Source: Eubacteriales bacterium (GTDB taxonomy: Bacteria; Bacillota; Clostridia; Oscillospirales; CAG-272). Taken from it: a stretch of 64,000 nt of DNA. Positions 1 through 64,000 of the stretch are shown piece after piece (position 1 is the stretch's first letter; the number at the start of each line of letters is the position of its first letter). The stretch is from the NCBI GenBank assembly GCA_045653945.1, contig JAZOML010000004.1, forward strand, positions 57,095 through 121,094, given 5' to 3'. The notes beneath the pieces were generated by a model. It did no database searches, was not told where the DNA came from, and saw only the letters and a program-made list of their open reading frames with translations. The position numbers were made by a program, and so were the translations under genes.

Positions 1-36
1 GTTCCACACCTCAGGTATAAAATTTGCGTATGCCAT
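1..36 (-). CDS. Major capsid protein, first 12 codons only (the gene runs off the left edge)
   Basis: The reverse strand reads AAGGAG, then 11 nt, then ATG GCA TAC GCA AAT TTT ATA CCT GAG GTG TGG AAC (MAYANFIPEVWN). It lies directly after the scaffold gene. The F-I-P-E-V-W N-terminal motif is recalled from phage capsid proteins. Confidence 0.45.
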   Translation of the reverse strand, partial: MAYANFIPEVWN

Positions 37-82
37 AATTTAAAATTCTCCTTTTATTTTCATATTTTGTTTGGGTAATTTA

Positions 83-910
83 TTACCATTTAACCATTGA
101 CCGCCTTATAGCATCATAATTGTCGTGAATTTGCTTTGCGGTCATAGCCTTTACCTCATCACGGGTAAAGTGCTTTTCACTGCTCTCCCCAGCGCTTGCA
201 AGAGCACCGGGAGAAGCCTTTGCGTTAGCAACCATCTGCGCGGCTCTGTCGTTTGCCTTCTTTTCAAGATCAGAGCTGAAACGAATAAAGCCCTCGTATA
301 TCTGCTTTAAGGGAACACGCCCAACCTTACCGTCGGCGTAACTGTTGAACGCCTCATCCTTGATGAGATCGTCAATGTTAACATCGGGATAAGAGGTGCG
401 CATATCCTCAAGCTCGGTATTCATACGGGCAGTTACCTGCTCGGCCCTTGCCGCCTCGGCTGCCTGCGCTTTTTTGCGGTCCTTCATATGCTTCATATAG
501 TCCGCAACAGGATCGCCGCCGCTCTGCTTTATTTCCTGCATAGCAAGAAATTCCTCAACGTCGTCAGCGTCCTTCATTTCTTCCTCGGTAAAGGGATTAA
601 CCCCACCGAGTGCTCTTATGGTCGCCTTTACCTCGGCGTCCTTAATTGCCTTCTGACGCTCTGCTTCTCTGCGCCTCTCGGCATACTCGGAGTTACGTGT
701 TCCCTTGCTCTGCTTTGCCTTGTCGCCCTCGGCAGCTACCCCTTCGGCTTTGGCATCACCACTTGCATCGGAACCGTCTGTAAAGCTTGCCTCACTTGCA
801 CTCTCCGCCTGTGCCTGTGCAGCATTGTCGGTACCCGCGTTTTCACCGACTGCGGCAGAGACGTCCTGCGCCTCCCCGCTTGTTTGCGCGGCATTTTTAA
901 TTTCGTCCAT
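83..910 (-). CDS. Phage head scaffolding protein (candidate)
   Basis: A 275-aa ORF between the portal and capsid genes. It has an acidic low-complexity N-terminus and a charged helical core (AERRREAERQKAIKDAE). Confidence 0.5.
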   Translation of the reverse strand: MDEIKNAAQTSGEAQDVSAAVGENAGTDNAAQAQAESASEASFTDGSDASGDAKAEGVAAEGDKAKQSKGTRNSEYAERRREAERQKAIKDAEVKATIRALGGVNPFTEEEMKDADDVEEFLAMQEIKQSGGDPVADYMKHMKDRKKAQAAEAARAEQVTARMNTELEDMRTSYPDVNIDDLIKDEAFNSYADGKVGRVPLKQIYEGFIRFSSDLEKKANDRAAQMVANAKASPGALASAGESSEKHFTRDEVKAMTAKQIHDNYDAIRRSMVKW

Positions 911-1137
911 ATAGAACTCCTGTAAATAAAACCCGAAACGCTTCGGCTTTTACCTTTTGCGATTTTTCCGCGTTCGCCTGCGAGATTTATATAGGGCTTT
1001 TCGCGCTATCCCCAAGCGTAAATTTACTTTTTATACACCCGCACTGTGCGGGAGCACTATTTGCCTGCAGGTGCGTACCTGCATTTTTTCGCTATTCATT
1101 GCGTATATAACACCGCGCCTGCGGTCATTATCTTTAT

Positions 1138-3042
1138 TTACTGTGCCGGCAACCCTTCAGTATTAGCTATATGCCTTGCAAACGCACTTGCATCAGCCGT
1201 AACCTCATCTATTGCCTGCTTATCCGCTTGCAACTGCTGATTTGCAAGCTGTATCTTACCTCTCGCCTCGGCATAAAGCCTTGCGATAAACTCGTCCTTC
1301 TTGCCGTTTTCCTGTATCAGCTGCATTACACTCGATACAGCAGCCTGCGACTGCTTCATACTTTCCTGCATAGCCGCCATTTGCTGCTCATACTGTTTTA
1401 ACTGCCCCTGTAAAGCAAGCACCGTTGACTGCTCCGCTTCATCAATAGCACGAAGCAGCTCGCTCTTGTTGGATATTGAATCACTCGGGAACGCCGAAAC
1501 GTATCCCCTTGCGTTAATTGCTCCCGCCTTAAAGAGAACGTCAAGCAGGTTGATATCACCGGCAGAGGATGAAAGCGTACCCTTTGTCGTTTCTACAACG
1601 ACGTCAAGCTCAGCACTCGCATACTCCTCACCGTTAAATACGTCGGACTGCATCGCAGCGTCCTCGCCCTCGCCGTCCTTGTATGAAAACTCCTTGCCCT
1701 GATAGTAAAGCTTGAAGAACTGCGCAAGAACACGCCCCTGCTTCTCTTTAACCTGCCAGAACGTGCGACGAAGATCCTCGATCGGCATCTGTGCCTGCGA
1801 CTGAAGCTGAGCAATAGCCGCACCCGACATATTCGCTCCGATAGCCTCGCCCGTCATTACCTCACTCGCACCGCTTACGTTCCTCGTCATCTGCATAATG
1901 CTGTCAACGATAGCCATAGGCTGACTCTGCATAACCTGCTCGGACATCTTCTTGATACCGCTGCCGGTTTTGGAATAATCTATAAGCACCTGCCCGGGCT
2001 CATTGGTAATAGTCTGTGAGCCGAGAGCGTTCGGAAGTGCAATATACTTGCCCCAAGCAAGCTGCTGATTGTTATATAAGGTCATAGCAACGTTGAAATT
2101 GATAGCCTTCTGATTTGGAATAAGACCCTCAACCTCACTGAGACCGTAAATAGACTTTTCACGCTTCTCGTAATTACCGACAACGATAGGATAAAGATGA
2201 GCCTTAACGCTATCCTTTATCAGATTAACCTCGTGATTGTCGGGGAGCGAATTGTTCGGTGCGTCAGCTGTTCCCTCAATGCCGAGCGAACGCTTTGCCG
2301 CCTCGATATCGGGAGCAATAGAAAACGCCTTGTTGATGATAGCACCCTTGACCGCCTTCTCGCAGAAAACCTCGCCGCCACGACGGAAATACCTCGTAAG
2401 AACGGTGCAAAGCTCACTGCCCTCCTGCTCGACTGTACCGTAGGTGTCGTCAGCTGTGTCGCTCTTGATAAGCTCCTTGTCAACACCCTTGTCGGCTTTC
2501 GCCCGAACACTGTCAACACTCTCGCGGGAAACAATGATTATCCACTTCTGCTTCTGCTCGTCAAGCTCGGTAGGATCCGCAAACAGAATGTCAAGTGCGT
2601 CAATTATCTCGCAACGCAGAGCACCCGACTTTATACCGTCCTTGCCGCGAGCCTCACTGTCCCAATAATAATGGTAAAAGTAACAGCCCTTCTTAACACC
2701 GTCGCTTATAGCATCACTGTCAAGTCGGTCCTGCCCTATTTCCTTTTGTATGTAATCGGAAAAACGGTTGAACTTCTCGGTGTCAACACTCTGGTCCTCC
2801 GCCTCGTAAACGATACGCACGGGAGAAGACAGAATAGCCGCCTTCTTTGACCTGCATATCATCTTGATAATGTTGATAACGGGACGAGGCATATTCTTCG
2901 TCAACTTCGTCGGCGCGGGCCACTGATCGCCCTCGTAAAACTTAACGAACTGCGGCAGCTTCTTTCGCAAACCGCTGTTTCCAAGATAAGCAATACCGTT
3001 TTCATAGTCCTTCCAGACAGAAGTAATCGTTTCATCACTCAT
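1138..3042 (-). CDS. Phage portal protein
   Basis: A 634-aa ORF downstream of the terL block. Its size, position and Q-rich coiled-coil C-terminus are typical of siphovirus portals. The antisense ORFs in the track are shorter and were rejected. Confidence 0.8.
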   Translation of the reverse strand: MSDETITSVWKDYENGIAYLGNSGLRKKLPQFVKFYEGDQWPAPTKLTKNMPRPVINIIKMICRSKKAAILSSPVRIVYEAEDQSVDTEKFNRFSDYIQKEIGQDRLDSDAISDGVKKGCYFYHYYWDSEARGKDGIKSGALRCEIIDALDILFADPTELDEQKQKWIIIVSRESVDSVRAKADKGVDKELIKSDTADDTYGTVEQEGSELCTVLTRYFRRGGEVFCEKAVKGAIINKAFSIAPDIEAAKRSLGIEGTADAPNNSLPDNHEVNLIKDSVKAHLYPIVVGNYEKREKSIYGLSEVEGLIPNQKAINFNVAMTLYNNQQLAWGKYIALPNALGSQTITNEPGQVLIDYSKTGSGIKKMSEQVMQSQPMAIVDSIMQMTRNVSGASEVMTGEAIGANMSGAAIAQLQSQAQMPIEDLRRTFWQVKEKQGRVLAQFFKLYYQGKEFSYKDGEGEDAAMQSDVFNGEEYASAELDVVVETTKGTLSSSAGDINLLDVLFKAGAINARGYVSAFPSDSISNKSELLRAIDEAEQSTVLALQGQLKQYEQQMAAMQESMKQSQAAVSSVMQLIQENGKKDEFIARLYAEARGKIQLANQQLQADKQAIDEVTADASAFARHIANTEGLPAQ

Positions 3043-3401
3043 TACTCGCTACCGTCCTTTGCTCCGTTTAAATACTCGTCAAGTATCTGCGCGGCAGTTA
3101 CAGTATCCTGCCTGTCGCTCTCATAAGAGCCGATACGCTCACCAAGAGCCTTAAACTCGCCAAGCATCTCACCGCCAAGAGCCTTTATAGCCCTTAAAGC
3201 CTCACCATTTTCGCCCGAAAGCTGCTCGTAACCCTTTTTCTGCGTTAACCCGACCTGCTGAACAAAACCGTAAATATCGTTAACCTTTCTTGACAAATCC
3301 TTTACGATACCATACATCTCCACACAAAGCTCAAAAGCCTTCGTGGCATCAGATTTCTTTTTCTTAAATAACATACCGTATATCCTCTCTTTATAATTCA
3401 T
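3042..3401 (-). CDS. Hypothetical phage protein between terL and portal
   Basis: A 119-aa ORF. Its start overlaps the terL 3' end and its stop overlaps the portal ATG (TAATG), which suggests translational coupling. Confidence 0.6.
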   Translation of the reverse strand: MNYKERIYGMLFKKKKSDATKAFELCVEMYGIVKDLSRKVNDIYGFVQQVGLTQKKGYEQLSGENGEALRAIKALGGEMLGEFKALGERIGSYESDRQDTVTAAQILDEYLNGAKDGSE

Positions 3402-5226
3402 CCCAGTTTATAAACGAACCGCCATTATCCCCAAACGCCTCGGGATTTGCAAAGCCACTTTCACCGCCGCTAAAATGCCGCTTGATGAAATCATCTTCAA
3501 CACCCTGCGGCTCAATCCAAGTGCTGACCTGCTGACCGCTTATGAAATGAGCGATGGCAAGCGCTAAAACGAGGTCGTCGTGCTGACCGTCAAGGGCCTC
3601 CTGACGCCCGTTTGCTTTCTTGACAAAAACGCTCATCTCTTTAAGCGTAGCAATATCACACTCAATGCAAGGATCCTCACGGAATAAACGAACAAGCTCC
3701 GCAATTATAATCGGACGCGTCTTTGACGTCGTATTAAATCCCGCGTCGAGCACAACCTCGTCGTGCACACCGTCAAGCCTTTCACGCATATAAACGTTTG
3801 AATAACCGTACTCCTGCGTAATAATTCGCATCGGCTCACGGGAATAATTGATTTCAACACCGATAAGAGCATCGTGATAATATTTCCCAAGACAAATAAG
3901 CTGCTCCGCATACTCGTCCTCGTCCATACGCTGACGGTGAAGCGTCGCAACGGTCCGCCCACTCATACAGTTGATAACCTTTGCACTGAAATAGTCCTCG
4001 CCCGAGCCGGCAGTATCACCGCCAATGGCATAAGGAGCAAGACCTGTAACAGCACCCACGCCGTTCTTTTTCGTTTCAGGCTCTGTATGAATGCGAATAA
4101 ACCCGTCCTTTCGCTCCACAAAACGAATGTCAACCAGCTTCTTCTCCTCGCCAACCTTTACACGCCCGTCATAGATAGGCTCGTAAACCTTGCGATACTC
4201 AAAGCAACCAACCTTGACAGGCTGAATAGACGAGCAAGCCACAAGCCTGCCCGAAAGCTTCTCCATATCAAATACACAGTCGCCCGAAGCAACAAACGCT
4301 TCCTCGGGAGAGCAAGGATACTCCTGACGAATAGAGGACTTGTCAAGATAACTCTCATACTTCTTGCAGTACCACGTTACCTGCTCCTTATCAAGCCCCA
4401 TTTCATAAAGTAACTTGATACGCTCTATAAGCCAACTGTCATTTGTCTGTAAATACTCATACTCGGTGGAGCGATACTCGTCGGTAAGCCACCAACCGTA
4501 AAAGCACTTGACACAAGAGCCGCTGTCCCACATATCCTTTATCTCGTTAAAGCCGTTTGCAGTAGTTTCATATACCACAATAGCGTCAGAGGTAAGCGCC
4601 TCACCGATACCCTTTTGCAGCTCGGCAAGAGAACAGGTGTAGAAAGCAGCCTCGGAGAAATGAGCAAAGCTGAGCGTCATTCCTCGGAATATGTTATCCT
4701 CGGCAGTCGCAACACGCCAAGAGGAATTTAACTTGTCAAAGAAATACTCCGTCTTTGAATTGAACTTGATAGACGGCTTTAAAGCCTCAGGCAAACGGTC
4801 AAATACCACCTTTGCCTTGTCGTTGAATATAGCCTTTGTGCTGTCGCTTCGGTGCGAAATGGTAGCACCGGCAAAATTCTTTCTCGTTATAGAAAACGCA
4901 AGCTGAATAGCGGTAATAACAGAGGTAAAGCCCTGCTGCCGCCCTTTAAGTATCAGATAAGGAAGTCGAGTGCCGTTTTCTTCAAGCCGAGAAATAAAAT
5001 CAAGCTGAACGGCATTCAAAAAGAACGGAACACGCTTCTTTTTCTTGTCAATAATGTAAAAACACGCCTCAATAAGCAGATACGGACGCTCAAGCACCTC
5101 GCTCCGCAGCGAAGGCTCGGATAAAATCTTCTGCACAGCCGCATCAACAAGCCGCTTATCAAACTCAATGTCCTGCTTCTGTGCCCACCGAATTTTCCTC
5201 TTGTCAATAATGTCCTGTACGGTCAT
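3391..5226 (-). CDS. terL: Terminase large subunit
   Basis: A 611-aa ORF with an ATGA overlap to the terS stop. It has an N-terminal ATPase-like region (LILKGRQQGFTS) and C-terminal nuclease-type acidic motifs (GGDTAGSGEDY, DGQHDDLVLALAIA). Confidence 0.85.
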   Translation of the reverse strand: MTVQDIIDKRKIRWAQKQDIEFDKRLVDAAVQKILSEPSLRSEVLERPYLLIEACFYIIDKKKKRVPFFLNAVQLDFISRLEENGTRLPYLILKGRQQGFTSVITAIQLAFSITRKNFAGATISHRSDSTKAIFNDKAKVVFDRLPEALKPSIKFNSKTEYFFDKLNSSWRVATAEDNIFRGMTLSFAHFSEAAFYTCSLAELQKGIGEALTSDAIVVYETTANGFNEIKDMWDSGSCVKCFYGWWLTDEYRSTEYEYLQTNDSWLIERIKLLYEMGLDKEQVTWYCKKYESYLDKSSIRQEYPCSPEEAFVASGDCVFDMEKLSGRLVACSSIQPVKVGCFEYRKVYEPIYDGRVKVGEEKKLVDIRFVERKDGFIRIHTEPETKKNGVGAVTGLAPYAIGGDTAGSGEDYFSAKVINCMSGRTVATLHRQRMDEDEYAEQLICLGKYYHDALIGVEINYSREPMRIITQEYGYSNVYMRERLDGVHDEVVLDAGFNTTSKTRPIIIAELVRLFREDPCIECDIATLKEMSVFVKKANGRQEALDGQHDDLVLALAIAHFISGQQVSTWIEPQGVEDDFIKRHFSGGESGFANPEAFGDNGGSFINWDEL

Positions 5227-5711
5227 AATTCCTCAAATCTCACAACGCCGCCGTGATTTACAGTCGGCTCATTGGACGCAAGCGCATACTTGTCATACAT
5301 AGTGCCCATAATTACACCAAGCTTTGAAAGGTCGGGAAGCTCAATAGCCGAAAGCTTGTTAATCAATGCACGCTTGTCCGCAAAGGTAACGTCCTCGTCA
5401 GTATTTTCAACAATTTCATCAATAAGCTTGTCAATAGCGTCCTCGCTACGTTCTACTCTTTCAAGCCGCCTCATAATTAAACGCTGCGACCTCATAACAC
5501 AGTCCCAAGCGTTCTTGATGAACTCCTCTTTTTTTTGACTTTTAAGTTCTTCAAAGTGAGGATCGTCCTTTCCCTGCCGCACGTTCCAGCCGTAAACGGT
5601 GTTGTAATTAAGATTAAGCTCCTTTGCAACGTCAGGTACGCTCTTGCCACTCGCAAGCAAAGCGAGAGCTTTTTCCTTTATCTCCGCACCAAATTTCTTT
5701 CCCTGTGCCAC
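5223..5711 (-). CDS. terS: Terminase small subunit with N-terminal HTH
   Basis: An HTH (SVPDVAKELNLNYNTVYGW) directly upstream of terL. The start was moved to the second GTG at 5711 because AAAGGTG lies about 7-9 nt upstream of it. The track start at 5717 is too close to the RBS. Confidence 0.75.
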   Translation of the reverse strand: MAQGKKFGAEIKEKALALLASGKSVPDVAKELNLNYNTVYGWNVRQGKDDPHFEELKSQKKEEFIKNAWDCVMRSQRLIMRRLERVERSEDAIDKLIDEIVENTDEDVTFADKRALINKLSAIELPDLSKLGVIMGTMYDKYALASNEPTVNHGGVVRFEEL

Positions 5712-5852
5712 AAACACACACCTTTCTTATAAAATATTTCGCCATTACTCGCCCTGACGAAATAGAACAGCCTACAAACGTACACCGCCGACGAGAACAA
5801 ATGTACGCCGCCTCGGAGCGCAAGACAAAAAATGCTCCGAGGAACACGCTTT

Positions 5853-5948
5853 TGGTAGCGGTGATTGGATTTGAACCAATATCCCGAGCCAGACCCCCGT
5901 CCGCTCGCTGCATTACCTCGGCACCAGAAAACCGTCGCACACACCGCC
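5853..5948 (-). ncRNA. tRNA-like RNA of 96 nt: 7-bp acceptor stem, canonical T-arm and encoded CCA, but no canonical anticodon arm
   Basis: The reverse strand reads GGCGGTG...ATTGG-TTCAAAT-CCAAT-CACCGCT-A-CCA. Internal hairpins are GCGACGG-TTTT-CTGGTGC and CGAGCGGAC-GGGG-GTCTGGCTCG. No 5-bp stem with a 7-nt loop exists in any register. Confidence 0.5.
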
Positions 5949-5984
5949 ATAGCTTTGAAACCCTTTGAAGTTTCTCATAACTAT

Positions 5985-6013
5985 ATTGTACCACGCCAAA
6001 ATTTAAATTTCTA
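5985..6013 (-). promoter_or_regulatory. Candidate promoter for the late (tRNA-like/terS) transcript
   Basis: The minus strand reads TAGAAA-17 nt-TGG-TACAAT (extended -10, weak -35). It lies downstream of the late-activator terminator and about 30 nt upstream of the tRNA-like 5' end. Confidence 0.4.
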
Positions 6014-6069
6014 CCCCTAAACCGCCATTTTTGACTATAAAAACCCACATTTCACCACAAAAAGTGCGA

Positions 6070-6102
6070 ACAAAACAAAAAAAGGACACCGTTTCCGATG
6101 TC
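6070..6102 (-). terminator. Intrinsic terminator after the late-activator gene
   Basis: The minus strand reads GGACATCG-GAAA-CGGTGTCC (8 bp including one G-U pair) followed by TTTTTTTGTTTTG. Confidence 0.75.
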
Positions 6103-6140
6103 CCTTTTGCTAAATATTTAGTTAATCTCGCCAAGCAAAA

Positions 6141-6536
6141 TCAGAGTAACCCACTCTCCGCAAGCTTCTCGGCAACCCTGTTTATACGAGCCTCAACACC
6201 CCTTACAGTGTAGCCAAGCAGCTCCGCAAGCTCGGCGTGCGACTTCGTTCCGAGATACCCCTCTCGGATGATAAGCCTGTCGATAACGTCAAGACAGCTG
6301 ATAGCACTTTCATAACGCTTTTCAAGATCGTCAAGCTCGTATATTCTCTGCTGTATCTCTTTTTCCTTTTCTTTAATGTATGCTTCAACGCTCTCAATCC
6401 TTGCAGGACTTCCCTTGCTCTCCTTCAAAAAAGCAAGCTGCTGCTTTTTTCCTTCAAGTGCGGTTATCATACCGTCAATATCCCGCCTGCCATACTTTAT
6501 AAGCCTTAAATCACTCTTTACCTTCTCCGCTGTCAT
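6141..6536 (-). CDS. Late-gene transcriptional activator, sigma-70 region-4-like HTH (ArpU/RinA-type position)
   Basis: A 131-aa ORF whose C-terminus (SHAELAELLGYTVRGVEARINRVAEKL) resembles a sigma region 4.2 HTH. It is the last gene before the terminase module. Confidence 0.6.
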   Translation of the reverse strand: MTAEKVKSDLRLIKYGRRDIDGMITALEGKKQQLAFLKESKGSPARIESVEAYIKEKEKEIQQRIYELDDLEKRYESAISCLDVIDRLIIREGYLGTKSHAELAELLGYTVRGVEARINRVAEKLAESGLL

Positions 6537-6771
6537 TTCCTTTTCCCTCCTGATATAAAATCACTAAAACACAGTTTTCCAGCTTACTTCTTTCCTCAAA
6601 GTCAAGCTTACGCTCTGCCCTCGCCTCAACCTCGTCAGCGATACCGCAGGCGAAACGGTCATCGCTGATACTCTTGTCCTTCCGACGCTTTGCGCCTGCC
6701 GCATACCCGACAATAAAACACGAAAGACACACAATAAGCCAAAGCACCAATGCAATCTTGTACTCAATCAT
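6511..6771 (-). CDS. Small phage membrane protein
   Basis: An 86-aa ORF with an N-terminal TM helix (IALVLWLIVCLSCFIVGYAAG). It is co-oriented with and packed into the operon. Confidence 0.55.
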   Translation of the reverse strand: MIEYKIALVLWLIVCLSCFIVGYAAGAKRRKDKSISDDRFACGIADEVEARAERKLDFEERSKLENCVLVILYQEGKGNDSGEGKE

Positions 6772-6782
6772 ATCGGCACCCT

Positions 6783-7169
6783 TTAATATTCAATCGACGT
6801 ACCAAAATCGTGATACTCTTTTAAATACCAAAACGCCTTCTTGATTTCCTCGACGTCGCCACTCTCTTTGTATCTGGTAAGACAGTCAAGAGCGTGCTGC
6901 GGAAAGCTCTCCTCGTCATCATCAGCATACTCGGGCGCTTCGATATCAAACATAAACTTAATCAGATAATCGGTTGCAAGCTCCTCAAGCTCCAGCTTTT
7001 TCCAATAAACCTTTAAACGAGGATCATCTGCGGCATCCATTGGATCATACCCGGCATCAAGGAACGCCTCCATCTCGTCGCCTGCCTCATCTGCTATCGA
7101 GATGCTCTCCTTGAGACTCTCAATAGCCTCACCTACAAAATTCTGCGCATTTTCAAATTTCTTTTCCAT
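6783..7169 (-). CDS. Highly acidic 128-aa phage protein, function unknown
   Basis: The ORF has RBS AAAGGAG upstream. The sequence is D/E-rich throughout (DEAGDEMEAFLDAGYDPMDAADD, EYADDDEESF). It is preceded by its own strong promoter. Confidence 0.7.
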   Translation of the reverse strand: MEKKFENAQNFVGEAIESLKESISIADEAGDEMEAFLDAGYDPMDAADDPRLKVYWKKLELEELATDYLIKFMFDIEAPEYADDDEESFPQHALDCLTRYKESGDVEEIKKAFWYLKEYHDFGTSIEY

Positions 7170-7190
7170 TTGTTTTTTCTCCTTTTCTTT

Positions 7191-7242
7191 TTTGAAAAAT
7201 TAAAGAAGCATAACTCACCATTGCGCTTAGTAAGTTATGCTT
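7191..7242 (-). promoter_or_regulatory. Leader hairpin plus U-tract (attenuator or terminator-like) between the promoter and the acidic-protein gene
   Basis: The minus strand reads AAGCATAACT-17 nt-AGTTATGCTT (10 bp) followed by CTTTAATTTTTC. It starts within a few nt of the predicted TSS. Confidence 0.45.
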
Positions 7243-7249
7243 TGGTGAG

Positions 7250-7277
7250 ATTATATCACAAGATTTACGGTTGTCAA
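7250..7277 (-). promoter_or_regulatory. Internal prophage promoter
   Basis: The minus strand reads TTGACA-16 nt-TATAAT with TGa immediately upstream of the -10. An A/T-rich UP-like tract lies upstream (7278-7305). Confidence 0.6.
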
Positions 7278-7309
7278 TACTTTTTTTCAAAAAAAATAAA
7301 AAAATTTTT

Positions 7310-7534
7310 TCACCCCTTCTTTTCCTCATATTTTGCCTTTATAGCCGCCCTCTCCTGCTCCGTCAACCTCTGCTTTAACCTATCCTCGTGCTCGGCACGC
7401 TTCTTGGCAAGCTCCTCAGCAGTAAGCCTAAACGAACAACGGCCGCAAATCTTCTTTGTAAGGATAGAGCATTTATTATCACTCACCCTGAAAGCACAAT
7501 CATACGCCTTTCCCACTTTTGCCGCCCTCCTCAT
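7310..7534 (-). CDS. Small Cys-containing phage protein
   Basis: A 74-aa ORF (CAF..CSILTKKICGRC) with a charged helical C-terminus. It is packed in the operon. Confidence 0.5.
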   Translation of the reverse strand: MRRAAKVGKAYDCAFRVSDNKCSILTKKICGRCSFRLTAEELAKKRAEHEDRLKQRLTEQERAAIKAKYEEKKG

Positions 7535-7712
7535 ACTTCTTTAAACGCTCACGAACAACGTCCATAGCCTCGTTGTAGCCTCTGACATACTCCCTCTCGC
7601 ACTTTCTATCGCCAAAGCTGTCCTTTCCTATCACTATACATACTGTTGTTATAACACCTAAAAGTACTCCTAAGGCAAAAACTCCGATAGCCATAAAAAC
7701 ATTCAACATCAC
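7500..7712 (-). CDS. Small phage membrane protein
   Basis: A 70-aa ORF with one TM helix (VFMAIGVFALGVLLGVITTVCIVIG). Its start overlaps the upstream stop. Confidence 0.55.
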   Translation of the reverse strand: MMLNVFMAIGVFALGVLLGVITTVCIVIGKDSFGDRKCEREYVRGYNEAMDVVRERLKKYEEGGKSGKGV

Positions 7713-8062
7713 TCAAACACCTCCGTCTTGAATAAGTCCGCATCAACGTATACACTACCGTCTTGCCTTTCCCTGAGATAGACACCATAGTAGTCCATTA
7801 CAAGTTCGTCCTCTTCCGTCAAGGCAATGATTAGGTAAAAATACTCACCCCTCTCAAGAGTCTCATCCTCTACGGGAGTTACAATCCACATAATCTCCTT
7901 GCCCTCATATTGCTCGTTCTTGGCTATGTCATACTTTGCCCACTCAATAGGAGACTTCGCTTTTTGACTCCACTCATAAGACTCACAAGCGCTCCAAACG
8001 AACACCGTTAATATCGCTGAAAGTATTGCTGTTAAAATAACCGCTACAAAAATCTTTTTCAT
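7709..8062 (-). CDS. Secreted or membrane-anchored phage protein
   Basis: A 117-aa ORF with an N-terminal signal or anchor sequence (MKKIFVAVILTAILSAILTVFVWSAC). ATGA-type overlaps occur at both ends. Confidence 0.6.
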   Translation of the reverse strand: MKKIFVAVILTAILSAILTVFVWSACESYEWSQKAKSPIEWAKYDIAKNEQYEGKEIMWIVTPVEDETLERGEYFYLIIALTEEDELVMDYYGVYLRERQDGSVYVDADLFKTEVFE

Positions 8063-8499
8063 TTCTTTTCTTCCTCCGTATTTCCGTTTAATATTTTTCC
8101 TGCCACCTCATCAATAATGGCACACATCTCATCTTCGTCAAGATAAACGCCCTTAATGCGCTCTCTCAACCTATCACGAAACAATATAACCACCCTCTCG
8201 ACAGTCTTATAGTGCTCTTTTATTAATGTTACAGCACTTTTATAATTTGTCTCGCTAAGCTCCTTCACCTTCGCCCTCTCAAGCGCAAGCGTCTGGGAAT
8301 ATCCGTTCTCGCACTCCTTCAGCCTGTTCTCAAGCTTAAATATCTGCTCACCCTGTTCCTTGATAAGTGCGAGGGCATCTATCAAGCACTTTTTTCTGCA
8401 ACCGAATGTATCTTTACTTTTGTCTTTGTATTCACACTCTCGGCAAGGTTTCCCCGAAGTGCAACACTCCAAAGCCTTAATTATCTGTTCCTTTTCCAT
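8059..8499 (-). CDS. Hypothetical phage protein (Cys-rich N-terminus, coiled coil)
   Basis: The start was moved to MEKEQ because AAAGGAG lies 6 nt upstream. The longer track ORF (to 8640) lacks an RBS and overlaps the 68-aa ORF. Confidence 0.55.
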   Translation of the reverse strand: MEKEQIIKALECCTSGKPCRECEYKDKSKDTFGCRKKCLIDALALIKEQGEQIFKLENRLKECENGYSQTLALERAKVKELSETNYKSAVTLIKEHYKTVERVVILFRDRLRERIKGVYLDEDEMCAIIDEVAGKILNGNTEEEKK

Positions 8500-8683
8500 T
8501 TCCGCTCCTTTCTTTATGCCCCTTGCAAGGGTATTCCTGCTTGAAAAAATATGGGTATGGAACGGGGCAACCGATATTGTCAAAGTATTCGGTATGGTCG
8601 CAATAGTCAGTTCCTCTATCGCTCTTTTTGTGGTGAACACAATTCACGCATTTAGGCGGTACATTATTTTGCCAACCGTTCAT
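8477..8683 (-). CDS. Cys/His-rich 68-aa phage protein
   Basis: ATGA overlap with the stop of the upstream gene. It carries CxxC-HH and further Cys/His residues. It would fill an otherwise 180-nt gap. Confidence 0.45.
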   Translation of the reverse strand: MNGWQNNVPPKCVNCVHHKKSDRGTDYCDHTEYFDNIGCPVPYPYFFKQEYPCKGHKERSGNGKGTDN

Positions 8684-9132
8684 TCCTCTTCCTCGCTTTC
8701 TTCATCAGGATAACTGAATTTATGCGTTTTCTCGTCATACACGGCTATCGGCAAATCCATAACCGATGTGTATTTTTTCGCCGCTTCTTTTATTTTGCCA
8801 ACAATGTCTACATTTTCATTGAGTTTTGCCATAGTACCGCAAAGCAATCCCGTTTCTTTATCGGTTAAACTTGCGTAATAACTATTGCTTTCGATATAGA
8901 ATATCCTGCCGCCCGTTTCGATTTCCTTGCCGATATACTTTACTCGGCACTCTTGATTACGTTCTCTGTCAAGCATTCTTTTCCAGAACGGTGTCTGCCA
9001 CTCCTTATCGTTATGATAGTCCTCAAAGTTCTCACACTCTCCGTCCTCATCTAACGATATCACGGCACAGCCACACACACATCCGTCCGTCAAATACTTG
9101 CACTCATCTTTCCAACATAATACCTTTGTCAT
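8680..9132 (-). CDS. Hypothetical phage protein (Cys-rich N-terminus, acidic tail)
   Basis: A 150-aa ORF coupled at both ends. The N-terminus reads CWKDECKYLTDGCVCGC and the C-terminus reads EESEEEE. Confidence 0.6.
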   Translation of the reverse strand: MTKVLCWKDECKYLTDGCVCGCAVISLDEDGECENFEDYHNDKEWQTPFWKRMLDRERNQECRVKYIGKEIETGGRIFYIESNSYYASLTDKETGLLCGTMAKLNENVDIVGKIKEAAKKYTSVMDLPIAVYDEKTHKFSYPDEESEEEE

Positions 9133-9392
9133 TCCTCGCCCTCGCTTTCAAGCCATTTGGGCTTCGGAAATCTATCTGAATAAGTTATGTTGTCGACCTC
9201 TTCGGCTTCAATTTCGTAAGCATCATCCCAATACTTAAGTAAATCTTCATTCTTAGGAAGATAACATACAATTACCACGTAATCATAGCCTTCCCCCAAA
9301 CACCACCAAGGACATTTGATATCTGGTATACCAATAAGCGGTCTATAATCATCTATTGCTTTTGTCTTAAACCTGTATTTTGTGTACTTCAC
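9129..9392 (-). CDS. Hypothetical phage protein
   Basis: An 87-aa ORF co-oriented with its neighbours. Its stop overlaps the next start. Confidence 0.55.
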   Translation of the reverse strand: MKYTKYRFKTKAIDDYRPLIGIPDIKCPWWCLGEGYDYVVIVCYLPKNEDLLKYWDDAYEIEAEEVDNITYSDRFPKPKWLESEGEE

Positions 9393-9394
9393 TT

Positions 9395-9793
9395 CTACAC
9401 CTCCATAATTTCCAGCCCATGCACGGAACGCATAAGCTTCTTTTTCATTTTGTAAACGTCGGTCTTAACACCCTTGGCATCCTCAACCACCCACTTACCC
9501 TGCCTCTTGTCAAAATAATAAAAATCCGCACGATAGGTTATCGCCCTCTCGGTTACCTTTCCTGCCTTATTCCTCTGCGCTGGCACAAGCACAAACTTCT
9601 TTTGAAGCTCCAGCTTCTCTATCTCGCCCACTCTCTCAAGCACCTTAAGATAAGAATACCGTTCAGCTTCCCTCTTGCTGTCAAACTTAATCCCGTCAAG
9701 AACTACCTTTTTATTCCCATACTTCCGCTGCGGCTCGTCTATGTACCCAAGCTGCCGAAGCAACTGCTCCGCATCCTTACCCCTTATCATCAA
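9395..9793 (-). CDS. DUF1064-family phage protein (putative nuclease/resolvase-like)
   Basis: KYGNKKVVLDGIKFDSKREAERYSYLKVLERVGEIEKLELQKKF matches the remembered DUF1064 signature (KY.N.K....G..FDS..EA.RY..L). Confidence 0.65.
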   Translation of the reverse strand: MMIRGKDAEQLLRQLGYIDEPQRKYGNKKVVLDGIKFDSKREAERYSYLKVLERVGEIEKLELQKKFVLVPAQRNKAGKVTERAITYRADFYYFDKRQGKWVVEDAKGVKTDVYKMKKKLMRSVHGLEIMEV

Positions 9794-9971
9794 TCAGCAC
9801 CCCGATGCCGCGCCCGCACCTGCCGCAACAGACAACCGTAGCAGTATCAAACATATTCCTTTTAGTGTAGGTACCGATAAGCTGCTTCTTTTCCTTGTCA
9901 AAAACGACCTTATTGCACCGCAGACACCTAAACTCGAATTCTGAAACTCCGGGTAAAAACTGTATTTGCAT
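9777..9971 (-). CDS. Zinc-ribbon mini-protein
   Basis: A 64-aa ORF with two CxxC pairs (CLRC, CGRC). Confidence 0.5.
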   Translation of the reverse strand: MQIQFLPGVSEFEFRCLRCNKVVFDKEKKQLIGTYTKRNMFDTATVVCCGRCGRGIGVLIDDKG

Positions 9972-10162
9972 TATTCTTCCTCCGTTTCTAAAAAATCAAT
10001 AAACCTCTGATAACATTCCTCACAGAAATCAAGCCTGTCCCCCGACCAGCTCCTTGCCACACCGGGAGCCCAAATATCAATCCTTGCCGATGATATCTTG
10101 ATATCATAAGCGGAAATCTCTTTTCCGCACCTGTCGCAATTTATTTCAACTTTTCTTGCCAC
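9971..10162 (-). CDS. Zinc-ribbon mini-protein
   Basis: A 63-aa ORF with a GTG start and two CxxC pairs (CDRC, CEEC). Confidence 0.5.
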   Translation of the reverse strand: MARKVEINCDRCGKEISAYDIKISSARIDIWAPGVARSWSGDRLDFCEECYQRFIDFLETEEE

Positions 10163-10163
10163 T

Positions 10164-10270
10164 TAACCATCATCCTCCCTGCACTCCTCAAAAAACTTGC
10201 ATCGTAAACAACAGCTGCGGCACATCTTCTGCCTTGAATGAAATATCCAATGTATAAGCCTCGCAAACAT
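10164..10270 (-). CDS. Possible 35-aa Cys-rich ORF (not in the ORF track)
   Basis: Hand translation gives MFARLIHWIFHSRQKMCRSCCLRCKFFEECREDDG. Its ATG shares the A of the upstream TGA (TGATG). It exactly fills the gap between two genes. Confidence 0.3.
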
Positions 10271-11094
10271 CAACCTTTTCCTCCTTTGCCTTTATAAGTC
10301 CTACTTGTGGCAGCGTCAAAAAACTCGCCTGTATCAAAGCTCCTTGCAAGCTCTCCGCTGCCTGCCTTTTTACCTTTACGCCTCGGGCGTATCTTCTCGG
10401 CCCAACTGTCCGCCGCCGTTACCCACACAGGTAAACACACCCAGCCAATCCCCTCGTTGTACTTAATAAACGCATCAGCTTCGCCCTCAGGTTCGCTCAC
10501 GCCGAGCTTTTTGAAATGATCAACAACACTTTCCCTTTCAGGCGGTACGTGATACCCAAGCGCTTCGGTATTTGCCTTTTTTTCGCGCACAGGCGCTGTT
10601 GTAGTTGTTATACTATTCTTTTCTTTACTTTCCTTTCCTTTACTTTGTCCGCCAATAACCTCGTTTTCGGCGGAATTTACTCCGTTTTCGGCGGAAGAAA
10701 CCCAATTTTTAGGCGTGGCTATCAAAAGGTACCCCTTTTCAAATTTTACAAAGTCGCGTTTCCTTGTTATAGACGCATACGTTTCTTGTATACGCTCCGA
10801 CGTCAGAATACCGTACTCCTTGTAAAGCCTTTGATTAAAAATACCCTCTCGTATAGAGGCGTTCACGACCTCTTCGACAACGTTGATACCTACATTTAAA
10901 CTCTGTGCAAACATCAACGCCACCGGCCGCGACCATTTGGTGTAATATCCCTTCTCGGAATATATCTTTTGCCATAACTTAATAATGATGGCAAAGCCTT
11001 TCAGTCCAAATTCCGCCTCAATTAACTTGACACTGTCGCTCATATGACAGTCAAGTGAGAAATAGTCCACGCCGTCCTTTATTGGACGACCCAT
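10270..11094 (-). CDS. DUF4373-type phage replication/replisome-organizer-like protein
   Basis: The N-terminus MGRPIKDGVDYFSLDCHMSDSVKLIEAEFGLKGFAIIIKLWQKIY matches the remembered Lin1244/DUF4373 N-terminal domain. Confidence 0.6.
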   Translation of the reverse strand: MGRPIKDGVDYFSLDCHMSDSVKLIEAEFGLKGFAIIIKLWQKIYSEKGYYTKWSRPVALMFAQSLNVGINVVEEVVNASIREGIFNQRLYKEYGILTSERIQETYASITRKRDFVKFEKGYLLIATPKNWVSSAENGVNSAENEVIGGQSKGKESKEKNSITTTTAPVREKKANTEALGYHVPPERESVVDHFKKLGVSEPEGEADAFIKYNEGIGWVCLPVWVTAADSWAEKIRPRRKGKKAGSGELARSFDTGEFFDAATSRTYKGKGGKG

Positions 11095-11110
11095 ACTACC
11101 ACCCTCCTTA

Positions 11111-12232
11111 TCAGTCCTTAAAGCTCTCAGCCGCCGCTATAAGCAGCTTGTAAACGGCTCCGTTAAGCTTACCCTTAACCTCACCGCCAGCTCCGTCAAC
11201 CCTCTCGGAAATCTTTGAGAGTATCTCACTTACCTGCTCTATGTAAACGGAAACGACCTTGACAGTATCATCAGAAGCCGCCGCATACTTTGCCTTAAGC
11301 TCCTCAATGCGCTTCTCTGCCTCCGCTTCCGCCTCAGCACGAGCCGCATCTGCCTTGCTGTCCGCTTCAAGCGTCAGCTGCTCCAAATTGACCTTGTACT
11401 TTGCCTCTGCCTCAGAGATAGCCTCCGCTTTGATGCGCTCGATTTCCTCCTCAGATACCTCCGCCACAGGCTGAATACTTCTTAACTCCTCGATTTCCTT
11501 GTTAAGCTTTTTAACCTCGGCTTTATGCTCCTTCTCCGCAGCCTTGACCGCCTTGTCCCTCTCGGAATCTGCCTTTTTAAGAGCATCCTCGGCAACCGCC
11601 TTCGCCTTTTCGGCACTGTCAGCCCTGCCCTTTTCCTCAATGACCTGCATTTCAGCCTTGTTCTTTGCCTGATTAAGATCAATGATTTCCTCATCCCTCT
11701 CGGCAAGCTTATCCTCAAGAGCCTTCTTTTCCTTTATAAGAGCCTTTATCTCACGGCTGGACATTCCCTCAAGGTCATTTTCCTCCGCAAGACGAGCACG
11801 CTCTGCCTTCGGAAGCTTCAAAACCTCAATGACCTGCGAATAATCAAGCCCGGCGAAAAGCTCCGCCTGCGTCTTGCCCGTAAGCATATCCACCTGCCCG
11901 TCCGAAAGCTCCCTATAAATACGCATAAGATTTTGGGCAGTACTGTCCGAATAAGCAACGTTGTGCTCAAGCCACTCGCCCCACTCACCGTGAGGAACGG
12001 ACGCCTTCGCTTCACAAAGCAAACGACCTATCTCATAAACCCCGGAGCGAATATGCCCGCCAAGCGTATGTATAATAGAAGCCGTCTGCGCCTTTATCAT
12101 ATTGATCTCAGCGGCAATAACCGCAGGCGAACGCCCCATAAGAACACCGCCATTTCCCGAAACGCTTGGGATTACCGTTCCTTCTACGTTTCCTTCAATA
12201 TCAATCTGCTCACAAATAATCTCGTTTTCCAT
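11111..12232 (-). CDS. DUF3102-domain protein with long coiled-coil C-terminus
   Basis: AAEINMIKAQT...IGRLLCEAKASVPHGEWGEWLEHNVAYSDSTAQNLMRIY matches the remembered DUF3102 signature. The C-terminal half is K/E/A-rich coiled coil. Confidence 0.6.
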   Translation of the reverse strand: MENEIICEQIDIEGNVEGTVIPSVSGNGGVLMGRSPAVIAAEINMIKAQTASIIHTLGGHIRSGVYEIGRLLCEAKASVPHGEWGEWLEHNVAYSDSTAQNLMRIYRELSDGQVDMLTGKTQAELFAGLDYSQVIEVLKLPKAERARLAEENDLEGMSSREIKALIKEKKALEDKLAERDEEIIDLNQAKNKAEMQVIEEKGRADSAEKAKAVAEDALKKADSERDKAVKAAEKEHKAEVKKLNKEIEELRSIQPVAEVSEEEIERIKAEAISEAEAKYKVNLEQLTLEADSKADAARAEAEAEAEKRIEELKAKYAAASDDTVKVVSVYIEQVSEILSKISERVDGAGGEVKGKLNGAVYKLLIAAAESFKD

Positions 12233-12248
12233 ATTAATATCCTTTCAA

Positions 12249-13937
12249 TTAAGCATTTTTTGTCTGTTGTTGTTTTGTTTTTAGCATATTTACGAACTGC
12301 AACCACTTATTAGCAAAGATTACAACCTCCTCACAAGGGTCCTCGTTTTTATATCCTCGATTCTGCGCTATACCTCCGTCCCTATACTCAAGAGTATAAT
12401 ACGGAACGTCAGGAGCACTTAACGTGCGGATAAAAAATATACTCGTTTTCCCTTTTGAAATATCAGTCCCATACCTTGCTACACAATGGTCGAGCGTTTT
12501 ACCTTCGAGTATCAGCTCCGCTTGATCAGAGCATGGACGAATAAGCAGATTTGCCCTCTCGTCCTTAAAGCATAAAGCTTCAAGTTCCTTGGCTCGTCGT
12601 ATTATTCCCTCGTTTACTATCAGGTCCTGCTTTTCGGCAACAGCCTTGATAGCTTCATCGTGAGCCTTCCGCAGATTTGCGGGAAATCTCATTGAAATAG
12701 GTATATTCCCGTAGAGTTGCTTCACCGCATCAAGATAGTCCATAAAATACTTAGCATCTATTCTTATACTGTACTCCTTGCCAAGCTGCTTACAAAGGTA
12801 ATTAAGCATACTCTCAACCGGCAAAGAGAAGCGCCTTAACAGTTCACGAACATCATGATAACCCGCTTTCATTACGGTATCAAGCAGTTCCTGACTTAAT
12901 CTGATACCGTACTCCCTCTTTATATCCCGATAAAAATCAAGTGCCTTGTAGAGATTATTCCTTGCAATATCCATTTCAGTCTTTTCAAGCCCGAGCATCC
13001 TGTGAGGCTTAACCTCCTCGGTCGCGATATATGTGCTAACCCTCGACAAATCAAGCTTTCCCTTTTGCACGTACCAACCGTAATGTGTTACACTGTTTTC
13101 AAGCACGTCGGTAACTAATTTCTGACAGCCCTGCCGCACCAAATTTTCAATCTGCGGATACTCGCACCAAGTCCTTAAATAATGCGAAGGATAGCTCTCC
13201 GTAGCAGTATCTATGTACTCAAACAGCGCCGAATGAGCCGCATCGGTGCTTTCAACCGTATTTACACCGTCATCAAAGAATATATGCATTCGGTCAAAAC
13301 GGTCTATCTTGTCCTCCCAAGTGTATCTTGGCTGCCACCTTAGAAAGAAGCTTACTGCATTACTGTAATTGTGCTGACAGCCGGCAAAGCGAACACAGGT
13401 TCTGTCTATTACCGCCATTCCCTGCATCTTTTGGCCGCCGTAAACGACCTTTGCTTCCTTGGTAACACACTTGTTTACCCGCCAAGCAAGAACACATAAA
13501 TGCCCGCCGACACTGTGAACGGTAACAACATTATCATAATCTATCTGATATGACGCACTGTTTCCTATTCTTGCGGCACCGACCGCCTCACAATATCGGA
13601 AACAGGACGGACAAGTCGCTCTCTTCCCTGTGTAAACCATCTCGCCACTGCTAACATCACGGAAACCGTAACGGTCAACAGGACCGTAGCTATGACAGCC
13701 CCTCTCTATCGGCATATATTCAAGATAGGTTTCATCTCCACACTCCGAGCACTTGACCTTGACAGCCTTGGTCCTCCGACCGTCGCACATCGGATCGGCG
13801 TAATAACCTATACTGTAAACAAGAGCAGATTTTGACAAAAAGCCTCGGCTCCTTACCTTCTCCGCAACCCCTTCTGGGAGCTCCTGCGGAAGCATCTTGC
13901 AAATCCTATCAAGCTCCTCCCTTACCTGCTTTTTCAA
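12249..13937 (-). CDS. PcfJ-like protein with N-terminal zinc-ribbon cysteines
   Basis: The C-terminus reads LDHCVARYGTDISKGKTSIFFIRTL...YYTLEY (PcfJ-like motif, from memory). CSEC and CPSC pairs are present. The start was set at TTG 13937 (GGAGG 8 nt upstream); ATG 13895 is an alternative. Confidence 0.55.
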   Translation of the reverse strand: MKKQVREELDRICKMLPQELPEGVAEKVRSRGFLSKSALVYSIGYYADPMCDGRRTKAVKVKCSECGDETYLEYMPIERGCHSYGPVDRYGFRDVSSGEMVYTGKRATCPSCFRYCEAVGAARIGNSASYQIDYDNVVTVHSVGGHLCVLAWRVNKCVTKEAKVVYGGQKMQGMAVIDRTCVRFAGCQHNYSNAVSFFLRWQPRYTWEDKIDRFDRMHIFFDDGVNTVESTDAAHSALFEYIDTATESYPSHYLRTWCEYPQIENLVRQGCQKLVTDVLENSVTHYGWYVQKGKLDLSRVSTYIATEEVKPHRMLGLEKTEMDIARNNLYKALDFYRDIKREYGIRLSQELLDTVMKAGYHDVRELLRRFSLPVESMLNYLCKQLGKEYSIRIDAKYFMDYLDAVKQLYGNIPISMRFPANLRKAHDEAIKAVAEKQDLIVNEGIIRRAKELEALCFKDERANLLIRPCSDQAELILEGKTLDHCVARYGTDISKGKTSIFFIRTLSAPDVPYYTLEYRDGGIAQNRGYKNEDPCEEVVIFANKWLQFVNMLKTKQQQTKNA

Positions 13938-13950
13938 ACAAACCGCCTCC

Positions 13951-14313
13951 CTACATAAAATCAAGTAGCGAAAACTTTGCACCGGCAGACTTCGGAATAT
14001 TCCCAGACGCTTCGGTTTTTGGCGCTTCTTCTCTTGACGGTAAACCGTAAAACTCACGCAATATAGCGTCAGACTCACTCGGCGAAACACAAACACACTT
14101 ATGCCCCTTGCTACGCTTGTCCGCAGCCTTCTTTAAAGCTGCCTCGGCGCTCCATATAGCCATACCGTCAACCTCAAGGTCGCGGGCAAGTATTTCAGCA
14201 CACTTCGGATTTTCGGCAGCAATATCCTTTAACTGCTCGCCGACCATAAACACAGCCGAACCCTCATGTCCCTTCTGCTGAGTTGTAATTATTTCCTTTA
14301 CCTTATCTATCAT
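13951..14313 (-). CDS. Small protein upstream of the PcfJ-like gene; PcfK-like/AcrIIA9-family candidate (weak)
   Basis: A 120-aa ORF. The assignment rests on adjacency to the PcfJ-like gene and loose resemblance of its C-terminal half (CVCVSPSESDAILREFYGL). No search was run. Confidence 0.3.
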   Translation of the reverse strand: MIDKVKEIITTQQKGHEGSAVFMVGEQLKDIAAENPKCAEILARDLEVDGMAIWSAEAALKKAADKRSKGHKCVCVSPSESDAILREFYGLPSREEAPKTEASGNIPKSAGAKFSLLDFM

Positions 14314-14558
14314 ACCGCTACCATCCCTTCAGGCAAAACCTCGCCCTTTAATTTCAAATCCTTTAAACCGATGTTGTAAACACAACTCCTGCTCTTGTCA
14401 AGCACCTGCGCAAACTCACTCTGCACACCGTCCTTAAACTCATACCCGACCTGCATAACCCTCTCGCACTCAATCTCAATGCGAGAGCAACCGTCTATGT
14501 ACGAGAACACAACCGGCGCCTGTAACCTCGCCGCAACCAATGCTTCATCAAACGTCAT
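14310..14558 (-). CDS. Hypothetical phage protein
   Basis: The start was set at MTFDEAL (ATG 14558), immediately after the stop of the 53-aa ORF. The longer track ORF overlaps that ORF. Confidence 0.5.
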   Translation of the reverse strand: MTFDEALVAARLQAPVVFSYIDGCSRIEIECERVMQVGYEFKDGVQSEFAQVLDKSRSCVYNIGLKDLKLKGEVLPEGMVAV

Positions 14559-14559
14559 A

Positions 14560-14721
14560 TCAGTTACCAACCTTTCCGCCGTAAATAATCTGATGCTTGT
14601 TCTTGTTCCCCTGCTTCTCTTTGTAAGGCTCAACCGAATACCCACACTTGAATAATAAACGAGCAAGCTCGCAACGCTCATCCTCACGAAGCACCGTAAC
14701 GTCAATCCTTGCCTTTTCCAT
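14560..14721 (-). CDS. 53-aa phage ORF (not in the ORF track)
   Basis: Hand translation gives MEKARIDVTVLREDERCELARLLFKCGYSVEPYKEKQGNKNKHQIIYGGKVGN. It has a TGATG overlap with the upstream stop, and its stop lies 1 nt before the next ATG. Confidence 0.45.
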   Translation of the reverse strand: MEKARIDVTVLREDERCELARLLFKCGYSVEPYKEKQGNKNKHQIIYGGKVGN

Positions 14722-15095
14722 CAAATGCTACCTCCGTTCACAAACACCCAAGCGATAACACCGCTGCAAAGTAATACAACAGTCGCGCAAAACGCTATAA
14801 AAGCACACGCTAAAATCCTCTTAAAACGCTTCATCCTGATAACCTTCCTTACTTTTTTGTCATACTCATCACCGCTATCAAACACGTACTTATCGCCAAT
14901 ATAAAAGAACTCTCGCAATTTATTGCTAAATTCTTCCTTTTTCTCGTTATTTTTCGTAAAATCGCTATTGACAAATTCCCGTGCGTATGATATACTACTC
15001 ATAGAGGAACGCACAATGCGCCCTCCCTTTTCAGAAGCATTTACCGAAAGCTTGCCGGCGTGGGTATATGCTTCTTTTTTTATTGCCTTGTCCAT
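14721..15095 (-). CDS. Tail-anchored phage membrane protein
   Basis: The start was set at MDKAIKK (AGAAGG upstream). It has a C-terminal TM helix (ILACAFIAFCATVVLLCSGVIAWVFV). Confidence 0.5.
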   Translation of the reverse strand: MDKAIKKEAYTHAGKLSVNASEKGGRIVRSSMSSISYAREFVNSDFTKNNEKKEEFSNKLREFFYIGDKYVFDSGDEYDKKVRKVIRMKRFKRILACAFIAFCATVVLLCSGVIAWVFVNGGSI

Positions 15096-15141
15096 TCTTA
15101 TGTACCTTCTTTCCGCCCTCCCGGGCTTTTTTATTTTTGAT

Positions 15142-15420
15142 TTATAATCTTTCCACAAATGTCTTGTCCACCACAGACTCCCAATACTCCATCTCACTGC
15201 GAAGTATCATCTCATCGTGCTGAAGCTTTCCTCCTCCGCAAACGTGCCGTACCGCATTCATAATGTTGTACGCTTTATTTTTGGATATTCCGCCGTAACG
15301 CTCGCAAACGTCCTGAACACGCAAATAGGGACGCTCTGCATCGCCCCTCTCGGTCTTAACGCCTTCCATATACCCCCTCATATACGCCTGCATATACTGT
15401 TCACTTACTGCTCCGGTCAT
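15142..15420 (-). CDS. Small HTH protein (excisionase/regulator-like)
   Basis: A 92-aa ORF. RVQDVCERYGGISKNKAYNIMNAV resembles an Xis/MerR-type HTH. It is the second gene of the early operon. Confidence 0.45.
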   Translation of the reverse strand: MTGAVSEQYMQAYMRGYMEGVKTERGDAERPYLRVQDVCERYGGISKNKAYNIMNAVRHVCGGGKLQHDEMILRSEMEYWESVVDKTFVERL

Positions 15421-15432
15421 TTTTCCACCTCC

Positions 15433-15633
15433 TTACTCAATTTCGATAACCAGCTCGTCCACCTTGCAACCCATCATCTTGGCAATTTCCACTGCCATAA
15501 TAAAGCTCGGTTGCTTAAGACCAACAAGAATGTGCCTTATAGCGCCCTCAGATACACCAAATTTCTTCGCCAGAGCAACGTTTGATACCCCGTGTCCCTT
15601 CATATACTCCGCCAGCTTCTTTCCGTTAAACAT
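15433..15633 (-). CDS. Cro-like XRE-family HTH regulator
   Basis: A 66-aa ORF with HTH VSNVALAKKFGVSEGAIRHIL. It is the first gene of the leftward early operon, opposite the CI-like gene. Confidence 0.75.
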   Translation of the reverse strand: MFNGKKLAEYMKGHGVSNVALAKKFGVSEGAIRHILVGLKQPSFIMAVEIAKMMGCKVDELVIEIE

Positions 15634-15686
15634 TTTTATTTCCCCTCCAATTTATAAAATTTATGTTTTATATTCGTACCACGATA

Positions 15687-15715
15687 TTGACAAATCTGAT
15701 ACCAAATGGTATAAT
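15687..15715 (+). promoter_or_regulatory. Rightward promoter for the CI-like repressor
   Basis: TTGACA-17 nt-TATAAT with TGg immediately upstream of the -10 (perfect consensus). Confidence 0.7.
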
Positions 15716-15744
15716 AAACTGTACTTTCACCACGGTACGATAAT

Positions 15745-15773
15745 ATTATAACCGAACTTTCTGACATTGTCAA
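15745..15773 (-). promoter_or_regulatory. Leftward early (cro) promoter
   Basis: The minus strand reads TTGACA-ATGTCAGAAAGTTCGGT-TATAAT (perfect consensus, 17-nt spacer). It faces the rightward promoter. Confidence 0.7.
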
Positions 15774-15859
15774 TAAAATTTCCTGAACTTTTTGAACTTT
15801 GTGAGTATTGCACAACATTTCGTAATTCAGTTTGTTCGGTTTCATCAAAGGAGTTAGAA

Positions 15860-16198
15860 ATGTTTAAAGAAATATTTATAAAATTGTGCGTTGAACGTAA
15901 TGTAAACCCTACTGTCGTTTGTACACAAATAGGAATTAGCAAATCAAATTTTTCCGAGTGGACTGATAAAACGGTACCAAGAAAAACCACCCTGCAAAAA
16001 ATCGCCGACTATTTCGGCGTAACCGTAGATTACCTACTCGGTAAAACTGAAACACCCGCAACCGACTACGGTATAACCGAAAATATGATCGTGTTTAATT
16101 TAGACGGTCAATCAGAAAAAAAGAAATTAACCCGTGAACAGATGCTTATGCTCAAAGCAATGCTTGATGCACTCCCCGACACTCCTACCGACCTTTAA
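15860..16198 (+). CDS. CI-like XRE-family repressor
   Basis: The start was set at MFKEIF (AAGGAG upstream). The track ATG at 15767 lies inside the leftward promoter. The HTH reads PTVVCTQIGISKSNFSEW. Confidence 0.75.
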   Translation: MFKEIFIKLCVERNVNPTVVCTQIGISKSNFSEWTDKTVPRKTTLQKIADYFGVTVDYLLGKTETPATDYGITENMIVFNLDGQSEKKKLTREQMLMLKAMLDALPDTPTDL

Positions 16199-16574
16199 GC
16201 TGATATAGCAGCCTCTCGGCAAACTCATCAGCCTCCCTCTCATGCTCGACACTTGGATTTTCTACGTTACTATGTAAAAGAATATGCCCCAGCTCGTGAG
16301 CTATGGCAAACCTCTGCCGTTCCCTTGACTTCATATCGTCAAAGAATATCACCCTGCCAAAACAAAACGCATCATTCCCCTGCGTATGAGCACCAAGAGA
16401 TAGATGCTCAATCAACCTTTTCCCCTCAAAAAAAGAAAAAAGTCTGATATTCTCAGACTTACATATTTCACTTAACCCCCATTTTCCCTTATACAATAAC
16501 CTAAAAATCACACTATCAATTAAATCATAACCCACAAAATCACTCCTTATTTGCGTATTTGTAATAAAATACAC
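16185..16574 (-). CDS. ImmA/IrrE-family zinc metalloprotease
   Basis: An HEXXH motif (AIAHELGHILLH) with a downstream EREADEFA. It lies next to the XRE repressor, and its 3' end overlaps the repressor 3' end by 14 nt (convergent). Confidence 0.7.
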   Translation of the reverse strand: MYFITNTQIRSDFVGYDLIDSVIFRLLYKGKWGLSEICKSENIRLFSFFEGKRLIEHLSLGAHTQGNDAFCFGRVIFFDDMKSRERQRFAIAHELGHILLHSNVENPSVEHEREADEFAERLLYQLKGR

Positions 16575-16621
16575 CCTAAAAATGATTTTGTAAAGGGGTT
16601 TTTGAAAAAAAGAGGTAAATC

Positions 16622-17269
16622 ATGGATTTTCTTATTACTATTATCGCATTAGGAATTGTTTTTTTGATATTTTACGGAATTGCTGTTTTGGCTGCAAAGG
16701 CAGGCGATGCCACCACCAAAAAGAATAATAAAACCGAAAATCTTTTGGCAGATGCATTTGAACTTCAATTAAATGAAACCATTGAACGTTTTAAAATATT
16801 CTATAAGAAATATGGCTATTCCCCTTCAAAAGAAGAACTTGCTAAGATAATAACTCGCTACGCACAAGCCTCAACAGATGAAGAACAATTTATAATAGTA
16901 CATACCGCTATCCCTGATGTAATTCCTACTCTTGAAAAATTCAAAAGTGAAGTTGCCTACAATATGGATAGAATACTGCCCAAAGGAAAAAATCCAGTCG
17001 TTGCAAATAGCGTTAAAAACGTATGGCAAGTGGATGCATCTGCACTAACAGAATTTGATGTAAAGAATTTGTATGATGTTCAAAAATCTGCCGAAAATGG
17101 GATCCCTGTATTTCGTTTCAACTATGAATATCCAACAATAATGCTAATAATATCAATTTGCGAGGACCTCGAAGAAAGAAGTTCCGAATACGATGAAGTT
17201 AATAACGATATTCAAAGCTTTATGAATAATATTAAAAATTACGCATATTCACTTGGATATCACGATTAA
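16622..17269 (+). CDS. Membrane-anchored protein of unknown function (prophage moron)
   Basis: A 215-aa ORF with an N-terminal TM helix (FLITIIALGIVFLIFYGIAVLAA). It is visibly more AT-rich than the flanking phage DNA. RBS AAGAGG lies upstream. Confidence 0.7.
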   Translation: MDFLITIIALGIVFLIFYGIAVLAAKAGDATTKKNNKTENLLADAFELQLNETIERFKIFYKKYGYSPSKEELAKIITRYAQASTDEEQFIIVHTAIPDVIPTLEKFKSEVAYNMDRILPKGKNPVVANSVKNVWQVDASALTEFDVKNLYDVQKSAENGIPVFRFNYEYPTIMLIISICEDLEERSSEYDEVNNDIQSFMNNIKNYAYSLGYHD

Positions 17270-17283
17270 TCCCAAACACTTAG

Positions 17284-17315
17284 GAAAAGAAAACCCGGCG
17301 GAGTTACCCCCGCCG
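17284..17315 (-). terminator. Terminator after the second XRE gene
   Basis: The minus strand reads CGGCGG-GGGTAACT-CCGCCG followed by GGTTTTCTTTTCC. Confidence 0.55.
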
Positions 17316-17372
17316 AGCCCTGTGCCATTAAGTCTTTTCCTTTCCTAAAGTCTTTTTAAACGCCTGATGTAG

Positions 17373-17603
17373 TTAAAAGGTGTAAACCATATCGCCGTCC
17401 TCGGTAAGTAATTCCGAAACGGTCTTGCCAGTGTAAGCGGCAATCTTCTGCAAAGTGCTCATCTTCGGATCCGAACGCCCTCGCTCGAGCAGACTCAATT
17501 CCTCAACACTTATACCGCAGTTTGCCGCAAAATCAATCTGCGACTCGTCAAGCTCCCTCCTAATTTTCTTAAGATTGAAAGATAAAATCTCAATTTCACT
17601 CAT
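17373..17603 (-). CDS. Second XRE-family HTH regulator
   Basis: The HTH reads ESQIDFAANCGISVEELSLLERG. The start was set at MSEIEIL. It is transcribed divergently from the integrase. Confidence 0.65.
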   Translation of the reverse strand: MSEIEILSFNLKKIRRELDESQIDFAANCGISVEELSLLERGRSDPKMSTLQKIAAYTGKTVSELLTEDGDMVYTF

Positions 17604-17674
17604 CGCTGATACCGAACCTAATGGCACAGCCGCCATTTTAACCCGAATTTCGACAACCGTCTAAGTAACACAGT

Positions 17675-17720
17675 ACGGATAAAGAAAAATCCGTTCTCAA
17701 GTAGCAAAAAAGAACGGATT
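17675..17720 (-). terminator. Leftward terminator-like hairpin in the int/XRE intergenic region
   Basis: The minus strand reads AATCCGTTCT-13 nt-AGAACGGATT followed by TTTCTTT. The segment ATCCGT can alternatively pair with ACGGAT at 17675-17680. Confidence 0.4.
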
Positions 17721-17851
17721 ATTTACACTTTATTCACCGAAATTCGAGCCAAAAACAAAAATAACGCAGTGTAAACACACTGCGCCACTAAATTCGATTT
17801 TACCACATTATAATAACAAATTTATATTTGTCAAGAGGTTTTCAAAAAATA

Positions 17852-18991
17852 ATGCCAAGCTATGAAAAAAATAAATCATCAGGACTTTGGTCCTGCCGCT
17901 TCCGAGAAATAGATGAAAACGGAATAAGCCACCAAAAACGCCTGTCAGGCTTCCCAACAAAACGAGAAGCACAATACGGCTACGAGGACTATATCAAAAC
18001 CGCAGAGGAACGCAAGCTCGCCAAAATTGCTAAAGAGGAAGCAAAACAAACCTCGCCCGATGAAATAACCTTTGATAAGCTACTTGAATTCTACTTTGCA
18101 TTTAAAAAAGCGAGAGTAAAGGAAACCACCTATTACGACCTTACGCAGAAAATAAAATGCCGCTTGCTACCGTTTTTCACGGGCAAGCGGATGATGGATA
18201 TAAAGCCTGCAACAATACTCGAATGGCAAAATACCCTCTCGGAATATAGTTATAGATATAGAAGCACGCTGCTATCACACCTCGCCTCAATATATAACTT
18301 CGGGGAAAAATACCACGATATAACCAATATAATGAATAAGGTAGACCGCCCACGAAATCTCGAAGGCAAAAAGGAAATGCAGTTTTGGACGCCGGAGGAA
18401 TTTCAAAAAGTCATTTTCGAGATAGACTCTCCAGAATATAAAATGCTGTTCTACACCCTATTCATAACAGGTTGCCGCCGAGGCGAAGCTCTTGCTCTTA
18501 CTTGGGATGATATTGACACAAAGAAAAAAAGCATCAAGATTTCCAAAAGCGTTGGTCATAAGGTATGGCAGAACGGCAAGAACTATAAAATTACCACTCC
18601 AAAGAACATTGGCAGTAACCGCACAGTAGCAGTGCCAAGCTTTCTTATCGACGAGCTGATGGAGTATAAGAAATGGCAAAAGAAAAATAAAAATTCAACC
18701 GACTTCGTATTCGGCGGCGCCGATCCGCTTCCGCCAACAAGTATCGCCAGATACCTCGATAAAGCAGCAGAAAAAGCAGGGGTAAAAAAAATCCGAATAC
18801 ATGACCTCCGCCACTCCGCAGCTTCTTACCTTATCCATAAAGGCGTATCAATAGTAGCAGTGTCAAAACAACTCGGACATAATAACGTAGAGCAAACCCT
18901 GAATACCTATTCACATATGCTTCCGGACGATGAAACGATGATACGTCAAAACCTTGAAAATTTAGGCACACTTTTAGGCACAAAAAAATAA
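17852..18991 (+). CDS. int: Tyrosine recombinase (phage integrase)
   Basis: C-terminal catalytic motifs: TGCRRGEALAL, HDLRHSAASYLI and LGHNNVEQTLNTYSH. The start was taken at ATG 17852 (MPSYEK); TTG 17828 is possible. Confidence 0.9.
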   Translation: MPSYEKNKSSGLWSCRFREIDENGISHQKRLSGFPTKREAQYGYEDYIKTAEERKLAKIAKEEAKQTSPDEITFDKLLEFYFAFKKARVKETTYYDLTQKIKCRLLPFFTGKRMMDIKPATILEWQNTLSEYSYRYRSTLLSHLASIYNFGEKYHDITNIMNKVDRPRNLEGKKEMQFWTPEEFQKVIFEIDSPEYKMLFYTLFITGCRRGEALALTWDDIDTKKKSIKISKSVGHKVWQNGKNYKITTPKNIGSNRTVAVPSFLIDELMEYKKWQKKNKNSTDFVFGGADPLPPTSIARYLDKAAEKAGVKKIRIHDLRHSAASYLIHKGVSIVAVSKQLGHNNVEQTLNTYSHMLPDDETMIRQNLENLGTLLGTKK

Positions 18992-19003
18992 TTTTAGGCA
19001 CAC
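18961..19003 (+). repeat. Three direct copies of TTTAGGCACA at the integrase 3' end (candidate arm-type sites)
   Basis: Copies start at about 18961, 18973 and 18993. The first two lie inside the last int codons and the third lies just after the stop. Confidence 0.5.
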
Positions 19004-19070
19004 TGTGCAATTTTTTCTCGATAACTCTATATCACTTTTGCACAACAAACCTATACAAAAGCACAGCAAC

Positions 19071-19107
19071 ATAAACAAAAATCCCGCATAAATGCGGGAT
19101 TTTCTTG
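19071..19107. terminator. Bidirectional terminator between int and the tRNA genes
   Basis: ATCCCGCA-TAAA-TGCGGGAT is flanked by an A-run on the left and a T-run on the right. It directly follows the tRNA-His 3' end on the minus strand. Confidence 0.7.
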
Positions 19108-19110
19108 TTA

Positions 19111-19188
19111 TGGGGTGGGTAATGGGATTCGAACCCACGGCCTCCAGGGCCACAACCTGGCGCTCTAACCAACTGAGCTATACTCACC
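19111..19188 (-). tRNA. tRNA-His (anticodon GTG), with encoded G-1 and CCA
   Basis: Hand-folded cloverleaf: anticodon arm CCAGG-TTGTGGC-CCTGG and T-arm GTGGG-TTCGAAT-CCCAT. The extra 5' G pairs with C73. There is one A4-C69 mismatch in the acceptor stem. Confidence 0.85.
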
Positions 19189-19193
19189 ATATA

Positions 19194-19270
19194 TGGCGTA
19201 CCTTGGGGGATTCGAACCCTCGACCTACTGCTTAGAAGGCAGTTGCTCTATCCTACTGAGCTAAAGGTAC
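19194..19270 (-). tRNA. tRNA-Arg (anticodon TCT), CCA encoded
   Basis: Acceptor stem GTACCTT/AAGGTAC and anticodon arm ACTGC-CTTCTAA-GCAGT. The T-loop is TTCGAAT, with an A50-C64 mismatch in the T-stem. Confidence 0.85.
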
Positions 19271-19288
19271 AGATTTGCAACGTGTGTT

Positions 19289-19317
19289 ATTATATCATAT
19301 TCTTTTACGTTTGTCAA
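19289..19317 (-). promoter_or_regulatory. Promoter of the tRNA-Arg/tRNA-His operon
   Basis: The minus strand reads TTGACA-17 nt-TATAAT with TGa upstream of the -10. Confidence 0.7.
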
Positions 19318-19401
19318 GTGATTTTCCGGAAAAAATCTCAACTTTTTTTATAACGTCAAAAAAGGCGGTCATTCAGACCGCCTTTTCTTATTTTTTCGTT
19401 A

Positions 19402-20925
19402 TTATTCAACCTCGTCGGCACCCAAAACAGCTCTATCAAAGAGGGCTTCAATTTCCTCAGAGGGCTTTTTATCAATAAGAGATACTACAATTGCCGCAAC
19501 AAGTCCAACAATAAATCCGGGAAGAAGCTCATACACACCAGTAACGTCAGAAAGAAGGAAGAGCCAAAGCACGTCAACGACTGCACCTCCGACAACACCT
19601 GCGATAGCACCCTTATAAGTAAGACGCTTCCAGAAAAGCGAAAGAATAATTACAGGACCAAATGAAGCTCCAAATCCTCCCCAGGCATTATCAACCATAT
19701 TCATTATTGCCTGTGCACCTGTTCCGCCGATTGTAGCTATGAAATAAGCGATGATAGCGATAATAATAACAACGCCTCTACCTATCCAAAGCACCTCTTT
19801 TTCACTCGCATTCTTGCGAATAACAGGCTTGTATATATCACTTGTAAAGGAAGAAGAAGCAACGAGAAGCTGAGAATCCGCAGTGGACATTGCCGCCGCA
19901 ATAATAGCGGATAGAAGAATTCCTGCAATAAATGCCGGGAATAGATTCTTAACTGCGAGAATAAAGATGTTCTTTTGCGACTGAGTTGCGAGAAGCTCGG
20001 CTCCATATACAACTCTGCCGAGATATGCAAGAAGAATAGCGGCACCGAGAGTAAGAACAACCCAAACGATAGCAACAATCGCCGAGGTCTTCATCTTTTT
20101 GGGGCTCTTTATTGACATAAATCTTACAAGAATATGGGGCATACCAAAGTATCCAAGTCCCCACGCAAGTCCGGAAACGATTTCCTGCCAGCTTGCTGAA
20201 AAAACGTTTGTATTGAATTCGCTCATAGCACCGTCGGAGCCGTAAGGAAGTGCATTACCGAGAAGCGACATATCGGGATTTTTAAACGCAACAATCATTA
20301 TCGGAACTGCAAGGAGAGCTACAAGCATCATAATTGCCTGGAAAAAGTCTGTCCAGCAAACAGCTTTAAAGCCTCCAAGGAAGGTGTATGCAATAAGAAT
20401 AATAGCGAAAATAAGTACCGCAAGGTCGCCCTTGTCCGCAAAGAAAGGAATAACCTCTTGGAAAACCGTACCGCCGGCAACGAAGCTTGATGCGACGTAA
20501 ACGGTAAAGAATACGAGAAATACCACTGCGCATATTATTTGAAGCGCAGGATTTTTAGTACAAAATCTGTTTGAAAGATACTGCGGTAGGGTTATAGAGT
20601 CGTTTGCAGCCTTGGAAAATTTACGAAGTCTTGTTGCAACGAAAATCCAGTTTGCAGCAGTACCAAGCGCAAGTCCGATACCAATCCACGCCTGTCCCAT
20701 ACCAAAAGCAAGAATACTTCCGGGGAAGCCCATAAGAAGCCATCCCGACATATCCGATGCCTGAGCACTCATAGCGGTTACAAAGGGACCCATTTGACGT
20801 CCGCCAAGGAAATAGTCCTTTTGTCCTTTTGCCTTGTCGCGAAGGAAGAACCAAAGTCCGATTCCGAGAACCGCAACAAAATAAAGTATAAATGCCAAAA
20901 GCATTAAAATTTCTTCTGTTGTCAT
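19402..20925 (-). CDS. putP: Sodium/proline symporter (SSF family)
   Basis: The 507-aa product aligns along its length with remembered E. coli PutP (YFLGGRQMGPFVTAMSAQASDMSGWLLMGFPG, GYFGMPHILVRFM, AAMSTADSQLLV). Confidence 0.85.
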   Translation of the reverse strand: MTTEEILMLLAFILYFVAVLGIGLWFFLRDKAKGQKDYFLGGRQMGPFVTAMSAQASDMSGWLLMGFPGSILAFGMGQAWIGIGLALGTAANWIFVATRLRKFSKAANDSITLPQYLSNRFCTKNPALQIICAVVFLVFFTVYVASSFVAGGTVFQEVIPFFADKGDLAVLIFAIILIAYTFLGGFKAVCWTDFFQAIMMLVALLAVPIMIVAFKNPDMSLLGNALPYGSDGAMSEFNTNVFSASWQEIVSGLAWGLGYFGMPHILVRFMSIKSPKKMKTSAIVAIVWVVLTLGAAILLAYLGRVVYGAELLATQSQKNIFILAVKNLFPAFIAGILLSAIIAAAMSTADSQLLVASSSFTSDIYKPVIRKNASEKEVLWIGRGVVIIIAIIAYFIATIGGTGAQAIMNMVDNAWGGFGASFGPVIILSLFWKRLTYKGAIAGVVGGAVVDVLWLFLLSDVTGVYELLPGFIVGLVAAIVVSLIDKKPSEEIEALFDRAVLGADEVE

Positions 20926-21061
20926 TTTTTAACCTGCCTTTTGAATAAATATACTGTTTTATGCATTTTTAAAACATCGCAATAAATTATATCACATTCA
21001 AAAAGAAATTTCAATACTTTTTGGAATTTTTTTCATTTTTTATTTATTTTTATTACTAATC

Positions 21062-21090
21062 TTGACCTTACTTAAAAGTTATGATATACT
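21062..21090 (+). promoter_or_regulatory. Promoter of the orphan membrane-protein gene
   Basis: TTGACC-17 nt-TATACT with TGa upstream of the -10. The track ATG at 21081 lies inside this promoter. Confidence 0.55.
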
Positions 21091-21116
21091 GTAAAAAAAC
21101 GAGAGGAGAGGATAAA

Positions 21117-21695
21117 TTGGATTTTTGGATATTTATAGCGGTGCTTATTTTGATTATTATTGGTTCGCCGTTTATCCGATTATTTTTTAAGCGACTTACT
21201 CTCTTACGAAAGCTAAAGTCTGTCTGCAAGAAAACGGGCAGGACGCTTCTTGGCACGAGAAGATTTTGGGTATTTGGAAAACGCAAGGGAGATATATGTG
21301 ATTTTCATATCATTTCCGATGACGAGGTTATTTCGGTAAAGCTGTTTGAAATGCTTCGCAAAACCTCATCGGTGTACTTTGTGCAGGGCGAGGAATACTA
21401 CTGTGAGCATAGAGTTATTCACGTTGTTTCAAGAATAGGTACGGGGCTTTCCTACTCCTTTAAGACTAAGCCAAAGCCACTCCCAAAATACGATTACGAT
21501 TTTGCTCTTCCCGATGAGCACAAAGATAAAAAGCGCAAGCGTGTGCTACTTATTAACCCTGCCTGCAACGGCTATTACAATTTTAAAAGAAATAATCCGC
21601 AGGTGGACGTGCAAGCGGATATCGGTGATAAAATCGGCGAGGGTGAGCTATATGCGCAATCGGGATTTATTCGCTACTTAAAAGGTGGTTTTTAA
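21117..21695 (+). CDS. N-terminally anchored protein of unknown function
   Basis: TTG start with GAGGAGAGG 5 nt upstream. It has a TM helix (FWIFIAVLILIIIGSPFIRLFF) and then a basic soluble domain. Confidence 0.6.
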   Translation: MDFWIFIAVLILIIIGSPFIRLFFKRLTLLRKLKSVCKKTGRTLLGTRRFWVFGKRKGDICDFHIISDDEVISVKLFEMLRKTSSVYFVQGEEYYCEHRVIHVVSRIGTGLSYSFKTKPKPLPKYDYDFALPDEHKDKKRKRVLLINPACNGYYNFKRNNPQVDVQADIGDKIGEGELYAQSGFIRYLKGGF

Positions 21696-21729
21696 TAAAA
21701 ATAGACCGAATTTTTCGGTCTATTTTTAT
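21696..21729. terminator. Bidirectional terminator
   Basis: ATAGACCGAA-TTT-TTCGGTCTAT is flanked by an A-run and a T-run. It lies between convergent genes. Confidence 0.7.
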
Positions 21730-23456
21730 TATGAAAGATTTTCTCTGAATTGCAGTCGGTAAAGCTCGGCATACTCTCCGTCAAGTTCGAGCAGCTCTTC
21801 GTGATTTCCCTGTTCAACTATTTTTCCGTTTGAAACCACCGCTATCTCGTCGGCGTTTTTAATTGTTGACAGTCTATGCGCAACCACAATTGTTGTCCTT
21901 CCGACGCAAAGGTCATCAAGCGCCTTTTGTATGAGTATTTCCGTAGTGTTATCAAGAGCGCTCGTTGCCTCGTCAAGAATAAGGATAGGCGGATTTTTAA
22001 GGAATACTCTTGCAATAGAAATTCTCTGCTTCTGACCGCCGGAAAGACGTACTCCCCTCTCGCCGATTTGAGTGTCGTAGCCGTTTTCCAGTGTCATAAT
22101 ATAATCGTGAATATTTGCCCTCTTTGCCGCCTCAATCATTTCTTCTTCGGTGGCATCAAGTCTGCCGTACATTATATTCTCGCGTATACTTGCGTTAAAA
22201 AGGTAAATATCCTGCTGAACAATACCTATATTACGGCGAAGAGAGGCCCTTGTGTACTCGCTTATTGACCTGCCGTCAACTAAAAGTGTACCCTGCTTTA
22301 TTTCATAAAAATTCGGTATGAGGTGGCATATTGTAGTCTTACCGCCCCCCGACGGCCCAACAAGAGCAAATTTTCTTCCCTTCTCAATCTTAAAGCTTAT
22401 ATCGTCAAGAACAACCGTTTGACCGTCAACGTCGTAGGAATATGTTACGCCCCTGAATTCAATCTCACCCGAAAGCACACCTGCATCAACTGCGTTTTCG
22501 CTGTCCTGTTCGGGCACGGCATCCATAACCTCACAAAATCTTTCAAAGCCCGTTACACCGCTTTGATACTGTTCCATAAAGCCTATAAGCGCTTTTACGG
22601 GTGTTAAAAAGAGGTTTACCGAAACTATAAAGGCTGAATAGTCGCCAAAGCCTATCTTACCGTTGTAAAGGAATATTCCGCCCGCTATAAGTACAATTAC
22701 GTTGAAAACGTCCGTTATAAAGGTATTTCCCGAGTGGAATTTACCCATAGCATCGTATGCATCAATACGTGCGTCAATAAATTCCTTATTTCCCTTTTCA
22801 AATTTTTCCTTTTCCTTTTCAGAATTGTTGAACGCCTTTGTTACTCTGATACCCGAAATACTACTTTCAAGCGACGAGTTTATTTCGGCAACTGCCTCTC
22901 TGCTCTTTTTGAAGGCGTTACGCATCTTGGTACGCAAAACACTGGATATTATAAGTAGAAACGGAACACAAATGAAAATAATTATTGTCAAAACAACGTT
23001 TATAGTGCAAAGATAAATGAATGAAGCAACAAGTGTTATAAACGAAATTATGAGGTTTTCGGGACCGTGATGTGCAAGTTCACTGACGTCAAAAAGGTCG
23101 TTTGTCATTCGGGACATCAGCTTTCCCGTTTCCTGATTGTCATAATAGCTGAACGGAAGCTTTTGAAGATTGTTGAACATATCGGAACGCATCTGCGCCT
23201 GCATACGCACACCCATTATATGACCGTAGTACTGAATAAAATAGTTAAGCAGCATACGGATAACGTATAAAAAAAGTAAAACACCGCCGAATATAATTAT
23301 CTCTGCATACTTTTGATTTGGTATCAAATTGTTGAGCATTTCTCTGGTTATAATCGGATAAAACATTCCGATAGCCGCAACTAAAAGTGCCGCTATCATA
23401 TCGAATATAAAAATAACCCTATGAGGTTTATAATAGGAAATAAATCTTTTTAACAT
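21729..23456 (-). CDS. ABC exporter, fused permease/ATPase (MsbA/multidrug type)
   Basis: A 575-aa product with six N-terminal TM segments. Motifs: Walker A GPSGGGKTT, signature LSGGQKQR and Walker B ILILDEATSALD. Confidence 0.85.
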   Translation of the reverse strand: MLKRFISYYKPHRVIFIFDMIAALLVAAIGMFYPIITREMLNNLIPNQKYAEIIIFGGVLLFLYVIRMLLNYFIQYYGHIMGVRMQAQMRSDMFNNLQKLPFSYYDNQETGKLMSRMTNDLFDVSELAHHGPENLIISFITLVASFIYLCTINVVLTIIIFICVPFLLIISSVLRTKMRNAFKKSREAVAEINSSLESSISGIRVTKAFNNSEKEKEKFEKGNKEFIDARIDAYDAMGKFHSGNTFITDVFNVIVLIAGGIFLYNGKIGFGDYSAFIVSVNLFLTPVKALIGFMEQYQSGVTGFERFCEVMDAVPEQDSENAVDAGVLSGEIEFRGVTYSYDVDGQTVVLDDISFKIEKGRKFALVGPSGGGKTTICHLIPNFYEIKQGTLLVDGRSISEYTRASLRRNIGIVQQDIYLFNASIRENIMYGRLDATEEEMIEAAKRANIHDYIMTLENGYDTQIGERGVRLSGGQKQRISIARVFLKNPPILILDEATSALDNTTEILIQKALDDLCVGRTTIVVAHRLSTIKNADEIAVVSNGKIVEQGNHEELLELDGEYAELYRLQFRENLS

Positions 23457-23600
23457 CTTTTTGCCCTCAAAACATATTTATACAGTTAATTATATAACTA
23501 CTTTCACTCATTGTCAAGCAAAAAATGTTTTATTAAATAAAGGCTAATCTTTCAAAGTAGTATTATTAACAAATCTTAATAACTTTTTAAGTAAAAAGTA

Positions 23601-23629
23601 TTGCAAAAGGTAAAATAATGTGCTATAAT
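23601..23629 (+). promoter_or_regulatory. tRNA-Glu promoter
   Basis: TTGCAA-17 nt-TATAAT with TGc upstream of the -10. Confidence 0.6.
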
Positions 23630-23648
23630 AGTCAAGCATTAAACAAGC

Positions 23649-23723
23649 GGCCCGTTGGTCAAGCGGTTAAGACGCTAGCCTCTCACGCTGGAAACAGGGG
23701 TTCGATTCCCCTACGGGTCACCA
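23649..23723 (+). tRNA. tRNA-Glu (anticodon CTC), CCA encoded
   Basis: GGCCCGT-TG-GTC..GAC, anticodon arm CTAGC-CTCTCAC-GCTGG, T-arm AGGGG-TTCGATT-CCCCT and acceptor 3' strand ACGGGTC-A-CCA. Confidence 0.85.
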
Positions 23724-23729
23724 TAATAG

Positions 23730-23767
23730 TATAACCAGTCGAACAAATCGGCTGGTTATATTTTTTC
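23730..23767 (+). terminator. tRNA-Glu terminator
   Basis: TATAACCAGTCG-AACAAAT-CGGCTGGTTATA followed by TTTTTTC. Confidence 0.75.
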
Positions 23768-23791
23768 TGTTAATTTATTTTAAAAGCTCTT

Positions 23792-24583
23792 TTAGTTAGT
23801 TTTATTTTTGATTATTGCTGAAAGCTTCTCTTTTGCTATACAGAGTGTCAGATAGATATAATATGTTAAAACAAGAAGAATAATGTGCAAAACAGCTAGT
23901 GTTGCAGTGTAAATTATTTTTGTCGGCACTTCTCCTATCGAAAGTTTAACGCTCTCGGTAAGAGTTTTTACAATACCAACTGTGCTATATAGGAAATTTG
24001 AATAATTTGTCTGCAAAATATAAGAGGCACTCGCCGCAATTGCTACGAATACCGAGGTGAACATAATAACAAATCTTACCTCCCCGCGGCTTCCACTCGG
24101 TCTATGTAAATCAAGTGCCAGTGTAAGAAACAGAGCAAATATAACCAAGTTATGAAAAAAGACGGTGTGGAATGCAAGGTAATCACTAAAAAAAGTAGCT
24201 ATCTTTTCAGACGAATATATTACGTCCGGCATTACAATCATACCAAAAAAGAGTGATGTCATTGCTGCGCAGGTTATAGAGCGTACGTTTTTCTCGCCTT
24301 TACCACGATAGAATGCAAATAGCGGAAGCACGTAAACAAACATTGAGCAAAAATGAAGCGTAATGTGATACAAATCGTATCCTTGCACCGCTGAGCATAC
24401 CTGTTTGCCTATCTCTATCAGCACGAGTATAATAGCTATTACCTTGATAGGTATCATACGCACTTCGTAGGATTTATTTATGAGTAGCTTTCTCATAAAA
24501 ATTGAAACCAATATCATCACCGCAAAGGTAGGTAAAATGGTAACAAGGTGTTCTGTTGTCCAAAGTCCCATAATGCTCTCCAT
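23792..24583 (-). CDS. Polytopic integral membrane protein (YwaF/TIGR02206-like suspected)
   Basis: A 263-aa product with about 7 hydrophobic helices. The family assignment is from memory only. Confidence 0.35.
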   Translation of the reverse strand: MESIMGLWTTEHLVTILPTFAVMILVSIFMRKLLINKSYEVRMIPIKVIAIILVLIEIGKQVCSAVQGYDLYHITLHFCSMFVYVLPLFAFYRGKGEKNVRSITCAAMTSLFFGMIVMPDVIYSSEKIATFFSDYLAFHTVFFHNLVIFALFLTLALDLHRPSGSRGEVRFVIMFTSVFVAIAASASYILQTNYSNFLYSTVGIVKTLTESVKLSIGEVPTKIIYTATLAVLHIILLVLTYYIYLTLCIAKEKLSAIIKNKTN

Positions 24584-24732
24584 TCATAATCTTAACAAAC
24601 TAATTTTAGTAATTATATCACATTTAAGGAAAAAAGTAAATACAAATCGAAAAAACTGTTGAAATATTCACTAAAATATGTTATCATATAGTATATTAAA
24701 TAAGTAAAATGTTTAGTAAAAGGAGAGATATT

Positions 24733-25656
24733 TTGAATATTTTACATATGAAATATGCGGTAGAGGTTGCAAAGCAAGGCTCTCTCAACAAGGCTGCCGA
24801 AGCACTTATGATTGCTCAGCCGAATATCAGCCGTTCTATCAAGGAGCTTGAAGCAAGTCTTGGTATTACAATATTTCAGCGTAGCGCAAAGGGTATGACG
24901 CTTACCCCAGATGGTGAGGAATTTATCGACTATGCACGCGATATTCTTCACAGAATCGACAAAATGGAACAAGCCTACCGCGACGGTTCTCACAAAAAAC
25001 GCAAGTTCTCTATTTCAGTTCCGCGCGCCTGCTATATTTCAGCTGCACTTACAGAGTTTTCAAAGGACCTCGGAGAAAGCGACGTTGAAATATATTATAA
25101 GGAAACAAATTCCAAGAAGACTATAAACAAGCTTCTTGTAAACGAGTACAAGCTCGGAATTATAAGATATGCAGAAAGCTACGACAAATACTACAAAAAT
25201 ATGTTTGAGGAAAAGGGATTGGTTGCCGAGCTTGTCGCAGAGTTCTCATACGTTCTTATTATGAGCCGCAATAACCCTCTTGCCACAAAGGAAACAATCA
25301 CCTATAAAGACCTCGCCCCTTACATTGAAATTGCACACGCAGACCCTTACGTCCCCACACTGTCAATGTCCAAGGTTTTCCGAGAGGAGCTTCCCGACAA
25401 CATAGGTCAGCGAATTTTCGTATTTGAAAGAGCTAGTCAGTTTGAACTTTTATCCGACAATCCCAAAACGTTTATGTGGATTTCTCCCGCATCTCAGCAA
25501 ATGCTTGACAGATACGGTCTTGTACAACGCATTTGCGAAGGAAACAAAAAGCTATACAAGGACGTCCTTATTTATCACAAAGGATATAAGCTTACAAGAC
25601 TTGACAAAGCATTTATTACAAAATTACGCGAAGCTAAAATAAAATTTGACAATTAA
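24733..25656 (+). CDS. LysR-family transcriptional regulator
   Basis: The N-terminal HTH reads NILHMKYAVEVAKQGSLNKAAEALMIAQPNISRSIKELE. A TTG start at 24733 follows AGGAG. Confidence 0.8.
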   Translation: MNILHMKYAVEVAKQGSLNKAAEALMIAQPNISRSIKELEASLGITIFQRSAKGMTLTPDGEEFIDYARDILHRIDKMEQAYRDGSHKKRKFSISVPRACYISAALTEFSKDLGESDVEIYYKETNSKKTINKLLVNEYKLGIIRYAESYDKYYKNMFEEKGLVAELVAEFSYVLIMSRNNPLATKETITYKDLAPYIEIAHADPYVPTLSMSKVFREELPDNIGQRIFVFERASQFELLSDNPKTFMWISPASQQMLDRYGLVQRICEGNKKLYKDVLIYHKGYKLTRLDKAFITKLREAKIKFDN

Positions 25657-25664
25657 TACACTCA

Positions 25665-25700
25665 AGAGGTTGATTTTTTAAAAAATCGACCTCTTTTTTA
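25665..25700 (+). terminator. Terminator after the LysR gene
   Basis: AGAGGTTGATTTTTT/AAAAAATCGACCTCT long hairpin followed by TTTTT. Confidence 0.65.
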
Positions 25701-25818
25701 TATTCGAGGTATATCAAAAAGTATAACACCGATATAATAAATTAATAATTCCCAAGAAGGTAAGTTTGTGATATAATAATAGCAAAAATGAGATTATGAT
25801 TTTTTCAGGAGGCAATTA

Positions 25819-28455
25819 ATGGAAAACAAAGCTTATAAAATCGTTGACAGTGTAGAAGCTCTTCAAGGAGCAATTGCCCGTGTAAGAGCCGCACAAAAGA
25901 TTTTTGCAACCTATACACAAGAGCAGGTTGACAAAATCTTTTTGGCAGCAGCTTCCGCCGCAGATAAGGCAAGAATTACTCTGGCAAAGCTTGCGGTAGC
26001 AGAAACCGGAATGGGTATTGTAGAAGATAAGGTTATCAAGAATCACTATGCTGCCGAGTACATCTACAATGCTTACAAGGAAACAAAAACCTGCGGAATT
26101 ATTGAAGAAGACAAGGCATTCGGTATCACAAAGATTGCTGAGCCTATTGGTGTTATTGCGGCAGTTATACCTACCACTAACCCCACCTCAACCGCAATCT
26201 TTAAGTGCCTTCTCGCACTTAAAACGCGTAATGCAATCATAATCAGCCCACACCCCAGAGCAAAGAACTGCACCATCGCAGCGGCAAAGCTCATTCTTGA
26301 GGCGGCAGTTGCGGCAGGCGCACCCGATGGAATTATCGACTGGATTGACGTTCCTTCTCTGGAAATGACCAACACCGTTATGAAAGAAGCTGATATCATA
26401 CTCGCAACCGGTGGTCCCGGAATGGTTAAGGCTGCTTATTCCAGCGGCAAGCCCGCACTTGGCGTTGGCGCAGGTAACACTCCTGCTATAATTGACGATA
26501 GCGCTAACATTCTTCTCGCAGTAAACTCGATTATCCACTCCAAGACCTTTGACAACGGTATGATTTGTGCGTCCGAGCAATCGGTTATCGTAATGGAGAG
26601 CATTTATGATGAGGTAAAGGCTGAATTTGCCGCAAGAGGTTGTTACTTCCTTAATCCCGAGGAAACAGAAAAGGTTCGCAAGACTATCATTATCAACGGT
26701 GCACTTAACGCTAAGATAGTCGGTCAGAGAGCCGCAAAAATCGCCGAGCTTGCAAGCGTAACCGTTCCTGAAGGTACTAAAATTCTAATCGGCGAGGTTG
26801 AGAGCGTAGAGCTTTCCGAGGAGTTTGCTCACGAAAAGCTATCTCCTGTACTTGCTATGTATAAGGTGAAAACCTTTGATGAAGCACTTGATAAGGCTGA
26901 TAAGCTCGTTGAGGACGGCGGCTTTGGACATACCGCTTCTCTCTATATCAACGAAATTACCGAAAAAGAAAAGCTTTCCGCTTATATGGCAAAAATGAGA
27001 ACCTGTCGTATTCTCGTTAACACTCCTTCCGCTCACGGAGGTATAGGAGACCTTTACAACTTTAAGCTCGCTCCCTCGCTTACACTTGGTTGCGGTTCTT
27101 GGGGCGGTAACAGTGTATCCGAAAACGTAGGTGTAAAGCACCTGCTCAACATTAAGACGGTAGCCGAGAGGAGAGAAAATATGCTTTGGTTCAGAGCACC
27201 TGAAAAGATTTATATAAAGAAGGGCTGCCTGCCCGTAGCTCTTGATGAGCTTCGCACCGTAAGAGGCGCAAAAAAGGCATTTATTGTAACTGATACTTTC
27301 CTTTATCAAAACGGCTACACAAAGCCGATTACCGACAAGCTTGATGAAATGGGTATTCAGCACTCCACTTTCTGTACCGCTCAGCCCGATCCTACCCTTG
27401 CAAACGCAACGGAGGGCGCTGCGCAGATGAGAGCATTCCAACCCGATACCATCATCGCACTCGGCGGTGGTTCAGCTATGGATGCTGCTAAAATTATGTG
27501 GGTTCTCTACGAGCATCCGGAAGCAGACTTTATGGATATGGCTATGAGATTTATTGATATTCGCAAGAGAGTTTACACTTTCCCAAAGATGGGCGAAAAG
27601 GCATATTTTATCGCAATTCCTACATCCGCAGGTACGGGCTCTGAAGTAACTCCATTTGCAGTTATCACCGACGAAAAAACAGGAGTTAAGTATCCTCTTG
27701 CCGACTATGAGCTTCTTCCCAATATGGCTATAATCGACACCGATTTCCATATGTCCGCTCCGCGTGGACTTACCGCCGCTTCGGGCATCGATGCGGTAAC
27801 TCACGCTCTTGAAGCTTACGCAGCAATGCTCGCTACTGACTACACCGACGGTCTTGCACTCCAAGCACTCAAAAATATTTTCAAATATCTCCCCAGAGCC
27901 TACGAAAACGGCCAAACAGACGTTGAGGCCCGTGAAAAGATGGCTAACGCCGCTACTATTGCAGGTATGGCTTTTGCAAACGCATTCCTTGGTGTATGCC
28001 ACTCTATGGCTCACAAGCTCGGCGCTTTCCACCATCTCCCTCACGGTGTTGCTAATGCTCTTATGATCGAAGAAGTTCTCCGCTTCAATGCAAGTCAGGC
28101 TCCCGCAAAGATGGGTACCTTCTCGCAGTACGACCACCCACACACCCTTGCAAGATATGCTGAAATTGCCGACTATCTCGGACTTGGCGGCAAAACCGAT
28201 GAAGAAAAGCTTGAAAACCTTATCAAGGCTATAAACGAGCTCAAAGCAAAGGTTGGTATCAAGGAAACTATCAAGGATTACGGTATAGACGAAAACGACT
28301 TCCTTTCACGTCTTGACGATATGGTAGAGCAGGCATTTGTCGACCAATGCACCGGCGCTAACCCCCGTTATCCGCTTATGAGCGAGATAAAGCAAATGTA
28401 TCTCAACGCTTATTACGGTAAGCATTTCGTTGAAGAAGATATGCCAAAGGCTTAA
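25819..28455 (+). CDS. adhE: Bifunctional acetaldehyde-CoA/alcohol dehydrogenase
   Basis: An 878-aa product with an N-terminal ALDH domain (GMICASEQS) and a C-terminal Fe-ADH domain (GGGSAMDAAK, HSMAHKLG). Confidence 0.95.
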   Translation: MENKAYKIVDSVEALQGAIARVRAAQKIFATYTQEQVDKIFLAAASAADKARITLAKLAVAETGMGIVEDKVIKNHYAAEYIYNAYKETKTCGIIEEDKAFGITKIAEPIGVIAAVIPTTNPTSTAIFKCLLALKTRNAIIISPHPRAKNCTIAAAKLILEAAVAAGAPDGIIDWIDVPSLEMTNTVMKEADIILATGGPGMVKAAYSSGKPALGVGAGNTPAIIDDSANILLAVNSIIHSKTFDNGMICASEQSVIVMESIYDEVKAEFAARGCYFLNPEETEKVRKTIIINGALNAKIVGQRAAKIAELASVTVPEGTKILIGEVESVELSEEFAHEKLSPVLAMYKVKTFDEALDKADKLVEDGGFGHTASLYINEITEKEKLSAYMAKMRTCRILVNTPSAHGGIGDLYNFKLAPSLTLGCGSWGGNSVSENVGVKHLLNIKTVAERRENMLWFRAPEKIYIKKGCLPVALDELRTVRGAKKAFIVTDTFLYQNGYTKPITDKLDEMGIQHSTFCTAQPDPTLANATEGAAQMRAFQPDTIIALGGGSAMDAAKIMWVLYEHPEADFMDMAMRFIDIRKRVYTFPKMGEKAYFIAIPTSAGTGSEVTPFAVITDEKTGVKYPLADYELLPNMAIIDTDFHMSAPRGLTAASGIDAVTHALEAYAAMLATDYTDGLALQALKNIFKYLPRAYENGQTDVEAREKMANAATIAGMAFANAFLGVCHSMAHKLGAFHHLPHGVANALMIEEVLRFNASQAPAKMGTFSQYDHPHTLARYAEIADYLGLGGKTDEEKLENLIKAINELKAKVGIKETIKDYGIDENDFLSRLDDMVEQAFVDQCTGANPRYPLMSEIKQMYLNAYYGKHFVEEDMPKA

Positions 28456-28469
28456 TGGAGGATATTAAT

Positions 28470-29219
28470 ATGAAGCTTGATAACGTAATTTCAGTTAGAA
28501 AAAACAAGACCGTTTACCGCGACGGTAACAAGTGTATAAAGCTATTTGACGAAGGATATTCAAAGGCTGACGTACTAAATGAAGCCTTAAATCAAGCAAG
28601 AGTTGAGGAAACAGGGCTTTTGATACCCAAATTACTTGAGGTAACCACGCATAACGGTAAGTGGGCTATCGTAACCGAGTTTATTGAGGGCAAAACCCTT
28701 GCGCAGCTTATGGAAGAAAACCCCGAAAAATTCGACGAATACCTTGAACAGTTCGTTGATTTGCAAATTGCCGTCCACTCCAAAAGATGTCCTCTTTTAA
28801 ACAAATTAAAAGATAAAATGAATAGAAAAATAAGCCAGACTACTCTCGACGCAACGACCAGATATGAGCTTCACGCACGTCTTGAGGGTATGCCAAAGCA
28901 CAACAAGGTTTGCCATGGAGATTTTAACCCGTCAAATATAATCGTTAACGAAAAAGGCGAGTTTTATATAATTGACTGGGCGCACGCAACTCAGGGAAAC
29001 GCCTCTGCTGACGTATCAAGAACCTATCTGCTTTTCTATCTTGCCGGAAAAACCGAAATAGCCAATAAATATATGGAGCTTTTTTGCAAGAAAAGAGATA
29101 CGGCAAGACAGTACGTTCAAAAATGGTTACCTATCGTTGCCGCTTCGCAATCCGTAAAGGGCAATGAAGAGGAGCGAGAGCTACTTTTAAAGTGGGTTGA
29201 CGTTGTTGACTACGAATAA
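28470..29219 (+). CDS. APH/choline-kinase-fold phosphotransferase family protein
   Basis: Catalytic loop HGDFNPSNIIV and IIDWAHATQG. GGAGG lies 8 nt upstream of ATG 28470. The track start 28455 overlaps the adhE stop. Confidence 0.65.
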   Translation: MKLDNVISVRKNKTVYRDGNKCIKLFDEGYSKADVLNEALNQARVEETGLLIPKLLEVTTHNGKWAIVTEFIEGKTLAQLMEENPEKFDEYLEQFVDLQIAVHSKRCPLLNKLKDKMNRKISQTTLDATTRYELHARLEGMPKHNKVCHGDFNPSNIIVNEKGEFYIIDWAHATQGNASADVSRTYLLFYLAGKTEIANKYMELFCKKRDTARQYVQKWLPIVAASQSVKGNEEERELLLKWVDVVDYE

Positions 29220-29226
29220 TAATGAT

Positions 29227-29260
29227 AAAAGAGCCACCGAAATACGGTGGCTCTTTTTTT
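29227..29260. terminator. Bidirectional terminator
   Basis: AGAGCCACCG-AAATA-CGGTGGCTCT is flanked by AAAA and TTTTTT. It lies between convergent genes. Confidence 0.8.
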
Positions 29261-29271
29261 GATATTTTATA

Positions 29272-30828
29272 TTAAATTTCCCCTACTTCTTTGGCAAGTT
29301 CAAACATACGAAACGCAGAGCCTATATGGCAGTTTATCCAGAAGTTTTCAAGGGTTTTAGTGCACTCCTTCGACATCCAGTGAGTAGGAATTACGCCGAT
29401 TTCGGGGTCCTGCATTCTAGTTATCGAATCGCCAAGCGCCTTCGCCTTTTCAAGCAGAAGCTCATCACCCGTAACTCTATACAGCGCAAGCATAGTTGTC
29501 ATAACCGCAACCGTGCTTCCGTCTATCGGAACATACCAAAAATACTGTTCAAGCGCTGCGGGTGAATACCAATAATCACCCTCTTTGAAGTGCTCGTTCC
29601 AAGGAGCGTGCTCACCCCAAACAACAAACTGGTCCTCAACAAAGCGCATAAGCTCCTTTGCTTCCTCAATTTTTTCGGGAACGTCGGGGTATTTCTTAGT
29701 TATGTTCTGTATCATTCTGTCCGCTTCAAGATGGGTAAGGTCAAGGTAGTTACCCGAAAGCTTTATATCCTCAAACTGTCCCTCCCAGTTATAATTTTCA
29801 AGGCAGGTCTTTTCTATGTAACGGTAAAAGCCGTCTGCAAGTTCATTCCAGCATTTCTCTCCCGTTCGTTCATAAAATGCGGTAATAAAGTCAAGAATTT
29901 GTCCCGAAACACATACGTTAGGTCCGACAGGCTCGCCGCTTTTTGCATCAAGAAGCAGATACCAGCTTCCGCATTCAAGAACGTTAGCTTTGTAGTAGTC
30001 TGCTATACGCGCGGCTGCATCAAAATATTTTTTATCTCCGGTAGCTTTTTCAAGCAAAAGGAACATACTTCCTGCCGATGCAGGGTAAATAATCATCAGC
30101 TGATCTCTTCTTCCCCAAGCCATCGGAGCGTTTTTATCGACTATCTCCTTATTAAGTCCTTTAAAGGAGTATGTGGGAGGAAGTCCTGCAAGAGCATAGC
30201 TTTCGTCATAGGTAATAGATAGCAGGTAATCTGCCGCATTTATTGCGAGCTGCATAGCATCTTTTGCATTTTCGGGTTCAAGCTCTGCGTACGCTATCAT
30301 CGTTCTTACAATACTGCTTATCATCTTTGCGGGATAGACGTTATGATAATAGTCTGGGTCGGGATAGCCTTTTTTGAGCCAATACTGTGTAGTAGGGTCA
30401 TTGAATACAAAACGAAATGCTTTTATAGCACACTCTTTATACGAGCAGGCTCTTTCAGGAAGTGCATCTCTTCCGGGAAATCCCTCCATTTTATAAAAGG
30501 TTCTGGTGCCTGCAAGGTATTTTTTGCCAGTGTTTTTATTGACTGCCTCAACGGTCAGGGTTACTATACCTACTGCTATATCCTTCCATATTTTATTAAG
30601 TGGCTCAATAGGGCTTTCAGCGGTAAATGTATATACTCCACCCTTACTGTCGGTTGCAGTATAGATGTACTCCTTTGCACCGGGAATTGCGGGCATCATA
30701 AACTGAGGTACGTACATAAACTGCGAGGAATTTATATTCCAGAACGGTTTACCGTTATTTCCTGCGCGACGTACAGTTTTGGTGGCGCTGTTGTACTCAT
30801 CAAAAGCCTGTTTTGCGAATTTATCCAT
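29272..30828 (-). CDS. Cytoplasmic protein of unknown function, possibly an alpha/alpha-barrel glycan-active enzyme
   Basis: About 518 aa with no signal peptide. ATG 30828 has AAGGAG 9 nt upstream (the track GTG start was rejected). The fold guess is from composition only. Confidence 0.3.
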   Translation of the reverse strand: MDKFAKQAFDEYNSATKTVRRAGNNGKPFWNINSSQFMYVPQFMMPAIPGAKEYIYTATDSKGGVYTFTAESPIEPLNKIWKDIAVGIVTLTVEAVNKNTGKKYLAGTRTFYKMEGFPGRDALPERACSYKECAIKAFRFVFNDPTTQYWLKKGYPDPDYYHNVYPAKMISSIVRTMIAYAELEPENAKDAMQLAINAADYLLSITYDESYALAGLPPTYSFKGLNKEIVDKNAPMAWGRRDQLMIIYPASAGSMFLLLEKATGDKKYFDAAARIADYYKANVLECGSWYLLLDAKSGEPVGPNVCVSGQILDFITAFYERTGEKCWNELADGFYRYIEKTCLENYNWEGQFEDIKLSGNYLDLTHLEADRMIQNITKKYPDVPEKIEEAKELMRFVEDQFVVWGEHAPWNEHFKEGDYWYSPAALEQYFWYVPIDGSTVAVMTTMLALYRVTGDELLLEKAKALGDSITRMQDPEIGVIPTHWMSKECTKTLENFWINCHIGSAFRMFELAKEVGEI

Positions 30829-30984
30829 TAATTTAATCTCCTTTTCACACAAGGTTATAATTTATTTTAACCGTTTTTATTGCAAATTTCAATATATATT
30901 TTCCATATTTTTATTTAAAAAAGTTTGTTTACGCTTTAAAATGTATGTTTTTTGAAATTCCGCAAAAAACTTTCAAAAAAATAC

Positions 30985-31013
30985 TTGACAAACGAAAATG
31001 TTTATGGTATACT
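30985..31013 (+). promoter_or_regulatory. infC operon promoter
   Basis: TTGACA-17 nt-TATACT with TGg upstream of the -10. Confidence 0.65.
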
Positions 31014-31019
31014 ATCGAA

Positions 31020-31158
31020 GTAAAAGAAGCAGAGCTCTCCGCTCTCACCAATAAGGCAATAGCGCTTTAAGGTTGATATTTTTCACGGTGTACGGGTGTA
31101 TGGCGTGAATTTTGGGTTGCGGGGAGAAATGTATTCTTCACCGCATTTTTTGTTTATT
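31020..31158 (+). promoter_or_regulatory. infC-rpmI-rplT leader with attenuator terminator (Firmicute L20-leader type)
   Basis: A roughly 150-nt structured leader. It ends in hairpin GCGGGGAGAA..TTCTTCACCGC (31119-31144) followed by ATTTTTTGTTT, just before the infC RBS. Confidence 0.55.
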
Positions 31159-31172
31159 GGAGGTGCTTTACT

Positions 31173-31718
31173 ATCAAGAACACTAACGGAAAAGAGCATG
31201 AAATTAATGAAGAAATCGGTCTTGCTCCCGATACAAGCGTCCGTGTAATCGGCGACGACGGAGCACAGTACGGTATCATCACCTTTGCAAAGGCTCTTGA
31301 AACTGCATACGACAAGGGACTTGACCTCGTTATGATGAGCGCTCAGGCTGACCCGCCCGTATGTAAAATTATGGACTACGGCAAATTCTGTTTTGACCGT
31401 AACAAAAAGGAAAAGGAAGCCCGTAAAAAGCAAAAGGTTATTGAGGTTAAGGAAATTCAGCTCACCTGTCTTATTGACACTAATGACTTCAATACCAAGG
31501 TTAATCACGCTCGCCGTTTCCTCTCCGACGGAAACAAGGTTAAGGTTATGGTAAAGTTCAAGGGACGTCAAATGTCCCGTCAGGAAGTTGGAAAAGAGCT
31601 TCTTGAACGTTTCAAGGAGGCGTGTAGCGACCTCGGTGCTCCCGAGAAGGCGCCTATTCTTGAAGGAAGAAATATGATAATGTTTATCGCGCCCTTAAAA
31701 ACAACCGGCGCAAAATGA
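31173..31718 (+). CDS. infC: Translation initiation factor IF-3, non-AUG (ATC) start
   Basis: The open frame upstream of the track ATG encodes IKNTNGKEHEINEEIGLAPDTSVRVIGDDGAQ, a conserved IF-3 N-domain. GGAGGTG lies 7 nt upstream of ATC 31173. Confidence 0.85.
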   Translation: MKNTNGKEHEINEEIGLAPDTSVRVIGDDGAQYGIITFAKALETAYDKGLDLVMMSAQADPPVCKIMDYGKFCFDRNKKEKEARKKQKVIEVKEIQLTCLIDTNDFNTKVNHARRFLSDGNKVKVMVKFKGRQMSRQEVGKELLERFKEACSDLGAPEKAPILEGRNMIMFIAPLKTTGAK

Positions 31719-31733
31719 AAGGAGTTTTAAACC

Positions 31734-31931
31734 ATGGGTAAAATCAAAACACACAGCGCTTCCGCAAAGAGATTTAAGCTCACCAAAAGCGGAAAAGTAA
31801 AGCTTTCGCACATGAACCGCCGCCACAAGACTGCTCTTAAGAGCTCCAAGCGTATGAGAGGCCTCCGCAAGGGTGGATACCTCAGCGAGTCTATGGCTCC
31901 CAACATCAAGAAACTGCTTCCCCGTGTTTAA
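31734..31931 (+). CDS. rpmI: 50S ribosomal protein L35
   Basis: MGKIKTHSASAKRFKLTKSGKVK. It lies between infC and rplT. Confidence 0.95.
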   Translation: MGKIKTHSASAKRFKLTKSGKVKLSHMNRRHKTALKSSKRMRGLRKGGYLSESMAPNIKKLLPRV

Positions 31932-31965
31932 TTTGCGGGCATTATATCTAAGGAGGATTTAACAA

Positions 31966-32319
31966 ATGGCAAGAGTTAAACGCGCTATGATGACGCGCAA
32001 GAGAAGAAAAAAGATATTAAAGGCCGCAAAGGGTTACTGGGGCGCAAAGTCCAAGCATTTTAAGATGGCTAAACAGGCCGTTATGAAGAGCGGTAACTAT
32101 GCTTTCGCAGGCAGAAAGCAGAAGAAGAGAGATTTCCGTCAGCTTTGGATCACCAGAATCTCTGCAGCAGCAAAGGTAAACGGAATGAACTATTCTACCC
32201 TTATCAACGGTCTCAAGAAGGCTGGCATCGACCTCAACCGTAAGATGCTCTCTGAGATCGCTATCGCAGACCCCGCAGCTTTCGCAGACCTCTGCGCAAA
32301 GGCTAAGGCTGCCCTTTAA
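31966..32319 (+). CDS. rplT: 50S ribosomal protein L20
   Basis: [26 protein letters not shown], a canonical L20 N-terminus. Confidence 0.95.
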
Positions 32320-32332
32320 TTTAAACTAATAC

Positions 32333-32368
32333 AAATCAGGTCGAGTCAAATGACACGACCTGATTTTT
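32333..32368 (+). terminator. rplT terminator
   Basis: AAATCAGGTCG-12 nt-CGACCTGATTT followed by TTGG. Confidence 0.7.
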
Positions 32369-32392
32369 GGCTTTTTAAGTGAGGAAGAAAAC

Positions 32393-33190
32393 GTGAATTT
32401 TGATATTATAACATCAAGAAACAACCCCCTAATTAAGGAAATTGCTAAGCTTTCGGACAAAAAGCACCGAGAAAAAAGCTCACTTTTTGCCTTTGAAGGC
32501 AGAAAACTACTCTCTGAGGCTTTACAAAGCGGTGTACAAATCGTAAATATTTTTGTTACCCAAAAAGCACTTCAGGTTGTACAAAAAATGGATATTCCCT
32601 GCCGTTTGACCGTCGTCAGCGACGAGGTTTACGACAAAATTTCCTTTGAAAAATCACCGGAAGGTATATTCTGTGTAGCAAAAACTCTTGACAAATTCCA
32701 TAATTTATATATAATAGATAGAAGGGAAGATTTTCACCAAGGCAGTTATTTTGTTCTCGACGGCATTCGCGACCCCGGAAATCTCGGTACAATCCTGCGT
32801 ACAGCCTCAGCCTTCGGCTGCGACTGTCTAATTATGAGCGAGGACTGTGCCGATATTTATAATCCTAAAACTGTAAGAGCGTCTATGGGTGCAATTTTCC
32901 GTCAAAAAACACTTCGCGCCTCTGACCTTACCGCTGTTATCCTCAATTTGCGTGAGTGCGACAAGACAGTTTATGCTGCCACTTTGGACGATAACAGTAT
33001 TTCTCTTTTTGATACAAAGGTAAATTCGAACGTTTGCTTTGTGGTAGGAAACGAGGGTAACGGTATAAGGAGTGAGGTTATCGGTGCTTGTAACGGCTCG
33101 GTTATAATTCCTATGGAAAACGGAACTGAATCGCTCAACGCAGCAGCAGCATCTACAATCCTTCTCTATGAGGCTTATCGCCAAAGATAA
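32393..33190 (+). CDS. TrmH/SpoU-family RNA 2'-O-methyltransferase
   Basis: GTG start. SpoU motifs: DPGNLGTILRTA, VVGNEGNGI and IPMENGTESLNAAAAS. Confidence 0.8.
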   Translation: MNFDIITSRNNPLIKEIAKLSDKKHREKSSLFAFEGRKLLSEALQSGVQIVNIFVTQKALQVVQKMDIPCRLTVVSDEVYDKISFEKSPEGIFCVAKTLDKFHNLYIIDRREDFHQGSYFVLDGIRDPGNLGTILRTASAFGCDCLIMSEDCADIYNPKTVRASMGAIFRQKTLRASDLTAVILNLRECDKTVYAATLDDNSISLFDTKVNSNVCFVVGNEGNGIRSEVIGACNGSVIIPMENGTESLNAAAASTILLYEAYRQR

Positions 33191-33216
33191 AATCATTTTA
33201 ACTAACGGAGTTTTAT

Positions 33217-34914
33217 ATGTACGATTGCAGATATTGGATCTGGCTCTCTACCAAATTTGAGCCCGGAGCTATTAAATGCGACAAGCTTTTGCAGGAGTTT
33301 GACTACAATCCAAAAGCTATTTACGAGGCGGAGCGTGATGCCTTTGTCAAGGTTTGTGGCTCTAATCTACGGTTGCTCAATGCACTTTGCGACAAAAATC
33401 TTGACGAAACGCTTGAGATACTTCGCTTTTGCGAAAAGCACAACGTTGGCATACTGACACAAGATGACGAAAAGTATCCATCTTCTATTCTTCGCATAGA
33501 CGGACAGCCGCCTGTTATATACTATAAGGGAACGATACCCGATTTTGAACATAGATTTTCAGTCGCTATCGTTGGCACAAGAAAGGTTTCGCCCTACGGA
33601 AGCTCCGCTGCCTATACTATCGCACACGATATTGCCGCCGCAGGCGGAATAATCGTAAGTGGTATGGCGCTTGGTACTGACACCGCCGCTCATAGAGGAG
33701 CTCTAGATACTAAGGGAACAACGGTTGCTTTCCTTGGATGCGGTATTGACGTCATTTACCCTAAGGAAAATGCCGCGCTTATGAAGGAAATTATCCAAAA
33801 CGGCGCAGTTATGACCGATTATCCTCCGCACGCAAGACCAGAGGGGCGCCACTTCCCTGTACGCAACCGTTTAATAAGTGGAGTAAGTCACGGCGTTCTG
33901 ATTGTTGAAGCGGCTAAAAAGAGCGGCGCACTGATAACCGCCGACCACGCAAAAAAGCAGGGTAAGCTTCTCTATGCTATCCCCGGCAGAATAGGTGAGC
34001 TTAACAGTGAGGGCTCGAACAATCTCTTGATTTCGGGCGCAAAAACTGTTCTTAACTCCTCGGATATAATAAACGATTACCGACTGCTTTTCAATCTTGA
34101 TGCAGAGGTCGATATGAGTGGCTTTAAGGGCTTTAAGCCCACCGAGCGTTCAAGTGCCGATTTAAAGCAACCCTACAAAACTCCGACTTATAACCCGTTT
34201 GCAAACGAAACGGGCACCTATTCCGATAGAAACACTGAAACACCCTTTTACGATAGGTTTATTCCATATCCCAAAAGAAAAACGGAACAAACCACCGAGC
34301 AGGCTACCTCCAAGAAACAGTTATCATCCGTCAATTACAAGGCTTTAGATAACGGGGATATGAACGGACTAAAGGCAAGTGAGCCAAAGCCCATAATAAT
34401 TTACAATGATTTCGAGGAAGACGATAGGGCGCGCTCTTATATGTCGATGGGTACAGACAAATCCCCTGAAATTGAGGAGCTTAATGCTCTTGCAGGGCGT
34501 CCCATATTCAGATACCCAAGCGAGCCTATGCCCGAGGGCGGTTACAGGATAACTCACAAAGTCGACCCCAAAGAATACGAAAGAAAAGAACGTGAAAGGC
34601 GTGAAAAGCTAAAAGAGGAAATCGGTGATCCCGATATAATTCGTCCTGTTATTCCCCACGCGCCGACTCTTGAAGAAATGAAGGAGCTTCGCGACAAGGA
34701 TACAATCCTTAAATACAATGACGAATATTCCTCTCTCAACGCTACCGAAAAAGAAATAGTTTACTGTCTTGAGGGCGGCAGAAAAACAATTGATGCAATG
34801 TCGCACCTCGGTATACCCGTTCCAAAGCTTCTTTCAGTTCTCACTATGCTTGAAATTAAGCAAATTGTAAATCAGCTGCCCGGCGGTTATTTCGAATTAA
34901 AGCGCAGGCACTAA
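33217..34914 (+). CDS. dprA: DNA-processing protein DprA/Smf with a long internal low-complexity insert
   Basis: Rossmann core VGTRKVSPYGSSAAYTIAHDIAAAGGIIVSGMALGTDTAAHRGAL and a C-terminal winged-helix-like end. At 565 aa it is well above typical DprA lengths. Confidence 0.85.
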   Translation: MYDCRYWIWLSTKFEPGAIKCDKLLQEFDYNPKAIYEAERDAFVKVCGSNLRLLNALCDKNLDETLEILRFCEKHNVGILTQDDEKYPSSILRIDGQPPVIYYKGTIPDFEHRFSVAIVGTRKVSPYGSSAAYTIAHDIAAAGGIIVSGMALGTDTAAHRGALDTKGTTVAFLGCGIDVIYPKENAALMKEIIQNGAVMTDYPPHARPEGRHFPVRNRLISGVSHGVLIVEAAKKSGALITADHAKKQGKLLYAIPGRIGELNSEGSNNLLISGAKTVLNSSDIINDYRLLFNLDAEVDMSGFKGFKPTERSSADLKQPYKTPTYNPFANETGTYSDRNTETPFYDRFIPYPKRKTEQTTEQATSKKQLSSVNYKALDNGDMNGLKASEPKPIIIYNDFEEDDRARSYMSMGTDKSPEIEELNALAGRPIFRYPSEPMPEGGYRITHKVDPKEYERKERERREKLKEEIGDPDIIRPVIPHAPTLEEMKELRDKDTILKYNDEYSSLNATEKEIVYCLEGGRKTIDAMSHLGIPVPKLLSVLTMLEIKQIVNQLPGGYFELKRRH

Positions 34915-34983
34915 GCATATTATTGTTATCAAATCGCTTATGCGTTAAATGTTAAATATATCACCCGAACTAGGAGAAAACAA

Positions 34984-37221
34984 ATGGCAAATTTAGTAAT
35001 AGATGAGTCGCCTTCTAAGGCAATAACCATAAAAAACTATCTTGGCTCAGGCTACAAGGTCCTTGCATGTCAGGGACACGTACGCGACCTGCCCAAGAGC
35101 ACACTCGGTATTGACGTCGAAAACGGCTTTACTCCACACTACATCAACATCAGAGGTAAGGGCGACCTTATTGCTACCCTCAAAAAGGAAGCAAAGTCAG
35201 CCACCAAGATTTACCTTGCAACCGACCCTGACCGTGAGGGTGAGGCTATATCTTGGCACCTCTCTATTGCTCTTGGACTTCCCATTGAGCAAACCAAAAG
35301 AGTTTGCTTTAACGAAATTACCAAGAACGCTGTTAAGACGGCTATTAAAACGCCTAGAAATATAGATATAAAGCTTGTTGACTCACAGCAGGCAAGACGT
35401 ATTCTTGACCGTATAGTTGGATATAAGCTCAGCCCGTTCCTTTGGAAAACAGTTAAGAGCGGACTTTCCGCAGGACGTGTTCAGTCTGTTGCAACTAGAA
35501 TTATTGTTGATAGAGAAAAGGAAATAAATGCATTTATACCCGAGGAATATTGGCTCCTCGACGCAACCTTTAAAAATAGTGGCATAAAGGCAAGATATTT
35601 CGGCAAAGTAGGCTCAAGCGCAAAGGTTGAACTTGAAAACGAAGCTCAGACTATGGCGGTTATCGAAGCGGTTAAGGGTGAACATTTCGTAGTCAAGAGT
35701 GTTAAAAACGCTATCAGACAAAAAAATCCCGCTCCTCCCTTTAATACCTCCTCTATGCAACAAGAGGCATCCAAAAAGCTCGGCTTCCAATCACAGTACA
35801 CAATGAAGGTAGCGCAGGAGCTTTATGAAGGTATAAACCTCGGCGCAGAGCACGGCGGTATTCACGGTCTTATTACCTATATGCGTACTGACTCGCTCAG
35901 AGTTTCCGACGAAGCGGTTGCCGCAACAAAGGCGTATATTTCCGAAAAATATAACGATAGGTATCTTCCTTCCTCGACAAGAGTATATAAGGCTAAGGAT
36001 GGCGCGCAGGACGCACACGAGGCTATACGCCCCGCCGACGTAACCCTTGAGCCCGATATGATAAAGAAATATCTAAGCGCCGGTCAGTATAAGCTCTATA
36101 AGCTCATTTGGAGCCGTTTCGTAGCAAGTCAAATGGCAAATGCGGAATTTGATACTCTATCATCCGACGTTCAAGCAGGCGACCATATCTTCCGAGTAAG
36201 CGGAAACGTCGTAAGATTTGACGGTTATATGACACTTTACAAAACCGATGACAGCGACGAAGAAGAAAGCAACCGTATCCCCGATTTAAAGAAAGGTGAG
36301 GAGCTTTCACTTGATGAGCTTATTCCCGCTCAAAAATTCACAGAGCCGCCCGCAAGATACACCGAGGCTACTCTTATCAAGTTCCTTGAGGAAAAGGGCA
36401 TTGGACGTCCCTCTACCTTTGCGCAAATTATCTCTACGATTATCTCAAGAGGATACGTAAAGCGTCAAGGACACTCCCTTACACCCACCTCACTTGGCGA
36501 TATAACCACTCAGCTGATGATTGACAACTTTAAAAACATCGTTGATTACAAGTTCACCGCTAAAATGGAAGACAGTCTTGACAGTATTGCCGACGGCAAG
36601 AATACTCTCGTTTCCGTTCTTTCGGGCTTCTACAAGGATTTCAGCAAGAGCCTTGAAGCGGCTGAGGAAGCTGTAAAGAAGGTCAATATTGAAATTCCTG
36701 CCGAGCAAACAGATATCATTTGCGACAAGTGCGGAAGCATTATGATAGTCAAAAACGGTAGATACGGCAAATTTGCCGCCTGCCCCAACTATCCCGAGTG
36801 CAAAAACACCAAGCCTATCGACTCCGCAAAGCAAAAAAGCGCCGAGCCTGAGACTACCGACCTTATTTGTGAAAAGTGCGGCGGTAAGCTCGTTATCAGA
36901 AACGGCAAATTCGGCTCGTTCTATGCTTGTGAAAACTTCCCCAAGTGTAAGTTCACAAAGCAAATAACCAAGGAAACGGGCGCTCTCTGTCCTAAGTGCG
37001 GCGCAGATATCGTCGCAAAGCGCGGCAAAAACAACACTTCCTTCTTCAGCTGTGAAAAGTTCCCCGATTGCGACTTCTCTACTTGGGACGCTCCCGTAAA
37101 GGACAAATGTCCGCAGTGCTCTTCTCTTATGTTCTACAAAAAGAGCAAGGGTATTGCATACTGCTTTAACAAGGTTGAGTGCGGATATACCACTCCCTAC
37201 GATTACAAAGATGAAGAATAA
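34984..37221 (+). CDS. topA: DNA topoisomerase I
   Basis: Toprim N-terminus ([22 protein letters not shown]), active-site region YMRTDS and four C-terminal Cys4 zinc ribbons. Confidence 0.95.
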
Positions 37222-38545
37222 GGTTACGGTTATCGGAGCAGGTCTTGCAGGCTCTGAGGCAGCTTATCAAATAGCAAAGCACGAAGTTGCAGTTGACCTG
37301 ATTGAAATGAAGCCGAAAAAACGCACTCCTGCGCACTCCTCCGATAAATTCGGCGAGCTTGTTTGCTCAAACTCTCTTCGCTCACTTCAAATTACTAATG
37401 CGGCAGGTATGCTCAAGGACGAAATGCGTATGCTCGACTCCTTAATTATGCAAGCGGCAGATGCAAGTGCAGTTCCTGCGGGGGCGGCTCTTGCGGTAAA
37501 CCGAGAGGAGTTTTCGGCCTATATCACTGAAAAAATAAGAAATAATCCGCTTATAAACGTAATCGAGGACGAGGCTACCGAAATTCCAAGCGACGGAATT
37601 TGCGTTATCGCAAGCGGCCCTCTTACCTCCGATGCTCTTGCAAAGGAAATTGCGGAGTTCTTTGGCGATAAAAAGCTTTACTTCTTTGATGCGGCAGCAC
37701 CTATCGTTGATGCACACTCGCTAAACTATGACGTAGTATTTGCACAGTCAAGATACGACAAGGGCGATGCGGACTATCTCAACTGTCCTATGGACAAGGA
37801 GCAATATCTTACCTTTTACAATGCTCTTATACACGCCGAGGAGGCTGAATTACACGATTTTGATGCCAAAGAGCAAAAGGACCTTACCGTTTTTGAGGGT
37901 TGTATGCCCGTCGAGGTAATGGCTAAACGAGGAATTGACACCCTGCGCTTTGGTCCTATGAAGCCGGTTGGACTTACAGACCCTAGAACAGGCGCTGAGC
38001 CTTATGCCTGTGTGCAATTAAGAGCTGAAAACAAGGAAAAGACAATGTTTAATCTCGTCGGATTTCAAACGCATTTAAAAATCGGCGAGCAAAAGCGTGT
38101 TTTCGGTATGATACCCGGACTTGAAAACGCAGAATTTTTACGCTACGGCGTAATGCACCGAAACACATACATCAACTCCCCCGGACTTATGCAGCCTACT
38201 TATGCAACCGTAAAGCGCCCTACTCTTTTCTTCGCAGGACAAATGACGGGTGTTGAGGGCTACATTGAAAGCGCGGCATCGGGACTACTTGCAGGTATAA
38301 ATGCCGCAAAAATGGCACTCGGTGAGGATACACTAGTATTCCCCGAAAGCACCGTTATCGGTTCAATGGCGGCTTATATCAGTCGCGGCGGTACGGGAAA
38401 GTTCCAACCGATGAACGCAAACTTCGGTATAATCGAGCCGCTTGGATTTAAGGTCAAGGGCGGCAAAAGCGCAAGAAACGAGGCTCTTTACCACAAGGGC
38501 ATTGATGCGCTTGATAAATTTATAAAAGAAAATCTTAACGGATAA
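37211..38545 (+). CDS. trmFO: Methylenetetrahydrofolate--tRNA-(uracil54-C5)-methyltransferase
   Basis: [25 protein letters not shown] motif. ATG 37211 overlaps the topA end by 11 nt. The track N-terminal extension was rejected. Confidence 0.9.
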
Positions 38546-38550
38546 ATAAT

Positions 38551-39954
38551 ATGCGTGATAATTTTAATCTACTCACTGTTCAAAAGGCGCTTGGGTACAC
38601 CTTTAAGAACGCAGAGCTAATCAAAGCAGCGTTTGTGCATCGCTCGTTTGAGGGCGTTGAAAGTAACCTCAAGCTCGGCTTTGTCGGTGAAAAATTAGTT
38701 GAGTTTATAATTGCGGACTATCTTTTTTCACACGGTGCAACCGTTGGTGAAAAACAGCTTGAGCATTTATTTAACTCCTACATTGAGGCTCTTAAGCCAG
38801 AAAAATATATAATTGATAAGGGACTTTGCGAGCTTATAAAGCTCTCTTCTCTTAACGAATCGCTTAGAAAAAGCAAGGCGGTATGCCGCGAGGTTTTCTT
38901 TGCCGTTTGCACAGCAATTTACAAGGATGGCGGACTTCCGGCACTTAAAAGCTTACTTATGCCTATGATACGCTCACTTGATAAGGGTGAGCATTATGCT
39001 CCAAGTCTTGAGGGTAAGATAATTACAACGGACGATACTCCGCAGGATACCGACAAGCATATCAAAAACGCCCGTGTAAAGCCGAACAAAAGCGGTATCG
39101 GTATTTCAAAGGCGGAAACGGTAAAGCCCGAATCTTCTCACACAAAAAAGGAAAGAGCTAAAAAGATAGAAAAATCTGATGCTCCCATAAAGGAAGAAAA
39201 AACCAAAAAAAGCGGTGCTTTATCAAAGCTTTTTGGCAAAAAGGACGCAGAGCCTGAAAAAAAGGCTGAAGCTCCCGCTGAGGAAAGCGCACAAAAAAAG
39301 CGTTTTATACGTGATGCGCTTGAGCCTGTAAAGCTGTCGGACGACCTTCGTAATTTCAAGCCTAAAAAGAGCGCAAGAACTCCTGATAAGCCTTCCGTAG
39401 ACCAAGCTCCCGTTTCGGTATCTCCACAAAAGGAAGCTCAAAAGGAAAGCGACGATGAAAACTACAAGTCGCTGCTTCAGGAAACGGTACAAAAAAATAT
39501 TCGCTCCGCAAACGTGCTTTTACAGTACAAATCCAGACCCGTAGGTAAAACCAAGTGGTATTCCGAGGTTGTCTTTATGGATAAGGTAATCGGCAAGGGC
39601 GAGGGAGATGGCAAAAGACTTGCCGAAAAGCTTGCAGCTGAGTCCGCCTATAAGGCAATCACAAACAAAAACAGTGAAATAGGACGTTGGTTTGCCTCAA
39701 AGCGTGAGTCAGGCGCAGTGATTGAAGCACCGCAAACCGACTACGTTTCAAAAATCAATCAGTATTTTCAAAAAACACAGCGTCTTTCAAGCGCTCCGAT
39801 TACCTACGAAAAGCGCCACTCCCCCAAAAAGGGTGTTTTCAGAATTGCCGTCGTTTACGAGGGTAAGGAAATCGGCGCGGGAGAGGGCAAAAACCCAAAA
39901 GAGGCAAAGCAAAATGCCGCAAAAGAGGCTTGCAGGACACTGAATATTAAGTAA
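38551..39954 (+). CDS. RNase III-like pseudo-nuclease domain, K/E-rich linker and two dsRNA-binding domains
   Basis: The N-terminus aligns to the adjacent rnc, but the signature reads NLKLGFVGEKLVE instead of NERLEFLGDSVLE, and FFAVCTAIYKD instead of FEALLGAIYLD. Two C-terminal dsRBD-like modules follow (GKGEGDGKRLAEKLAA, GAGEGKNPKEAKQNAA). Confidence 0.6.
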   Translation: MRDNFNLLTVQKALGYTFKNAELIKAAFVHRSFEGVESNLKLGFVGEKLVEFIIADYLFSHGATVGEKQLEHLFNSYIEALKPEKYIIDKGLCELIKLSSLNESLRKSKAVCREVFFAVCTAIYKDGGLPALKSLLMPMIRSLDKGEHYAPSLEGKIITTDDTPQDTDKHIKNARVKPNKSGIGISKAETVKPESSHTKKERAKKIEKSDAPIKEEKTKKSGALSKLFGKKDAEPEKKAEAPAEESAQKKRFIRDALEPVKLSDDLRNFKPKKSARTPDKPSVDQAPVSVSPQKEAQKESDDENYKSLLQETVQKNIRSANVLLQYKSRPVGKTKWYSEVVFMDKVIGKGEGDGKRLAEKLAAESAYKAITNKNSEIGRWFASKRESGAVIEAPQTDYVSKINQYFQKTQRLSSAPITYEKRHSPKKGVFRIAVVYEGKEIGAGEGKNPKEAKQNAAKEACRTLNIK

Positions 39955-39968
39955 AACAGGATGCTATT

Positions 39969-40676
39969 ATGCAAAATGGTAACAATTTAGCGAGCCTTGA
40001 GAAAAGGCTTTCATACGTATTTAAAAGCAAAGCGCTTCTAAGCGAGGCGCTTACGCACTCCTCGTATGCAAATGAATTAATACAGCGCGGCGTTGACTGT
40101 CGCTCCAACGAGAGGCTTGAATTTCTTGGCGACTCAGTACTTGAGATAATAGCAAGTACTTATCTTTTCGAAAGCTTTCCCGACGTGCCTGAGGGTGATT
40201 TAACGAGAATACGCTCGGAAATAATTTGCACTGCAGCTCTTTGTGAATATGCAAAGCAAATACGCCTTGGCGACTATCTTTTCCTCGGCAACGGCGAAAA
40301 GAAAAACGGCGGAAGCGAAAAGCCTACCACCCTTGAAAACGCCTTTGAGGCACTTCTTGGCGCTATTTATCTTGATACGGGATGTATTCTTGATACCGTA
40401 CGGGCTTTTGCGATACCTTTTCTTGCAAAAAGAGCAGGTCAGGCACAGTTTGATTCTACCGACTACAAGTCCGAGCTTCAGCAAATTATTCAGCAAACAC
40501 CGGGCGAGGAATTAAGATACGAGGTTGTAGACAGAATAGGACCTGACAATGACCCAACCTTTACCGTATCGGCGCTTCTCAACAGCAACGTAATCGGCAC
40601 AGGAAAAGGGCCGTCCAAAAGAAAGGCTGAGCAGGCGGCAGCCAAGGATGCTCTTACAAAGTTCTTCAAGAAATGA
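39969..40676 (+). CDS. rnc: Ribonuclease III
   Basis: Signature NERLEFLGDSVLE, then AFEALLGAIYLD, and a single dsRBD (GTGKGPSKRKAEQAAAKDAL). Confidence 0.9.
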   Translation: MQNGNNLASLEKRLSYVFKSKALLSEALTHSSYANELIQRGVDCRSNERLEFLGDSVLEIIASTYLFESFPDVPEGDLTRIRSEIICTAALCEYAKQIRLGDYLFLGNGEKKNGGSEKPTTLENAFEALLGAIYLDTGCILDTVRAFAIPFLAKRAGQAQFDSTDYKSELQQIIQQTPGEELRYEVVDRIGPDNDPTFTVSALLNSNVIGTGKGPSKRKAEQAAAKDALTKFFKK

Positions 40677-41686
40677 AAAAACACGTAAATATCCCGATTT
40701 TTATTCCACACTACGGTTGCCCAAACGACTGTGTCTTTTGCAATCAAAGAAAAATAACGGGAAAGCCCTGCTACGATAGAGATAGCGTTATTGCGGAAAT
40801 CAGTCAGGCGCTTTCTACTATTGACAAGGACAAAACAGAAATCGAGCTTGCCTTTTTTGGGGGGAGCTTCACTGCAATTCCCGAAAACGAAATGCTCGGA
40901 CTTCTCGCCATATCCGATATTTTCCTCTCTAACGGCAAAATAAGCTCGGTACGTCTTTCTACCCGTCCTGACGCAATAAATAGCCGTATACTTCAAATTT
41001 TGGCTTCTCACGGCGTCAAAACCATCGAACTTGGACTGCAAAGCTTTTCGGACACGGTACTTTTAGCCTCGAAAAGAGGTCATACCTCTTATCACTCGGA
41101 GCAGGCGTGCAGGCTTATTAAAGCAAACGGCTTTACACTTATCGGTCAGATGATGGTAGGTCTTCCCTCTTCTACCGTTGATGATGAGATTTACACCGCA
41201 AACAAAATCTGCGAGCTTGGGTGCGACGGAGCAAGGATTTATCCTACTGTCGTTTTCCCTGACACCGAGCTTGACAAAATGAAATTGCGCGGTGAATACA
41301 CTCCTCTCACCATCGAGGATGCGATAAACCGAAGCGCCGAGGTATTTTCGATATTTGCCGAAAACGACGTCCCCGTTATTCGCATAGGGCTTTGCGCAAA
41401 CGAAACCCTTACAAGTGATATCTACTTAGAAAATTATCACCCCTCAATAGGTGAGCTTATTATCAATAAATTTTACCTTACTAAAATGCAATCAACTCTT
41501 ACAATCTTTGAAGATTTGGTCGGCAAAACCGCCTGTTTTACCGTTGCAAAGGGCAAAATAAGTCAGGCAGTAGGTCAAAAAAGAGCTAACGTCCTTGCTC
41601 TAAAAAAACAATTTAATTTAAAGGACGTAATTATTAAAGAAAACGATGAAATAAGAGCGTTTTCGCTCTTGGTCGATATAAAATAA
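40673..41686 (+). CDS. Radical SAM protein (ELP3/HemN-like)
   Basis: CxxxCxxC motif (CPNDCVFC) near the N-terminus. ATGA overlap with the rnc stop. Confidence 0.7.
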   Translation: MKKHVNIPIFIPHYGCPNDCVFCNQRKITGKPCYDRDSVIAEISQALSTIDKDKTEIELAFFGGSFTAIPENEMLGLLAISDIFLSNGKISSVRLSTRPDAINSRILQILASHGVKTIELGLQSFSDTVLLASKRGHTSYHSEQACRLIKANGFTLIGQMMVGLPSSTVDDEIYTANKICELGCDGARIYPTVVFPDTELDKMKLRGEYTPLTIEDAINRSAEVFSIFAENDVPVIRIGLCANETLTSDIYLENYHPSIGELIINKFYLTKMQSTLTIFEDLVGKTACFTVAKGKISQAVGQKRANVLALKKQFNLKDVIIKENDEIRAFSLLVDIK

Positions 41687-41702
41687 ACGAAAGGAAAAAC
41701 TT

Positions 41703-44700
41703 ATGCGTTTACTATCACTTGAGCTTCACGGCTTCAAATCCTTCCCCGATAAGACGGTTTTGAAGTTTGCACCCGGTGTAACTATCGTTATAGGTCCTAA
41801 CGGTAGCGGTAAAAGTAATATATCCGATGCTGTGCGTTGGGTTCTTGGCGAAATGGTCAACTCAAAGAGTATGCGTGGCAGCAAGTCCGAGGACGTTATC
41901 TTCGGCGGTGCTGACACACGTAAGCCTATGTCATATGCCGAGGTATCCATCACCTTTGACAACCGCGAGGAAGCAGGATTTTCACGTCTTGCAAGCGACT
42001 ACGACGAGGTTACGGTAACCCGTCGCTACAACCGTAACGGTACAAGCGAATATATGATTAACCGTCAGGCAGTCAGACTTAAGGATATCAACACTCTGTT
42101 TATGAATACGGGTGTCGGTAAGGGCGGATACTCTATCGTCAGCCAAGGTAAGGTTGCCGAAATAATCTCACAAAAGAGCGATGAGCGCCGCAACATCTTC
42201 GAGGAAGCGGCAGGTATTTCAAAGTACCGTTCACAAAAGGATGCCGCCGAAAAGGACCTTGCTTCAACTGCACTTAACTGCGAAAGACTTGCGGATATTC
42301 TTGCGGAAAGAAAAACTACTCTTGACCGTCTTGAAAAGGACGCCGAAAGAGCTAAAAAATATCTTGACGTGTATGAAAGAAAAAAGGAGGCGGATATTTC
42401 TCTTTCCGTCTACGATATAACCGTTACACGTGATGACCTTGCCGATAAGCAGGCAAAATACGATGAGCTTACACGTTCACTTAACTTTGCTGATAACGAA
42501 ATAACCGATGCAAACAATGAAAGCGAGCGTCTTGACATCGAGCGCACCAAAGCAAAAGAAAAGGCTTCCACTCTGACATCGAAAATTGAAGGAATGGCTT
42601 CCGACAGAGCCAAAAGCGATACAAGAGCTCAGGTTCTTGCAAACGATATTGAACACCTTGAAGATGATATAAAGCAATCTTCCGATAATATCAAGGCATT
42701 AAGCGAAAGACTTGTTACACTCATTGCAAAAGCGGACGAGGCTCACGAGGCACTTAACAACGTTATCGCCGTGTACGGACAGGCCTCTGAAAAAACTGCG
42801 CTTCTTGAAAAGGAAATGCAGGATATTAAAGCACAAATCGATGCTATTGAGCTTGAAATTGAAGAGGAGCTTGAGAAAACCGAAGCATTAAACGAAAGGC
42901 TTGACAATCTCCGTTTTGCAGGTGCGTCGCTTGAGGGCTCCGAAAGCACGAGCGTTGAACGCCGTGAGGAAATCAAAAACGAGATTGCAGAGACCGAAAA
43001 GTCCACCGAAGCCTGCAAGGCAGGTATGGAAAGATACAAGCGCCGTCTTGACGATTACGACCAAAGACGTTCCGTTATAGAAGCCGAGGAAACAGCTCGC
43101 GCTGAGCAAATTAGTGCTCTCAAGGAAAAACAAGCCGCTTTAAATCAGCAAATTATCGACTTCGCAAGTGATTTAAGAGATATTCGCACAAGAATTGATA
43201 ACCTGCGTAGGATGGAAGAGCTGTTTGAGGGTTATCCTCACAGTGTTTCCGCGCTTATGGGCGCTGCAAAGGCAGGGAAAATAAGCGGAATTATCGGACC
43301 GCTTTCTCACATCTTCTCTACCGAAAAGCAGTATTCTCTTGCTATTGAAACAGCACTTGGCTCGAATATACAAAATATAGTTACCGAAAACGATGCGGCG
43401 GCAAAGGAAGCGGTGCGTTGGTTAAAGCAAAATAATGCAGGTAGATCCACCTTCTACCCTCTTAACACAATGCAGCCATCCTCCCTTACCGTAAAGCTTG
43501 AGGAAATCCAAAAGCGCAAGGGCTTTATTGGTGTTGCATCCGACCTTGTTGACTATGACCCGAAATTTGATGCGGTCATTAAAAATCTTCTTGGCAGAAC
43601 GCTTATTTTCGATAACCTTGACAACGCAAACGATACATCAAAGGCATTTGCATATAAAGTACGCATAGTTACTCTTGACGGTCAGCTTGTAAACGCAGGC
43701 GGTTCAATTACGGGCGGTCAGGCAAAGCGTGAGTCGGGTGTTCTTAACCGTACAGCCAATATTGATACTCTTAATGCCGATAAAATACGTATAGAGGCTA
43801 AAAAACAGAACGCCGATAAGGAATACGCTTTAGTAAGCGACGAGCTTGCGGAGCTTATTGAAAAATCTACTGCTAATGCGGAAAAAATGCAAATTATAAA
43901 TTCACTTTATCAAGCGGATTTAAAGCAGTACACCGCATTTGAAACACAGCTTCAGGGCGTAAACGACAATATTGCTAAATTAAACGAGCAGCTTACGGAT
44001 ATTGATAACAGCGAAATTCGTATGCGTGAGGAAAAAGAGCGTATTGCAGCCGAAATTGAGCAGGTTAAAGCTGAAATTGACGCCTGCGAGCAAAGAAAAA
44101 CCGAAAAAACCGAAAAGCGCTCCTCTCTTAAAAATGATTATGACAAAAAGAGCAGCGAGTACAACCAGTCCAGAATTGACCTTGCAGGTCTTGAAAAGGA
44201 CGTTGAGGCTGCCCGTAGAGAGCTTGAAATAAGAGCAGGCGCTCAATCTGACTGCGAGGGCGAAATTGCCGAGGAAAACGAAGCAATTGAGAGTGCAAAG
44301 CAAGAAATTACAAACCACAAAAACGAAATTATCCGCCTGGCAACCGAAACGGGTAACTACGATGAAACTATTCAGCAAATGAATGATGAACGTAGCGAGG
44401 CCGAAGCGCTTGTTCGTGAGCTTGACGCAAAGATTACCGCACTCGGACGTGAGGTACAGGATAAAATGAGCGCAAGAGAAACACTCTCAAACGATCATAC
44501 AAATCTTGCAAACAAGCTGGAAGCGCTCCAAAATAACCTTGATAATATGATTTCTTACCTGCAAACCGAGTACGAAATCACCTTCTCCGAGGCGCAGGCG
44601 ATGAATTACCCGCCTGTAACCAAGGAAAATCGCTCCGAGGTCGCTCATACTCTCCAAGAGCTTAAGTATAAGCTTCGCGGTATCGGCTCGGTTGACCCCT

Positions 44701-45305
44701 CTACTATTGAGGAATACAAGAGCGCAAAGGTTGCATACGAGGAAATGAATGTTCAGTTCGAGGACCTTTCCAAATCAAGAGAGGAATTTGAAAATACCAT
44801 TGAAATTCTTGAGCGCGAAATGAGAGCAAAGTTTACTACGGTTATGGATGACATAAACGTTGCCTTCAAGCGTGTATTCCGCGAGCTATTCGGCGGCGGA
44901 AATGCTGAGCTTGTTCTCACCGACCCCGAGGACGTTCTACACTGCGGTATCGAAATTAACGTTGCGCTTCCCGGCAAGAATATCACCAATCTTTCTCTTC
45001 TTTCCGGTGGCGAACAATCGTTTATCAGTATTGCTCTTCTCTTCGCTATACTCAACGTAAACCCCACTCCATTCTGTATCTTCGACGAGATTGAAGCTGC
45101 TCTTGACGAGGTTAACGTTGCGGTATTCGCAAACTACATAAAGAAATACTCTGATAAAACTCAGTTTATCACCATCACACACCGTCGCGGTACTATGGAA
45201 GCGGCTGATACGCTCTATGGCGTAACGATGGCTGAAAAGGGTATTTCAAGAGTTCTCACCCTCAACGTAAACGAGGTTGAGGAAAAGCTCGGCGTAAAGC
45301 TTTAA
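41703..45305 (+). CDS. smc: Chromosome segregation protein SMC
   Basis: A 1200-aa product with Walker A GPNGSGKSN, long coiled coils, a hinge, and C-terminal LSGGEQSF and FCIFDEIEAALD. Confidence 0.95.
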   Translation: MRLLSLELHGFKSFPDKTVLKFAPGVTIVIGPNGSGKSNISDAVRWVLGEMVNSKSMRGSKSEDVIFGGADTRKPMSYAEVSITFDNREEAGFSRLASDYDEVTVTRRYNRNGTSEYMINRQAVRLKDINTLFMNTGVGKGGYSIVSQGKVAEIISQKSDERRNIFEEAAGISKYRSQKDAAEKDLASTALNCERLADILAERKTTLDRLEKDAERAKKYLDVYERKKEADISLSVYDITVTRDDLADKQAKYDELTRSLNFADNEITDANNESERLDIERTKAKEKASTLTSKIEGMASDRAKSDTRAQVLANDIEHLEDDIKQSSDNIKALSERLVTLIAKADEAHEALNNVIAVYGQASEKTALLEKEMQDIKAQIDAIELEIEEELEKTEALNERLDNLRFAGASLEGSESTSVERREEIKNEIAETEKSTEACKAGMERYKRRLDDYDQRRSVIEAEETARAEQISALKEKQAALNQQIIDFASDLRDIRTRIDNLRRMEELFEGYPHSVSALMGAAKAGKISGIIGPLSHIFSTEKQYSLAIETALGSNIQNIVTENDAAAKEAVRWLKQNNAGRSTFYPLNTMQPSSLTVKLEEIQKRKGFIGVASDLVDYDPKFDAVIKNLLGRTLIFDNLDNANDTSKAFAYKVRIVTLDGQLVNAGGSITGGQAKRESGVLNRTANIDTLNADKIRIEAKKQNADKEYALVSDELAELIEKSTANAEKMQIINSLYQADLKQYTAFETQLQGVNDNIAKLNEQLTDIDNSEIRMREEKERIAAEIEQVKAEIDACEQRKTEKTEKRSSLKNDYDKKSSEYNQSRIDLAGLEKDVEAARRELEIRAGAQSDCEGEIAEENEAIESAKQEITNHKNEIIRLATETGNYDETIQQMNDERSEAEALVRELDAKITALGREVQDKMSARETLSNDHTNLANKLEALQNNLDNMISYLQTEYEITFSEAQAMNYPPVTKENRSEVAHTLQELKYKLRGIGSVDPSTIEEYKSAKVAYEEMNVQFEDLSKSREEFENTIEILEREMRAKFTTVMDDINVAFKRVFRELFGGGNAELVLTDPEDVLHCGIEINVALPGKNITNLSLLSGGEQSFISIALLFAILNVNPTPFCIFDEIEAALDEVNVAVFANYIKKYSDKTQFITITHRRGTMEAADTLYGVTMAEKGISRVLTLNVNEVEEKLGVKL

Positions 45306-45320
45306 TATAAGGAAACAGTT

Positions 45321-46226
45321 ATGGGATTTTTTGAGAAACTTAAACAAGGTCTTGCTAAGACCAAAAGAGCTATTGCTGCTCAAATGGAAAGCCTTTTCAA
45401 GTCATTTGTCGCTATCGACGAGGATATGCTTGTGGAGCTTGAGGAAATACTGATTGCAAGCGACGTAGGTGTCGCTACCACAAGTGAAATACTTGAAAAG
45501 CTCCGCGACATTATAGCAACCGAGGGACTTACCGAGGCATCTCAGGCTAAAAAAGCACTTGAAGAAATACTCGTCGAAACCATCGGTGAGGGTGAGCCGT
45601 TAAAGCTTGATACAAAGCCATCCGTTATTCTTGTTATCGGTGTAAACGGTGTTGGAAAAACCACAACTATCGCAAAAATTGCAAATCATCTTGTTTCGCA
45701 AAAGAAAAAGGTTATGCTTGCGGCAGCCGATACCTTCCGCGCTGGCGCTATTGAACAGCTCCAAATATGGGCAGACAGAGTGGGCGCTGATATTGTTAAG
45801 CACACCGAGGGCTCCGACCCTGCAGCAGTCGTTTTCGACGCTATCAGCGCCGCAAAAAACAGAGGCTGCGACGTTGTTATAGTTGATACCGCCGGCAGAC
45901 TCCACAATAAGAAAAACTTAATGGACGAGCTTGCAAAAATCAACCGTGTTATAGGTCGTGAGCTTCCCGATGCATCAAGAGAAACTCTCCTTGTGCTTGA
46001 CGCAACAACAGGACAAAACGCCGTAAATCAGGCTAAGGAATTTAAAAATGCCGCCGCTATTACGGGACTTGTGGTTACTAAGCTTGACGGAAGCGCAAAG
46101 GGCGGAATTGTATTCTCTATCAAAAGAGAGCTCGGACTCCCGATTAAATACATTGGTGTAGGCGAAAAGGCTGACGATATGGAGCCCTTTGACGCAAAGG
46201 ACTTTGTAAAAGCTTTGTTTGAATAA
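45321..46226 (+). CDS. ftsY: Signal recognition particle receptor FtsY
   Basis: GVNGVGKTTTIAK, DTAGRLHNK and TKLDGSAKGG motifs. Confidence 0.95.
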   Translation: MGFFEKLKQGLAKTKRAIAAQMESLFKSFVAIDEDMLVELEEILIASDVGVATTSEILEKLRDIIATEGLTEASQAKKALEEILVETIGEGEPLKLDTKPSVILVIGVNGVGKTTTIAKIANHLVSQKKKVMLAAADTFRAGAIEQLQIWADRVGADIVKHTEGSDPAAVVFDAISAAKNRGCDVVIVDTAGRLHNKKNLMDELAKINRVIGRELPDASRETLLVLDATTGQNAVNQAKEFKNAAAITGLVVTKLDGSAKGGIVFSIKRELGLPIKYIGVGEKADDMEPFDAKDFVKALFE

Positions 46227-46236
46227 GAGGTATAGT

Positions 46237-46827
46237 ATGCAGATAATTCTGGCAACTCACAACAAAAACAAGGTAAAGGAAATGCAGAGCTTTCTTTCGG
46301 GCATTTTAGATGACGTTACAGTTATCACCGCAACAGAGGCGGGCTTTACCGAAGATATTGAGGAAAACGGCGCTACTTTTGAAGAAAATGCGCTGATAAA
46401 GGCAAGAGCTGTTAAGCTTGACGGCGCTATTTCTATTGCCGATGACTCGGGACTTTGCGTAAATGCTCTTGGCGGTGCGCCCGGTATATATTCGGCAAGA
46501 TATGCAGGTGAGCCCTGTGATGATAAGAAAAACAACGCAAAGGTACTAAGAGAGCTTGAGCTCTTTGACGACAGAAGCGCTTCGTTTGTTTGCGCTATTG
46601 CTTGCGTGCTCCCCGATGGAAGCGAATTTACCGTAAGAGGCAAGGCTGACGGTATTATGCTCACTGAAGAAAAAGGACAAGGCGGCTTTGGATATGACCC
46701 GCTGTTCTTTTTCCCTGCTCTAAACAAAACCTTTGCCGAGCTTTCGCGTGAAGAAAAGCACGAGGTCAGCCATAGGGGTAACGCTCTTAGACTTTTACGC
46801 GAGGAGCTTCTTATAAGACTTAAGTAA
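46237..46827 (+). CDS. rdgB: Non-canonical purine NTP pyrophosphatase (RdgB/HAM1)
   Basis: MQIILATHNKNKVKEM and GGFGYDPLFF. AAGAGG lies upstream of ATG 46237. Confidence 0.85.
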   Translation: MQIILATHNKNKVKEMQSFLSGILDDVTVITATEAGFTEDIEENGATFEENALIKARAVKLDGAISIADDSGLCVNALGGAPGIYSARYAGEPCDDKKNNAKVLRELELFDDRSASFVCAIACVLPDGSEFTVRGKADGIMLTEEKGQGGFGYDPLFFFPALNKTFAELSREEKHEVSHRGNALRLLREELLIRLK

Positions 46828-46841
46828 GGAGAAATGCGGCA

Positions 46842-47459
46842 ATGTACGAGCTTGCTATATACGGCGGAACGTTTGCTCCCGTTCACAACGGGCACGTGCA
46901 CGCCGCAAAATGCTTTTTTGAGGCAGTAAAGCCCGACAAGCTTTTGATTATACCAACACTTATTCCCCCACACAAACAGCTTAATTTCAAGGACAATCCA
47001 CAGGATAGACTTGAAATGCTTAAGCTAGCCTTTATGGATAAGGACGGCTACGGTGATAAAATCGTAATTTCCGACTACGAGCTTAACGCTCCACCACCGA
47101 GCTATACAGTTAATACTTTAAAGCATTTTTCAGCCCAAGACACCCACATAACGTTTCTTGTCGGAACTGATATGTTTTTAACACTTGATGCTTGGAAAAG
47201 TCCTGAGGAAATTTTCAAGCTGTGTACCGTCGCTCTTATGAAAAGAGAGCTTAGTGAAGAATATAGCACACAAATTAACGAAAAATTAATGATTTATCGC
47301 AATAAATACAACGCCGATATCAAAGTATTAGATTTTGTCCCAATCGAGCTTAGTTCTACCGACATAAGGGAAATGGATAGTGAGGACAGAAAAAAATATC
47401 TTCCCAAAGCGGTTTTTGATTACATTAAGGAGCACAGGCTGTATGAAAATTATAACTGA
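46842..47459 (+). CDS. nadD: Nicotinate-nucleotide adenylyltransferase
   Basis: YGGTFAPVHNGH motif. The nadD-yqeK-rsfS synteny supports the call. Confidence 0.85.
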   Translation: MYELAIYGGTFAPVHNGHVHAAKCFFEAVKPDKLLIIPTLIPPHKQLNFKDNPQDRLEMLKLAFMDKDGYGDKIVISDYELNAPPPSYTVNTLKHFSAQDTHITFLVGTDMFLTLDAWKSPEEIFKLCTVALMKRELSEEYSTQINEKLMIYRNKYNADIKVLDFVPIELSSTDIREMDSEDRKKYLPKAVFDYIKEHRLYENYN

Positions 47460-48072
47460 AAAAGTCCTTAATGAAATGCGTGAGGAATTAAAAAAACATA
47501 TAGGCGACCATAGACTTGCTCACTCTCTTTCGGTTGAAAGCGAGGCATATATGCTTGCGACACTTTTCGGTCTTGATGAGCAAACAACGTTAAAGCTGAG
47601 AGCCGCCGCAATTTTGCACGATGTAACCAAGGCAATAGACACTATAGGACAAATTTCACTGTGCAAGGAATACGGTATAGCTTTAACGCTTGATGACATA
47701 AGCAGTCCAAAGGTGCTTCACTCGATAAGCGGTGCGGAAATGGCAAAGCGACTCTTTCCCGACTACGTTGACGGCGAAATTTACGGTATGATACTTAACC
47801 ACACAACAGGAGCAGCAAAAATGACACTGTGCGAAAAGCTGCTGTATCTTGCCGACTACATCGAGCCAAAAAGAACGTTTTTCGATTGCCTTGAGCTACG
47901 AGGATTTTTCTATGAGGCGGACACTCTGCCAACTGAAAAGCATTTAAACAAAACACTTCTCCTCTCGTTTGATATGACACTTAAGGTTTTACTTAACGAG
48001 AGCCAACCGATACATCCCAAAACAGTTTCGGCAAGAAACGGTATAATTGAAGAATTAAATCTAAAAATATAG
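47443..48072 (+). CDS. yqeK: HD-domain bis(5'-nucleosyl)-tetraphosphatase YqeK
   Basis: RLAHSLSV and AAILHDVTK HD motifs. ATG 47443 overlaps the nadD end. The track extension was rejected. Confidence 0.8.
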   Translation: MKIITEKVLNEMREELKKHIGDHRLAHSLSVESEAYMLATLFGLDEQTTLKLRAAAILHDVTKAIDTIGQISLCKEYGIALTLDDISSPKVLHSISGAEMAKRLFPDYVDGEIYGMILNHTTGAAKMTLCEKLLYLADYIEPKRTFFDCLELRGFFYEADTLPTEKHLNKTLLLSFDMTLKVLLNESQPIHPKTVSARNGIIEELNLKI

Positions 48073-48094
48073 TTAAAGGAAATTAATAGACACT

Positions 48095-48466
48095 ATGTTA
48101 AAATTCACAGCAAAGCAATTATCATCTCGAATAGGTCTTGCACGCGCAATCTATAACGTGCTTGACGAAAAGCAAGGTGAAAAAATTAAAGTTCTTAGGG
48201 TTGAAAAGCAAACAAGTCTTTGCAACTACTTCATAATTTGCGAGGGTAGAGCCACAACACACGTTCGTGCTCTTGCAGACGAGGTTGAGGCAGTGCTTTC
48301 GCAGGCAGGGGTTCATCCGTTGCATACCGAGGGACTTGATAACGGCAACTGGGTAGTGCTTGACTACGCCTCGGTTATCGTACACATTTTTGACAAGCCT
48401 TCAAGAGAGTTTTACAATCTTGAAAAGCTTTGGCGAGATGCCACTGCCGTTAATATTGAAGACTAA
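48095..48466 (+). CDS. rsfS: Ribosome silencing factor RsfS
   Basis: A 123-aa product with the iojap-like core CNYFIICEGRATTHVRALADEV and VVLDYASVIVHIF. Confidence 0.9.
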   Translation: MLKFTAKQLSSRIGLARAIYNVLDEKQGEKIKVLRVEKQTSLCNYFIICEGRATTHVRALADEVEAVLSQAGVHPLHTEGLDNGNWVVLDYASVIVHIFDKPSREFYNLEKLWRDATAVNIED

Positions 48467-48470
48467 TGCA

Positions 48471-48500
48471 AAAAAAGCAAGAGCACGCTCTTGCTTTTTT
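48471..48500. terminator. rsfS terminator
   Basis: AAAAAAGCAAGAGC-ACG-CTCTTGCTTTTTT. Confidence 0.8.
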
Positions 48501-48548
48501 AAATTAAAAATTAGGCGGCCGCAATTAAGCGACCGCCTATTTAATTTG
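48501..48548. terminator. Terminator of the PL8-like gene (minus strand)
   Basis: TAGGCGGCCGC-AATTAA-GCGACCGCCTA (one mismatch). T-rich tracts lie on both sides. Confidence 0.6.
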
Positions 48549-48558
48549 TGAGAACGAA

Positions 48559-50967
48559 TTACTTGTTGATTACTACAGTAAGAGTATTGCCGTTAGCAGC
48601 GATAGCTCTATTTACCTGAAGTGTTGTTCCGTTAATGGTAAGTCCATCACTTATAGAAGCGACCTGACCGCCTGCGATATTAAGAGTGATGTTACCGAAG
48701 CCCTCAGCAGTAGTGTGAGTGAAATCGGATACTGCAATAGTGATCGTTGTGTCGGTTTCTTTTACAAGAACGGTACAAGCGAAGTCAGAGGAAAGGTAAC
48801 CCTCAACCGCTGCAGCCTCCCAGAAGGTATATCCAACCATACCCGATGATGCATCCTTAACTGCCTGAACCTTTTCGGTGTTAGCAAGAACAGTGTAATC
48901 GGGAGCTTTAACGTAAGCGTAGAAGCCGTTTTCATTCTTTTGATTCGAAGCGGGTACAATTACGTACTCATATGTCTTACCACTAAAGGTATAGGGGTTA
49001 TCCTCGCTCTCGGAATGGTCAATCCAAAATTCAACAAAGTTTCCACCCTCAGTCTTATTGAGTGAGTAGTAAAGTTGGTCGTTCTTGGCTGCAGGAACGT
49101 AAATTCCGCCGTAATTCATAACATAAATTGCATCATTTGCGGCTTTATCCTCTCTGTTAGGAGCGAGCATAATATCGTCTTTTAAGTTAACAGAGGTCAT
49201 AATTGAGGAGAATGAACCGTAGAAAATATTTTCAACATTAGTAACAACTCTATAGTTTGCAGGTCTACCTGTGTTAACGTTGTAGCTCTGACCTTTACTA
49301 CTGATTCCTGCGCCGAGAGCTACTATTTCTTCATCAAAGAAAAACCATGATTTCTTGACGTCAATAGTAGAGTTATAATCAGCGTTATTTGCGGTAGCAT
49401 GCATTGCAGAAACGGCGAAGTTTCCTATGGTTACCGAACCTGCTTCAGTGTTATTTCCGGTTGCATTACCGCTCGATGCAAGAGTTCTGTCAATCGTAGC
49501 AACCGTCGAACCCGGTAAACGTCCACCGTTTACGTACTTCCAGTAGTTTGAATCAGGTGCGTACTTTGAGGTATAAATCATAAGTGCGCCGTCACCACTG
49601 TACCAACCATTACTATTTATAGGATTATATATAAATGCATCACCAAATTGAGTGGCGTTGAAATTAGTGTCAAAGCGGTTAACTCTAGTCTCATACTTTA
49701 TGGTACGGATAGAAGAAAGCGAAAGAGATGCGGAATAGTTAGGACTAAGAATATTAAGCTTATCGCTCATAGCAAAGCTGAATGCACCCTCGATAGACTT
49801 AGTCGAAATATCCTCGTCATCCATTATATCCTCAAAACGGGTTGCGCCATAAGTGGAAAGATATGCAAAGAAGTCAGCATTTGGTGCCGCAGCATAGCCC
49901 TTAACAACTGCACGAAGCAAATTTGCCTTATCATCATCCTCAGCCTCTTCAAAGTAATCAGCAAGAGCGATCATAGAAGAAACTGCACGTCCGCCGATGT
50001 ATTCAGCCTCACCGACGAAGGAGCTGGACGTGGATGCAAACGCTCTACCATTATAAAGAGAAGGCATAATGCTATTTACAGCCCAATTATAAAGATATGC
50101 GGGAATATTAAGCTCAGAGTTAAAATCACAAGCTTCTCCCTGAATTGCATAGGCAATCTCTACAAGCTCCGAAAATGCGATTGCACCGTATGAGCCAGAA
50201 GAGGCAATCTTAGGATCAGTTATAAATGATCCGTCAGCATAAAGTCCTTGGCCGCTGGTTACGTTAACCGCAAGTCCTGCAAGCTTTTCAATTATAGGTG
50301 AAATTCCCTCTTCGTCATCAATAATAACTGCATAACCAAGAGAAATGTAAGCCGAACGTGCAAGATCGACGCCTTTGCCGTAAGCAGTAGGAATCAACTC
50401 GGTAGCGTGAACTGCGTACTCCTCAGCCTTAGAATCACTCATTTCGCCCTCTTCAGTTAAAATAAGCAGGGTTCTGATCAAATACTCAGCCGCATCAAGA
50501 CGTTCTCTAGATGTAAGAGAATCGTTAATCCAGTCCTGCCAGGTTTCGTTGAATGGTCCACCGGGCTCGGTTGCAAGGTATTCAAAACCTGCCTCAATCA
50601 TATCCATCAAATCGCCGTCGTGGTAATGCTTTGAGGTCTTGGTTGCCCAAGCAACGGTCATAGTGTAAAGATTCTCATAGAACACACCTTCATAAGACGA
50701 ACCTGCCATATCAGACATATTGGATGGATCCCAATATCCGACGCTTGGGTCGAAATAAAGTCTCATACCGTCAACATCAGCATCAAGTCTCTTAACGTAC
50801 TCCTGTGAGTATTCGTTTTCGTCGTCAAGCTTACCGTTGCCAATCATCAGCTCAACAAGTCTCTCACGAACTGTACCCGTCGTTCCACCGCATCCAAGCA
50901 TCCAAATAGGAAGCATTGAAATAACGAGGATGATTGCGAGGACCTTTGTCAAACGCTTAATCTTCAT
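48559..50967 (-). CDS. Polysaccharide lyase family 8-like lipoprotein
   Basis: Lipobox MLGC. PL8-like blocks: ADGSFITD..GSYG, WYSGDGALMIY, YWKYVNGGRLPGSTV and KKSWFFFDEEIVALGAGI. Confidence 0.65.
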   Translation of the reverse strand: MKIKRLTKVLAIILVISMLPIWMLGCGGTTGTVRERLVELMIGNGKLDDENEYSQEYVKRLDADVDGMRLYFDPSVGYWDPSNMSDMAGSSYEGVFYENLYTMTVAWATKTSKHYHDGDLMDMIEAGFEYLATEPGGPFNETWQDWINDSLTSRERLDAAEYLIRTLLILTEEGEMSDSKAEEYAVHATELIPTAYGKGVDLARSAYISLGYAVIIDDEEGISPIIEKLAGLAVNVTSGQGLYADGSFITDPKIASSGSYGAIAFSELVEIAYAIQGEACDFNSELNIPAYLYNWAVNSIMPSLYNGRAFASTSSSFVGEAEYIGGRAVSSMIALADYFEEAEDDDKANLLRAVVKGYAAAPNADFFAYLSTYGATRFEDIMDDEDISTKSIEGAFSFAMSDKLNILSPNYSASLSLSSIRTIKYETRVNRFDTNFNATQFGDAFIYNPINSNGWYSGDGALMIYTSKYAPDSNYWKYVNGGRLPGSTVATIDRTLASSGNATGNNTEAGSVTIGNFAVSAMHATANNADYNSTIDVKKSWFFFDEEIVALGAGISSKGQSYNVNTGRPANYRVVTNVENIFYGSFSSIMTSVNLKDDIMLAPNREDKAANDAIYVMNYGGIYVPAAKNDQLYYSLNKTEGGNFVEFWIDHSESEDNPYTFSGKTYEYVIVPASNQKNENGFYAYVKAPDYTVLANTEKVQAVKDASSGMVGYTFWEAAAVEGYLSSDFACTVLVKETDTTITIAVSDFTHTTAEGFGNITLNIAGGQVASISDGLTINGTTLQVNRAIAANGNTLTVVINK

Positions 50968-51360
50968 TTGTTTTCGTTCTCCTTAACATAAAATGAATTT
51001 CTCGCCGGAAATATGTACATATAATGAACAAAATTTATGATACGTTGTTCAGGGCACAATTTCACTAGTTACAAATGATTATATTATATTTACGCGCCGA
51101 ATGGTTGAATAAATTGTTAACAATTCAGGCATAAAACTATCTTTTTAAAAAACTTTATAACACTCTTGTAAGCCTTGCACAAAATAATTTCCATTTTTTT
51201 GTAAAGAATAACTATTTAGCATTTTATACAAACGGCAATTTAGTACGCACTCCTTTTCGGTCAACATTAATAATAAAGTTACAAATATTTTATTGCAATT
51301 TCCTATTATATATGATATAATTTTTACAAGTGAAATTTTTCCAAAGAAAGGATTACCATT

Positions 51361-54300
51361 ATGAAGAAAGTAATATCAATGTTACTTATTCTGACGACTT
51401 TGATGAGTTGTTGTGTTATGTTCTTCGCTTGTGGCGATGACGAAACCTCAACAGGCATTCTCAATGAGCAGGGCAGAATTCCTAAGGAGTCGTCGACAAT
51501 TCTCGACATCAGTACATCAGAGCTTGAAAGCGCCGATGTAAAGGAAGGAGAGCCTGCGGCGGCTAAGTGGACAATTGGCAAAAATGCTAACAACCGTTCG
51601 CTTAAGCTCGATCTTTCCGTAACCGACCTATCCAAGTACAAAGAAATAACCTTTTGGATGAACAACACCTCAAACACGCCGTTTACATTCAGATTTTATT
51701 TCATTGCCGAGGACGGAACGGAGTATATGGCGGCATCCGACCTTGACTACCCCTACATTGATAGAGGTAACGCTTCAATGCACGCTTGGACTTATCTTGA
51801 CTACGCTGAGCCCGTACAGTACATAACCGCATATCCCGGTTGGTATCAGTACACATTCCCCTTCAGCGAGGTAGACGTTCTTACCGGCGGTAAGCTTAAC
51901 CCCAACAAGGACAACGGCTACAAGCAGTGGACTTATGACGAAAAAACCGGAAAAAGCGAGGTTAAGTTCGACAAGTCTAAGATAGTTGCTATCAAAATTG
52001 ATGCTTCAGTTGCACAGAACATCACCTCCGATATTGGAATGGAAATCGGTTCTATTGAAGCTAACAACAACAAGTACGGCACTATCAAGGGATTTGGTAT
52101 CAGTAAGCTTTCAAATGCCGTTGCTTTCTATAAGCACAGCGAAGCTTATATGTATAACCAACACCGTATGCACCTCACCTACAACGAAATGGATGCTCTC
52201 GGAACAACCGGCGACTCTGTTTACGTTCCGATTGAAATACTTGCAAAGCACAGAGGCGCAACCAATATTGTCGCTAATAAAGATTTAGTTACATTTAAAT
52301 ATAATGGTGTCGACTACGAATTCAAGGCGGGCGATACCTACACATACGTTGCTGATGAGCGTACCTCGGCAACAGGACTTACCCTCAAGGGTGAGGCTTC
52401 CTCTATTGGCGATTACCTCACCGTTCCAATGGAAGTAGCACGCGATACTCTCGGCTACAAGCTCTTCTACGACGTATCGGGTCTTGTTATCTTCTCCGAT
52501 AGAGGATATCCCGACGCAACAAAGGAAAACGATACCAACTATTGGAAAAACAACTGGGAAAAGGTTTCTTACGTTTCACCACAAAGCGATCTTTATTACA
52601 CAGGTAATACGGACGACCTTCATCGCGGGAACCAGCTCCGTTACATCGCTCAAATTTCCAAGGTTATATGCTATGACTACATAACCGGTCAGGAAATGCT
52701 TGAGGATATGGATAATATTCACGGCAAAAACTCTCACGGTAACATTTTAGTATCCAACGCACAGATTGAAAAGCTCAAGGGCTACATTGAAACCGACTCG
52801 GTTTACGCATCCTGGTTTGCAGCTTATTCAAAGCAGTATGAAAAGGGCTCTCCAAAATGGACAGCAAAAATGCCCGAATTTTTCCTTTACGACGGTCAGC
52901 GTATGGCTTCCGATAATGCAGAGCTTATCGAAAATTTTGCGTTTATGTACCGTATGACAGGCGAAGAGGACTATGCAGAGCAGGTAGTTAAAATAATGAA
53001 AGCTCTACTCCGCTTCAAGGACTGGGTATCAGGCGCTAAATCTTGGCATCCTGAGCACTTCCTTGACTGCGCAGCGCCTATGCTTTACTATGCAATCGGC
53101 TACGACTGGTGCTACGATTATATCGCAAAGGATGAGGAGCTCAAGGCTCAGCTTGAAGAGGGTGCTTGGGAATATGCTTACGGCGCCGCTATGGGACACG
53201 GCGAATTATTCGATTGGTGGTCCGACCCTAATAATATCAAAAAATATAGAGAAAAGGCTGCAGAGTCCACAACCGATGATATTAAGCCCGCACCTTGGAG
53301 CAGCTGTAAGTTCCCTTATTCCGTTAATCCCTTCAACTACAACTGGTCTAATCCCGTACCTTGCCGCTATGACGTTTACTCCTATCCAGGTAACTGGAAC
53401 GCGGTATGTAACGGCGGTATGACTCAGATTGCATTCGCATTTGCTAACGTAGACTCTAAATTTAGAGCTGCAAGTGAGTATCTCCTTTCTTACACGGTTA
53501 ATGATACAACCTTCGCAATGTTTGACTGCTACGCTCCCGACGGTGCACACCCCGAGGGACCCGGTTACTGGTGGTTCGGTACAAAGGATCAGGTTCCCTT
53601 CTTTGAAACAATACTTAACTGTACCGGATCTTATCACGGCTTACATCAGATGCCCGGTTACGAGGACTCCCTCTATTACGTTCTTGGATTATCTGCTCCT
53701 AACCTCTTGGCTTGGAACTATCACGACTGTTTAGAGGGTACAGGATTACCTTCAACCGGCTTCTTTGCACTTGCTAAGCAATGTAATTTACCAGAAATTG
53801 CTCAGTACCGTTACAAATTAATTACAAGCGGTCAAGTCAAACTCAGCATTATGGATTTACAGTACTATGACCCCGCTATATGCCACGAAAATCCTAATAT
53901 TGAATTAGCACTTGACTACGTTTCTTACAAAATTGGTATGACTACCTTCCGTTCAAGTTGGGACGAAACGGCGGTATTTGCCGGTCTCCACGGTGGAGAT
54001 AACGCCGCAGAACACGGACAAATAGACATCGGTGCGTTCATACTTCAGTACGGTGATACTCGTTTCTTCGTTGACCTTGGCTCTGACAACTACGTATGTC
54101 CCGGTTACTTCAATGATCCCGCACGTTGGTGGCTCTATAGAAACCGTATTGAGGGACACAACTCTCTTGTTATCAACCCCGAATTCGTTAACAGATCTCT
54201 CAACAAGTGGGCCGGTAACTACGTTAAAGACGCAGGTCAGTTCTCCGACGTATGGGCTTGTGATATGGCACAGCGTTCTCTTGAAGGATTTAATATGGAC

Positions 54301-54954
54301 CAAGCTTACTCCGCTGTTTCCAAAATCCTTAAATACAGAACAAGCGATAAGGCTGCATACTCCGTAGTTGATATGGGTTGCGCTTACGCTTGGTATAACG
54401 ACCGTCAGGCAAATAAAGCCAACGCAAACAATATGATAGCTCCTGAGGGCAAAAGAGGACTTCTCCTTACCGATAACCGTTCTACCGTTGTTATTCAGGA
54501 TGAGTTTGACCTCTCTGTCTTCAACCAAAGAATGAAGATAGGTACTGGTACTACCACGATATCCGACGTTCCATTCTATGATAAACACACTATAATTTGG
54601 AACGGACATATCGCTGAGGGCGGAGTTATCAAAATTACCGACGATTGTCAAACCGCATTTATCACCTATAACGGTATGACGCTTCAGTGCGATATTGTTG
54701 TTCCCGACGGTTACGAGTACACCTGGAAGTTTGAGTCCCGCTCCGCTGACTATCTCCGCGAGACAGGTATTACATCAACCCCAGGTGAATATCCACGCGA
54801 CGGTAAGCAAAAGCTTGTTGCTATTACCGAGCTTCCCGCAAACAACGACTTAAGTCAGGAGCTCCGAATTGCAGTTGTATGCCGTCTTGTTTCCGCAGGA
54901 CCGCATACCTACACTTGGACCGATATTGATAACTGGGATCAGTTCCTCGGCTAA
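51361..54954 (+). CDS. Heparinase II/III-family (alginate-lyase-like N-domain) polysaccharide lyase lipoprotein, 1197 aa
   Basis: Lipobox FFACG and a stalk-like domain. Motifs AAPMLYYAIGYDWCYDY and EHGQIDIGAFILQYGDTRFFVDLGSDNY match remembered heparinase II/III blocks. Confidence 0.6.
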   Translation: MKKVISMLLILTTLMSCCVMFFACGDDETSTGILNEQGRIPKESSTILDISTSELESADVKEGEPAAAKWTIGKNANNRSLKLDLSVTDLSKYKEITFWMNNTSNTPFTFRFYFIAEDGTEYMAASDLDYPYIDRGNASMHAWTYLDYAEPVQYITAYPGWYQYTFPFSEVDVLTGGKLNPNKDNGYKQWTYDEKTGKSEVKFDKSKIVAIKIDASVAQNITSDIGMEIGSIEANNNKYGTIKGFGISKLSNAVAFYKHSEAYMYNQHRMHLTYNEMDALGTTGDSVYVPIEILAKHRGATNIVANKDLVTFKYNGVDYEFKAGDTYTYVADERTSATGLTLKGEASSIGDYLTVPMEVARDTLGYKLFYDVSGLVIFSDRGYPDATKENDTNYWKNNWEKVSYVSPQSDLYYTGNTDDLHRGNQLRYIAQISKVICYDYITGQEMLEDMDNIHGKNSHGNILVSNAQIEKLKGYIETDSVYASWFAAYSKQYEKGSPKWTAKMPEFFLYDGQRMASDNAELIENFAFMYRMTGEEDYAEQVVKIMKALLRFKDWVSGAKSWHPEHFLDCAAPMLYYAIGYDWCYDYIAKDEELKAQLEEGAWEYAYGAAMGHGELFDWWSDPNNIKKYREKAAESTTDDIKPAPWSSCKFPYSVNPFNYNWSNPVPCRYDVYSYPGNWNAVCNGGMTQIAFAFANVDSKFRAASEYLLSYTVNDTTFAMFDCYAPDGAHPEGPGYWWFGTKDQVPFFETILNCTGSYHGLHQMPGYEDSLYYVLGLSAPNLLAWNYHDCLEGTGLPSTGFFALAKQCNLPEIAQYRYKLITSGQVKLSIMDLQYYDPAICHENPNIELALDYVSYKIGMTTFRSSWDETAVFAGLHGGDNAAEHGQIDIGAFILQYGDTRFFVDLGSDNYVCPGYFNDPARWWLYRNRIEGHNSLVINPEFVNRSLNKWAGNYVKDAGQFSDVWACDMAQRSLEGFNMDQAYSAVSKILKYRTSDKAAYSVVDMGCAYAWYNDRQANKANANNMIAPEGKRGLLLTDNRSTVVIQDEFDLSVFNQRMKIGTGTTTISDVPFYDKHTIIWNGHIAEGGVIKITDDCQTAFITYNGMTLQCDIVVPDGYEYTWKFESRSADYLRETGITSTPGEYPRDGKQKLVAITELPANNDLSQELRIAVVCRLVSAGPHTYTWTDIDNWDQFLG

Positions 54955-54964
54955 TTAAAAACCA

Positions 54965-54996
54965 AAACGGCTCGCGCAAGTGAGCCGTTTTCTTTA
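54965..54996 (+). terminator. Terminator after the heparinase-like gene
   Basis: AAACGGCTC-GCGCAAGT-GAGCCGTTT followed by TCTTT. Confidence 0.65.
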
Positions 54997-55027
54997 TACA
55001 AAAAAAGAGCCTTTATAAAAGACTCTT
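54997..55027 (-). terminator. trmK terminator (the hairpin includes the stop codon)
   Basis: The minus strand reads AGAGTC-TTTTATAAA-GGCTCT followed by TTTTTTT. Confidence 0.5.
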
Positions 55028-55690
55028 TTTTACTATACTAATTTGATGTTCCACAAAATCGATTTGCTTTTTATCTGGGATTTCAGCATTTTTTATACCG
55101 AACAGTTTATTTTTGAGTGTATCGAACAACCTAAGGGCAAAACGTTTTTCAAGCTCACTTTCAGCCCTCTCAAAGCCAAGCAAAATTACGGAATCGCTTG
55201 GTATATAGCTTTTACCTGTGAATTTTGCGTTTATTACGGGGTAAATTCTGCCTATTGACTCAACCTTTATTTCTCTTTGTATTTCAAAGCAGTTTTTAGC
55301 AAGGTAAAGGCGAAGCTCCTCGGCTTTGCTCATCGGTTGAAGTGTAAAGCGATGCTCGGAGTTATGAAGTCTGACGTCTTGCGCAAGTATTTCGGAAATA
55401 AGCTCACCGCCCATACCCGCAATTATAAAGTCAGTTTCTCCTTCAATCGGTACGTTTAGCGTTCCGTTGGTGCAATATGCCGATATTTTATCGGCACAAC
55501 CGTTTTTTTGGGCGTTAGACACACCTTTTGACAATGAAGGGGCACTTATGTCGGTTATGATACATTTATCGCTTACACCGGTTAAAATCAGTTCTATCGG
55601 GATATAGGCGTGATCGGTACCAACGTCGCAAACGGTTACTCCCTTGCGTATCATACCGACTATCGCTTTTAGTCTTTCATCTTTTAACAT
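55013..55690 (-). CDS. trmK: tRNA (adenine22-N1)-methyltransferase
   Basis: The N-terminus reads RLKAIVGMIRKGVTVCDVGTDHAYIPIEL, a TrmK/YqfN signature. Confidence 0.8.
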   Translation of the reverse strand: MLKDERLKAIVGMIRKGVTVCDVGTDHAYIPIELILTGVSDKCIITDISAPSLSKGVSNAQKNGCADKISAYCTNGTLNVPIEGETDFIIAGMGGELISEILAQDVRLHNSEHRFTLQPMSKAEELRLYLAKNCFEIQREIKVESIGRIYPVINAKFTGKSYIPSDSVILLGFERAESELEKRFALRLFDTLKNKLFGIKNAEIPDKKQIDFVEHQISIVKKSLL

Positions 55691-55700
55691 ATTTACCTAC

Positions 55701-55729
55701 CAAAAAGAGCCTTTTCAGGCTCTTTTTTT
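55701..55729. terminator. Terminator after the DUF1858 gene
   Basis: AAAAAGAGCC-TTTTC-AGGCTCTTTTTTT. Confidence 0.7.
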
Positions 55730-55925
55730 ATTTACTTATCATTGCATTGAGCTTTGCTACGAGAACGTCAGCGTCGTTTCCGTGTACCTCACAAGCCTGC
55801 TCAACTGTTTCTCCTCTTGAGCAAGGACAGGTAAGGCAGTGCATACCTATTTCAAGAAAAAGAGGTTCTGTTTCGGGGTGATTATCAAGGATATCTCCGA
55901 TTATAGTATCTTTAGTAATTATCAT
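55728..55925 (-). CDS. DUF1858 redox-disulfide small protein
   Basis: TIGDILDNHPETEPLFLEIGMHCLTCPCSRGETVEQAC matches the remembered hybrid-cluster-associated disulfide domain. Confidence 0.7.
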   Translation of the reverse strand: MIITKDTIIGDILDNHPETEPLFLEIGMHCLTCPCSRGETVEQACEVHGNDADVLVAKLNAMISK

Positions 55926-56108
55926 ATTTATATCTTCCTTTCGATTAAATTTCCTTTCTTATTATATCATTTTTAAATCCATTGTCAAGTAGAATACGAA
56001 TTTTTTTACGTTTTTTTGCACTTGTTTACAATTGGTCCTTTTAATTTTTATAAATATGTGCTATACTTACATTATAATTATTATTTTCCATAAAGAAAAG
56101 GACCTTTT

Positions 56109-57272
56109 ATGAAAATATTTTTTAAGAAATTTGTTGCACTTGCGCTTATAGGTGTAATAACTATCAGCGCACTTGCGTCTTGTACAGTAACCAAAAAATA
56201 TCCCGGCGCGCCCGAAGGTATGCGTCCGGTAAACGACGGTTCAAACGGAGTAATTATGTATATTCCGTCAAATTGGAGCGTTGACAATTCCAGCGGAGTG
56301 CCGACTGCATATTTTTCCTTTGTTGATGACACTATGGTAAGTCTTATTACCGTTCCTGCCGAGGAGCTTGGTAATCGAACCATTCCACAGTATTTTGCTG
56401 AATACAAGACGAAATTTGAGGCTATGGATAAGGGCTTTACCATCATTCCCTACTCATCTGAGCTTGAGTACACTCCTATTGAAAATCCTACGCTTTACGG
56501 GGATATGCTTGAGTATCGCTACACCTTGAAGATTTCCGAGAGCAAAACCTACGGCTTTGCTCAAACGTTCTTTAGAACAAGCGCAGACTCCGACCTTTAC
56601 GTTATCACTTATAGCAGTCCGGTAAATAAATTCGAAACTCATTATGCCGACGTTGTTCAAACCTACACCACAATAAAAATTGCAAGTGAGGTTGAGCCCC
56701 TTCCCGAAGAGGATGAGCTTCCAAAACCGATTTTTACAACGGTTGAGGGGACGCCTGACGGTTACTCGGCAATAGCGGGTGAGCATATTAATTATGTACT
56801 TTTCGTGCCAAGCGACTGGGTACCGCTTGTTAATACGGGAATTTCGGCTGCTTCAAAGGGGGATAATTCCACCGTTTCCTGTTCAGTTACGGCATTTGAC
56901 TTTCAAAATAACAACAATTATATTGAGGCGGATGATTACGACAGCTTCTTTGTCGCTCACGAGAAATCAATCAAGGATACATTTGGCAATATTTCGTTTA
57001 CTGATAAGAGCAAAAAGTATGAAAACGTTGATTTTGCAGGTTATACTAAAATAATTAAGGACGCAAACGGAAACGACGTTAACAATCTCACAGCACCAAG
57101 AAAATACGTTTACAGCATTGAGATAGACGATACCGCCTACACCTATGAACAATATATTACGATACACAATGCCGAAATTGTACTTCTCACACTTTCCTGC
57201 AAAAGCACTGATTACGAAGCAAATAAGCCAATATTTGACGGAATCACACAAAATTTTAAATTTACTAAATAA
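56109..57272 (+). CDS. Lipoprotein of unknown function
   Basis: Signal peptide with lipobox ALASC. A 387-aa product with no recognised motifs. Confidence 0.7.
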   Translation: MKIFFKKFVALALIGVITISALASCTVTKKYPGAPEGMRPVNDGSNGVIMYIPSNWSVDNSSGVPTAYFSFVDDTMVSLITVPAEELGNRTIPQYFAEYKTKFEAMDKGFTIIPYSSELEYTPIENPTLYGDMLEYRYTLKISESKTYGFAQTFFRTSADSDLYVITYSSPVNKFETHYADVVQTYTTIKIASEVEPLPEEDELPKPIFTTVEGTPDGYSAIAGEHINYVLFVPSDWVPLVNTGISAASKGDNSTVSCSVTAFDFQNNNNYIEADDYDSFFVAHEKSIKDTFGNISFTDKSKKYENVDFAGYTKIIKDANGNDVNNLTAPRKYVYSIEIDDTAYTYEQYITIHNAEIVLLTLSCKSTDYEANKPIFDGITQNFKFTK

Positions 57273-57288
57273 AAACGAGGATTAATTT

Positions 57289-58218
57289 ATGAAAATATTA
57301 ATTGTAAGTTCGGCTAATATGGATTTAAATATGCGTGTCCCCATTTCTCCCGAAAAGGGCGAAACGCTTATGGGCATAAGCTACAAGTACGTTTCAGGCG
57401 GCAAGGGGGCTAACTCGGCAACTGCCGTTGCAAAGCTTGGCGGTGAGTCAATTTTTTGTGCAGGTCTTGGCGACGATGCAAACGGACGCACGCTCCGTGC
57501 TATATATGAGCAAACGGGAATTATTACCGATTACATATTCACTCATCCCACACTGCCTACCGGACTTGCCACTGTAACTGTTGAAGCCGACGGAGCTAAC
57601 CGTATTGTTGTATTCTCAGGAGCAAACGGAGCTCTTGAAGGCGACTATGCAGTTGAGGTTGCAAAGAAAACCGCTCCTGATGCTGTATTTTGTCATTTTG
57701 AAATTCCCTACGACACGGTTACCGCACTTTCGCACTACTGCGCAAAAGCGGGTATTCCTATGTTTATTGATGCAGGCCCCGCAGATAAAAATCTCGACCT
57801 TACAAGACTTGCTCCCGTATTTGTATTTTCCCCCAATGAAACTGAAACGGAAATTTTTACAGGTATCACTCCAAACGATGAGAACAGTTGTATTCTTGCA
57901 GCCAAAAAGCTTATGGAAAAGGTCAAGGCTACCTATTACGTATTAAAGCTTGGCGGCAGAGGTGTAGCCGTTTATGACGGGGAAAAGCTTACGCTTATTC
58001 CTACCTACCCTGTAAAGGTGGTCGACACAACCTCCGCAGGCGATTCCTTTACTGCCGCCCTTACGCTTGAATATATGCGTACACGTGATATTTACCACGC
58101 CTGTCGCTACGGAAACGCCGTTGCCTCAATAACCGTTTCAAGAGCGGGCGCAGGTGATTCTATCCCAAGCGCCAAAGAGCTTGACGCTTTTGTCAAAGCA
58201 AATGGCATAATTCTTTAA
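57289..58218 (+). CDS. rbsK: Ribokinase
   Basis: SSANMDL, GGKGANSATAVAKLG and VVDTTSAGDSFTAAL (PfkB signatures). Confidence 0.85.
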   Translation: MKILIVSSANMDLNMRVPISPEKGETLMGISYKYVSGGKGANSATAVAKLGGESIFCAGLGDDANGRTLRAIYEQTGIITDYIFTHPTLPTGLATVTVEADGANRIVVFSGANGALEGDYAVEVAKKTAPDAVFCHFEIPYDTVTALSHYCAKAGIPMFIDAGPADKNLDLTRLAPVFVFSPNETETEIFTGITPNDENSCILAAKKLMEKVKATYYVLKLGGRGVAVYDGEKLTLIPTYPVKVVDTTSAGDSFTAALTLEYMRTRDIYHACRYGNAVASITVSRAGAGDSIPSAKELDAFVKANGIIL

Positions 58219-58231
58219 GGGGGAAAATACT

Positions 58232-58666
58232 ATGTCAGAGCTTCCAAAGGGCAGGGTGCTTGGAATTGACGCAGGTATGGCTCGTACAGGCATTGCGCTT
58301 AGCGACGCAGACGGCTTTCTCGCATCCGCACTTTGTACCATACGTGCAAACGGTGTACGCGACCTTGCAGCGCAAATATGCGACCTCGCGCAAAAGCACA
58401 GTGTCCGTGCAATAGTTGTTGGGCATCCGATTAATATGAACGGCACTCTCGGTGAAAGCTCTGCAAGAATTCACCGTCTAGCTGACGAAATTCGGGCTAT
58501 AACCGATATTCCCGTGATTTTATTCGACGAAAGATGTACCACAATGGTTGCCGCTAGTATACTGAATATGACCGATACAAGAGGTCATAAGCGCAAGGCG
58601 GTAATTGACAATCTATCAGCTGAAATTATTTTACAAAACTATCTTGACAGTGAAAGAAGGAAATAA
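58232..58666 (+). CDS. ruvX: Putative pre-16S rRNA nuclease / Holliday junction resolvase-like YqgF
   Basis: VLGIDAGMARTGIALSD, then VGHPINMNGT and DERCTT. Confidence 0.85.
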   Translation: MSELPKGRVLGIDAGMARTGIALSDADGFLASALCTIRANGVRDLAAQICDLAQKHSVRAIVVGHPINMNGTLGESSARIHRLADEIRAITDIPVILFDERCTTMVAASILNMTDTRGHKRKAVIDNLSAEIILQNYLDSERRK

Positions 58667-58701
58667 AAAAACGGTTGAGCCAAAAGCTCAACCGTTTTTT
58701 T
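58665..58701. terminator. Bidirectional terminator
   Basis: AAAAAAACGGTTGAGC-CAAA-GCTCAACCGTTTTTTT. Confidence 0.85.
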
Positions 58702-58703
58702 AT

Positions 58704-60179
58704 TTATTCAGATTTATCGTCCGGTTCATCCGAACTTTTTTTATCCTTACGTTTGAAAACGCCTTTAATTTTTGAGAACTGCTTTCTTGCGTTATCGGCT
58801 ATCTCGCTTTCGGTTTCGCGGCGCTCATCATAGTAATTACGCATATCAATTACATCAGAATCGGTAGCATCAGGTGTTTTGCCTGTTTCAAGAACAAAGT
58901 AGTCGCGAGTATCATCGGAAAGCTCCATTGCGCGAAGTCTTTTACCGCTATACTCCTTTATTACCGCATAAATAAATGAGAATATCGGTATACCGACAAG
59001 AATACCGACAATTCCAAAAAGTCCGCCCATAACTATAATAGCTATGAAAACCCATATAGGCGGCAGTGTATGCTCCGCTCTACCCGTACTGATAAGAGGC
59101 TCAATAAATCTTGAATCAAGTATACTTATTATAGATGTTACTATTAAATACAGTATAGCGTATTTAATGTCAATAAGGAGCAAAATAAGAGTGCCTATTC
59201 CCATACCTATCGGTGTACCGACAAACGGAAAGAATGATGATACTCCCATAATTACCGCCAAAAGCATTTCATAGTCGTTTGGTATCTGAAATACAAACAA
59301 ACACATAAAGGTAAGCGCGCCTATTATAATACCATCAAGAAGTCGAACAGCAATATAATCACGGAATATATTTTTGCATTTACCTATAATCCATCTTACA
59401 TTGACGTACATTTTCTTGGGAAGCCAACCCTTTAATAAAAAATCCATTCTCTTTGCGTGTTTTCTTTCCCCAAGAAGAATATATAGTGATACAAAAAGAC
59501 CAATTATAATATTTGATGCTTCACTGAATATTACCGAAATAGATGAAACAAGATTAGGCAGTGATGACGAAATTATATCACCAATTCCAGTTAAAACATC
59601 ATCTAATATTTTTTTAGCCTCTTGTATACCTGAGCTTGAACCCGCACCGTACGAGGCTCCGTCGAGATTTCGCAAAGTAATTACAAACAGGTCATGTTCT
59701 ACATCTTTTTTTAGTTCAGGCGAAACGTCGTGAAAAATATAAATTGCTTCGTTTTTTGAACGAGAATTGATAAAGTCCGCCGTATCGTTTCTGAATTCGT
59801 CAATATACTCAAAAAACGAGTCGACAAATATTTCGTACGTATTTACTATCTGAGGAATTGCCGTCAGCATAAAAAGAACAATAAAAGCGATAACCACTAT
59901 ATAAGCAATTATAACACTTATAAAATGGCGAAAGCCTATTTTCTTTTCTTTACGATTTACAAGAATATCGTACTCAATAAAATGCACTATAGGATGCATT
60001 AAAAATGAAATTATCAAACCGTACAGTATCGGCTTTACAACATCAAATATAAACTCAAGCGCATTAATTATAGTTCCTATATTGATACCGATAATGACAC
60101 AAATAACGCAGAATATTGCCACAAAAAAGGAATATGCGGCTATTGTGTTTCTTTTTTCGTTTGGCTCAAAAAACTTCAT
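58704..60179 (-). CDS. AI-2E family transporter (PerM-like), paralogue 1
   Basis: Polytopic, with a large loop after TM3. C-terminal core GGLFGIVGILVGIPIFSFIY and an acidic/charged tail. Confidence 0.7.
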   Translation of the reverse strand: MKFFEPNEKRNTIAAYSFFVAIFCVICVIIGINIGTIINALEFIFDVVKPILYGLIISFLMHPIVHFIEYDILVNRKEKKIGFRHFISVIIAYIVVIAFIVLFMLTAIPQIVNTYEIFVDSFFEYIDEFRNDTADFINSRSKNEAIYIFHDVSPELKKDVEHDLFVITLRNLDGASYGAGSSSGIQEAKKILDDVLTGIGDIISSSLPNLVSSISVIFSEASNIIIGLFVSLYILLGERKHAKRMDFLLKGWLPKKMYVNVRWIIGKCKNIFRDYIAVRLLDGIIIGALTFMCLFVFQIPNDYEMLLAVIMGVSSFFPFVGTPIGMGIGTLILLLIDIKYAILYLIVTSIISILDSRFIEPLISTGRAEHTLPPIWVFIAIIVMGGLFGIVGILVGIPIFSFIYAVIKEYSGKRLRAMELSDDTRDYFVLETGKTPDATDSDVIDMRNYYDERRETESEIADNARKQFSKIKGVFKRKDKKSSDEPDDKSE

Positions 60180-61558
60180 TTCTTGTCGCCTCCCGAATCT
60201 TCAGTATCCTCTATATCTGCCGTGCTGTGCTCCGCATAACGTTCACCGAGCGCTATATCACTGTTATCGGTTTCCTCAGGGCGATAGCTATACGAATCAA
60301 ACTCATCAAAGCCCTCATAATCCTCGTCGGTATAGTCATCAGGAGAAGTTTCTCCCTTGTTGATTGCCGCTTTCTTTTCCTTAATTTTCTTCTCGGTTTT
60401 AGCGGCCAGAAGCTTACCTATTATAGCAAATACGGGAACACCTATTATCATACCGATAAATCCAAAAAATCCACCCATAACGGTAATTGCAACGATAACG
60501 TAAAGTGCAGGAATTCCCGTAGAGCTTCCAAGAACTCTGGGTGCAATGAAGTTACCGTCAATTTGCTGAATAACAAGTATCATCAAACCAAACCAAAGTG
60601 CATTTATAGGGTCAGCAATAAATATGATAATTGCTGACGGAATTCCTCCAATAAACGGTCCGAATATCGGTATAATGTTTGTGCAGGCAATAATAACCGA
60701 AATCAGAGCGATGTAATCTCTTGGCATTCCGGTAATAAAGCTCAGAATAAACATTCCGGTACCCGTAAGACAACCGACTATAAGTGCATCAACGAACATA
60801 CCTATAAGATATTGACCAAAGGTCTTATGAATAAAGGTAACTGTTGATTTTATCTTCTCTATTCTATTTTCTTTAAAAAATACGTGAACAAGCTTGTTTA
60901 CCTGAGCAAACAAAAGCTCCTTTGAGCATAACAAGTATCCAGCAAAAATGAGTCCGATAAGTATATTGGCAAGCTGAATAGTAAATGCGCTCAAAAAATC
61001 CATAATATACGGAGAAAATTTACGGACAAGGTCATAAGCTACCTGTATAATACTACTCATCGGCTGATCAAGAAATGAAAAGTCAATATACGTGGATATC
61101 CAAGTAACAAATTTGCCTAGTAGCCCCGGCTGATTTTTAACGCTTTCCATCCACTCTTGGAAGTTTTGAGAGTATACCGCAAGCTTATATTCAAGCTCGG
61201 AGAAGGTCCTTCCGAGTTGAGGAACAATAGCGTAAACTATAAGTCCGAGAGCCGTAAGGAAAACGATATAGGTAAGCGCAACCGCAACACCACGCTTTGC
61301 CATACGGTGCTTGATTTTTCTTAAAATCGTTTTTTCAAACAGCTTAAGCAACGGATTTAAAATATATGCAATAATGAAGCCGTATATTAGAGGCGAAAGA
61401 ACGTTAAAAAAATTGGTTATAGCGAGCCATACGTGGTCGATATAAACGCCAAGGAATATACAAAAAATAACGGCGGCAGAAACGATAGCCGCATAAATTG
61501 CGTATGTTGTATATCGCTTATTCCAATTGAATTTCATCTCTGTCGCCTCACTTTCCAA
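60176..61558 (-). CDS. AI-2E family transporter, paralogue 2
   Basis: Same architecture (GGFFGFIGMIIGVPVFAIIG). Its stop overlaps the start of paralogue 1 (ATGA). It has a very acidic C-terminal tail. Confidence 0.7.
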   Translation of the reverse strand: MESEATEMKFNWNKRYTTYAIYAAIVSAAVIFCIFLGVYIDHVWLAITNFFNVLSPLIYGFIIAYILNPLLKLFEKTILRKIKHRMAKRGVAVALTYIVFLTALGLIVYAIVPQLGRTFSELEYKLAVYSQNFQEWMESVKNQPGLLGKFVTWISTYIDFSFLDQPMSSIIQVAYDLVRKFSPYIMDFLSAFTIQLANILIGLIFAGYLLCSKELLFAQVNKLVHVFFKENRIEKIKSTVTFIHKTFGQYLIGMFVDALIVGCLTGTGMFILSFITGMPRDYIALISVIIACTNIIPIFGPFIGGIPSAIIIFIADPINALWFGLMILVIQQIDGNFIAPRVLGSSTGIPALYVIVAITVMGGFFGFIGMIIGVPVFAIIGKLLAAKTEKKIKEKKAAINKGETSPDDYTDEDYEGFDEFDSYSYRPEETDNSDIALGERYAEHSTADIEDTEDSGGDKK

Positions 61559-61725
61559 AATACATTATATCAGTTAGTTATATTATATAACAAAAAGGTT
61601 ACACTTGTCAACTTAAAATTCATCTGTTTTCTTATTTTTTACTTTTTATACAATTTATTTTGAATAACGCAGGCAGAAAATTGATATAATTAGAAAACGA
61701 TTAGATTATGGGGAGATAATGCGAT

Positions 61726-62811
61726 TTGGAAAAGCAAACGATTATAAAAAATACCTTGACGGTTATTGGTATCGGGGTAGGCGTATACGTATTTTTTAAG
61801 TATTTATTTACACTTTTTTTGCCGTTTATCATTGCTTTTATACTTGCTTTTTTACTTAATTACCCCGTAACATTAATAAAAAAGCGAACAGGTATGCGCT
61901 CGGGTTTTTTAAGCGCCGTCTTTGTTTTCGTTCTTGTTTTTCTAATCGGATTTTTTATTTTTCTTCTGACTAATCGAATTATAACCGAGGTGCGCGGCAT
62001 CATAATCAGCTTAACGGAAAATTCCGACAAATACGTGCAGGGCGCATTTGATTTCATTAACGGTATCGCAAAAAAGCTTCCCTTCATTGATGCATTGGGT
62101 ACAGATTTGACCGAAATGGTTTCCGACGTTGTTCGTAATATGATTACGGAAATCACCTCGCGTCTACCCTCGTTTATAGCGAGCATTATCGCAATGATAC
62201 CCCATATTTTACTTTTTACAGTTATAATTATTCTAGCCACATACTACTTTTGCGCTGACTTTAGCATAATAAAGGAAAGGCTGATTTCAATATTACCCAA
62301 AGGCGCAAAAAACGCCATACGTACCTTTAAAAATCGACTTATGAGTACGGGTATTAAGTATCTAAAGTCCTGTTTAATTATTATGGTTATAACCTATTTT
62401 GAGGTGCTTGTAGGATTTTTAATGCTTGAGATTCCTTACGCCTTTACCTTTTCTCTTGTAGTTGCTGCCGTTGATATGCTTCCAATTTTTGGCGTAGGCA
62501 CTGCACTTGTTCCTTTTGCTGTATGGTGTATGCTTTCCGGGGATACCTACACCGCTATCGGACTGCTAATAATTTTTGCCGTTATAACGGTGGTAAGACA
62601 GTTTATAGAACCAAAAATTATCGGCACGGGTATCGGTCTTTCGCCGCTTACCACACTTTTTTCTATGTATATAGGTTTTCGTTTTTTTGGGTTAATCGGA
62701 CTTTTGTTTTCTCCGCTTGTGGCGGTGCTTATAATCAATGCCCTGCCCGACAATATTGCAACAAAGCTTGGTTTCAACCAAGATAAAAGCAAAAACACAA
62801 AAAAAAGTTAA
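61726..62811 (+). CDS. AI-2E family transporter, YtvI-like (paralogue 3)
   Basis: TTG start after GGGGAG. It is polytopic, with FGLIGLLFSPLVAVLI near the C-terminus. Confidence 0.6.
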   Translation: MEKQTIIKNTLTVIGIGVGVYVFFKYLFTLFLPFIIAFILAFLLNYPVTLIKKRTGMRSGFLSAVFVFVLVFLIGFFIFLLTNRIITEVRGIIISLTENSDKYVQGAFDFINGIAKKLPFIDALGTDLTEMVSDVVRNMITEITSRLPSFIASIIAMIPHILLFTVIIILATYYFCADFSIIKERLISILPKGAKNAIRTFKNRLMSTGIKYLKSCLIIMVITYFEVLVGFLMLEIPYAFTFSLVVAAVDMLPIFGVGTALVPFAVWCMLSGDTYTAIGLLIIFAVITVVRQFIEPKIIGTGIGLSPLTTLFSMYIGFRFFGLIGLLFSPLVAVLIINALPDNIATKLGFNQDKSKNTKKS

Positions 62812-62830
62812 AGAATTATATCAAAAACCC

Positions 62831-62859
62831 TTGACAAATTGCATATATGGGTGTATACT
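62831..62859 (+). promoter_or_regulatory. rpsU promoter
   Basis: TTGACA-17 nt-TATACT. Confidence 0.6.
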
Positions 62860-62911
62860 ATTAAGGAATTAATGTAAAGTGCCTTTGCAGATGCGAAGGG
62901 AGGGAAATATA

Positions 62912-63088
62912 GTGGCAGAAGTTAGAATCAAAGAAAACGAATCTCTTGAAAACGCGCTCCGCAGATTCAAAAGACAGGTTACCAAGTCCGGTATCATGGG
63001 CGAGATGCGTAAGAGAGAGCATTACGAGAAACCCAGCGTAAAGCGCAAGAAGAAGTCCGAAGCAGCCAGAAAGCGTAAGTATAAGTAA
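62912..63088 (+). CDS. rpsU: 30S ribosomal protein S21
   Basis: [31 protein letters not shown] start with GGGAGGG 7 nt upstream. The track N-terminal extension was rejected. Confidence 0.9.
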
Positions 63089-63127
63089 TTTGGTATTCGC
63101 TAAAAGACACAAAATTCAAACAAACGA

Positions 63128-63160
63128 GGAGTTGTCGTCAACGGCGATAACTCCTTTTTT
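63128..63160 (+). terminator. rpsU terminator
   Basis: GGAGTTGTCG-7 nt-CGATAACTCC followed by TTTTTTG. Confidence 0.75.
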
Positions 63161-63179
63161 GCCCTCTTATGGAGAAAAT

Positions 63180-64000
63180 ATGATTAAAAAGAACGATTTA
63201 CTTACCGTTACGGTCATAGACATAAATCACGAAGGACTTGGCGTTGCAAAGCAGGACGGCGCCGTCATTTTCATAAAAGGCGGAGTTACGGGAGATTCCC
63301 TTTCCGTTAAAGTAATAAAGGTAGCAAAAAACTATCTTGTAGCAAGAATTGAGGAAATTCTCTCCCCTTCTCCCTATCGCCGTGAGCCTGATTGTCCTCA
63401 CTACAAAAGATGCGGCGGCTGTATTTATCAGAATATAACCTATGAATACGAAAAGGAGCTTAAAGAAAAGCGTCTTGCAAACGAATTTAAGCGGTTCGGG
63501 GTTAAATGCAACGATATTCGTCCGCTTGTTACTGATAAGCAACAGGGCTACCGCAACAAGCTTCAATGTCCCGTTTCAAGTGCAGGTGAGGTTGGATTTT
63601 ACGCTCCGAAATCTCACGAAATTATTTCGGTGGACAGTTGTCAGCTTCAAGAGGAGCTTACCGTCCCCGTTTATAAATACTTAAAGAGTAAGCTTTCATC
63701 TAACCCGCAACCCGAAATCCGTCATATTTACCTGCGTTGCGGAGTAAATACGGGCGAAGTTATGCTTTGTCTTGTTTGCTATAAGGATAATTTTGACGGA
63801 CGAGATGCGTTTGTGGGCGATATTGCGGAAAAATTCCCTGAGGTAAAGTCTATAATTCTTAACGTAAATCCCGAAAACACAAACGTTGTGCTTGGAAAAA
63901 AATGCATAACGCTATACGGCAAGGACTATATTGAGGATATTCTTTGCGGTCTACGTTTTAAAATCAGTCCGCTTTCGTTTTATCAGGTAAATCACGACTG
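63180..64000 (+). CDS. 23S rRNA/tRNA (uracil-5)-methyltransferase, RumA/RlmCD family (5' part; runs off the right edge)
   Basis: Hand-translated open frame from ATG 63180. It has a TRAM-like N-terminus (LTVTVIDINHEGLGVAK), a Cys cluster (CPHYKRCGGC) and FKISPLSFYQVNHD. It is not in the ORF track because no stop falls in the window. Confidence 0.75.
   Translation, partial: MIKKNDLLTVTVIDINHEGLGVAKQDGAVIFIKGGVTGDSLSVKVIKVAKNYLVARIEEILSPSPYRREPDCPHYKRCGGCIYQNITYEYEKELKEKRLANEFKRFGVKCNDIRPLVTDKQQGYRNKLQCPVSSAGEVGFYAPKSHEIISVDSCQLQEELTVPVYKYLKSKLSSNPQPEIRHIYLRCGVNTGEVMLCLVCYKDNFDGRDAFVGDIAEKFPEVKSIILNVNPENTNVVLGKKCITLYGKDYIEDILCGLRFKISPLSFYQVNHD

Follow-up and report, generated by a model that had tools for sequence, protein, structure and literature searches.

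The window analysed here is a 64,000-nucleotide stretch of a contig from an uncultured, gut-type Clostridia bacterium and carries a prophage whose late genes are encoded on the minus strand. Between the gene for a sigma-like late activator and terS lies a 420-nt gap, in which a 96-nt tRNA-like element is embedded. The features of the gap and its flanks, in the direction of transcription, are as follows.

6141..6536, minus strand: late activator gene, 131 aa, sigma-70 region 4-like (Pfam Sigma70_r4_2, E 4.6e-05)
6069..6108, minus strand: intrinsic terminator ending the activator transcript, a 13-pair stem followed by a T run
6044..6059, minus strand: conserved box TGTGGTGAAATGTGGG upstream of the promoter, a candidate activator site (shared motif)
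5985..5993, minus strand: extended -10 late promoter TGGTACAAT (promoter scan, TG before the second hexamer)
5957..5974, minus strand: small hairpin of the 5' leader, GAAAC-8 nt-GTTTC, downstream of the likely start site and upstream of the element (sequence; whole-leader fold)
5948..5853, minus strand: tRNA-like element, 96 nt (Rfam alignment, homologues, segmentation, covariation)
5948-5942 with 5863-5857, minus strand: acceptor stem of the element, 7 bp, GGCGGTG/CACCGCT
5939-5936 with 5912-5909, minus strand: D stem of the element, TGCG/TGCA, with a 23-nt insertion (5935-5913)
5907-5903 with 5889-5885, minus strand: "anticodon" stem of the element, CGAGC/GCTCG, with a 13-nt loop (5902-5890)
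5880-5864, minus strand: T arm of the element, ATTGG TTCAAAT CCAAT
5856 and 5855-5853, minus strand: 3' end of the element, discriminator A and encoded CCA
5847..5852, minus strand: linker AAAGCG directly 3' of the CCA, present in every homologue
5811..5842, minus strand: leader hairpin 1, CCTCGGAGC / GCTCCGAGG, with a U-rich 14-nt loop (covaries)
5780..5806, minus strand: leader hairpin 2 (consensus fold)
5735..5764, minus strand: leader hairpin 3, TATTTCG / CGAAATA, just before the ribosome-binding site (consensus fold)
5223..5717, minus strand: terS, HTH small terminase, likely start GTG 5711 after GAAAGGTG (Pfam HTH_Tnp_1, Terminase_5)
5226..3391, minus strand: terL, after terS

The original prediction took the gap to be non-coding, and the comparative data agree. 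The 90-aa sense open reading frame (5950..5678) has no Pfam match and its ATG is ATA in the homologous locus L193, while the antisense frame (114 aa from a TTG start) changes between close relatives and is not conserved as a protein. A strong minus-strand terminator and an extended -10 promoter had also been proposed; our scans recovered both, the former as a stem at 6108..6079 with a T run and the latter as TG-n-TACAAT at 5993..5985, in a region common to homologous loci. The homologues of TerS (160-165 aa) begin with MAQGKK, so terS probably starts at GTG 5711 rather than at 5717.

Read 5' to 3', the element is GGCGGTG-TG-TGCG-(23 nt)-TGCA-G-CGAGC-(13 nt)-GCTCG-GGAT-ATTGG-TTCAAAT-CCAAT-CACCGCT-A-CCA. 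The 7-bp acceptor stem with one G-U pair (7/7 paired), the textbook T arm, the discriminator A and the encoded CCA are all as first described. The statement that an anticodon arm is missing holds for the 7-nt loop, and with it for any definable anticodon, but not for the stem: the 5-bp helix CGAGC/GCTCG fills that place and covaries in homologues. Its 13-nt loop folds on into the second of two tetraloop hairpins that had been drawn instead of the arm. The first of these hairpins, GCGACGG/CTGGTGC, contains an A-G mismatch, and comparison favours a different arrangement, in which a TGCG/TGCA D stem closes the 23-nt insertion with its internal CGGY/GCCG helix. A further pairing, CCGAGG/CCTCGG between the D insertion and leader hairpin 1, was rejected as unconserved in L111.

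The Rfam tRNA model (RF00005) matched positions 5856..5948 on the minus strand with 29.6 bits against a cut-off of 29 (E 0.042 in the whole window, 0.0003 in a local search). These values place the signal above chance, yet they are not those of a normal tRNA. ARAGORN called three ordinary tRNAs in the window and nothing at the element. Rfam families for tmRNA, T-box, Y-RNA-like and riboswitch RNAs gave no match near any cut-off. By itself, thermodynamic folding did not pick out the cloverleaf, with z-scores of -0.86 for the element and -1.23 for the leader.

The element had been regarded as an orphan. We found homologues in related metagenomic phages, always between the sigma-like late activator and terS, which together make five distinct versions: that of the window (identical in L192) and those of L193, L194, L111 and L109. 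All five keep an acceptor stem of 7 bp (7/7 paired in each), a D stem of 4 bp, an "anticodon" stem of 5-6 bp and a T stem of 5 bp. The interiors of L194 and L109 resisted alignment with MAFFT, and the stems were thus segmented by hand. With loops replaced by runs of A, 105 of 105 stem cells are paired and 15 of 21 pairs are compensatory (both sides changed), counts that come from only five sequences and from D and "anticodon" stems placed by hand, which favours pairing. None of 500 shuffles reached the observed level and slid controls paired only 30-50% of cells. For the acceptor and T stems alone, which are anchored by the T loop and the CCA, 60 of 60 cells are paired, with seven compensatory pairs. 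The versions of the window and L193 differ at 11 of 96 nt, and every difference either lies in a loop or junction or preserves pairing (G1-U to A1-U; CGAGC/GCTCG to CAGGC/GCC(C)TG with one bulged C; G-U to G-C).

The T loop reads TTCAAAT, TTCGAAT or TTCGATT on covarying stems, and the CCA and the following AAAGCG are invariant. The D region keeps its TGCG/TGCA stem and a GG, with a loop of 23-24 nt (window, L193, L111), 3 nt (L194) or 9 nt (L109). The "anticodon" loops, of 13, 13, 15, 12 and 10 nt, share no common sequence. The discriminator is A, A, U, A and U, the 1:72 pair varies, 3:70 is C-G in all five, and the variable region has 3-6 nt. ARAGORN assigned no anticodon to any homologue, giving either no call or "tRNA-???". 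RF00005 had no match to L111 and L109 at E<=1 and no row for L193 and L194 at E<=10, where an overlapping same-clan tmRNA match could mask a weak one.

The surrounding leader is shared as well. A gene of the same size precedes the element in L192 (131 aa), L109 (133 aa, with a faint Sigma70_r4_2 match) and L111 (134 aa). Hairpins with T runs equivalent to the terminator occur in L111, L109, L195 and L197, and TG-n-TAnnnT stands at the equivalent promoter position in the same four loci. The TGTGGTGAAATGTGGG box may be the activator site: the motif TGTGGTSAAATGTGG lies upstream of the -10 element in L111, L195/L196 and L197, and L024 has a related repeat, TGTGGTGTACTGTGGG. In L111 and L109 the small 5' hairpin is replaced by GAACG-AAAA-GTTCG. 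The element is always within the leader, downstream of the conserved promoter, and AAAGCG and covarying hairpins follow it. The linker is CCAAAAGCG in the window, L193, L111 and L109, and CCAAAAAGCG in L194. Hairpin 1 covaries (TCATACGG/CCGTATGA in L111, TCACACGG/CCGTGTGA in L109) and was rejected as a terminator, having no T run after it; a scan between the element and terS found no terminator. Hairpin 2 overlaps another copy of the 5' acceptor strand (GGCGGTG, 5790-5784), detected by permuted-tmRNA models at 15-20 bits, and a direct repeat, GGCGGCGTACATTTGT / GGCGGTGTACGTTTGT. Hairpin 3 shows compensatory pairs in L111 and L109.

Some close relatives do without the element, having short leaders or other genes there (L022-L024 and L105, with TerL 73-76% identical; L195-L197, with terS 64-66% identical), and it is thus dispensable. 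Searches of 50,697 phage records with the gap (blastn) and TerL (tblastn) gave no matches, and scans of IMG/VR, JGI metagenomes and GTDB genomes with terS, TerL and motifs did not find the element itself. Similarly, the element pattern was not found in 400 genomes of the class, and for the activator protein a search of 400 genomes of the order gave, apart from the window's own genome, only weak matches (28-31% identity).

The position of the element has a history. Of 146 TerL-related loci, 43 have ordinary tRNA genes, for the most part tRNA-Met and tRNA-Gln, in the same orientation and no more than 1.6 kb upstream of terL. The canonical tRNA-Met (CAU) and tRNA-Gln (UUG) genes of the metagenomic phages L025-L044 share the slot, the strand, a similar acceptor and T arm and an encoded CCA with the element; their anticodon loops have 7 nt and their RF00005 scores are 45-65 bits, whereas the element has a 13-nt loop, a 23-nt D insertion and 29.6 bits, and no RF00005 match was listed for its homologues. 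Aberrant forms occur in other lineages: tRNA-like units stand just before terS in several loci, among them L029 (94 nt) and L084 (105 nt), anticodon loops have 8-10 nt in L044, L075 and L076, and the tRNA or tRNA-like unit ends approximately 10-15 nt before the terS ribosome-binding site in L084 and L044 (approximately 10 nt in L084). The tRNA origin suggested originally thus gains support from these genes upstream of terL and from the likeness of the acceptor and T arm to tRNA-Met genes of the host family. A recent copy of the host's own tRNA-Met was rejected, the host gene being GGCTGAA...TTCAGCTACCA, as was an att-site relic, since the element has both acceptor strands.

Judged from its loop, the prophage element cannot read a codon. 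Ordinary tRNA-Met and tRNA-Gln genes in the same slot of distant relatives, taken together with the covarying stems, argue that it is tRNA-derived and selected for its shape rather than for decoding, and this conserved shape and slot history argue against a decaying relic or an allo-tRNA. The reading that we favour, tentatively and as one that falls a little short of probable, is that the element descends from a phage tRNA gene, has lost decoding and is selected as a tRNA-shaped module of the leader, its most likely role being that of a processing signal that defines a 5' end. In broader terms, it is probably a signal for processing or expression and not a dead tRNA gene. The late activator would switch on the extended -10 promoter at 5993..5985, and transcription would start approximately 30 nt upstream of the element. 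The element would then fold into an L-shaped tRNA mimic, with acceptor and T helices stacked over 12 bp, an elbow, and ACCA where a tRNA has its 3' end. Host RNase P could cut it in the manner of a pre-tRNA, between U5949 and G5948, and the conserved A-rich linker 3' of the CCA, before hairpin 1, may be the site of a second cut. Such cuts would give the late mRNA (terS-terL-portal and onward) a defined, structured 5' end, with a possible effect on its stability or expression. Features relevant to RNase P are retained, namely the acceptor/T stack, the T loop TTCRAWT, U8, the GG in every D region and NCCA, and U stands at position -1 in four of the five versions. RNase P would need no more than a minihelix. 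The conserved D and "anticodon" stems, together with GCCGAGGTAATGC and GACGGGGGTCTGG conserved in the lineage of the window, L193 and L111, suggest that the element is more than a cut site.

What else could such a structure do? It might stay on the mRNA and raise translation of terS and the late genes through contact with the ribosome, which we consider unlikely. The tRNA-Lys-derived yjdF riboswitch is such a ribosome-contacting leader, as are authentic tRNAs grafted into leaders, and these cis-tRNA leaders raised translation 2- to 6.3-fold in vitro, with the tertiary fold (elbow GG) needed and the CCA not (Trachman et al. 2022, PMC9142559). The retention of four stems and of the GG in the D region agrees with a requirement for the complete L shape, and the units of L084 and L044 end close to the ribosome-binding site. 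In the lineage of the window, however, approximately 140 nt with three hairpins separate the element from the start codon, the CCA that was dispensable in the yjdF work is invariant together with AAAGCG, inspection by eye showed no complementarity of the T loop to the ribosome-binding site, and there is no Rfam yjdF match. Alternatively, a stable RNA of approximately 96 nt ending in CCA could act in trans, as the original prediction had suggested for a mimic or decoy, by sequestering a factor that binds the top half of tRNA; the target may be a defence toxin, triggered by late structural proteins, that cleaves or modifies tRNA 3' ends, or a CCA-adding or tRNA-repair enzyme. Defence toxins are known to act on tRNA 3' ends. 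The encoded CCA, the perfect acceptor/T stack and the retention of a full cloverleaf while the anticodon varies are consistent with such a mimic, and its position implies that, of all parts of the late transcript, it would be made earliest and in the largest amount. Nevertheless, no defence or counter-defence partner was identified, the element is missing from closely related phages, and the variation of the discriminator and the 1:72 pair means that no single identity set is kept; we do not think this reading likely. A broader version of it is more doubtful still: a clade of temperate phages of gut Clostridia may have turned leader tRNAs into anticodon-less mimics that are cut from the first approximately 130 nt of the late transcript as stable CCA-ended RNAs and act in trans, perhaps as a sponge for host defence toxins or enzymes directed at tRNA acceptor ends at the time when capsid and terminase appear, and in the window's sub-lineage the second 5' acceptor strand (5790..5784) may allow the 3' strand to change partners, as in a precursor resembling permuted tmRNA, with a regulated choice between two folds.

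Neutral decay of a tRNA-Met- or tRNA-Gln-like phage gene after insertions into the D and anticodon loops would account for the marginal model score, the slot that relatives fill with true tRNAs, the aberrant 8-10 nt anticodon loops elsewhere (L044, L075, L076) and the complete loss of the element in some close relatives. Such a decayed phage tRNA was among the original suggestions. It is disfavoured here and we regard it as improbable: across five diverged versions, in leaders with a mean identity of 57%, the four stems have no unpaired cell while 15 of 21 pairs changed on both sides, the differences between the window and L193 leave the pairs intact, and CCA and AAAGCG are invariant. A working non-canonical tRNA or aminoacylated adaptor, serving unusual decoding or non-ribosomal transfer, appears very improbable. 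It would draw on the intact acceptor stem, T arm and CCA and on the relatives' tRNAs whose 8-10 nt loops lead ARAGORN to read four-base anticodons, and some synthetases (AlaRS, SerRS, LeuRS) ignore the anticodon. However, unrelated loops of 10-15 nt cannot present a common anticodon, the C-G at 3:70 in all five versions leaves no G3:U70, the discriminator is A or U, a conserved long variable arm is absent, and neither ARAGORN nor Rfam recognised the homologues as tRNAs. The conservation might finally reside in the DNA, with GRCGGY repeats, one of them being the 5' acceptor strand, binding TerS (as a pac site) or the activator and the RNA fold being incidental. Some phages have their pac site at or upstream of terS. 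Copies of GGCGGTGT stand at 5948 and 5790 and one of GGCGGCGT at 5812, L111 and L109 have similar GRCGGY triplets, and both L193 copies are AGCGGTG. Yet a DNA box leaves the compensatory changes in four helices, the T-loop consensus and the CCA unexplained, and in L194, L109 and L111 only 5-6 of 7 positions of the downstream copy can pair with the 3' acceptor strand, against 7/7 in every case for the upstream copy; we see little chance that this is the explanation.

Plant mitochondrial t-elements offer the closest comparison for the favoured reading, a tRNA-shaped processing signal. As likely targets of RNase P and RNase Z, they would give mRNAs their ends. They are reportedly tRNA-like processing signals within mRNAs, described as such by Forner and colleagues in 2007. 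Like the prophage element, they are tRNA-like folds in an untranslated region of an mRNA, with acceptor and T features and no decoding, and a plausible origin from tRNA genes once present at the same place. At the phage locus, a non-decoding tRNA-like fold of conserved structure lies between a conserved promoter and terS, in an interval free of terminators, and it would most likely be a phage counterpart of t-elements, cut by the host RNase P. Unlike the organellar cases, it belongs to a phage of Clostridia and has a full four-stem cloverleaf and an encoded CCA. Our literature search returned no report of such elements in the late-operon leaders of phages. The mascRNA of MALAT1 and its MEN-beta counterpart are likewise tRNA-like modules in longer transcripts, where an RNase P cut defines the end of the long RNA and frees a small CCA-bearing RNA; these are eukaryotic and nuclear and lie at the 3' end of non-coding RNAs, whereas the phage element heads a polycistronic mRNA in a bacterium.

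Other known systems resemble the element in part. The yjdF riboswitch and grafted cis-tRNA leaders (PMC9142559) are also tRNA homologues in 5' leaders of Firmicutes that keep the D/T elbow, the role of the anticodon being lost or irrelevant. Unlike yjdF, the element has no evident ligand pocket or pairing between T loop and ribosome-binding site, has an acceptor stem and a CCA, and is approximately 140 nt from the start codon; the Rfam yjdF model did not match it in gathering or E-value searches. Permuted tmRNA precursors (RF01850, RF04321) share the order of T arm, 3' acceptor strand, CCA, spacer and second 5' acceptor strand, and a UUUCG(A/U)CAGGG stretch resembles the D-loop analogue of tmRNA. 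The scores of these models were 15.4-20.5 bits (E 0.005-0.5) against cut-offs of 47 and 84, with no match to L109 and L111 at E<=1. In contrast to tmRNA, there is no G3:U70, no tag reading frame was identified and the downstream strand pairs imperfectly outside the window's sub-lineage; the host has its own tmRNA. An allo-tRNA-like molecule had been another suggestion. Allo-tRNAs (Mukai et al. 2017; reviewed in PMC7609411) combine 8/4 or 9/3 acceptor/T geometry with an anticodon and a long variable arm, whereas all five versions have 7/5 geometry, a variable region of 3-6 nt and no definable anticodon.

Phage tRNA genes are usually seen only as helpers of codon usage or as replacements for tRNAs destroyed by defence systems. 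Here, a phage lineage appears to keep the tRNA shape by selection after the loss of the anticodon, at the start of its packaging and late operon. Such elements are missed by tRNA finders or labelled as "tRNA-???" with four-base anticodons, which bears on the annotation of phage genomes. If the proposed cleavage by RNase P is true, the principle of tRNA punctuation, or of t-elements, would extend from organelles to the late mRNAs of phages, and the element would be a concrete example of the exaptation of a tRNA gene into a signal for RNA processing or expression.

The tRNA-like element in the prophage late-operon leader (5948..5853, minus strand) reads GGCGGTG-TG-TGCG-[23 nt]-TGCA-G-CGAGC-[13 nt]-GCTCG-GGAT-ATTGG-TTCAAAT-CCAAT-CACCGCT-A-CCA. 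The sequence bears out the previously described 7-bp acceptor stem with one G-U pair, T arm, discriminator A and encoded CCA. ARAGORN found three normal tRNAs in the window (His, Arg, Glu) and made no call at the element, and the Rfam tRNA model matched 5856..5948 at 29.6 bits (cut-off 29; E = 0.042 in the window, 0.0003 in the 461-nt gap alone). The Rfam alignment contains a 4-bp D stem (UGCG/UGCA) enclosing a 23-nt “loop”. It also contains a 5-bp stem (CGAGC/GCUCG) at the place of the anticodon arm that the original prediction held to be absent; the 7-nt loop is indeed missing, with 13 nt in its place. As anticipated in the second predicted hairpin, pairing within these 13 nt can bring the stem to 9 bp, capped by a GGGG tetraloop. 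Folding energy by itself is unremarkable (z = -0.86). The element retains a 12-bp acceptor/T stack, NCCA, and the elbow-forming T loop, U8 and D-region GG.

The element lies between these genes:

6536..6141, minus strand: late activator gene, a 131-aa sigma-70 region-4-like protein, upstream of the element
downstream, minus strand: HTH small terminase (terS), then 611-aa large terminase (terL)

Scanning recovered both signals proposed for the gap: the extended -10 promoter, with TG-n-TACAAT at 5993..5985, and the terminator, a stem at 6108..6079 followed by a T run. It detected no terminator from the element to terS. A leader of about 30 nt holding a small hairpin precedes the element, which is followed by a linker that is A-rich and invariant, then by a stable hairpin. 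Since terS homologues start MAQGKK, the true terS start is probably GTG 5711 (window 5709-5717, minus strand; GAAAGGTG 7 nt upstream, 162 aa) rather than the ORF lister's GTG 5717 (MFVAQGKK). Upstream of the promoter, a box TGTGGTSAAATGTGG (6044-6059, minus strand) is conserved in the related metagenomic phage loci L111, L195 and L197, with two copies in L195/L196 and one plus a degenerate copy in L111; L024 carries it twice as TGTGGTGTACTGTGGG. This box is a likely candidate for the binding site of the sigma-like late activator. In the window terS and terL overlap, and the small “Sequestin” gene (PF21825) found between them in L022:2760-3008, L023:2735-3004, L024:2747-3001 and L109:2366-3001 is absent.

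The element had been called an orphan, which proved wrong: five related loci have homologues in the same activator-gap-terS layout.

L192: identical to the window element
L193: 97 nt, 11 differences from the window
L194: 73 nt
L111: 101 nt
L109: 79 nt

Every homologue is followed by CCA, AAAGCG and a hairpin that covaries (CCTCGGAGC/GCTCCGAGG; TCATACGG/CCGTATGA; TCACACGG/CCGTGTGA); two more leader hairpins precede the ribosome-binding site, the last of which covaries too. Over 5223-6780 the window and L192 form a mosaic, with the activator gene and gap 98-100% identical and terS and terL just 92-93%, which suggests recombination at or near the terS start. The element is absent from the nearest TerL relatives (73-76% identity): L024 and L105 have a reverse-strand gene ahead of a short terS leader, and L022 and L023 have a small protein gene in that place. 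It is also absent from L195-L197 (terS 64-66%), so it is dispensable and patchily distributed. No further members were found in IMG/VR, JGI metagenomes, GTDB representatives or INPHARED; the comparison set is five distinct sequences, every one from metagenome assemblies.

These five sequences were segmented into cloverleaf parts, each checked against its own locus, and pairs were counted on a stems-only alignment with loops swapped for A-runs. Standard pairs fill 105/105 stem cells and 15 of the 21 pairs change on both sides, counts biased toward pairing in the D and anticodon stems, which were located by hand. The T loop and CCA anchor the other two stems, acceptor and T, which alone give 60/60 paired cells and seven compensatory pairs. 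None of 500 shuffles reached any of the covariation measures, and sliding partners by 1-3 columns lowered pairing to 30-50%. The variants are as follows.

Acceptor 2:71 and 4:69: G-C to A-U in L111
Acceptor 1:72: G-U, A-U or G-C
T stem: ATTGG/CCAAT; GTCGG/CCGAT; GAAAG/CTTTC; GCGCG/CGCGC
“Anticodon” stem: CGAGC/GCTCG; CAGGC/GCC(C)TG; CGTAGC/GCTACG; TCGTG/CACGA; GGGCA/TGCTT

Compared with L193, the window's element (88.5% identical) is more diverged than its flanks (93-95%), yet all changes fall in loops or junctions or preserve pairs, the mark of an RNA under selection for shape.

The element appears not to decode. Across the five versions, the anticodon-stem loops measure 13, 13, 15, 12 and 10 nt with no common sequence, and the discriminators are, in the same order, A, A, U, A and U. 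Pair 3:70 is C-G in all five, so the alanine identity pair is absent. Among the homologues ARAGORN calls L109 only, as “tRNA-??? (ggaa)”. The Rfam tRNA model gave no match at E<=1 on L111 and L109, and none is shown on L193 and L194, where an overlapping same-clan tmRNA match could mask a weak one. An allo-tRNA is excluded by the 7/5 acceptor/T geometry.

The motif GGCGG(T/C)G(T) occurs three times, once as the 5' acceptor strand (5942-5948, minus strand) and twice in the 3' leader (5775-5812, minus strand) as a direct repeat, GGCGGCGTACATTTGT / GGCGGTGTACGTTTGT. Pairing is possible between the downstream copy and the 3' acceptor strand, so Rfam yields weak permuted-tmRNA matches (15-20 bits, E 0.005-0.5), which align the T arm, 3' acceptor strand, CCA, spacer, second GGCGGUG (5790..5784) and UUUCGUCAGGGC. 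In L193 both copies read AGCGGTG, with the same G-to-A change upstream and downstream. Since in L194, L109 and L111 just 5-6 of the 7 positions of the downstream copy pair, and two-piece tmRNA models have no match at E<=1 on L109 and L111, we treat it as a repeat, with GGCGGYGTACRTTTGT present twice. It could be a second-tRNA relic, a partner-switching device or protein-binding boxes.

The 3' 28 nt of the element match elongator tRNA-Met genes in genomes of the host's family at 89-93% identity; those genes have A6:U67 where the element has U6:A67. In the host assembly (uncultured Clostridia bacterium, 1.7 Mb, 42.5% G+C) the element is single-copy, and none of the host's own tRNA-Met genes and tmRNA matches it. 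ARAGORN placed same-strand tRNAs within 1.6 kb upstream of terL in 43 of the 146 TerL-related loci that had sufficient upstream sequence, mostly tRNA-Met(CAU) with an A1xA72 mismatch and tRNA-Gln(UUG). Several lineages carry aberrant tRNA-like units beside terS:

L029:2242-2335 (L029 type): 94 nt; normal D arm, 37 nt replacing the anticodon arm
L084:2360-2464: 105 nt, without normal D or anticodon arm
L041:204-280, L043:1379-1455, L044:2162-2238, L078:2162-2238 (L044 type): initiator-like tRNA-Met, 8-nt anticodon loop CUCAUCAA
L075: 10-nt loop

The L084 and L029 units are oversized, with perfect acceptor, T arm and CCA and without a normal anticodon arm; about 10 nt separate the end of the L084 unit from the terS ribosome-binding site. 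In the L044-type units of four contigs, ARAGORN reads the anticodon as four bases, “catc”. Because tRNAs recur at this slot and aberrant units span several lineages, the slot upstream of terS is an old tRNA site, where anticodon-loop loss with the fold kept has happened more than once. The A1xA72 tRNA-Met(CAU) genes upstream of terS (L025:1785-1859, L029:1590-1664, L035:1908-1983 and many others) have an initiator-like end but not the anticodon stem with three G-C pairs that marks initiators; tRNA-Gln(UUG) usually lies directly 3' of them. Genes resembling tRNA-Lys, with anticodon UUU or CUU, occur at three loci (L026:1862-1943, L112:1662-1749, L117:1858-1944); they are 82-90 nt long, encode no CCA and have what looks like a long variable arm, a form unusual for lysine tRNA.

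The acceptor/T stack, elbow, NCCA and U at -1 (the last in 4/5 distinct versions) are features read by RNase P and other tRNA top-half enzymes. As these are kept between a leader hairpin and an A-rich linker with a stable hairpin, we propose that RNase P would cut at U5949/G5948 and that a second endonucleolytic cut may fall within the linker; the late mRNA would thereby acquire a defined, structured 5' end. This would resemble plant mitochondrial t-elements, tRNA-like signals that reportedly give mRNAs defined ends. The chief rival readings are a translation enhancer acting in cis from the terS leader and a released tRNA mimic working in trans. For the enhancer, grafted tRNAs increase translation in vitro by a factor of 2 to 6.3, and the yjdF riboswitch offers a precedent as a tRNA-Lys homologue within a leader (PMC9142559). 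The D and “anticodon” stems are conserved, as are GCCGAGGTAATGC and GACGGGGGTCTGG in three members; this hints at a role beyond the cut site and so keeps both rivals alive.

RNase P processing is a proposal for the mechanism. tRNA-like processing or cis elements are an already known idea, of which the phage late-leader element is a variant. The element itself is real and conserved: an RNA derived from a tRNA, sited in the late-operon leader in a small clade of Clostridia phages, which has kept the fold of a tRNA but not its decoding role.

Follow-up and report, generated by a model that had tools for sequence, protein, structure and literature searches.

A conserved, catalytically degenerate RNase III paralogue with tandem dsRNA-binding domains encoded upstream of rnc in uncultured gut and rumen Clostridia

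What is the role of a protein that begins like RNase III, lacks the catalytic residues of the enzyme and is encoded directly in front of the canonical rnc gene? The question is raised by a locus in a 64,000-nt stretch of DNA from an Eubacteriales bacterium (the whole stretch is referred to below as the window; positions are counted from its first nucleotide and all features lie on the + strand). The open reading frame of the paralogue starts with ATG and occupies positions 38551–39954 (467 aa plus stop). Canonical rnc (39969–40676; 235 aa), assigned with TIGR02191, encodes its presumed functional partner. As the original prediction stated, the upstream frame opens as an RNase III and rnc lies closely behind it, the two being separated by a spacer of 14 nt (39955–39968). 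The spacer contains a Shine-Dalgarno sequence, AGGA (39958–39961), 7 nt ahead of the rnc ATG, and its length leaves no space for a promoter or terminator. A scan for such elements gave counts at chance level, with none between the paralogue and rnc.

The N-terminal portion of the paralogue (aa 1–146; 38551–38988) is an RNase III nuclease-like domain (RIIID). The Pfam model Ribonucleas_3_3 (PF14622) matches aa 20–136 with 42.4 bits (cut-off 35 bits), and phmmer matched the paralogue to 11 RNase III sequences of the PDB. AlphaFold2 predicted a nuclease-like fold for aa 1–143 (pLDDT ~90), which Foldseek superimposed on the nuclease domain of C. jejuni RNase III with a target-normalised TM score of 0.83–0.85 and an rmsd of 2.3–2.6 Å. 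With E-values between 1e-9 and 1e-32, chance resemblance is ruled out, and both sequence and model place the paralogue in the RNase III superfamily with a predicted RIIID fold. It is nevertheless distinct from an Rnc equivalog in its carboxylate set, in its domain composition, where a single dsRBD with a short linker would be expected, and in its TIGR02191 score (110.6 bits, under the RNase III equivalog cut-off of 166.25, versus 241.7 bits, over the cut-off, for the neighbouring rnc).

The nuclease-like domain is followed by a charged, K/E/P/S-rich linker (aa 147–302; 38989–39456) of about 155 aa with 36 K+R, 29 D+E and 13 P and a pI of 9.4. It matched no Pfam domain, and AlphaFold2 predicted disorder for aa 147–301 (pLDDT < 50). 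Among 29 aligned family members the linker ranges from 111 to 222 aa in length, and several short motifs are conserved in it, RFIRD...NFKPKK among them. The conserved short linear motif RFIRDALEPVKLSDDLRNFKPKK (aa 251–273; 39301–39369; translation checked) is present in 24/29 of these members and absent from the P0036–P0040 subclade. Further downstream lie two dsRBDs, dsRBD1 (aa 303–372; 39457–39666) and dsRBD2 (aa 397–467; 39739–39951), joined by a segment (39667–39738) in which the alignment and AlphaFold2 reveal a short conserved helix (aa 376–383) with an invariant F381. Scanned alone, each dsRBD exceeds the 23-bit cut-off of Pfam dsrm (PF00035), with 37.2 bits for aa 305–368 and 53.2 bits for aa 398–464, and AlphaFold2 models both with the alpha-beta-beta-beta-alpha topology. 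The roughly 150-aa charged linker and the two dsRBDs originally proposed are confirmed.

Both dsRBDs are predicted to bind RNA, as they keep the RNA-contacting residues, namely the Q/E/Q face of alpha-1 and the K-x-A-K/E of region 3. In the family alignment, K306, L309, Q310, E311 and Q314 of dsRBD1 alpha-1 are invariant; Q310, E311 and Q314 correspond to Aquifex Q157, E158 and Q161 (PMC3867540). Across the dsRBDs, K355, K453 and Q454 are near-invariant and A452, A456 and A457 invariant; K-E-A-K-Q-x-A-A is the conserved region 3 of dsRBD2. Sequence and Foldseek searches listed Loqs-PB and DRB4 among the matches to these domains. Two very strong matches to dsRBD2, P0189 and P0195, proved irrelevant: they resemble eukaryotic dsRBD-repeat proteins, and P0195 ends in a kinase-like portion.

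Catalytic positions were mapped through three agreeing alignments, with solved RNase III structures, with the neighbouring rnc and across 170 sequences. In the degenerate signature motif SNLKLGFVGEKLV (38662–38700), E. coli E38, E41 and D45 are replaced by L40, G43 and E47; in the second catalytic block CREVFFAVCTAIYKDGG (38884–38934), D114 is replaced by E114 and E117 by F117. Profile alignment thus recovered no intact E/D set, in agreement with the substitutions first proposed (E38 to L, E41 to G, D45 to E, E117 to F), and the degeneracy extends well beyond the window copy. The E41 and E117 positions are acidic in 0/50 family members, whereas both hold E in 120/120 Rnc sequences of the neighbouring lineage. 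The D45 position is never D in these 50 (E in 20, K in 19, R in 5, other residues in 6), and the D114 position is still acidic in 47. In a deep mutational scan of E. coli RNase III, E41, D45 and E117 allowed no substitution (PMC10037077). The scaffold around these positions has survived: L42, F44 and G46 of the signature motif are preserved in the paralogue, and L40, F42, L43, G44, A118 and D126 are retained across the 50 members despite the loss of E41, E117 and D45. The "ball" residue F44 is F in 48/50, and D56 is invariant.

An exhaustive profile search returned the paralogue family as a discrete group, limited to one small clade of uncultured gut and rumen Clostridia. It comprises ~40 clusters of full-length homologues with intact frames and identities down to 31%. 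For the nuclease-like domain dN/dS is ~0.08, versus 0.07–0.09 for rnc; the corresponding values are 0.12–0.15 for the whole gene, 0.20–0.24 for the linker, 0.05–0.11 for the linker motif and 0.06–0.13 for the dsRBDs. The dead nuclease domain is under purifying selection, on par with rnc. That the frame has no function, being a duplicate in decay or an artefact of annotation, would account for the missing catalytic residues, but is scarcely credible given frames intact in so many clusters, dN/dS values this low in both the dead domain and the dsRBDs, and a conserved position and architecture; these observations effectively rule out a decayed or frameshifted pseudogene. Judging from the sequence evidence, we conclude that the paralogue is a selected, non-catalytic RNase III, or pseudo-nuclease, with predicted dsRNA binding.

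The expected adjacency in relatives was found at every locus with sufficient flank, the paralogue lying directly upstream of rnc in 12/12. The surrounding genes (dprA, topA, trmFO, rnc, smc and ftsY) serve housekeeping functions. The topA-trmFO-rnc block also occurs without the paralogue in two related genomes, in one of which it runs on into a radical-SAM gene, smc and ftsY. Paralogue and Rnc nuclease domains share ~27% identity and the same hydrophobic pattern in the interface helices. By domain-wise HMMs the local Rnc ranked 192/240 in a comparison set pre-selected for similarity to the family, which only shows that the local rnc has no special closeness to the paralogue in sequence; an old tandem duplication and an acquisition are both possible origins. 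Paralogue–Rnc pairs number ~20–30, in three clades. The proposed alternative of a dsRNA sensor found no support: the PADLOC defence models did not match the paralogue, and the gene sits in a housekeeping rather than a defence context. The sole PHROG match was a generic family of RNase III-like proteins whose function is unknown, and Rfam returned four tRNAs alone, all distant from the locus.

The best explanation, to which we assign a probability of roughly 40%, is that a selected pseudo-nuclease is co-transcribed with rnc and pairs with Rnc. According to this model, the paralogue would have emerged, or been inserted, just in front of rnc in a single lineage of uncultured gut Clostridia, with the two genes predicted to be transcribed together. 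The protein has kept the predicted RNase III fold together with the hydrophobic scaffold of its signature helix, the putative dimer interface; its metal-binding carboxylates have given way to hydrophobic or basic residues, and its two predicted RNA-binding dsRBDs are carried on a long disordered tether. Its nuclease-like domain would pair with that of Rnc, giving a dimer in which one catalytic site is live and the other dead, with three dsRBDs in all. This asymmetric dimer may bind longer or different duplexes and cut one strand only, or at altered sites, and correspondingly fewer symmetric Rnc homodimers would remain.

We infer this pairing from several lines of reasoning. Paralogues of a homodimer would at first be competent for cross-dimerisation, the paralogue and Rnc have the same hydrophobic pattern along their interface helices, and co-expression from neighbouring cistrons would favour mixed assembly. 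In E. coli, RNase III heterodimers engineered to contain a single dead subunit nick dsRNA (Meng and Nicholson 2008; Conrad et al. 2002, both cited in PMC3867540), and trypanosome editing endonucleases depend on a non-catalytic RNase III partner (PMC9508840, PMC6800513). Adjacency alone is weak evidence for physical interaction, since the whole topA-trmFO-rnc-rSAM-smc-ftsY block is syntenic, and it cannot tell a heterodimer from a homodimer. The interface may also have drifted toward self-association, given the 27% identity and a local rnc that is not detectably the closest RNase III in a biased comparison set. Were heterodimers to form at random, half of the Rnc would be poisoned, a cost that could have driven selection against cross-dimerisation. 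If the pairing holds, the more specific picture of a natural two-gene asymmetric RNase III, acting as a strand-selective dsRNA nickase or a "measuring" enzyme with a long three-dsRBD footprint and linker motifs that recruit factors, is one we put forward tentatively.

The paralogue may instead pair with itself. Four dsRBDs per dimer would make it a non-cleaving dsRNA binder that protects, sequesters, remodels or marks duplexes and competes with Rnc for substrates, a reading we regard as conceivable yet doubtful. Self-pairing requires that the "ball" residue F44 and the remaining interface scaffold be kept in one protein, as they are; the dsRBDs are intact, the nuclease domain has diverged far from Rnc, and the K or R found at the D45 position in 24/50 members would help the dead cleft to bind phosphate independently of metal. 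E117K RNase III binds dsRNA with no cutting (PMC10037077), and a self-paired paralogue would be its counterpart in nature. Binding by a homodimer leaves the family-wide attachment to rnc unexplained, though history alone could account for it. Cleavage by a non-canonical route is improbable. The Mucorales protein R3B2 demonstrates that substituted catalytic residues need not mean inactivity (PMC8136814), and the acidic D114 position and the invariant D56 could be read in the same light. However, the E41 and E117 positions hold aliphatic or aromatic residues in 50/50 members, which together with the frequent K or R at the D45 position leaves no possible two-metal site, and no substitute cluster of conserved acidic or histidine residues was apparent in the family alignment.

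A further reading, which we consider unlikely, casts the paralogue as a ribonucleoprotein scaffold, for example a ribosome-assembly or ribosome-bound factor whose linker motifs recruit other factors. Pre-rRNA is the main housekeeping substrate of RNase III, and the mitochondrial proteins mL44 and mL57 are RNase III-like proteins turned into permanent rRNA-binding components of the ribosome; like the paralogue, they combine a degenerate RNase III-like domain with a dsRBD-type module, and they bind RNA rather than cleave it. Foldseek matched the paralogue to chain "c" of several mitoribosome large-subunit structures (E ~1e-5), which we take to be mL44 (the name is absent from the Foldseek output), and the long, basic, disordered linker with its conserved motifs would suit such a role. 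On the other hand, the Pfam model of the mL44 domain (PF22935) matches Rnc and not the paralogue, and confinement to one small clade is unusual for a ribosome component.

Among known systems, bacterial class 1 RNase III (Rnc) shares with the paralogue the fold, the N-terminal helix motif LGYxFK...AFxHxS, the signature scaffold, the dsRBD type and the operon. The paralogue differs from Rnc in that every member is without the E41 and E117 carboxylates and has D45 substituted, and in having two dsRBDs behind a 111–222-aa disordered linker in place of one dsRBD behind a short one. Mini-III (MrnC), in contrast, consists of the nuclease domain only and is active. The paralogue also departs from the engineered E. 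coli heterodimers and the E117K/rnc70 mutant, which are laboratory constructs, in being natural, separately encoded, conserved and equipped with extra domains; loss of E117 in E. coli leaves a protein that binds dsRNA and does not cut it (PMC3867540, PMC10037077).

For pairing with Rnc, the best functional analogy is offered by the trypanosome proteins KREPB4-8, partners of KREN1-3, in which a degenerate RNase III paralogue is required beside a catalytic one, so that a single competent site cuts one strand (PMC9508840, PMC6800513, PMC3867540). A degenerate nuclease domain conserved under selection, the mark of such partners, is present in the paralogue family as well. KREPB4-8 are, however, eukaryotic and mitochondrial, belong to a large complex, have zinc-finger and PUF-like modules in place of dsRBDs, and show no specific sequence relationship to the paralogue family. 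The analogy with Dicer/Drosha partners drawn in the original prediction holds only loosely. TRBP, PACT, Loquacious, R2D2, DGCR8 and HYL1/DRB do bring tandem dsRBDs alongside an RNase III enzyme and tune its substrate choice, but they have no RNase III domain of their own and dock on helicase or other domains absent from bacterial Rnc, which has neither helicase nor PAZ; the trypanosome editosome partners are the closer precedent. R3B2 resembles the paralogue in combining two dsRBDs with a single atypical RNase III domain whose catalytic positions are substituted (PMC8136814). It is fungal, confined to Mucorales, active on ssRNA and without an adjacent canonical partner, and no specific homology between the two was detected.

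Other unusual RNase III proteins emerged from the exhaustive search: P0197 with two dsRBDs, P0214 with three, P0204 with a long K/A/P-rich linker (encoded in a plsX-rnc-smc locus; no other RNase III gene was seen on the 8.5-kb contig) and P0295, in which a dead and a live nuclease domain are fused in one chain. Their catalytic residues are intact except in the N-terminal half of P0295, and none of these unusual RNase III proteins combines a dead domain and two dsRBDs as a separate gene adjoining rnc.

Bacterial RNase III has been sorted into two kinds, the canonical enzyme, which joins one dsRBD to one nuclease domain, and Mini-III (PMC10989914), and full-text literature searches yielded no description of a catalytically dead RNase III paralogue or a tandem-dsRBD protein in bacteria. 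The present family would add a third bacterial kind, a conserved pseudo-nuclease with tandem dsRBDs within the rnc operon. Should it pair with Rnc, eukaryotes would no longer be alone in using a dead paralogue for regulated or strand-specific dsRNA cleavage, a compact dsRNA nickase of natural origin would be at hand, and the asymmetric RNase III would have its eukaryotic equivalents in KREN/KREPB pairs and, at the level of function, in Dicer and its dsRBP partner. Should it act alone, it would be one of the rare bacterial proteins dedicated to RNA binding through several dsRBDs. In both cases, the family offers a clear example of how a pseudoenzyme evolves once a homodimeric enzyme has been duplicated, with gene-less sister genomes for comparison.

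The canonical Rnc of the window has a peculiarity of its own, correctly noted at the outset and unconnected to the paralogue: the position of E. coli D114 is occupied by N124 (codon 40338–40340), within ENAFE (nt 40335–40349), while E48, E51, D55 and E127 are intact. Compensation of this N by the acidic residue at the D114 position of the paralogue was considered and rejected, as N-type Rnc occurs in a genome without the paralogue (L021) and D-type Rnc alongside it (L002, L003 and L006). In the deep mutational scan of E. coli RNase III (PMC10037077), D114 alone among the active-site residues tolerated mutation. The substitution is probably benign, and it is lineage-wide, N being present in 97/120 of the nearest Rnc homologues.

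The 467-aa ORF (window positions 38551-39954, plus strand) and the canonical rnc gene (39969-40676, plus strand, 235 aa) are both present as originally predicted, separated by 14 nt that carry an AGGA Shine-Dalgarno sequence 7 nt 5' of the rnc ATG and are too few for a terminator or promoter. Both genes sit in a tightly packed single-strand housekeeping block, where the ORF is preceded by a SpoU-type rRNA methylase gene, dprA, topA and trmFO, and rnc is followed by a radical-SAM gene, smc and ftsY; the block also holds Ham1-family (rdgB-like), cytidylyltransferase-like (nadD-like) and HD-domain genes. The ORF, here called the paralogue, and rnc constitute one predicted operon.

Pfam searches placed above threshold every domain that had been proposed for the paralogue: an RNase III nuclease-like domain (aa 20-136; PF14622, 42.4 bits, cut-off 35) and two dsRBDs (aa 305-368 and aa 398-464), which reached 37.2 and 53.2 bits when scanned alone (gathering cut-off 23). 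The 156-residue linker between them gave no Pfam match. AlphaFold2, supplied with the family alignment, predicted a confident all-helical domain at aa 1-143 (pLDDT about 90), disorder across aa 147-301 (pLDDT <50) and a C-terminal part consisting of two alpha-beta-beta-beta-alpha domains with a short helix between them. In Foldseek, the N-terminal domain matched the nuclease domain of C. jejuni RNase III with a target-normalised TM score of 0.85 and an rmsd of 2.3 Å. By its fold, the paralogue is thus a member of the RNase III superfamily, while the defining tests place it neither with catalytic Rnc orthologues nor with Mini-III; against the NCBIfam RNase III equivalog it scores 110.6 bits, below the cut-off of 166.25, compared with 241.7 for the downstream Rnc.

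The paralogue has two intact dsRBDs on a long disordered tether. Its linker is charged (36 K+R, 29 D+E, 13 P; pI 9.4), and a linker is always present in the family, 111-222 aa long across the aligned members. It holds conserved islands, the clearest of which, RFIRDALEPVKLSDDLRNFKPKK (aa 251-273), occurs in 24 of the 29 members aligned but not in one subclade. Because the RNA-contacting face of dsRBD1 alpha-1 (K306, L309, Q310, E311, Q314) is invariant in the family, and region 3 of dsRBD2 (A452, K453, Q454, A456, A457) varies little if at all, dsRNA binding has very probably been kept.

Alignments with the adjacent Rnc and with the solved structures from Aquifex and C. jejuni reproduced exactly the predicted loss of catalytic acidic residues: E. 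coli E38, E41, D45, D114 and E117 correspond to L40, G43, E47, E114 and F117 of the paralogue. A further alignment comprised 50 complete members of the family and, from the same lineages and their neighbours, 120 Rnc proteins (positions below in E. coli numbering). Position E41, glutamate in all 120 Rnc, is V, I, A, G, T, C or S in the family and never acidic; E117, equally invariant in Rnc, is replaced by L, Y, F, C, S or I, again never by an acidic residue. At D45, the family has E (20), K (19), R (5) or another residue (6), against D in 119 Rnc, and at D114 an E or D is found in 47 members, against N (97) or D (23) in Rnc. The scaffold positions L40, F42, L43, G44, A118 and D126 are retained in 86-100% of members, F42 being the "ball" of the RNase III ball-and-socket dimer interface. 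Since E41, D45 and E117 tolerated no substitution in an E. coli deep mutational scan (PMC10037077), a two-metal site is predicted to be impossible in any family member, with the fold and interface helix kept. A lost metal site within a retained fold and interface typifies a pseudoenzyme.

When 5.8 billion proteins were searched through a word index, 41 clusters showed this architecture, all alike in layout down to 31% identity. An HMM scan that exhaustively covered 1.84 billion representatives scored about 24 full-length ones above 350 bits; below these come fragments of the same family, and then the scores plunge to 179 bits, the level at which other architectures start. The family is therefore small and discrete. 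With two relatives at 84% and 74% identity as references, dN/dS was 0.08 for the dead nuclease-like domain, 0.06-0.13 for the dsRBDs, 0.05-0.11 for the conserved linker motif and 0.20-0.24 for the remaining linker, compared with 0.07-0.09 for rnc and about 0.13 for the radical-SAM gene. The paralogue represents a real, conserved gene family under selection with a dead nuclease domain.

In the GTDB-representative collection, the gene occurs in nine species-level genomes, all of them gut or rumen MAGs labelled Clostridia, Eubacteriales, Oscillospiraceae or Lachnospiraceae. The adjacency to rnc, which the original prediction had proposed to survey, held in each of these genomes and in three additional metagenomic contigs, with the order topA-trmFO-(plsX in most)-paralogue-rnc and with the radical-SAM gene and smc after rnc wherever the contig reaches. 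As the paralogue adjoins rnc in all twelve of these loci, and two related genomes lacking it (Rnc identity 58% and 51%) keep topA-trmFO-rnc, it was gained once, directly upstream of rnc, and has kept its place since. Its nuclease-like domain shares only ~27% identity with the neighbouring Rnc and, in a biased comparison set, is not detectably nearer to it than to other RNase III. The gene may plausibly have arisen by tandem duplication and then diverged rapidly. Separately, plsX lies between trmFO and the paralogue in locus L022, and presumably fills the ~1.1-kb gap at that point in L002-L009; it is absent there from the window, L001, L025 and L026, and the 5-nt trmFO-paralogue gap of the window's subclade indicates that plsX was moved or lost from this position.

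The conserved interface scaffold suggests that the paralogue dimerises through its nuclease-like domain, and it would bind dsRNA without cleaving it. Our leading model, to which we give a probability of about 40%, is that it heterodimerises with Rnc in a complex that would combine a single active site with three dsRBDs. Paralogues of a homodimer begin cross-compatible, the two adjacent cistrons are probably co-expressed, and the interface helices of the two proteins share a hydrophobic pattern. There are also precedents by analogy: engineered RNase III dimers with one dead subunit nick dsRNA, as cited in PMC3867540, and trypanosome editing endonucleases function as live/dead RNase III pairs (PMC9508840, PMC6800513). 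The main rival, a possibility we hold more tentatively, is a paralogue homodimer that only binds, either competing with Rnc or complementing it. In its favour are the extent to which the paralogue has diverged from Rnc and the K or R found at the D45 position in half of the family, and such a homodimer would resemble E117K mutant RNase III, which binds without cleaving. An mL44-like structural or ribosome-associated role is unlikely, and a non-canonical nuclease resembling R3B2 (PMC8136814) more doubtful still. A functionless relic or decayed duplicate is effectively refuted by the dN/dS of 0.08 in the dead domain and the 41 clusters reaching down to 31% identity. The original interpretation accordingly stands as regards a degenerate (loss in 50/50), conserved and rnc-linked paralogue, as dN/dS and synteny attest, whereas its heterodimer is not established.

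The canonical Rnc does carry N where E. coli has the metal ligand D114, as had been pointed out in passing: the residue is N124 (codon at window 40338-40340, plus strand; motif LENAFEAL). Among the nearest Rnc homologues, 97 of 120 have LEN-A-F-E-A and 16 have LED, and alignment marks the asparagine as a lineage-wide trait. Because one genome that lacks the paralogue (L021) has N-type Rnc, and L002, L003 and L006 have D-type Rnc alongside it, the substitution is unrelated to the paralogue. D114 is the sole mutation-tolerant active-site position in E. coli, where D114G has a fitness of 0.99 and keeps cleavage (PMC10037077); by analogy, the window's Rnc is probably active, perhaps with altered metal affinity.

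According to a 2022 review (PMC10989914), a bacterial RNase III family protein is either a canonical RNase III or a Mini-III, and our full-text literature search turned up neither a dead RNase III paralogue nor a tandem-dsRBD protein in bacteria. Within the literature searched, this is the first case of a bacterial pseudo-RNase III that bears tandem dsRBDs, and it should surprise specialists, although its range is narrow, it is known from uncultured organisms only and its function is inferred. KREPB-type partners may be closest in working mode and are related through the shared domain only. Other unusual RNase III forms emerged from the exhaustive search, none of them a separate gene beside rnc that encodes both a dead domain and two dsRBDs: P0197 and P0214 have two or three dsRBDs, P0197, P0214 and P0204 keep their catalytic residues, and in P0295 only one half is dead.

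P0197 (373 aa) and P0214 (409 aa) belong to a set of metagenomic RNase III proteins that have an intact active site along with two or three dsRBDs; together with P0191 (480 aa), P0192 (544 aa) and P0254 (486 aa), they are multi-dsRBD forms or tandem whole-RNase III fusions, and the second RNase III copy of P0192 has lost D114 and E117. P0204 (426 aa; L024 2460-3740), the sole RNase III gene seen on an 8.5-kb contig with a plsX-rnc-smc locus, is a catalytically intact Rnc with a ~230-aa K/A/P-rich disordered insert between nuclease domain and dsRBD. P0203, P0206 and P0211 (283-351 aa in total) are likewise intact Rnc with a long K/A/P-rich disordered insert and, like P0204, come from Clostridia-like organisms. 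Since intact Rnc such as P0204 carry them, long charged linkers are not unique to the dead paralogue. P0295 (358 aa; L027 3844-4920, Logan SRR15660235, a prokaryote-like contig) has two RNase III domains in a single chain, the degenerate N-terminal one (TRLAFLGNG..., LDTLFKAIL) being fused to a canonical active domain and one dsRBD. This natural dead-plus-live pair within one polypeptide is a singleton so far, and probably an independent invention because its degenerate domain is only 23% identical to that of the paralogue.

Elsewhere in the window, the DprA homologue (33217-34914, plus strand, 565 aa) has a DNA_processg_A domain spanning aa 72-279 only and a C-terminal extension of ~285 aa that matches nothing in Pfam at E <=1e-5. 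The mechanically called trmFO ORF (37154-38545, plus strand) has a TTG start and shares 68 nt with the end of topA; its Pfam GIDA match and homologues start at ATG 37226, the likely true start. GC skew is strongly negative over positions 1-16000 (-0.19 to -0.35), where large ORFs are mainly on the minus strand, and near zero over 20000-64000; the shift may reflect a change in replication/transcription orientation or a compositionally distinct segment. tRNA genes lie at 5856-5948, 19114-19270 and 23649-23720.
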